A stretch of 20,000 nt of DNA. It comes from Vermamoeba vermiformis. Lineage: Eukaryota. The notes beneath the pieces were generated by a model. That model searched no databases and was not told the DNA's origin. It saw only the letters and a list, made by a program, of their open reading frames with translations. Positions 1 through 20,000 of this stretch are shown one piece after another. The position numbers and the translations under genes are program-made. The stretch covers positions 118,219 through 138,218 of the forward strand of contig JBEWZL010000095.1 in NCBI GenBank assembly GCA_045837725.1, given 5' to 3'. Positions within the stretch are counted from its first letter, which is position 1, and every line of letters starts with the position of its first letter.

Positions 1-20
1 GCAACCAACGCGTTACTTAC

Positions 21-354
21 ACCTGCAGGAACTCATCTATTGGAAACTTGGCGTAAAAATCTTTGAGATCAAGCTTGCTGCCGAGTTTAGCCACCGTTTT
101 AACGTGCTTGAATTTATCGCGCAGTGGCACATCTGATCGCAGGACTGATATGGCCTCTTGCAATTGTGCGGCTGTAATAGTCGTTATTAAATTGTAATAA
201 TAAGTTGAAATTTATTCTCGTCTGATCGAGAGGAATATTCAGAAATTTGCATTCATTGTAGTATATATGATGCATATGTAATTTAAATAATATAAATTGA
301 TCATATTAATATTGTTGGTGTGATTGAGTTGTTGGATGTACCTTCGTCGCTCAT
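21..354 (-). CDS. 5' end of a gene running off the left edge; N-terminus resembles Ral GTPase-activating protein alpha subunit
   Basis: Exon 354-342 (ATG AGC GAC GAA G|gtac) splices in frame to exon 171-21 (tacag|...|gtaagt). Product: MSDEAAQLQEAISVLRSDVPLRDKFKHVKTVAKLGSKLDLKDFYAKFPIDEFLQV. The 'KHVKTV...DLKDFY' pattern recalls the RalGAPalpha N-terminus (LKHLRIV...DLKQFF), from memory only. Confidence 0.45.
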
Positions 355-559
355 TATTGAACAACCGTAATTATAATTGCTGTGTAATTATAGGGCCATG
401 TCCTATGACCAGTACGAGTGACTGTCAATGCACTGGTCGCGTATTAATCAATATATCAATCGTAATTGAACTGATTTTTTTGTCACCGCAAATTTCACTT
501 CAGATTTTTATTGATAAAACGCCTATAATACAACACACTAGGGGCGAGAGACACGCCAC

Positions 560-1634
560 TCATTCGATCGCATTCAACTGCAGTTCGTTCACACTGCGCG
601 AGAGTTGTTCTTCGAGGTCTAGCAGCTCTTGTTTAGCCTCTTCAATCTTCACTTGCGCTAAGGTCAGATCCTGCCCATCAAACTGTCAATAATGGCGCGA
701 CACACTAGTATAATACTCACAGGAGGCAGTTGATGGTAGCCTTTGAGCAGACCGAGCTTGGGCGCAGTTTCTTGTTTGATCCGCACGAGTTCAGTGTGCA
801 TCTGCTTGAGACTCTGATGATACAGCTCAGGTGTGACGCCAGTGCCCTTCAACTGCTCCTTCAGCTTGCCGAGGGTCTGTTCGTACTCCTGGCTCTTGCT
901 CTCGAGGTACTTCAAGTTCTTCAAGCGGTTTTGTACCGTGCTCAGCTGATTCGCTTGTGCCTCTTCGAGCTGCTGCAGCAATCTAACGCAATGCGTGAGT
1001 AGGGATGCTGTGCGACTAATATACTCACTTTTTGGCGTGCGTAAAGTCTTCCAGTGCGGTCTTGCTTTGTGTTTGCAAATAGTTCAGATGTTGCTCGAGG
1101 TCAGTTTTGAAGCGGATCTGCTCTGAATGTTCACTGCGCTGCTGGTATAGGCTCGATACGAGTACTGTAAGAGTGCAGTTGTGTGCTCCGAGCTAAATAC
1201 AACGTTAATTTGACTTATTAACAGCTAATTCATCCACGTACCAAGACAGTCAGATGTGCTAACAGTTCACTCAGCTCAAACACGCGCTGATAAGGTGATT
1301 GATATGTATTGGTATTGCCAGTGGCTATTTTATCGCGCTTCAGTCCCAATCCTTCGAGCAGCTTCTCTTTTCTATTCGCTGCAATAAATCATTAATTTTA
1401 ATTAGATCGCCTCTGTAACTCACCTTCATCTTGATATTCCTGGGCGAGCCTATTGTTGTTATTTATGATGATTTGTTGTTCGTGATTACGTCGCTTGTTC
1501 TTGAGTGCCAGTTCATACAAAGCAGATACAGTTTGATCGTTGATCTCAAATTCTGGCACTGCGCGGTCTTTGAACACCGTTTTCAACCAACTGGTAACTA
1601 CAGTTAGTTTGCTATCATATCCAATCTCTGACAT
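560..1634 (-). CDS. HAUS1: HAUS augmin-like complex subunit 1, 5 exons, about 294 aa
   Basis: Exons 1634-1424, 1378-1242, 1192-1029, 982-721 and 670-560, all GT-AG and in frame. The N-terminal VTSWLKTVFKDRAVPEFEINDQTVSALYEL and C-terminal YHQLPPDLTLAQVKIEEAKQEL match HAUS1 signature segments. Confidence 0.9.
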
Positions 1635-1808
1635 GGTGCTGTGGTGTGATAAATTTAAATTAATGATCAAAGCAGAAAAGGCGCGAAAAATACGGGCCCC
1701 ACGCGAACATTTTCGTGTCGAACAGCGAGTCAATTCTTAGTTCACGATCAACGCGTCAAACAATAACTGTAATACAGTACCAGACCTAATGATCAGCAAG
1801 CAGTTCGG
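1635..1808. promoter_or_regulatory. Probable bidirectional promoter (HAUS1 / kinesin fusion)
   Basis: Divergent start codons are only 174 bp apart. Promoter function is inferred from the geometry. Confidence 0.55.
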
Positions 1809-4800
1809 ATGTTGAAATTAGATGGGCTCTCAAGTCAAGACTCCGCAGTGCGTGTCGTGCTGCGGTTTCGACCAACTGAAAAATCAAGTTCAAATTTTTT
1901 AAAAATAGACAAAGACAAGCAAACAGTGCACATCAGCACCGAACTACCAGCTACGGTAAAAGTCAGTCGGGATCTGCCGATAATTTTCATTATTTTTTTA
2001 AAATCACTCAAAATTAATCGATCCCTACATAGCGATTCAATTACTTTAAAAACTAATATTATTTTATTTTAAGACTCACTCGCGACGTCATTCGATAAGC
2101 ACCACTACCAAAACTGATTTTCATCGTTTTGTATTTGACCGTGTATTCGCAGAGACCGCTACACAAGAAGAAGTACGCATCGCACATATACAATAAGACT
2201 AGGCAGGACACTAACAGTACTGTTGACAGGTGTACAATGAAACTGCCGCGCCCCTCGTGGATGGTGAGTGACACGCAAGACATTTCTTGAGACCAGCGAC
2301 TAATAGCAGGCCATTCATATAGACATCCTGCGCGGATTCAATGCGACTATATTCGCGTACGGCCAGACAGGGTCAGGCAAGACGTACACTATGCAAGGCC
2401 CCTCGATCGAGGACCCCGCGCACCAAGGTCTGTGTCCGCGCCTGATCACACATCTGTTTGATCGCATTGAAGAGATGAAGACCAACAAGGACGTCGAGCT
2501 CATATTGAAAGTGAACTGCATTGAGATCTATCAAGAGCGCATCAACGACCTCTTGGATCGCACGCGTGAAAATTTAAGGCTGCGTCACCACCAAACACGC
2601 GGCTTTTACGTGGAGAAGTGTTCGGAGATCTACGTGAACAGTGCGCGCGATGTGATTGAGCTGATGAAGCGTGGATTTGGCAACAGACGCACGGCCTCGA
2701 CGAACATGAATGCCGAGAGCAGTCGCAGTCACAGCATCTTCATCCTGCACCTGACGCAGCAGCACTTGAACAAAGAGATCAACAGTCGACTCATTTTGAT
2801 TGACTTGGCTGGCTCTGAAAAGGTAGGCAATTTTCTGTGCAGACTTATCTTTGCAATCATTTTTCGTTGGTGGCACGCTTGTTCACTGAACGACGTGTCA
2901 TCTGTATGTAACTCGTAGTATACACCGCTTAGAGGACGATACTGACGTGAGTTTTTTGCGATGGTTATATTTATTACTATAAACAGGTGAGCAAAACAGG
3001 CGCTGAAGGCCAAACACTGGAGGAGGCCAAGACGATCAACAAGTCGCTCCTCACCCTCGGCAACGTCATCAACGCGCTCACTGAAAAGAATGTACGTGCG
3101 AGTCACTGAATGACACCTGTCACTCGAATCACGTGATCTCATTGGTTGTTTGTCACAGACCTTTGTGCCCTACAGAGACAGTGCGCTGACCTTGCTGTTG
3201 AAAGAGTCGCTCGGTGGTAACTCCAAGACGACGCTGATCGTGAACTGTTCGATGGACGCGTACAATGCCAGCGAGACACTCAACACGATGCGATTCGGTC
3301 AGCGCGCCAAGCGTATTGAGAACAAGCCCAAGATCAACATGGAACAGACTGTCGGCGAACTCAAGCAGCAACTGGAAGCCGTGCAGCACGAGTACAGGTC
3401 TGTATTTGACACGTGTCACTCCCCGAGTGCATCGACTGACAGGTTGACAGTGCACTGCTGCTCCACAACAGAATTCTGTCGCTGCTGTCACTCACCAGGG
3501 CTGAGTTCACACCGCGCGAGCACGTGATTCACTGGCCAATCGAGGACTCGGCGGAGAGAACACGTGATCCACGCCCTAGTGCCACTGTCAGTCACGTGCT
3601 CGAGATGCCAATGCCGCCCTGGGCACCGGTCTCGTGGCCCGCGACACCACGTGGCCCTGTCACACCACGTAATGAGCCTGAGCCAGTGTCTATTATTCCG
3701 CCGGACTTGTCACGAGTTATTCCGCCACCACTTGTGATTGGTGCGCTATCAAAGAGCACGTTCGGTGAAGAGAGAGATGTCAAAGTGCGACCTCCGCAGA
3801 TCAGTGCTGCAAATCCGTTCAATCCACCAGGGCTCTCTGCTGCCATGTGGAACGATCACGTGACATTCGACGATACACCCAATGCCACGTGGCAGGATCT
3901 TCGAGAGCAGCCAGATCGAGAATTCAATTCTCCGACAGCAGTGCCAGCACAGATCACGTGTCAAGCACCGCCAATGATGCAGTTTGAGGAAGAAGTGACT
4001 GAACCCGAAGAGGATCTAAAAATAGTGCTAGAACGACGCAACAGTTCGCTAAAAAAGGAAATGGAATCTTTGCAACGAAACAAGTCGAAAGAGGCCGAAG
4101 AATTGCAGGCAAAATTGACAGAACAGCAAAGACTGGTCGAAGAGTTGCAAAAGCAATTACTCTCCGCACGGAGATCTCGTTCACTGATTGGCCACGTGAT
4201 CTACAACGCTTTGCTCGTGGTCTTGGTGGCACTTGTGTTCGCAGCTGGCGTGTATCTCGCGCCAAATATAGATCCTTCGCTCACCTCGTGCAGTGACACG
4301 TCACGTGTGTTTAGTTACGACATCTACTTTGACACATTGGGTCTGACACCTTCAGCCTCAAGTCACGTGGTCAAACAGCGGTATCGAGAGCTCTTGCTGC
4401 AACTGTAAGCTATTTTTAGCCCCCACGTGCTCTTCTAACATGTCTTGTTTAGACATCCGGACAAAAATCCGCACTGCGATGACGCGTGTCATAATCAACT
4501 TCACAACGTGAAATTTTCCTATGACGTGCTGTCACTCGCAAAGTTTCCCAAAGATAGCATTGATGACAAGGCTGTGGAATGTCAATGTGCCACCTGTCCT
4601 GAAGTCCAATGTCCGGAGGCTGTTAAGTGTCCCGAACCCGTCACGTGTCAATGTCCGACTCCCGCGGAGTGCCCCTCAACGACCTCTACGGAGTGTCACT
4701 GTCCACAACTCACATGTCCTGATCCTGTCACGTGTCAATGTCCGGAGTCTGTTAAGTGCCCTGAACCAGTCGCGTGTCAATGTCCGACTCCTACCGAGTG

Positions 4801-6046
4801 TCAATGTCCAGCCCCCGTGGATTGCGACAAGTCACGTGAAGAGTCCCTGGCAGAGCTAAATATAGTGCTGCGCGAGTCACTTGAAAGCTGTCAACGTCAA
4901 GTCAAGCACTGTCAAGAACAGCTCATTCATGAACAAAGTGTCGTACGTGACTTGGAGCTAAAAATAGAACAGTTCCAGCCCACCGTCGTGGTGGTGCAAG
5001 AATCTCGTCCGGAGATCGCAGTGCCCGACTGGAAAGAAGACAGTTCGCTGCAGTGGATGTTGGAAGAGGAGAAGAAGAAGCAGCTCGGACTGATCACCAC
5101 GCACTACCACTTCACGTACTGGCACACTGCCACCGAGCACTCGGACAGACTCGATCACCTCGCTGCTGGACTCAACGACGCACTGAAAGTGAACGCTGAG
5201 TTCCATTCACGAATGCGAGCGAGTGACGGAGAAGACGCGGAGATGACTGCCAAATATGGCATTAACGCTGACCAGCCGTACGTGGTGGCTGAGACAACCA
5301 TAACGATCGTGTCACGTGACGATGAACAGCAGCAACAAATGAAGACTGTCATGACTTTCCCTGGGCCGTTCTCCGACCAAACATTCCAGCAATTATTGCA
5401 CAATTTCCTTAATTGGCAAGCATCGGAACATATCCTGCTCGGAGATTTCGATACATTGCCATGTTTGTCCACAGGAGCACGTGCTCAGCAGTACTGCGTG
5501 ATCATGATGGCAGACACTATGTCGCGCAGCAGTTTTGATCTGGGCTCGCGCATCTTGAAGTACTTGGAACTCACTTCGCAATTCACTGAACGAAGTGTCA
5601 ATCTGCCACCCGACGTCGAGTTTGCATTCCGTCTCATTGACACAGGCCGCAAAGAGAGTCTCTACGACCACATGTCCCGCGATCTCGAGCTCGTGTCCAA
5701 TGCACACATGCAGCTGCATCACCAGCTGATTGTAGTCTCGCTGCACACGGCACAGTTCTGGCAGTACGATCGACCACTCACCTTCCAGCGTGCCACCGAC
5801 TACCCGGCACTGCGCACGTGGTTCAACAAGATTGTGCGCGCGATTGAGCGGGGACAAGACGAGGACAGTGCTGACAAATCGGAGCGAGTGCCCGCAGAGC
5901 CCGCGAAGGTAGATCTGGCGCTGATCGAGTACACACGCCGTCGTCACTCGCCTGTGAGCACAGTGGTCTCGTACGGTGTGACGATAGGCCTCGCAGTCAA
6001 CTTCTTGTTGCGCCTCACTCGCCGTGCCCTGCAATTGCTGGGCTAA
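1809..6046 (+). CDS. Kinesin-1-like motor fused to TM helix, DnaJ domain, Cys-Pro repeats, DNAJC16-like region and C-terminal hydrophobic segment; 8 exons, about 1225 aa
   Basis: Exons 1809-1961, 2074-2172, 2230-2263, 2323-2822, 2987-3091, 3159-3397, 3451-4404 and 4453-6046 total 3678 nt in frame. Motor motifs: [18 protein letters not shown] (P-loop), NAESSRSH (switch I), [15 protein letters not shown] (switch II), [21 protein letters not shown] helix [26 protein letters not shown] at about 4184-4262. J-domain YFDTLGL...[13 protein letters not shown]...YDVLS. Confidence 0.8.
4574..4825 (+). repeat. Cys/Pro-rich coding repeats (CQCP, VKCPEPVxCQCPTP) containing a ~65-nt duplication at 4607 and 4736
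   Basis: caatgtccggag(g/t)ctgttaagtg...gtgtcaatgtccgactcc occurs twice, 129 nt apart. The translation has about 20 Cys in about 85 aa. Confidence 0.85.
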
Positions 6047-6145
6047 GCTCACTTGTAATTAGCTTTGTAAATAGTTTCGAATGGGTTTAATAAATACGCG
6101 TTGAACTCAATCAACAACAAAATTGAACAATAAATACAAGGCAGT

Positions 6146-9137
6146 CTACTTGGAGGATGAGGATGAAGAGGAAGATGACGAGGAGCTCTCTTCGTCCTTG
6201 GTGTGCGTGCTCTGTGCGTGGCCATTGCTCTCCGCGTGCACTTCAGTCTTGAGCTCGGTGGTGACGGGCACAGCTGGCTGGACTGCACTCTTGTCCTCTT
6301 TGTCGCTCTTCTTGTCCTCAGTCTGGGCCTGTGCGTGGTGCTTGTGTTCAGCGACACTCTCGGCCTTGACGTCACTCGTCACAGCCTCGCTGCTCTGTTT
6401 GACCTCGCTGCTCTGTTTGACCTCGCTGCTCTGTTTTATCTCGCTCTTCACTTCAGCACTCACGGGGACTGCAGGACTGGCACTCTTCTTGTCTTTCTTG
6501 TCCTTCTTGTCTTTCTTCTTCACCTCGCGCACGGACTCGCGCTTCTCTTTCTTCTCGGCAGCGTCCACTTTGACTTCAGCTTTCTTCTCTTCCTTGCTCT
6601 CTTTGTCTTTCTTCTTCACCTCGCGCACCGACTCGCGCTTGTCTTTGCGCGGTGAGGCCACGCTGTCGTCTTTCTTCTCCTCGCTCTTCTTGTCCTTCTT
6701 CTTCACTTCACGCACGGACTCGCGCTTCTCTTTGCGCGGTGACTTGCTCTCTTTGTCCTTCACTTCCAAGGTCGCGTCTTGTTTCACAGCGGCCTCCGTC
6801 TTGGCCTCGGTGCTCTTTGTCTCCTTCTTGCTCTTGCTCTTGGGACTCTTGGCACTCTTCTTGTCTTGCTCCTCGTCGCTCTTGTTCAGCTTGTCAGTCT
6901 TGCCTGCAGGACGCGGACTCAGCACTTTGGGCTCCTTCTTGCTCGTGCTGGTGCTGGGCACTGCAGCCACAGACATGGCACGTGCGCGCGTGCTGTTGTC
7001 CTCCTCCGACCACTCCTCCGAGCTGATCGAGTCGCGCTCGTTGGCTGGACGCGTGGGATCGTGCACCAACTTGCGCAACATGAAGTAGCGGAATCGCTTG
7101 GCGTAGTAGTCAGCGCGCACCGTGGAGAGTGTGGCCTCGTCCCAGACTATCTTCTTGAGCAGATTGGCGACCTTCTTCTTGAGCACGTAGGAGGTGAGGC
7201 AGTCGATGATGCCGATGAAGTAGATCTCTTGCTTCTGATCGCTCGGATTCGTGCCCACAAAGCCACCGAGCTCAAACACGTCTTGCACTGGCGCTGCGGT
7301 CTCTTTTTTGGGCTCGTCGTGCGCGGTGTTGTCCGTCTTCGCGTCCTCTTGCTTGCTGGCATCTTTCTTGCTGGCATCTTTCTTGGCCTCGTTGTCGCTC
7401 TTCTTCTCGTCACTCTGCTTGTCCTCTGGCTTCTTGTCCTCAGTCTGAGCAGCATCCTTCTTGTCGTCTGCTTTCTTGTCGTCGTCTTTCTTGTCGCTCG
7501 CGGAGCTCGAGGACGAAGAGGACGAAGAGGAGCTGGATGAACTGCGTGACTTGGTGACAGCTGTCTCGCTCTTGACTTGATTGGTGTTGTTGGGCTGTTC
7601 TGCGCTCGATGTGCTCGAGTGGTGCGTGGCTTCAGGGGACTGCTTGGACGCGTCCTTGGTGCTGTTGTCCTTATGATTGCTGTCCTTATGATTGCCGTCC
7701 TTAGTGTCGTGCACTTGGCGCTCCTGATCCGTGACGTAGTGCACACCGACCAGCAGCGAGTAGTCCATCACGTTGTGCTTCATCAAGAACTGCGCGGCAC
7801 CGTCAGTATTGCACTCCTATATATGCGCCCTAGTGTGTACTTACATCAATGTCTTGATTGAGCTGTTCGTAATAGAACTGCGTCACTTCTGGGGCACTGA
7901 AGTAGATCTGGCGCTGAATCTGGTTGTCTTTCACTGGTCCGCCACCCACTACTGGCGTGTTAGAGCGCTTGGGCTTGCGGCCTTTGAGATCATAGGTCTC
8001 GTCGATAGCTACGCCTGGTGGAAACACGTTCTTGAACACGAGCACCCAGATCTGCTTGGCAGGCGAGTACGTCAAGCGATAGAGGCCCACTACGCGCATG
8101 ATGAAGTTCTTAGGTGCGTCAGTGAGGTACTGGTGATAGTCCTTGAGCATGTCCATCATCACTCCGACTTCAGGGTGCAGCAACGTCTTGAAGAAGTAGT
8201 GCCGATCTTGCGTGCGATAGAACATGGAGCCACTGCGACCTGAAGACTGACTCAACTTCTGATCGGGTGCTGGATCTGCCCACGAAGCCTGTCACACACT
8301 CGTCAGTATATCGTAGCAACGCTATTATGGCAATTTCAATAAACTGCGAGACATGCAACGGTTGACAGATCGTACCAAATAATCGGGGGTTGTAATGCCG
8401 CAGAGACGACGGACATCGCGGAACACATGAGGTGCATAGTCTTTGAGTTGCAAAGCACCCTTTACTCTGTCAAAGAGGTGAGCTAAGAGCGGATGGATCT
8501 GGACAAAAAACATTGCAGTAATTCTAACTTACCCCTGAAACTCTTCGCTGACAGTGTGCGCAAAGTCCTCGCTCTTGACCTCTTTGACTTCATCGTACTT
8601 TTGGGCCTGCAATAATAATAAGCTGAATTAATACCGTTATTTTAATATTGAGCGGGTAGGCATTTGTATAATTAGCCGAGCAGTTGCAATTAATTTACTA
8701 GTAAATATACTCTATATTAATAGCCACAATAAATAACATGACATTAATTAATTAATGGCGCTCTGATCCTTACCGAGTGACGAATGCACAATATAATATC
8801 GCGAATAATTGACATCTTTGAGCGGCGCGTGAATGAAGGCACACACCTATATGAACAATACTAAATAACGAGCACTAATGTCACTGATTAAATATCACTC
8901 GTGGTGCTGTGCAGAACGAGCAGTCAATAACAACGGAGAATTATGTCACGCTGCTTGTACGCGAGGGGCGGCTAGCTGGCACAAAGCTGCGAATTCATGT
9001 TGCTGCAGTGTACTGAGAGTGTAGTGCACTTACTTGTGGCAGTACCATAGCTTTTTTTCTTTTTCATACGGATCAATCCGCTGATCTCGGCGAATCCGCT
9101 TCGCCACAGGGTCCTTGATGACGGTGGTCTTAATCAT
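6146..9137 (-). CDS. Phosphatidylinositol-phosphate kinase (PIP5K/PIP4K family) with a large low-complexity insert and a charged C-terminal tail
   Basis: Motifs: KDYAPHVFRDVRR, SSGRSGSMFYRTQDRHYFFKT, YDLKG, MDYSLLVGVH, YFIGIIDCLT...YAKRF. GT-AG introns join the pieces in frame. The putative first exon 9137-9034 joins in phase 2 to the exon starting at 8846; an alternative ATG lies at 8815. Stop TAG at 6148-6146. Confidence 0.88.
6380..6740 (-). repeat. Coding repeats in the PIP kinase tail: 3x KRESVREVKKKDK and 3x tandem 21-nt (EVKQSSE-like) units
   Basis: On the + strand, ttcttcttcac(c/t)tc(g/a)cgcac(g/c)gactcgcgctt occurs three times (about 6514, 6609, 6696), and ctcgctgctctgttt occurs three times at 21-nt spacing (about 6386-6445). 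Confidence 0.85.
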
Positions 9138-9302
9138 TGGCTATTAACTAGAATTGGACATTATTTCAAAACGACTCGGCATGATGTCTTTTCAAATTAA
9201 GCGATTTTCAAGTGAAATGCCGCGTGTAATTATGACGATCTGCCTCAAGTGAGCACCTCAAAGCTGCACATATTAATCGAAGTGAACATACAGTATTAAA
9301 AT
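9138..9302. promoter_or_regulatory. Probable bidirectional promoter (PIP kinase / YAE1)
   Basis: Divergent ATGs are 165 bp apart; this depends on the 9137 start being correct. Confidence 0.45.
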
Positions 9303-9849
9303 ATGGATGACGATTGGCTCGTAGATGAACAGGCATTAACTTCAGACAACTATCAGCAGTATGTCAGCGATCGAGAATGGAACTCGCTTAAAAATGAATT
9401 TACAAAGGTAATTAAATACAGGACTAACTATCAGGACTAACTGTTTCGTATTATATTCGATACTTCTCGTATAAATTATCTCACTATCAGATCTGACCCT
9501 CTTCCAGGCAGGCTACAGAGAGGGTGTGAAAGAGGGTGCAGATCGTGCGCGCCAAGCAGGGTTTGAAGTCGGATTCGCGCACGGGGGACCCTTGCTGCTG
9601 CACACGGGCTATCAGATTGGCCTGCTCGACACCCTCAAGACATTCTACGCGCGCAGTGACGCACCAGCACTCAGCGAACAGCAGCGCAGTGCCCTCGACG
9701 CACTAGTGGCAGAGCTCGCAGCCCTCGATGATGCGTCCTTGCTCGCTGAAGCAGATGGCGCGAGAACTCAACGTGCGGAGAGAATACAACGCCTCGCTGA
9801 TGAGCTGCAGCTAGGTAGCATTCCGAATGTGAACAGTACGAGCATATAA
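9303..9849 (+). CDS. YAE1: Yae1-family protein (Yae1/Lto1 Fe-S cluster adaptor for ABCE1), 2 exons
   Basis: Exons 9303-9407 and 9508-9849. Product MDDDW...REWNSLKNEFTKAGYREGVKEGADRARQAGFEVGFAHG carries the repeated GxxxG (Yae1_N) motif. Confidence 0.8.
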
Positions 9850-9960
9850 ATAGTATTGCTATTGTCTTCGTGGTCAATAGCGCTGTAAATAAACAAATTA
9901 CAATTCATTCATTTCGCGTGACTTGGACACTACTGCTCGTGACACTAACACCGCTGTTCT

Positions 9961-10685
9961 ATGACTTATAGCACTATCAAGCATCTGCAGAATCGCACTG
10001 GCAAATACAGTGCTGGACGTTTCGATTACTTGCAGCAATTAGTCACCGAGTTCACTGACACGGCAGATCTCGGTAAGTTTCAGCTGTAAAATTAATAGCA
10101 ACGTATTAATAGCATACTAGATGATAAAGTACAGATATTGGCGCACTTGGCGAATTTTGCGTACGATCCAATCAACTACGACCACCTGCTCAAGCTGAAT
10201 GTGCCCGAGCTGTTTCTCGACTGCTTGGAGGAAGACAATGCGCAGCTGATTGAATTCGCTGCGGCTGGACTCTGCAATATGGTGCTCGGTACGTCAGCTG
10301 CGCGTGTTGCCCTTCTCAAACAGCCACTAACCACCAGCCCCCCTCAGAGCCGCGTGTGTTGCAGTGCGTGGTGGAGAGTGACGGCGTGCGACAGTTGATT
10401 GCACTGCTCGCGAGTGAGGTGCTGAACACGGTGTTGAGTGCACTGCTCGCACTCTATTACATCGTCACTGCTCAGCCTGAACTCAAGCCTGGTACGTAGT
10501 GCTGACTTAGATACATCGATCACTATCATACGCCTACTGTCCTATCTTCACTGTATACTCACACTATATACACAGCAATTGCCACGCGCGCAGTGATGCA
10601 AGCGCTGCACAAGTACGCACAGGCCAGTCACACCGCACTGCGCAACACCGCTGCGATAGTGCTGCAGACACTCAGCGAGCAGTGA
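9961..10685 (+). CDS. ARMC7: Armadillo repeat-containing protein 7, 4 exons, 177 aa
   Basis: Exons 9961-10072, 10121-10288, 10348-10491 and 10576-10685. Signature RTGK...[12 protein letters not shown]...[19 protein letters not shown]...LFLDCL...EFAAAGLCN. Confidence 0.92.
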
Positions 10686-11069
10686 GCAGTGCAGAGTGAC
10701 AATAGGCTTATCATCATATACTTATCATATACTGCTGATGATGATGCTGGACCACGTGACGGAGAGTTGTTCCGGATCAAGCTGTTGACGGTACTTGTCT
10801 CGCGCGTCACAGCTCACACGACCACGATGTTAGGTGCCACGCACTAGTGTGGGTATATATGCACATGTACGTAGCATGCTGACGAAAATAAATTTGGGTG
10901 GTCAAGACTGATCCGATCAGAAACAAATTCAGTTCAACACTGAAGAGCACGAAGCAACCTATTTGTATATAACTAATAATAGAGGTTACTTTATATTACT
11001 TAGAGCTAGGCCTGTATCTCCCTTGCTTTAATGTCTGTCTATTGCTTGTTGACTGCGATCCAAAACTAG

Positions 11070-14000
11070 ATGCCATTAAAATCAGCGTTATTTAACTGGA
11101 CCCGGTGGTGCCAAGTATTTATATTACTAGCACTATCGCAGGTCAGTTTGTCAGCTCAATCTCGAGCGACCTGTGAAGGTATGTTTTATTTATTATTATT
11201 AAAATTCCATAATTACTAGATTCTGTCTGCAAGGATAATTTTTCAATTAATGCAAGCATGATAACTAATATTGATAATTAATATGCACCTAGACGGTACG
11301 ACGAGACAGTTCTTTGATCATTTTGTTAATGTCGCCGATCTATCGCCACAACCACAAACAGGCAATTACCGCGTTATTCCCAACTACTTTGTGCATCAGG
11401 TGGGTGCTATAACGTTATCTTACAATAATATACGCATATATACTGCATAATATGACTTTGACGGCTGTGTTACAAGCGAGTACACAGCAGTGAGGTCACA
11501 TCTGCCTCTCATTCGTTGTACACGATGCTAATGCTCGCCTATGCAGACCCATTCACACCCCGAAGTGAAGCGAGCTGATCCCCAGCCTATAGTGTAAGTA
11601 CTGTGCCCTCACGCTGCACGCAGTTCTGATCCACATCCAGGCCCGACAAACACGCCGCGAGTGTCGCTAATCCACACTCTACGCCTCAAGTGCAACTGTT
11701 GCCATATCACCTCTCATTCAACGAGCGGTACGTGACTAATGAGCCACTCTAAGCAGCATATTGACGCATGTGATTTCAGTCCCATCTGCTTGGCCTCGAT
11801 CGAATACATTGAAGTGCTCAATCTCTCTGACAAGGATGAGCTGCATATATTCTCTGTCGCCTCTGAGAGCGCGCACTTCCACGCTTCCTTCAAACACACC
11901 GTGCTGCCCCCGCGCGCGAATCTGTCGATCCCGGTGGTGTTCTTGGCGAAGGTGCTGGGCCCAGCAGAGACGAGTCTCGTGATACAGACCAATCTCGGCG
12001 GCTTCATCTACCAAGTGAGTGGTGTCGGCGTGCCCAATCAGTACGCAGTGGAGCCGCTGGTGGGTGTGAAGGTGTTGGTGCAGCACTGGTACAGCGCACC
12101 GATCACGCTCTACAACCCGACCAGCGACACCCTCGTCGTCAAGGAGGTGTTCACCAGCGGCGGGTTCTTGCACCTCTCACTGCCGGGCAGCGCTGGGCAC
12201 ACCCGTGGACAACAGACGGCTGTGGGAACTGACGCCCTATCAGCGCAAGCAGATCATCAATCTCGACTTTCAAGCGGCCAATGCGGGCAAGTATCAGGGC
12301 TTCATCTACATCAAGACTGATCGCGACATGCTCATCGTGCACGTCGAGGTCACGGTGGTGAAGAGTGCGCTGCAACTCACCGTGGACGAGCTGGACTTTG
12401 GCACACTGACCGCACTGCAGCACCGGCACAGTGCCACCGACCTCACCGCACCACTCACGCGCAGTGTCACACTCACGCTGCTCAACGGTCACGCGCATGC
12501 TGTGCACGTGCACGAACTCACCCTCTCAGCACTGCAGAATGATCCGAATATAGCTGCAAAGATCGATCTAAAAATAGACTTTCACGGCCCCATGGACCTG
12601 GCACCCCTCACATCACGTGACATTGGCACAGTAACATTTGCAGCCAAGGTCGATGGTGTCTACCGCGGAAAATTAGCTGTCAAAACCAATGACACGGCTC
12701 AAGCGCGCATCGAATTGCCTTTTAAGGCGCGTGTTATTGGTGGTCACGTGATCCCCGAGCTCGCGAGCACGACCTTCCCGATCAGCGTCAAAGGTCCCCC
12801 GTTCAGTGCTGTCGTGCAACCGATTCAACTGACCAACAAACTCGCCACGCCATTCACCGTGCTGACTGCAGAGCTCAACGATCCATTGTTCCGCATCACA
12901 CACTTGACACCTGTCAGTTCCGTGCCTGTCAACAGCACGTGGAGTGGTGTCACGGTGAGTTTCACGGCCAATTCCACGCAGAGTCACCGCAGCGAACTGA
13001 TACTGCGCACGAACATCACCACGCTGCACGTGCCCCTCACCTCGTACAGCGGTCGATTGCACTGCGCGGTCACTGGGGCTGCACTGCCGCGCCTCGTGAG
13101 CTTTGGCGTGGTGAGTGTCGGCGAGAGTGCGCACAAGACCCTCACGCTGCACAATCCCAATCCCGTGGCCATCGCCGTGCTGCAAATCAACTCGGATCTT
13201 GCGGGCCTCGCGGTGACACTCGATCACGTGACTGACACGCACGGTGACACGCAGCACCTGTCACGTGTGCTGAGCAGTGGACCGCGTGCCAAGGGTGAGT
13301 TGAAAGAGCCGCTGTTCAGCATTGAGAGCAACAGCACTGCGCAGCTGAGTGTGGCACTGTCCCCGCACCAAGAAGAGCTGCGCGAGGGCCGCATGCACAT
13401 CCGCACCTCACACGAGACACTGCGCCTCAATGTCAGCTATCACGCCCTGCACGGCAGTCTGCGCATTGAGCCGCACAGTCTCACATTCGATGAGCCTGCC
13501 TTCCCCGGCCTGCGCCTGCACCACTCGATCATGGCCCACAACTCATTCGCCCGCGCCATCAACATCTCGCACATGCACGCCAATGATCCGCGCTTCATAC
13601 CCGTGGTCGAGAAGCGAGTGGTGCAGCCCAATGTGATGACCAAAATAGGCTATTTGACCTTCGATCCCGCCCTCGCCCCGCACCACTACATGCTGCACAC
13701 GAGCACTGCCACGAGTGACGCACTGACCAGTGAAGAGCTCGAGGCCCGTCAGAGCTTGGACGCGATGTGGCAGCACGTACTCGACGAGCACAGCGAACAG
13801 ATCACCGCGCAGCTCACCGTGCACACTGACGTTGCAGTCACCCCCGTGCTCGCTGTGCACGCCTCACTCACACGCCCGTCCATTCTGCACAGCACCACAC
13901 TCGACTACGGACTCACGCAGCTGCACACACAGCGCACGCAGTACATTGTGCTGCACAACCCCAGCGATCAGCCAGTGCACGTGCAGCTCTTGCCACTCAC

Positions 14001-16743
14001 GGGCGCAGTGTCCTGGTGGCGCAGAGTGCAGGCGTGGCTGTGGCAGCAAGAGGCCGAGTTCTACTACCCCGCTGAGTGCACCACCACCGCACTGCTCGCA
14101 CCGCACCGACAAGTCAAGCTCGGTCCACTCATCTACGTGCCCCATCACCTCGGTGTCGACGAGATCACCGTCACTGTGCGCAACAATCTCACCGTGTACG
14201 AACAGATCAAAGTGATTGGCCAGGGTGGTTCAGGACACCTCACCCTGCACCAGGGTCACGGACACAGCGCTGCTGTCACACCTGCCACTGCTGTCGTGCT
14301 GCACTTGGACACCAAACAACTTGCACGCTGCGCGCGTGGTAGCACGAGTGGCATCAATGTCACGCACTCGTTCCAGCTCGTCAATGATGGCACATTGCCA
14401 CTCAAAGTTGATGCACTGGGAATCGATGCGGACACGTGCGAGACGGAAGACTTCAAGCTGCACAACTGCAAGCCCTTCTCACTGTCCCCCACACAGACAC
14501 ACAACCTCACCGTGACATTCACACCCGACTTCAGTGCTGCCACTGTGCGCCGCGACTTGGTGCTGTTCACCGATCACGGCACGTACTCCTTCCCACTCGT
14601 CGCGCACATGCCACCAGCAGAGGTGCAGCTCTGTGCTGAAGTGCAGGCCCCGCACTCCGCGCAAGTAGCACACACAGCGCGCACCCTGTTCATCGCCTTC
14701 TGCTTCTGCATGTTTGTCTTCTTCGTGGTGATCATCGTGCAGGAGTACCGCTATCAGCCACAGGGACCGCGCTACTCGGACAAGAGCGTGCCTGAAGACA
14801 TTGAACAGGACACCAAGCGACCCACCCCCGTGACAACCCCCACCGCGCCAGCACACCTCGCGCACCCCACACCCACTCCTACCACACCGAAATCTCCCTC
14901 GAAGCATACTCGTGACAGACGCGAGACACTCCCCGAACCTGCCCTGACACTGCCGTCGATGACGCTGGAGAGCAGTCACGTGACACCAGCGAGCACACCC
15001 CTGACCACCACGAGCGCGAGTCCGAAGAAAGCAGCAGTCACGCTCAACACGAGTGCTGCGAACACGAACACTGCGAGCACAGCGAACAAGAGCAGAGGGC
15101 GCTCCAACTCCAAGGGTCAGCGCGGCAAGATTGATCCGCAAGCACCCTTCACCATCACCACTGCCGTGCCCGTCACACCCACCACTGAACACAAGCCCAA
15201 GCCTGCCAAGACACGTGCTCACACTGCCCCCGACACCGCTGCGAGTGCTGATGTGACACCTGTCACTCACACGTCACACCTCACCACGCTCATCACACCT
15301 GTCACTGCTGCTGTCACCTCGAGTGTCACTTCACACTCCACTGTCGCGAACACCACTTTGACACCTGTCACTCACACGTCACACCTCACTACCCTCACCA
15401 CACCTGTCACTGCCCCTGTCACTTCGCACACCCCTGAAGTGCCAGTGCCGCACAACACCACCTTGACAGCTGTCACGCCCCTCACGCCAGCCCCCACTGT
15501 CACACCTGTCACCACGACATTGACCGCGCTCGCCACTGACAAGCCAGCCGCACGTCCAGCTACCGAAGATCGACCACCGCGCACCAAGAACGTCAAGCCC
15601 CCCAGCAACAATGTGCCGCCCTATCATCGCGGTCCTAAGCGCAGTCCCAAGAGCTGGGTGCGCAAAGACGAGAAGCAGAACGCTGAAGCCAAGCAAAGTG
15701 CCACCGAGTCCCCCGTGCCAGCAGTGGATGCAGTCAAGAGCGAGGAGCACACCGACACTGCCGATCGATCCAACAACTCCACCACCATTGCCAAAAAAGA
15801 GTACGTCAAGACCTTGTACAAGCCAGCACCGCGCGTGACAGGTGTCAAGACCCCGTCACCGAGTCACTCGCCCGACACGAGCAGCACACGCAGCGAGGGC
15901 AAAGCAGTGCGCAAGAGTCCGCTGCCCGTGAGTCCCATTCTCACCACCACACCGCTCAGTGCCCCGAGTCTGGAGAGTGCAGCGAGTGAGTTCAGCTACC
16001 TTGAGCACTACTACCCCGAGATTGAGGGCACGGAACTCGTCTACAACAGCATTGCCGCACTCACGGGCACGAGTGCCACCAACACCGCCGCGACCTTCAA
16101 CACCAATCTCGCTGCACCGGCACCCAGCTCACCGCACAACCGCAGCACGGTGCGCGATCCGTTCTCGTTCGGTGCCCTCGATCAGCGCATTCACACCGCG
16201 CAGTCACGTGCGCACCCACCCCCGCACGGCACGATTGGTTCAGTGAAGCCACGTGCTTTCGATCCCTGGGACAGACCCATTCTGTTCGATCTCGATGGTG
16301 ACAGCAGTCAGCACGTGGTCTCGCATTCCCCGCCCACCACGCAGTACACGTCACCGCACAGTCCTCCGAGTGACACGTGGACTGACACGCAGCACACCTC
16401 ACCCTCGCTGTTCACTGCACTGCCCCCGCTCTTTGCAGCCCCCTCGCAGCACTCCTTCTTCTCGTCCCCCACCTTCCCGCGCGTGAGCAAGTCGAGTGAT
16501 GACGTCATCACGCCACCCAGACCAGATCCAGCTGTCAATCCACTCTCCACCTCCGTCTCCTCGCTCACCGCCTACAACCCCTTCAACGGTGGCTCGTTGT
16601 TCGCGATGAGTGAGTCGCCCTTCACGCCCTTCGCGCCCTATCCGCACACCTCGTCCTTCGGCTCCTTCAACTTGCAGAACTTGTCGCAGCTGCGCAATGG
16701 GGACAGCACGCACGAGCCCCACCCTGCTGCGGATGATGCGTAG
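11070..16743 (+). CDS. TMEM131: TMEM131-like type I membrane protein (signal peptide, PapD/Ig-like luminal domains, TM helix, Thr/Pro/Ser-rich tail), with an apparent +1 frameshift near 12186-12204
   Basis: Signal-peptide exon 11070-11178, three small exons, then coding sequence from about 11780. HFHASF...VVFLAKVLG...GGFIYQVSGVGVPNQY...YNPTSDTLVVKEVFTSGGFLHLSLP...LWELTPY and RNNLT match TMEM131. TM helix LFIAFCFCMFVFFVVIIV at about 14686-14739. Confidence 0.85.
15254..15425 (+). repeat. Direct repeat of about 55 nt (period 105 nt) in the TMEM131 tail, encoding TPVTHTSHLTTLxTPVTA
   Basis: tgacacctgtcactcacacgtcacacctcac...cacacctgtcactgc starts at 15254 and again at 15359. Confidence 0.85.
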
Positions 16744-16935
16744 TGCTGTACATAGCAGTTGTTGCAGTGCACGTCATTGATCGCCAATAAACAGTGCAAT
16801 CTGTCCGCACCTGACGCGCGCTCGATCTGAACTCACCGAACAGTACTCGAGTGCGCGCCTTTTTAAGGCAAACAAAATTGTGTCTTTGCATTTGTATGTT
16901 ATTTTAAATAGGACCACCACCGTACTAATACAGCG

Positions 16936-19870
16936 ATGAGCAACGTGCAACCAGTGTTAGGCAAAGCGTCAGTGCGGATAGTGGTGGTGGGAGATCGTAC
17001 GTGTTAACTGTGCTATTATGAGCCTTTATTTGTATTAATACTATTACAATTTAGCGAAAGTAGGCAAGACGTCATTAATTACCTCCTTAGTTTCGGATGT
17101 GTTTCAAGAAAAGGCAAGTTCCCATCTGGCTGGCAAATACCCTCGTTCAATTATAATTATTTTAATTATTTTTGCATTTGATTAAATAGAATAATATTAA
17201 TATGACAAACGCATTTCGCGTATTGCGTACTTTACAATAATTATTAAATTGCCAGCTTGGATCCGCAATTTACTGCGCACTATATTTATCGTGCACGGAC
17301 CTTGTTCATACCCGTAGCATTTATATAATTGTTCAACGCACCTATTGTGCAGATCTGACCCCTCTCCATCATTAGGTAGCTCCAAAAGTCTCGCCGGTGA
17401 TCATTACCCCTGCCTCCACTCCTGAACACGTCGAAGTGCAGATTATTGACACATCGTGTAGGTCTATATGAGTGATATTCGCTTCTATGACGCATTTAAC
17501 GCATTGCATTGCAGCACGCGAGGCAGATCAGAGCGAAGTTGACGAGGAGATCCAGCGCGCCGATGTCATGTGCATCGTGTACGCAGTGAATGACGCAGCG
17601 AGCAAGGCCAGCATTCGCGACAACTGGCTGCCTCGTGTGCGACGCTTGGGCGTGTCAGTGCCGATCATACTGGTGGGCAACAAGGTGGATCTGGCCCTCA
17701 CTGAACGCTCTGTCAACGATCTCAAGCGCGAGCACGAGCCCATCATGAACGAGTACCGAGTAAGTGGCGTGTGACGTGGCAATCACGTGACTGATGTGCG
17801 GTGCAGGAAGTCGAGACGTGCATCGAATGTTCCGCCAAGACCTCGATGAATGTCGACGAGGTGTTCTTCTTCGCACAGAAAGCGGTGCTCTATCCCACAG
17901 CGGTGCTCTACGATCTCGCGGAAGAGGTAGGACTCGTGCACGTGTGCTGCCACAGACCACTGACCGCACCTGCAGCAATTCAAGCCCAAGTGCATTCAGG
18001 CCTTCAAGCGCATCTTCAAGCTGTGCGACATGGACAAGGACGGCGTGCTCGACGATCACGAGGTGAACGAGTTTCAGGTACGTCGCGCGCACTGTCCGCA
18101 CCACTGATGATGATTGACACGTGTCACGCACACAGCGCAAGTGCTTCGAGGGATCGTTGACAGCGAGTGAATTGGACAAGTTGAAGGCCTCGGTGAAGAA
18201 GCACAATCCGATTGGTGTCAGCGAGCACGGCCTCACCATGGAGGGCTTCTTGTTCTTGCAGCACTTCTTCATTCAAAAGTACGCGCTGCTCTGACACCTG
18301 TTATGCGTGTCAACTCACTGTTTGTTGTAGGGGACGATTGGAGACTATTTGGACTATTCTACGCAAATTTGGCTACAACGACAAGCTGGATCTGGACGAA
18401 TCTTTTGTGTGCCCTGAGTGAGTCATCAGTCTCATACTGAGTACTTATATATAATACATATGCATGCTCACAATCTTGTCCATGCAGAATTGAAGTGCGA
18501 GAGAGCGAGGGAGAGAGAGCGGAAATTTCCTCGCAGGGCTACGGCTTCTTGACCGATTTGTTCCGCCGTCACGATCTCGACCAAGACGGCGTGTTGAATG
18601 CGAGTGAATTGAGCGAACTGTTTTCCGTCTGTCCCGAGCACACGCACCCGTGGGAACAGTTTCAATTCCCGCACTGCACTGCCACTGACAAGCACGGAAA
18701 TCTCACGCTGCAGGGATTCTTGGGCATGTGGAGGTAACTGTTTGACACGTGTCACCTGTCACGCTAACATGTGACAGCATGCTCTGTTTGTACGATTATC
18801 GCACAGCAATGCGGTACTTGAATTATTTGGGCTTTGAACCGAAAGAGAGTCGCAGCGAGTGTTTGGTCGTCACGCAGTAAGTGGATGCAGACCTCTGTTT
18901 GACACCTGTCATAATGTCTAATGCCAACTTGCGCAGAATTAACAATCCTGAACGCGCTCGCACAGTGTTCCACGCGCTAGTGTTTGGAGCTAAAAATAGT
19001 GGCAAGGTATGCGAAGAGAGTGTTGTAGTGATTGCACTTATTAACAGCTAAAAATAGAGCTCAATTCTGCGCGGATTTCTCAACAAACCATTTGTGGCTG
19101 AACACGCCGAGCCACTGTCCTATGCTGTCAACAGTGTGGAGAATCAGCGCGTGTTAGTGGTGCGTCTAAATATAGTATTGAACGCCGCGTTCATTCGCTG
19201 ACACGTTTGACAGCTGCACGAGGTGACAGGTGCGGACGAGACACGTGTGCTCGAGACCCTCGAAGACATTGCACGCTGCGATCTGTTCCTGTTCGTGTAC
19301 GATCAGAGCGATGCCAGCGCATTCAATCACGTGCTCGAGCTCTACAACACGCACATTCACGCGCAACAACTGCTCAGCGAGGATGGCACGCGTCAGATTT
19401 CACTCAGTCACGTGCCTGCATTGCTCGTGCAGTGCAAGAGCGACCTGCCCAAGGCCGCGCAGGTGTGTGGTGCTAAAATTAGCCGTTGAACAACATTCAT
19501 CGCTAACTGTACTTGTAGGTGTCGAAGATGAGTCCCGAGGCATTTGCACGCACATTCAAGCTCAACACAGTGGCTGTGTCCCCTGCACGCAACGAATTCA
19601 ACGACCTGTTCAATCAAGCTGTCAATCTCGTGTTGCGGTAAGTGACATCTGGTCATCGGGGAACATTGTAATAATGCTGACTGTGATTGAAGTGCCAATC
19701 GAACTCAGAAGCCACGCTCAACCAGTAGCAGGTGGAGTGCGCCATACTTCTTGTTGTACGGCCTCACCGTGGGTCTGATTGTGGGTGGAGGTGTAGTTTT
19801 GACACGTGTCTTGCAACATAAGCACGTCAACCTGTCACACTTCAAGCTACCTTCGTGGCAACGAAAATAG
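16936..19870 (+). CDS. RHOT: Mitochondrial Rho GTPase (Miro/Gem1): GTPase - 2 EF-hands - GTPase - C-terminal TM; about 15 exons
   Basis: [59 protein letters not shown]-hands [12 protein letters not shown] and [27 protein letters not shown], second P-loop GAKNSGKSS, and tail anchor [18 protein letters not shown]. Stop TAG at 19868-19870. Intron 2 is GC-AG. Confidence 0.95.
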
Positions 19871-20000
19871 GTGTTAATATGCAAACCAATTCATTAATTG
19901 AAGGCGGAATTCAATAAACTGTAATTAGTACTATATTGCAAGCTAAGTTGTGACAAAGCATGTATCATCGCCTCAATGTTCACTTTGTGATACATAGTCT

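Follow-up and report, generated by a model that had tools for sequence, protein, structure and literature searches.

Dimers of bHLH and bZIP proteins specify the two central bases of CANNTG, and introners or introner-like elements consist of sequence shared by many short introns of unrelated genes. The palindromic TALE-homeodomain site TGACAGCTGTCA is attributed also to MEIS and PKNOX, including in their SELEX preferences. The crystal structure described for TGIF1 places two TGIF1 homeodomains on opposite sides of the site ATTGACAGCTGTCAAT (PMC6158717). HIP1 of cyanobacteria, GCGATCGC, is presented as a short perfect palindrome that exceeds its expected frequency by one to two orders of magnitude and is found inside as well as outside coding sequence, and the conservation of its sites between genomes has been taken as the product of selection rather than of repair bias (PMC5861425).

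The window, i.e., the whole stretch of 20,000 nucleotides analyzed here, contains ten exact copies of TGACA-SS-TGTCA. The iterated palindrome reported by the first-pass annotation is therefore confirmed: its ten copies are all present at the coordinates given and, as it had claimed, the two central bases are always C or G (CC or GG in six copies, CG in three, GC in one). The inverted TGACA cores lie 2 bp apart in all ten copies, the geometry of the TGIF1 site as given in its structural description (PMC6158717). The proposal of a TALE dimer site thus stands for the geometry, and the motif also resembles TALE sites in the T preceding its left core. By contrast, the G typical of TALE half-sites (TGACAG) follows TGACA in only 8 of the 20 half-sites, the other 12 having C; the centers are mostly CC/GG or CG, with GC found once; the right flank is C instead of A; and the density and gene-body location differ from those of known TALE targets. 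The interpretation of the first-pass annotation is, in sum, partly supported.

Counts, spacing and location of the palindrome

Dinucleotide shuffling of the window yielded a mean of 0.01 copies, and none of the 200 shuffles reached ten; when up to one mismatch in the 12-mer is accepted, 20 copies are observed against 0.50 expected. The distance of 2 bp between TGACA and TGTCA, common to the ten copies, has no equivalent among the other spacings from 0 to 30 bp, each represented by zero to two copies. Markov models of orders 4 and 5 predict, respectively, 0.12 and 0.44 copies if trained on the window, 0.14 and 0.74 if trained solely on the motif-rich compartment, and 0.07 and 0.23 if trained on this compartment with the sites masked, so that the excess over these expectations is 14- to 140-fold in the 20 kb studied. 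With 0.07–0.74 copies expected for ten observed, models of this order, in which the annotation had seen the possible undoing of its claim, do not explain the frequency. The dyad also exceeds by >10-fold the prediction from its own sub-words. Palindromic 10-mers in general number 45 in the window, compared with 21–31 in Markov simulations, and the half-sites TGACA and TGTCA are about equally frequent on the sense strand (55 and 64, respectively).

Three copies (15254, 15359 and 15464) sit at equivalent points of consecutive units in a single 105-bp tandem repeat, which reduces the ten copies to eight independent sites. Across these eight, the only information outside the 14-mer resides at positions −1 and +1. 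The flanks are asymmetric, with T before the motif in six of eight and C after it in six of eight. The non-palindromic versions have TGACAC first on the sense strand at all five intronic loci and in 8 of 9 copies when the window and the related contig described below are taken together.

As the annotation had indicated, the motif occurs in introns of two unrelated genes, coding for a kinesin and Miro, as well as in the coding DNA of a TMEM131-like gene. The kinesin gene carries the exact 12-mer TGACACCTGTCA in intron 5 (3111..3122, plus strand; intron 3092–3158) and the 14-mer TTGACACGTGTCAC in intron 6 (3406..3419; intron 3398–3450), the latter intron deriving from a gene model with an open frame and GT..AG borders. 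The same 14-mer, correctly noted to occur three times and always in short introns, is found again in Miro intron 6 (18114..18127; intron 18078–18135) and intron 9 (18734–18777), where it spans 18742..18761 (plus strand) together with an overlapping one-mismatch copy, TGTCACCTGTCA; spliced contigs (runs X4, X5 and X8) confirm both Miro introns. A further exact copy lies in Miro intron 10 (18900..18911, plus strand; intron 18877–18936) and a one-mismatch copy in intron 7 (18292..18303, plus strand; intron 18279–18330).

The five exonic exact copies all belong to one T/P/V-rich protein, TMEM131-like, and to one frame. They comprise a copy at 12905..12916 (plus strand), read as TTG ACA CCT GTC (L T P V); those opening each unit of the tandem repeat (15254..15476, plus strand; 2.1 copies, 80% matches), which encode VTPVT, LTPVT and LTAVT; and TGACAGGTGTCA at 15836..15847 (minus strand), the sole copy with the TGACAC half antisense. 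Coding copies read L/V-T-P/A/G-V, and none of 300 synonymous-codon shuffles reached the five 12-mers observed (mean 0.05). One-mismatch copies exist as well in the last Miro exon (19800..19811, plus strand; TGACACGTGTCT, L T R V, with the same frame as the TMEM131 copies) and in an exon of the minus-strand PIP5K gene (7555..7566; TGACAGCTGTCT). The near-matches listed earlier at 7554 (in fact 7555), 18292 and 19800 are accordingly one mismatch away from the motif, but that at 2224, which straddles an intron/exon junction, has two. Exon and intron borders are approximate in the HAUS1, Yae1, ARM and PIP5K 5' models, and the HAUS1 model includes 11 internal stops. None of the seven genes of the window codes for a transcription factor.

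Word family, gene position and conservation

The 12-mer stands at the head of a broader family of words that includes CACGTG (44 copies), TGTCAC, CTGTCA and GTGTCA. No hexamer is commoner in the window than CACGTG and, among CANNTG words, any center other than CG occurs only 1–18 times. CACGTG appears with symmetric flanks in TCACGTGA (9 copies), ACACGTGT (5) and GCACGTGC (5), and 6 of the 44 copies are embedded in perfect 12-bp palindromes, for ~0.7 expected with independent uniform flanks. Of the related words previously described as abundant, CACGTG and TCACGTGA indeed are, but GTCACGTGAC has only two copies. The family is not a product of synonymous codon choice: CACGTG counts are 16 versus 3.9 in kinesin and 15 versus 5.4 in TMEM131, and those of TGACA or TGTCA are 29 versus 18.3, 41 versus 15.6 (the TMEM131-like gene) and 12 versus 4.7, values that none of 300 synonymous shuffles reached. 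The PIP5K gene shows no enrichment over such shuffles. Family words occur in all three frames and conserved domains are free of them; they appear to shape the amino-acid content of weakly constrained regions (HV, TR, VT, CQ).

The position of these words within genes is far from uniform. They do not occur in the initial 800 bp of the seven genes (no CACGTG within 800 bp of the start codons, 43 beyond), are nearly absent from intergenic DNA, the 1.85 kb of which in the window contain no motif copy, and become dense farther downstream in introns and exons alike. They accumulate in the kinesin gene body >1.2 kb from the ATG (3100..6046, 19 CACGTG), in the TMEM131-like gene body (12500..16743) and in the Miro gene body beyond ~0.8 kb (17760..19870), whose introns are GC-richer when they hold CACGTG or the dyad. 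In the window this distribution, with PIP5K unenriched, lacks the uniformity of HIP1, to which the dispersal had been likened. The dyad is present in 5 of 17 introns located beyond 800 bp versus 0 of 20 nearer the ATG (hypergeometric P 0.014). Intronic copies are grouped by gene (kinesin introns 5 and 6; Miro introns 6, 7, 9 and 10) and have no fixed position in the intron, their distance to the 5' splice site ranging from 9 to 37 nt. A 5'-to-3' shift in the composition of introns and exons is common to this species and to the related one examined.

The motif is enriched also in a syntenic contig of 4.2 kb from a related species (L001). This contig is the ortholog of one part of the window, not an independent locus, and brings the data basis to 24 kb in all. 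It contains three copies of TGACANNTGTCA, compared with 0.01 in shuffles, and its TMEM131 tail 5 CACGTG versus 1.35 and 13 TGACA/TGTCA versus 5.0. The Miro proteins of the two species share 374 of 380 residues, with 98 of 161 four-fold sites (0.61) and 441 of 815 intron alignment columns (54%) unchanged. Three Miro introns of this contig nevertheless have the motif in matching positions, as TGACACATGTCA in intron 6 (11/12 bases), as an exact TGACACATGTCA in the ortholog of intron 7 and as TTACACCTGTCA in intron 9 (10/12). In the three intronic dyads that the contig covers, 31 of 36 bases are retained (binomial P ~0.001 for a neutral reference of 0.61). Among intronic 5-mers, TGACA/TGTCA are conserved in 6 of 9 cases and the others in 81 of 688 (Fisher P 0.0002), although the alignment might favor the pairing of shared words in these conservation counts. 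Exonic copies are conserved to a mixed degree (12/12, 10/12, 10/12 and 9/12), exonic half-sites do not exceed other words (7/25 versus 520/2205 in TMEM131; 2/7 versus 629/1142 in Miro), and intronic CACGTG is conserved in none of four cases.

Possible explanations of the motif

TTGACAC-S-TGTCAC recurs in three neighboring genes, in their introns and in coding DNA under loose constraint. Because it is far above chance and kept in a related species, it is probably functional, as judged from sequence. We tentatively favor, as the best of several readings though less likely than not, a double-stranded DNA site under selection, bound by a dimeric protein and combining TALE-like geometry with an E-box core. 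In this reading, selection would maintain the motif as a genuine sequence unit in this lineage. Its two inverted TGACA half-sites enclose an E-box-like CASSTG core, with exactly 2 bp between them, and it is the strongest member of the CACGTG/TGTCAC/CTGTCA/GTGTCA family, which fills introns and weakly constrained coding DNA more than ~0.8 kb past the start codon and avoids 5' gene ends and intergenic DNA. What the sequences establish is the enrichment, the fixed spacing, the dyad symmetry, the dependence on gene position and the conservation in the second species. We infer that a dimeric sequence-specific protein, which might be a TALE homeodomain, bHLH or bZIP protein, may read the motif as double-stranded DNA and that the putative binding protein may act in gene bodies; alternatively, two monomers might occupy opposite faces, like TGIF1 on ATTGACAGCTGTCAAT. 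Intronic copies would be held by purifying selection, while those in loosely constrained coding DNA would be tolerated and turn over. A purely double-stranded site would not need the TGACAC-first sense bias or the asymmetric flanks. The density, with a perfect site every ~1.6 kb of gene body and 2–6 CACGTG per kb, is far higher than for an ordinary regulatory site. Exonic half-sites unconserved beyond other words, the lack of conservation of all four intronic CACGTG and the unenriched PIP5K gene also speak against this reading.

The sense bias and the flanks fit a sense-strand RNA element, UUGACAC-S-UGUCAC, acting in pre-mRNA as a site for an RNA-binding protein or through pairing between copies, an explanation that we regard as unlikely though worth serious attention. 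Any two copies are self-complementary, so their pairing could affect how short introns are spliced or could place the intervening exons in a loop. Such an element would agree with the confinement of copies to transcribed DNA, their conservation in introns and not in exons, their clustering within genes and their restriction to introns distant from the ATG. However, a single-stranded protein site requires neither perfect dyad symmetry nor fixed spacing, the distance from the 5' splice site varies, motif-bearing introns lack excess folding (z-scores +1.47, −0.21, +1.42, −1.19 and −1.46) and the exonic copy at 15836 is antisense. In addition, no Rfam family matches, and no skipping or back-splice joint was seen in the best 15 of 39 joints.

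A neutral drive of the repair or conversion type was once proposed for cyanobacterial HIP1. Here, sequence-biased mutation, mismatch repair or gene conversion operating in gene bodies might keep regenerating functionless words, an explanation that we regard as no less unlikely than the RNA element. It would account for the enrichment of a whole family in all three frames, the apparent bending of weakly constrained protein regions while conserved domains stay free, the turnover of exonic copies between the two species, the general excess of short palindromes and the shared composition shift. Yet the intronic dyads remain in place in introns that have otherwise diverged to 54% identity, the words are missing where constraint is lowest (intergenic regions and 5' introns), and the dyad surpasses its sub-word prediction. 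Moreover, very-short-patch repair predicts depletion of the one-step neighbors of CACGTG, but CACATG (7) and CATGTG (5) are not depleted.

Relics of mobile elements or introners, with the palindrome as terminal or internal sequence, are very unlikely. Five copies resemble each other upstream over 26 nt (73–100% identity; family D4), three of them with AGGT 8–10 nt upstream, in two cases a true 5' splice site, and the motif does inhabit many short introns. But no information extends past the positions adjoining the 14-mer, terminal inverted repeats and target-site duplications were not found, the introns are otherwise unrelated, copies lie also in frame within conserved-frame coding DNA, and motif-bearing introns are common to both species and thus not recent insertions. 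An origin of the motif in base composition, codon usage and the T/P/V-rich TMEM131-like repeat alone is hardly credible and already contradicted: even if three of the ten copies stem from one duplicated repeat unit and the exonic ones share one protein and frame, there are still eight independent copies, of which five are intronic, and neither dinucleotide or synonymous shuffles nor Markov models to order 5 reproduce them.

Comparison with known systems

The preferred double-stranded site can be set beside the systems mentioned at the outset. Like introners, the motif recurs across short introns of unrelated genes but, unlike these or MITE-derived introns, its similarity stops at 14 nt, without terminal repeats or duplications, and it has exonic copies. 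Like E-boxes and G-boxes, it shows CASSTG in 10 of 10 copies and belongs with a top hexamer, CACGTG, that often has symmetric flanks. It differs in that CACGTG occupies gene bodies and apparently not promoters (none within 800 bp of starts), that flanks of the TGA...TCA type are not standard for bHLH sites, and that intronic CACGTG cores are kept in 0 of 4 cases whereas TGACA/TGTCA halves are in 6 of 9.

More speculatively, and rather improbably in our opinion, the motif may be a eukaryotic counterpart of HIP1: a selected palindrome family marking transcription units from ~0.8 kb past the start codon, read by a dedicated dimeric factor so as to set up a chromatin or co-transcriptional state of gene bodies in a very compact genome, under a pressure that would suffice to bend synonymous codon choice and, in weakly constrained protein regions, even the amino-acid content. 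Among the matches listed for TGACACGTGTCA or GACACGTGTC, no title describes such a feature in a eukaryote, and the titles on highly iterated palindromes that came up with eukaryotes are cyanobacterial only. If genome-wide, it would represent a gene-body sequence code conserved in otherwise scrambled introns and overriding synonymous codon choice, a practical marker by which mixed samples could be screened for contigs of this lineage, and a tractable system for the upkeep of palindromes by selection or drive, which is unsettled for HIP1. Unlike HIP1, the motif belongs to a eukaryote with spliceosomal introns, its unit is a 12–14-mer with a degenerate S-S center, and it is limited to gene bodies beyond ~0.8 kb and absent from intergenic DNA. 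Like HIP1, it exceeds a high-order background by one to two orders of magnitude (ten copies versus 0.07–0.74 at orders 4–5 in 20 kb), it occurs inside coding DNA and outside it, and its intronic sites are conserved between species beyond the neutral level (31 of 36 bases versus 0.61).

A palindromic dyad of fixed spacing

The dyad TGACA-SS-TGTCA (TGACASSTGTCA) occurs ten times in the window, each exact copy precisely where the first-pass annotation had placed it, and none of 200 dinucleotide-preserving shuffles reached this count (mean 0.01). With up to one mismatch, 20 copies are found against 0.50 expected and a largest shuffle value of 3. That annotation had named an explanation by a fourth- to fifth-order Markov model as what would overturn its claim. 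Such models leave the frequency unexplained, since they predict 0.07–0.74 copies against the ten observed: 0.12 (order 4) and 0.44 (order 5) when trained on the window, 0.14 and 0.74 when trained on the motif-rich compartment only, and 0.07 and 0.23 when the sites of this compartment were masked from training. TGACA followed by TGTCA is found ten times at a spacing of 2 and zero to two times at every other spacing between 0 and 30; everted and direct arrangements of the half-sites show no spacing peak. The centre is invariably S-S, as had been noticed (CC/GG in six copies, CG in three, GC in one). The ten copies are not all independent, because three belong to a single 105-bp tandem repeat (2.1 copies, 80% matches) whose successive units begin with the 12-mers at 15254, 15359 and 15464, which leaves eight independent sites. 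The flanks of these eight are informative only at -1 (T in 6/8) and +1 (C in 6/8), making the 14-mer TTGACAC-S-TGTCAC the unit; a longer shared element was considered and rejected, nothing being shared beyond 14 nt. Over the 24 kb examined, the dyad is a real finding that chance does not account for; it is conserved and has more structure than first perceived.

The dyad belongs to a word family with CACGTG, TGTCAC, CTGTCA and GTGTCA. CACGTG is the commonest hexamer in the window (44 copies; other CANNTG centres, 1–18 each) and is present in all three reading frames. More than 800 bp from start codons, the hexamers most in excess of expectation are CACGTG (observed/expected 11.6), GTGACA/TGTCAC (7.9), CTGTCA (7.2) and GTGTCA (7.0), each of them contained in the dyad or its relatives. 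Perfect 12-bp palindromes hold 6 of the 44 CACGTG, with four different flanks (about 0.7 expected under independent uniform flanks), and palindromic 10-mers number 45 against 21–31 in Markov simulations. A very-short-patch-type repair signature was not seen, CACATG (7) and CATGTG (5) being at ordinary levels. CACTG/CAGTG, the window's commonest 5-mer (128 on both strands), constitutes with GCACTGC and CACTGCGC, which recur in 5' and 3' gene parts (repeat family D12), a separate over-represented word family.

Genes of the window and distribution of the words

Genes are densely packed in the window, a stretch of eukaryotic DNA whose introns are short and of the GT..AG type. Pfam scans of open frames and hand-built models delineate seven genes: HAUS1 (about 560–1633, minus strand, approximate borders, 11 internal stops in the model), a kinesin whose long tail has a J-domain-like stretch (1809–6046, plus, seven introns, complete open model), PIP5K (6146–9134, minus, approximate 5' borders), a Yae1-domain gene (about 9300–9850, plus) and a small gene without Pfam hit (about 9960–10690, plus), both with approximate borders, a TMEM131-like gene (11283–16743, plus, introns from the model), and Miro (16936–19870, plus, 14 introns, complete open model). 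The approximate borders of HAUS1, the Yae1-domain gene, the small gene and the 5' part of PIP5K affect class lengths only. Spliced contigs from sequencing runs X4, X5 and X8 confirm two introns of PIP5K and all but one of the 14 in Miro; the joint of the exception (17760–17806) is found only in X5, with one extra letter, and the kinesin and TMEM131 introns are model-based.

Several of these genes have peculiarities of their own. The best named matches of the kinesin are distant (Aphanomyces, 42% identity; Acytostelium, 53%), and its unusual tail (3451–6046) combines a hydrophobic stretch, a J-domain-like HPDKNP segment, a Cys-rich repeat with variants at 4607–4825 (repeat families D5, D6 and D10) and a 500-residue region without Pfam match whose relatives (62–81% identity) are metagenome proteins only; scans of genome and viral contigs with the tail found no relative. 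A search with Miro exon sequence matched JGI/Logan proteins only. PIP5K carries a long Lys/Asp/Glu/Ser-rich low-complexity insert with degenerate repeats (6146–7600; D1, D2, D8 and D11), within which RNA contigs from other strains are interrupted or deviate around 6485–6520. The TMEM131-like frame switches near 12189 (12185–12215) between ORFs 11736–12320 and 12070–16743; X5 and X8 contigs have two extra letters (GC) behind 12189 that would restore a single frame, so that the window carries either a 2-bp deletion or an assembly error at this point. Miro intron 2 (17114–17375; 262 nt, AT-rich) is best read as GC..AG with the joint shifted by 2; its ortholog in L001, a syntenic contig from a related species, has 252 nt and a GT start. 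Near-identical DNA and RNA contigs of the locus occur in runs under six coded organism labels and several metagenome labels, and run X23, which bears the species label of X5, has four partial RNA reads on the locus among 12.9 million read, too few to be informative on it. From this spread of labels and the near-absence of X23 reads, the window's organism is probably an associate or contaminant, not the labelled species, in at least some runs.

Five exact dyads are located within introns (numbers 5 and 6 of kinesin; 6, 9 and 10 of Miro), bearing out the earlier statement that the motif occupies introns of two unrelated genes. The five exonic ones all lie in the TMEM131-like gene, and the 1.85 kb of intergenic DNA has none. 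Exonic copies are read in the frame xTG ACA SST GTC (L/V-T-P/A/G/R-V), as is a one-mismatch copy in the last Miro exon; one alternative frame would open with a TGA stop. Per-gene synonymous-codon shuffles, with protein and codon usage fixed (n = 300), yielded fewer words than observed: CACGTG, 16 observed against 3.9 expected in kinesin and 15 against 5.4 in TMEM131; TGACA or TGTCA, 29 against 18.3 in kinesin, 41 against 15.6 in TMEM131 and 12 against 4.7 in Miro; and the 12-mer, 5 against 0.05 in TMEM131, the observed value being reached in each case by none of the 300 shuffles. PIP5K showed no enrichment by the same shuffles (4 against 3.4; 1 against 0.06). The kinesin motor, the TMEM131 N-terminus and the 5' half of PIP5K, all of them conserved N-terminal domains, offer almost no opportunity for these words and contain almost none, and family words are numerous in gene tails; the pressure thus shows where protein sequence can change freely. 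Miro departs from this in its initial 600 coding bp, which do carry TGACA/TGTCA (4 against 1.2).

In a pool of the seven genes ordered by distance to the ATG, the initial 800 bp (5,270 bases in all) contain neither CACGTG nor any dyad at up to one mismatch, against 43 and 20, respectively, in the remaining 12.7 kb. GC content alone fails to explain this jump, since it is already 0.51 in the 400–800 bin against 0.52–0.56 in the bins from 800 to 3,200 bp. The 20 introns within 800 bp (GC 0.25–0.46 in 19, 0.59 in the exception) have no dyad and no CACGTG; further downstream, 5 of 17 introns hold an exact dyad (hypergeometric P = 0.014) and several more hold CACGTG. As just four genes extend past 800 bp, this onset is a lead, not a law. 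Base composition also changes along genes from their 5' to their 3' ends. Up to about 800 bp from the start codon the DNA is mostly AT-rich and ATTAAT is its leading word; introns further down are for the most part richer in GC, and past 800 bp TA is strongly depleted (observed/expected 0.39 versus 0.87). Miro in L001 (2346–4186) likewise passes from AT-rich 5' introns to GC-richer, motif-bearing ones.

Many introns end in TTGACAG or GTGACAG (672–720, 2173–2229, 3398–3450, 8467–8533, 18734–18777 and 19160–19213), with a branch-point-like CTRAC 10–20 nt upstream, so that part of the intronic TGACA excess comes from splice signals; the imperfect copy at 2224 consists of such a 3' splice site and the beginning of the following exon. 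A recursive splice site (3' splice site TTGACAG joined to 5' splice site GTGTCA) was rejected because the majority of copies have CAC rather than CAG on the sense strand. A second recurring word, GCTAAAAATAG (repeat family D7), has six copies of 81–100% identity (4010, 4952, 12562, 18984, 19042 and 19467), and the exact 16-mer TTGGAGCTAAAAATAG recurs in exons of kinesin (4952) and Miro (18984), read in a different frame in each. Since a further copy of GCTAAAAATAG forms the genuine 3' end of Miro intron 11 (19042–19057), those in exons resemble 3' ends of introns. Rfam has no match within the window.

Conservation in a related species

A metagenome scan led to one locus, L001 (4,193 bp), syntenic with the TMEM131 tail and Miro exons 1–9. 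The Miro proteins agree at 374 of 380 residues; in the DNA, identity amounts to 1024 of 1168 columns in exons, 98 of 161 (0.61) at four-fold sites and 441 of 815 columns in introns. L001 contains three TGACANNTGTCA (centres CC, CA and CA; shuffles 0.01), and its TMEM131 tail is enriched in CACGTG (5 against 1.35) and TGACA/TGTCA (13 against 5.0), with no excess in Miro exons 1–9 (2 against 2.07). L001 spans three of the window's intronic dyads and has a match for each at the corresponding position (11/12, 10/12 and 10/12 bases); Miro intron 7 has an intact dyad in L001 that is degraded in the window. Pooled, intronic dyads keep 31 of 36 bases against the neutral 0.61 (P about 0.001) and intronic TGACA/TGTCA are kept in 6/9 cases against 81/688 for other intronic 5-mers (P = 0.0002), these loci having been picked after being seen and the aligner being able to favour shared words. 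Such retention in otherwise diverged introns points towards selection. Other results speak against it: intronic CACGTG cores are conserved in 0/4 cases because their central CG changes, and exonic half-sites are conserved no better than other words (7/25 against 520/2205; 2/7 against 629/1142).

Possible origins and known systems

The fixed spacing, the equal half-sites, the symmetric flanks of related words and the near-equal strand counts (55 TGACA against 64 TGTCA on the sense strand) suggest double-stranded DNA read by a dimer. Together with the intronic retention and with a TGIF1-like geometry and E-box core, they lead us to favour, tentatively, a selected protein-binding DNA site acting in gene bodies; which protein would bind it, and to what end, we infer. 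Alternatively, although this seems rather unlikely, the words might act as an element of the sense-strand RNA. The non-palindromic intronic versions have TGACAC first at 5/5 loci, flanks are asymmetric, copies are restricted to transcribed DNA and conservation is specific to introns, all in agreement with an RNA element, but intron-internal position varies, excess RNA structure is lacking (z-scores from folding 20 short introns scatter around zero) and the dyad symmetry itself argues against it. Neutral drive, which would spread words irrespective of frame, imprint weakly constrained proteins and let exonic copies turn over, as observed, is similarly doubtful in view of the positional conservation within introns and the absence of the words from intergenic DNA and from introns near the 5' end. 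Relics of transposons or introners are very improbable, as no shared sequence extends past 14 nt, and a pure artefact of composition or coding, contradicted by shuffles, Markov models and synonymous-codon shuffles, is scarcely credible.

The selected DNA site that we favour has the geometry of the TGIF1 homeodomain site ATTGACAGCTGTCAAT, on which two homeodomains bind opposite sides (PMC6158717). The resemblance to a TALE site proposed in the first-pass annotation holds for this geometry but not for the sixth half-site base, G in 8/20, which places the dyad outside the TALE-site family. Its core is also an E-box, like bHLH/bZIP sites, but its location sets it apart from ordinary E-box regulatory sites. 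Within the literature searched, no eukaryotic signature of this kind turned up. In behaviour, its closest analogue is the cyanobacterial HIP1, described as hyper-abundant, conserved and of unknown function (PMC5861425), from which the dyad differs in kingdom, in length, in its degenerate centre and in its restriction to gene bodies.

What the first reader, a model, noticed from the sequence alone, without database searches (positions are those of the whole stretch)
1809..6046. Membrane-anchored kinesin fused to a J-domain co-chaperone (kinesin-TM-DnaJ-Cys repeat-DNAJC16-like-TM)
Seen in sequence: the separate ORFs join through two canonical short introns. Intron 3398-3450 (AG|gtctgt...ctgac...gacag|T) puts the motor neck ([13 protein letters not shown]) in frame with the 3524 ORF. 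Intron 4405-4452 (CT|gtaagc...ctaac...tttag|A) rebuilds the J-domain motif LQL-HPDKN. The product is a kinesin-1-like motor, short coil, Pro-rich linker, coiled coil, 25-aa TM helix, complete J-domain, Cys-Pro repeats, coiled coil, a globular region and a terminal hydrophobic helix. Established: kinesin-1 normally has a long stalk and reaches membranes through adaptors, and HPD J-domains activate Hsp70. Inference: a cytosolic motor plus type-II topology places the J-domain in the ER or organelle lumen, directly coupling microtubule movement or tethering to luminal BiP/Hsp70. I know of no described protein with this architecture.
Basis: partly seen in the sequence, partly recalled or inferred. 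Interest (0 to 1): 0.9.

Follow-up and report, generated by a model that had tools for sequence, protein, structure and literature searches.

The report
Membrane-anchored kinesin fused to J-domain
One spliced gene of an unidentified microbial eukaryote encodes a kinesin motor joined through a membrane-spanning helix to an Hsp70 co-chaperone (J) domain, a combination I could not find described, which could tie microtubule-based movement of an organelle membrane to chaperone action inside it.

Summary
Eight exons (1809-6046, + strand) give one 1225-aa ORF. Spliced contigs of public runs join 3397>3451 (one contig of X3) and 4404>4453 (X1, X3), and four further introns. A syntenic orthologous locus from an independent assembly (L001) has all seven introns at the same codon positions. 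There the unspliced intron-6 reading stops two codons after the donor. The segment right after intron 6 aligns gap-free, has dN/dS 0.26 and has no conserved Met before aa 552. It is therefore coding and must be read from the kinesin exons.

The product has a kinesin-1-like motor and neck, a Pro-rich linker, a coiled coil and a strong TM helix. Then come a J-domain with HPD, variable Cys-Pro repeats, a coiled coil, an orphan about 290-aa domain and a conserved C-terminal hydrophobic helix.

The "DNAJC16-like" label is not supported: no thioredoxin or other family was found. A luminal J-domain is a sound but untested inference. Six literature searches found no such fusion.

The parts
1809..1961 (+). 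Exon 1 (ATG 1809-1811; aa 1-51), N-terminal strand of the motor
   Evidence: It starts at the first in-frame ATG after a stop. Joint 1961>2074 is seen in X1 and X2 contigs. An X1 contig reaches back to about 1768. The ortholog starts at the same Met.
2074..2172 (+). Exon 2 (aa 52-84)
   Evidence: Joints 1961>2074 and 2172>2230; same position in L001.
2230..2263 (+). Exon 3 (34 nt, aa 85-95 plus 1 nt)
   Evidence: Joints 2172>2230 (X1, X2, X3) and 2263>2323 (X1, X3).
2323..2822 (+). Exon 4, motor core with P-loop (2361-2384), switch I (2718-2735) and switch II (2802-2819)
   Evidence: Pfam Kinesin PF00225, E 8.2e-58, profile 70-237. Best solved relatives are kinesin-1 (1goj, 6.2e-45).
2823..2986 (+). 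Intron 4 (164 nt), not covered by RNA contigs; its last about 49 nt are conserved
   Evidence: GT..AG. Same position in L001. The 3' end is nearly identical to L001 while the rest has diverged.
2987..3091 (+). Exon 5 (motor)
   Evidence: Pfam Kinesin, E 4.8e-09, profile 239-272; joint 3091>3159.
3159..3397 (+). Exon 6: end of motor, neck linker, start of neck coil
   Evidence: Pfam Kinesin, E 2.1e-18, profile 276-327. Gap-free match through the neck linker into the neck coil of kinesin-1 (1goj, 3e-25; the top 16 solved hits are all kinesin-1).
3398..3450 (+). Intron 6 (53 nt, phase 2), the junction that fuses motor and tail
   Evidence: Joint reported as 3393>3447, 'cut +4', which equals 3397>3451, GT..AG, in one X3 contig. 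Unspliced reading stops at 3525-3527. In L001 the unspliced reading stops 2 codons after the donor. Same phase and position in L001.
3451..4404 (+). Exon 7: neck coil end, Pro-rich linker (3506-3973), coiled coil (4028-4183), TM1 (4190-4261), first half of J-domain (from 4307)
   Evidence: Tiled by contigs of X1, X2 and X3. 317 codons align gap-free with L001, dN/dS 0.17. TM1 Kyte-Doolittle peak is 2.62. Flank charge is +4 on the N side and -1 on the C side.
4405..4452 (+). Intron 7 (48 nt, phase 2), splits the J-domain just before HPD
   Evidence: Joint 4404>4453, GT..AG, in X1 and X3 contigs; same position in L001.
4453..6046 (+). Exon 8: HPD (4454-4462) and second half of J-domain (to 4552), Cys-Pro repeats (4580-4825), coiled coil (4868-4957), orphan conserved domain (4994-5863), TM2 (5954-6016), stop 6044-6046
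   Evidence: The second J half aligns with solved J-domains from HPD on. DNA direct repeats with 18/24-nt spacing. Four relatives at 62-81% identity. TM2 Kyte-Doolittle peak is 1.73. 35 of the 40 listed differences among runs fall on third codon positions (my count).

Best explanation
This is one protein-coding gene. Its 1225-aa product has several parts in order. First comes an N-terminal kinesin-1-like motor with an intact P-loop, switch I, switch II, neck linker and short neck coil. Then come a Pro-rich linker of about 155 aa, a coiled coil of about 50 aa and a strongly hydrophobic helix (aa 624-647). These are followed by a J-domain with HPD, a variable Cys-Pro repeat stretch, a second coiled coil, a lineage-restricted domain of about 290 aa and a conserved C-terminal hydrophobic helix (aa 1196-1216).

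Shown here: the gene structure, splicing at 6 of 7 introns, transcription across the whole tail, and purifying selection on every segment.

Inferred: the motor must be cytosolic. The first helix therefore acts as an N-in signal anchor. The J-domain, Cys-rich repeats and orphan domain then lie on the non-cytosolic side, and the last helix returns the short basic C-terminus to the cytosol.

The most likely compartment is the ER or nuclear envelope, because that is the endomembrane lumen known to hold an Hsp70 (BiP). In this reading the motor, probably dimeric and plus-end directed, pulls or tethers that membrane along microtubules without any adaptor. The J-domain recruits and activates luminal Hsp70 at the same site.
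For: Gene and splicing:
- The ORF is open over 1225 codons with 7 GT..AG introns.
- Spliced contigs from three runs of three studies show 6 of 7 junctions, including 3397>3451 and 4404>4453.
- Contigs tile exon 7 from 3447 to 4404.

Ortholog:
- L001 is collinear with the window from 5 to 7244, with HAUS1 upstream and PIP5K downstream.
- It has the same 7 intron positions and a 1199-aa ORF.
- Its unspliced intron 6 gives a stop after 2 codons.

Coding of the junction-proximal tail:
- Codons 1-175 of exon 7 are 73% identical with 0 gaps.
- Differences at codon positions 1/2/3 are 30/29/67, and dN/dS is 0.26.
- No Met before aa 552 is shared by the two species.

Selection per region: motor 0.040, J-domain 0.028, linker 0.245, orphan domain 0.156.

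Motor:
- PF00225 is matched on three exons.
- The nearest solved motors are kinesin-1, gap-free through the neck linker.

J-domain:
- 13 of 16 solved hits of the first half carry DnaJ/Hsp40/Sis1/dnj names (best E 0.019).
- 2 of 3 hits of the second half carry DnaJ names.
- In DNAJB8 (2dmx) the halves fall on residues 11-35 and 38-67. The two residues made by the splice fill the gap in register.

Topology:
- There are only two hydrophobic segments.
- TM1 flank charges are +4 on the N side and -1 or -2 on the C side in both species.
- 26 Cys lie between the helices against 5 in the N-terminal 619 aa.

Precedents:
- ERdj1 has a luminal J-domain and a cytosolic domain, and is described as relaying luminal BiP availability to ribosomes (PMC9147092, passages).
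- Dictyostelium Kif9 is a kinesin anchored by its own TM helix (PMC11816917, passages).
Against: - Junction 3397>3451 is shown by a single low-depth contig (X3, depth 3.5). It has only partial support from one X2 contig that starts 7 letters before 3447.
- No read or contig spans from motor to J-domain, so a single full-length mRNA is inferred, not seen.
- The runs are labelled 'RNA?' by guess.
- Intron 4 and exon parts 2606-3058 have no contig cover.
- X2 depth is about 2-4 times higher over the 3' part. This could be 3' bias or a second, internal transcription start.
- The joined J-domain could not be given to Pfam. Its first half alone scores 13.6 bits against a cut-off of 27.8, and its second half gave no Pfam hit.
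- Topology, compartment and Hsp70 partner are untested.
- TM2 is only moderately hydrophobic (1.73) with basic residues on both sides.
- N-glycosylation sequons are uninformative: 0 observed against 1.65 expected, P 0.16.
Confidence: 0.55

Rival explanations
1. There are two separate proteins. The kinesin ends shortly after the motor, through intron 6 retention or polyadenylation. An independent transcript starting inside exon 7 encodes a stand-alone membrane J-protein beginning at the conserved Met-Met (aa 552). The open frame between them would not be translated as part of the kinesin.
For: - Met552-Met553 are conserved in L001 and sit just before the coiled coil and TM helix.
- X2 depth is higher over the 3' part: contigs 6.4-13.6 against 2.8-6.7.
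- A cluster of CACGTG sites begins at intron 5 in both species and could mark internal regulatory DNA.
- No single molecule spanning the whole gene was seen.
Against: - The X3 contig joins 3397>3451.
- The 175 codons between the junction and Met552 are conserved without a gap, with dN/dS 0.26.
- Neither species has a shared start codon in that stretch.
- The retained-intron reading is not conserved: 43 extra codons in the window against 2 in L001.
- X3 depth is flat across the gene.

An extra short isoform could coexist with the fused one. That would not remove the fusion.
Confidence: 0.05
2. The fusion is real but the topology or compartment differs. One possibility is that the first helix is not a simple N-in span. 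Another is that the protein sits in a different membrane (mitochondrial or plastid outer membrane, plasma membrane, vesicles). The J-domain would then be cytosolic, extracellular or in a space without Hsp70, and would act on cytosolic Hsp70 or have a non-chaperone role.
For: - No targeting signal was identified.
- There are 0 sequons in 547 residues between the helices (not significant).
- TM2 is weakly hydrophobic.
- No experiment bears on location.
Against: - One helix of 24 residues at Kyte-Doolittle 2.62 lies between motor and J-domain, with +4 on the motor side. This makes opposite sides the default.
- 21 Cys in the repeats and two invariant Cys in the orphan domain suit an oxidising lumen.
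- From general knowledge, the intermembrane space and the cell exterior lack Hsp70.
Confidence: 0.2
3. The protein is a nuclear-envelope device rather than a general ER mover. An outer-nuclear-membrane kinesin would position nuclei, couple the centrosome to the nucleus (as proposed for Dictyostelium Kif9), or act in nuclear congression and fusion. In yeast nuclear fusion also needs luminal BiP, J-proteins and the luminal Cys-rich, coiled-coil membrane protein Kar5.
For: - Kif9 is the only natural TM-anchored kinesin my searches returned, and it sits in the nuclear envelope (PMC11816917 and PMC12539209, passages).
- Yeast karyogamy combines microtubule-based congression with Kar2/BiP, Sec63 and Jem1 (PMC2199862, abstract; PMC4291462, passages).
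- The Kar5 family layout is a luminal Cys-rich domain, coiled coils and C-terminal TM helices. This resembles the order Cys-rich, coiled coil, domain, TM seen here.
Against: - No Tht1/Kar5 (PF04163) match appears at E up to 10 in any of the 5 tail sequences.
- The Cys-Pro repeats are variable low-complexity units, not a fixed six-Cys domain.
- Kif9 is a kinesin-13 with an internal motor, whereas this is an N-terminal kinesin-1-like motor.
- There are no expression data by life-cycle stage.
Confidence: 0.12
4. The fusion is an assembly chimera or a decaying pseudogene with no fused product.
For: None beyond the rarity of the architecture.
Against: - An independent assembly (L001) has the same collinear locus and intact ORF.
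- All segments are under purifying selection.
- RNA contigs from three studies match at 99% or more.
Confidence: 0.02

Closest known systems
Kinesin-1 heavy chain (KHC/KIF5; fungal Nkin, PDB 1goj)
   Same: - N-terminal motor.
- Best solved matches for the motor core (6.2e-45) and for helix alpha-6, neck linker and neck coil start (3e-25).
- Both alignments are gap-free.
- Best database motors at about 48-54% identity include proteins named kinesin heavy chain.
   Different: - No long stalk.
- No IAK-type tail motif (absent; the motif itself is recalled).
- The tail is unrelated.
- Cargo attachment would be by its own TM helix instead of light chains or adaptors.
Dictyostelium Kif9 (kinesin with its own TM anchor in the nuclear envelope)
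   Same: A kinesin that is itself an integral membrane protein (PMC11816917, passages; PMC12539209, one passage).
   Different: - Kif9 is a kinesin-13 with an internal motor.
- It has a TM helix of about 23 residues at the very C-terminus.
- It has no luminal domain.
- Here the motor is N-terminal and kinesin-1-like, and about 550 residues including a J-domain follow the TM helix.
ERdj1/DNAJC1 and Sec63/ERdj2 (ER membrane J-proteins with luminal J-domain and cytosolic effector domain)
   Same: A J-domain sits on the luminal side and a functional domain sits on the cytosolic side of one membrane protein. ERdj1 is described as relaying luminal BiP availability to ribosomes (PMC9147092, passages).
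   Different: - In those proteins the cytosolic domain binds ribosomes or the translocon, not microtubules.
- The orientation is reversed relative to ERdj1, which has its J-domain at the N-terminus.
- No sequence relation beyond the J-domain was found.
DNAJC16/ERdj8
   Same: The order J-domain, luminal domain, C-terminal TM helix.
   Different: - ERdj8 has a signal peptide and a thioredoxin-like domain (PMC7401821, passages).
- Neither is found here.
Yeast karyogamy set: Kar3 (kinesin), Kar2/BiP with Jem1/Sec63 (J-proteins), Kar5 (luminal Cys-rich coiled-coil membrane protein)
   Same: The three kinds of activity are present in one chain here: a microtubule motor, a luminal J-domain, and a luminal Cys-rich region plus coiled coil plus C-terminal TM helix.
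   Different: - No homology to Kar5/Tht1 was detected.
- Kar3 is a minus-end kinesin-14 (recalled).
- The likeness is of layout only.

Membership tests
Kinesin superfamily (Pfam PF00225) | Motor-domain profile match above the curated cut-off | tested here: met
   Exons 4, 5 and 6 score 196.4, 36.1 and 66.9 bits against a cut-off of 29.3, covering profile positions 70-327. Exons 1-3 (profile 1-69) were not scanned.
Kinesin superfamily (Pfam PF00225) | P-loop, switch I and switch II motifs intact | tested here: met
   GQTGSGKT at aa 109, SSRSHS at aa 228 and DLAGSE at aa 256 in the spliced translation. The motif definitions are recalled.
Kinesin-1 (KHC/KIF5) | Motor and neck linker closest to kinesin-1 | tested here: met
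   The 27 best solved hits of exon 4 and the 16 best of exon 6 are kinesin-1, ahead of KIF15, KIF1A and KIF3. This is a ranking of hits, not a phylogeny.
Kinesin-1 (KHC/KIF5) | Long coiled-coil stalk and regulatory/cargo tail (light-chain binding, IAK motif) | tested here: not met
   After a neck of about 40 aa comes a Pro-rich linker (16.7% Pro). IAK is absent in both orthologs. The tail has no relative outside 4 fragments. The feature list is recalled.
J-domain proteins (Pfam PF00226) | J-domain profile match above the cut-off | tested here: inconclusive
   The domain is split by intron 7. The first half alone scores 13.6 bits against 27.8 (E 0.076, profile 2-27). The second half gave no hit. 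The joined sequence could not be handed to the tool.
J-domain proteins (Pfam PF00226) | HPD tripeptide between helices II and III, with both halves collinear with solved J-domains | tested here: met
   HPD is at aa 696-698. The halves align to DNAJB8 (2dmx) at 11-35 and 38-67. dN/dS is 0.028.
J-domain proteins (Pfam PF00226) | Stimulates Hsp70 ATPase | not testable with these tools
   This needs an enzyme assay with the organism's BiP/Hsp70.
DNAJC16/ERdj8 | Thioredoxin-like domain after the J-domain | tested here: not met
   No thioredoxin family appears at E up to 10 in any of 5 tail sequences. There is no solved relative by sequence or by profile.
DNAJC16/ERdj8 | N-terminal signal peptide, type I topology | tested here: not met
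   The J-domain is preceded by about 620 residues of kinesin and linker and by an internal hydrophobic helix.
Kar5/Tht1/GEX1 (Pfam PF04163) | Conserved six-Cys domain / Tht1 profile | tested here: not met
   No PF04163 hit. The Cys-Pro stretch varies in unit number between relatives: 18 gap columns, and a 24-nt deletion in X3.
TM-anchored kinesins (Dictyostelium Kif9 type) | Hydrophobic membrane-spanning helix in the same chain as the motor | tested here: met
   aa 624-647, Kyte-Doolittle 2.62, 85% identical in L001. Membrane insertion itself was not tested.
TM-anchored kinesins (Dictyostelium Kif9 type) | Kinesin-13 internal motor, TM at the extreme C-terminus | tested here: not met
   The motor is N-terminal and kinesin-1-like. 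The TM helix is internal.

The most novel reading that the evidence does not exclude
The protein is a trans-membrane coupler in which motor and chaperone cofactor act on each other across the bilayer. Occupancy of the luminal J-domain and orphan domain by BiP or clients would switch the cytosolic kinesin on or off, much as ERdj1 is described to relay BiP availability to ribosomes. Alternatively, the motor would deliver a BiP-activating site to where microtubule plus ends meet the ER or nuclear envelope. In its boldest form it is a single-chain nuclear congression and fusion device, uniting what yeast divides among a kinesin, the J-proteins Jem1/Sec63 with BiP, and Kar5.
Probability: 0.12. Interest if true: 0.88.

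Novelty: new variant of a known kind. Interest (0 to 1): 0.62.

Why it matters
As far as I know, kinesins reach membranes through adaptors. The only natural self-anchored kinesin my searches returned is Dictyostelium Kif9.

Here a kinesin-1-like motor appears to be an integral membrane protein. Its far-side portion carries a J-domain as tightly conserved as the motor itself (dN/dS 0.028 against 0.040).

If the topology holds, it offers three things:
- A minimal, adaptor-free system for studying how a motor moves a fluid membrane.
- A natural case for asking whether luminal chaperone state and cytoskeletal positioning of the ER or nuclear envelope are coupled.
- An orphan luminal domain of about 290 aa to characterise.

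It also shows that public protein collections hold this gene only as bacterial-style ORF fragments, so such architectures in unsampled protists are invisible to protein-level searches.

Tried and rejected
Tools that gave nothing or were unavailable:
- The window's own genome is not held.
The one accepted job failed. No fold search was therefore possible.
- Complex prediction was run on two copies of the coiled coil plus TM1 (aa 180-275 of exon 7). After repeated full queues, the verdict was 'no answer', score 0.01. This is no evidence either way.

Searches for relatives of the tail:
- The 'longer' search scored none of 5746 candidates.
- Genome and viral contig scans confirmed none of 325 and none of 159 pattern matches.
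- P0006 (E 3.7e-05) matches only the Cys-Pro stretch and is a DUF7901/GEVED protein. I rejected it as a relative.
- The top-scoring motor hits from Saprolegniales (P0007-9, P0026) are proteins with two tandem motors, which inflates their score. They are not orthologs.

Other negative results:
- Sequon depletion in the putative lumen is not significant (P 0.16).
- My crude heptad score flags aa 570-621 and 834-863 but not the neck.
- Tandem Repeats Finder found nothing in 4500-4900, but the repeat finder did.
- Rfam found 0 families and ARAGORN 0 tRNAs in the window.
- The conserved 3' end of intron 4 has no significant fold (z -0.17).
- My first guess for the exon-1 donor (1955|1956) was replaced by the RNA-supported 1961|1962.
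- The last paper search, on CACGTG in coding regions, returned 0 papers.

Full report
**1. What is in the sequence**

The window is eukaryotic nuclear DNA with short GT..AG introns. Stop-to-stop ORFs on the + strand between 1773 and 6046 lie in changing frames. I joined them at canonical splice sites: 1809-1961, 2074-2172, 2230-2263, 2323-2822, 2987-3091, 3159-3397, 3451-4404 and 4453-6046. This gives an uninterrupted ORF of 1225 codons.

- 3398-3450 (53 nt, phase 2) joins ...VQHEYS to ALLLHNR...
- 4405-4452 (48 nt, phase 2) rebuilds ...LLLQL-HPDKN...

Read without splicing, the kinesin frame runs 43 more codons to a stop at 3525-3527.

**2. Transcript evidence**

One search found public runs that hold the stretch. 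I laid four of the 23 listed runs: X1, X2 and X3 (assembled contigs, three studies, kind 'RNA?' by guess) and X21 (raw RNA reads).

The contigs lack introns at GT..AG borders, so they derive from spliced RNA. The joints were:
- 1961>2074 (X1, X2)
- 2172>2230 (X1, X2, X3)
- 2263>2323 (X1, X3)
- 3091>3159 (X1, X2)
- 3397>3451 (X3 only: one contig, depth 3.5, 37 letters on the shorter side)
- 4404>4453 (X1, X3)

One X2 contig lies on 3447-3594 from its 8th letter, which fits the same junction but is too short to count. Intron 4 and positions 2606-3058 have no contig cover in X1-X3.

Listed contig pieces tile exon 7:
- 3447-3594 (X2)
- 3581-3731 (X1)
- 3635-3900, 3877-4255 and 4257-4404>4453-5074 (X3)
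- 3791-4277 (X1)

None of the 23 listed pieces (18 more were not shown) lies within either reader intron. No molecule spans the whole gene, so the full-length mRNA is inferred.

X2 contigs are deeper over the 3' part (6.4-13.6) than over the motor part (2.8-6.7), while X3 is flat. This may be 3' bias or a hint of an extra internal start.

X21 reads are 90-99% alike (0 of 28 at 99% or more), so they come from a relative. Of the 40 differences listed for all runs, all in exon 8, 35 fall on third codon positions. All 16 rows that involve X21 do so (my count with the frame).

**3. An orthologous locus from an independent assembly**

The 530-aa translation of exon 8 has very few relatives. The 'near' search found 5 proteins, one being the window's own ORF. 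The 'longer' search found none. A search of 1.84 billion representatives found 3, of which one matches only the Cys-Pro repeats.

These entries are bacterial-style ORF calls. The window's own entry begins at an internal GTG read as Met. Nobody has deposited a spliced model.

A scan of metagenome contigs returned one locus, L001. It is collinear with the window from 5 to 7244. HAUS1 lies upstream on the other strand and PIP5K downstream.

tblastn of the spliced model finds every exon in order. A gene model built the same way has seven GT..AG introns at the same codon positions and a 1199-aa ORF.

At intron 6 the frame switch is conserved, while the intron itself differs in length (70 nt against 53 nt) and in sequence. 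The unspliced reading stops two codons after the donor.

**4. The stretch behind the junction is coding and belongs to the kinesin**

Exon 7 aligns with L001 over 317 codons without a single gap. Differences at codon positions 1/2/3 are 52/37/128, and dN/dS is 0.17.

For the first 175 codons, which precede the only conserved Met-Met (aa 552-553):
- Identity is 73% with no gap.
- Differences at codon positions 1/2/3 are 30/29/67, and dN/dS is 0.26.
- Met codons in this stretch are not shared between the species.

A conserved reading frame that starts at the acceptor and has no conserved start codon can only be translated from the upstream kinesin exons.

Every segment is under purifying selection: motor 0.040, neck 0.064, Pro-rich linker 0.245, coiled coil 0.080, TM1 region 0.186, J-domain 0.028, Cys-Pro repeats 0.177, second coil 0.235, orphan domain 0.156, C-terminal part 0.164.

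**5. The parts**

Motor:
- Pfam Kinesin matches exons 4, 5 and 6 above cut-off, covering profile positions 70-327.
- The P-loop, switch I and switch II are intact.
- The best solved relatives of the core and of the helix-6/neck-linker/neck-coil exon are kinesin-1 heavy chains, aligned without gaps (1goj at 6.2e-45 and 3e-25). KIF15, KIF1A and KIF3 follow.
- Among the 120 best of 1721 database motors, identity peaks at about 54%, several are named kinesin heavy chain, and none carries PF00226.
- The four top-scoring Saprolegniales proteins have two tandem motors and are not orthologs.
- There is no long stalk and no IAK motif.
- I call it a kinesin-1-like motor, not a kinesin-1.

Linker and membrane helix:
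- aa 396-551 are 16.7% Pro.
- A crude heptad score marks aa 570-621 as coiled coil. Weak Pfam hits to coiled-coil families cover the same place.
- Only two hydrophobic segments exist: aa 624-647 (Kyte-Doolittle 2.62) and aa 1196-1216 (1.73).
- TM1 has +4 on its N-side flank and -1 (window) or -2 (L001) on its C-side flank. TM2 has basic residues on both sides.

J-domain:
- It is split by intron 7, so each half was tested alone.
- The first half gives a sub-threshold Pfam DnaJ hit (13.6 bits, profile 2-27).
- In the PDB search of the first half, 13 of 16 hits bear DnaJ/Hsp40/Sis1/dnj names (best E 0.019).
- The second half gives 3 hits, 2 of them named DnaJ, aligned from HPDKNP onward.
- In DNAJB8 (2dmx) the halves map to 11-35 and 38-67. 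The splice therefore restores one J-domain in register.
- The joined domain could not be submitted to Pfam.

Tail:
- The Cys-Pro stretch (aa 738-819; 21% Cys, 19% Pro) is built of DNA repeats spaced 18 or 24 nt apart, plus a 129-nt duplication.
- Its unit number varies between relatives, and one X3 contig lacks 24 nt.
- The region of about 290 aa at 876-1165 is 77% identical in L001 and 62-81% in the four fragments, with two invariant Cys.
- That region has no Pfam family at E up to 10 in any of 5 members. It has no solved relative by sequence or profile and no relative in genome or viral contig scans.
- The last 40 residues, including TM2, are the best conserved part of the tail at 95%.

**6. 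How it most likely works**

Shown: there is one gene, it is spliced and expressed, and every segment is conserved.

Inferred: a kinesin motor works in the cytosol. One strongly hydrophobic 24-residue helix with a positive N-side flank separates it from the J-domain. The J-domain, Cys-rich repeats and orphan domain should therefore lie on the other side. TM2 would bring the short basic C-terminus back to the cytosol.

The Cys count fits an oxidising lumen: 26 between the helices against 5 in the N-terminal 619 aa. By general knowledge, the endomembrane lumen that holds an Hsp70 is the ER and nuclear envelope.

I therefore read the protein as an adaptor-free, probably dimeric, plus-end-directed motor. 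It would drag or tether ER or nuclear-envelope membrane along microtubules and carry a BiP-activating site on the luminal face.

Whether motor and J-domain influence each other is open. ERdj1, whose luminal J-domain and cytosolic ribosome-binding domain are described as relaying BiP availability, is a precedent for such relays (PMC9147092, passages).

**7. Comparison with what is known, and novelty**

- A self-anchored kinesin exists in Dictyostelium. Kif9 is a kinesin-13 with a C-terminal TM helix in the nuclear envelope (PMC11816917, passages; PMC12539209, one passage).
- DNAJC16/ERdj8 is signal peptide-J-thioredoxin-like-TM (PMC7401821, passages).
- Yeast nuclear fusion needs microtubule-driven congression, luminal BiP with Sec63 and Jem1, and Kar5. 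Kar5 has a luminal Cys-rich domain, coiled coils and C-terminal TM helices (PMC2199862, abstract; PMC2140214, abstract; PMC4291462, passages).
- The tail here resembles that layout, but no Tht1/Kar5 profile match exists.

Literature searches found no natural kinesin-J-domain fusion:
- 1 paper, irrelevant on reading.
- 2 papers; 8 papers, 4 listed. Only the listings were read.
- 175 papers, 15 listed.
- 46 papers, 20 listed. The four kinesin-DnaJ phrases have 0 occurrences in those listed.
- 1 paper, on Kif9.

Supplements were closed. I could not query domain-architecture databases, so the novelty claim is limited to these searches and to the absence of PF00226 among the 120 nearest motors.

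I rate it a new variant of known kinds (self-anchored kinesin; transmembrane J-protein).

**8. What could not be done**

The fold of the orphan domain is unknown.
- The Atlas, earlier findings and the organism's genome were unavailable.
- The organism was not identified.

Noticed in passing
window 3130-5820 (19 sites), 12505-16374 (15 sites), 17784-19803 (8 sites); L001 6764-9433: The palindrome CACGTG is strongly and locally enriched.
- Window: 44 sites against 11.35 +/- 3.06 expected.
- L001: 19 against 4.83 +/- 2.12.
- By segment: 19 against 2.12 in 3092-6046, 15 against 5.5 in the TMEM131-like gene, and 8 against 2.1 in the Miro-like gene. It is at or below expectation in the HAUS1, motor, PIP5K and 8301-12000 segments.
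- In this gene's CDS: 16 against 3.88 +/- 1.60 under synonymous-codon shuffles, with 0 of 1000 shuffles reaching 16.
- In both species there are no sites in exons 1-6 or introns 1-4, but sites occur in introns 5 and 6.
- 6 of 10 exon-7 sites are shared with L001 (binomial P 0.014).
- TCACGTGA occurs 9 times against 0.79 expected.

The cause is unknown. It could be regulatory DNA, an RNA-level signal in genes for membrane proteins, or something else.
   Followed up: partly
window 2938-2986 (3' end of intron 4); L001 6590-6638: The last ~49 nt of intron 4 are nearly identical between the two species, while the rest of the intron has diverged. The stretch holds CTGAC followed by GTGAGT. It has no significant RNA fold (z -0.17). 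RNA contigs do not cover this intron.
   Followed up: partly
window 4580-4825: The Cys-Pro repeat region is length-polymorphic.
- One X3 contig lacks 24 nt at 4774.
- Relatives differ by whole units.
- The DNA shows repeats spaced 18 or 24 nt apart, and a 129-nt duplication at 88% identity.
   Followed up: yes
window 1955-1962; L001 5624-5625: Two GT donors lie 6 nt apart at the end of exon 1. The RNA contigs use the second one (1961|1962). L001 has only the first, so its protein lacks two residues there.
   Followed up: yes
window 667-1736 (-), 6146-8291 (-), 9475-9846 (+), 12070-16743 (+), 17472-19870 (+): The neighbouring genes are:
- HAUS1 (augmin subunit), divergent from the kinesin gene with about 170 nt between the start codons.
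- A PIP5K with a long Lys/Glu/Ser-rich repeat region (repeat families at 6289-7447).
- A protein with a Yae1_N domain.
- A TMEM131-like protein with a long Thr/Pro-rich tail.
- A Miro-like GTPase (Ras, EF_assoc_1, EF_assoc_2, EF-hand) with a C-terminal hydrophobic helix.
   Followed up: partly
window 4508-6046 (P0001) and relatives P0002-P0005: Public protein collections hold this gene only as bacterial-style ORF fragments. The window's own entry starts at an internal GTG read as Met. Protein-level searches therefore cannot see the fused architecture.
   Followed up: yes
window 3800-6000: In run X2, contig depth over the 3' part is about 2-4 times that over the motor part. In X3 it is flat. 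This could be 3' bias or an additional internal transcription start upstream of Met552.
   Followed up: no
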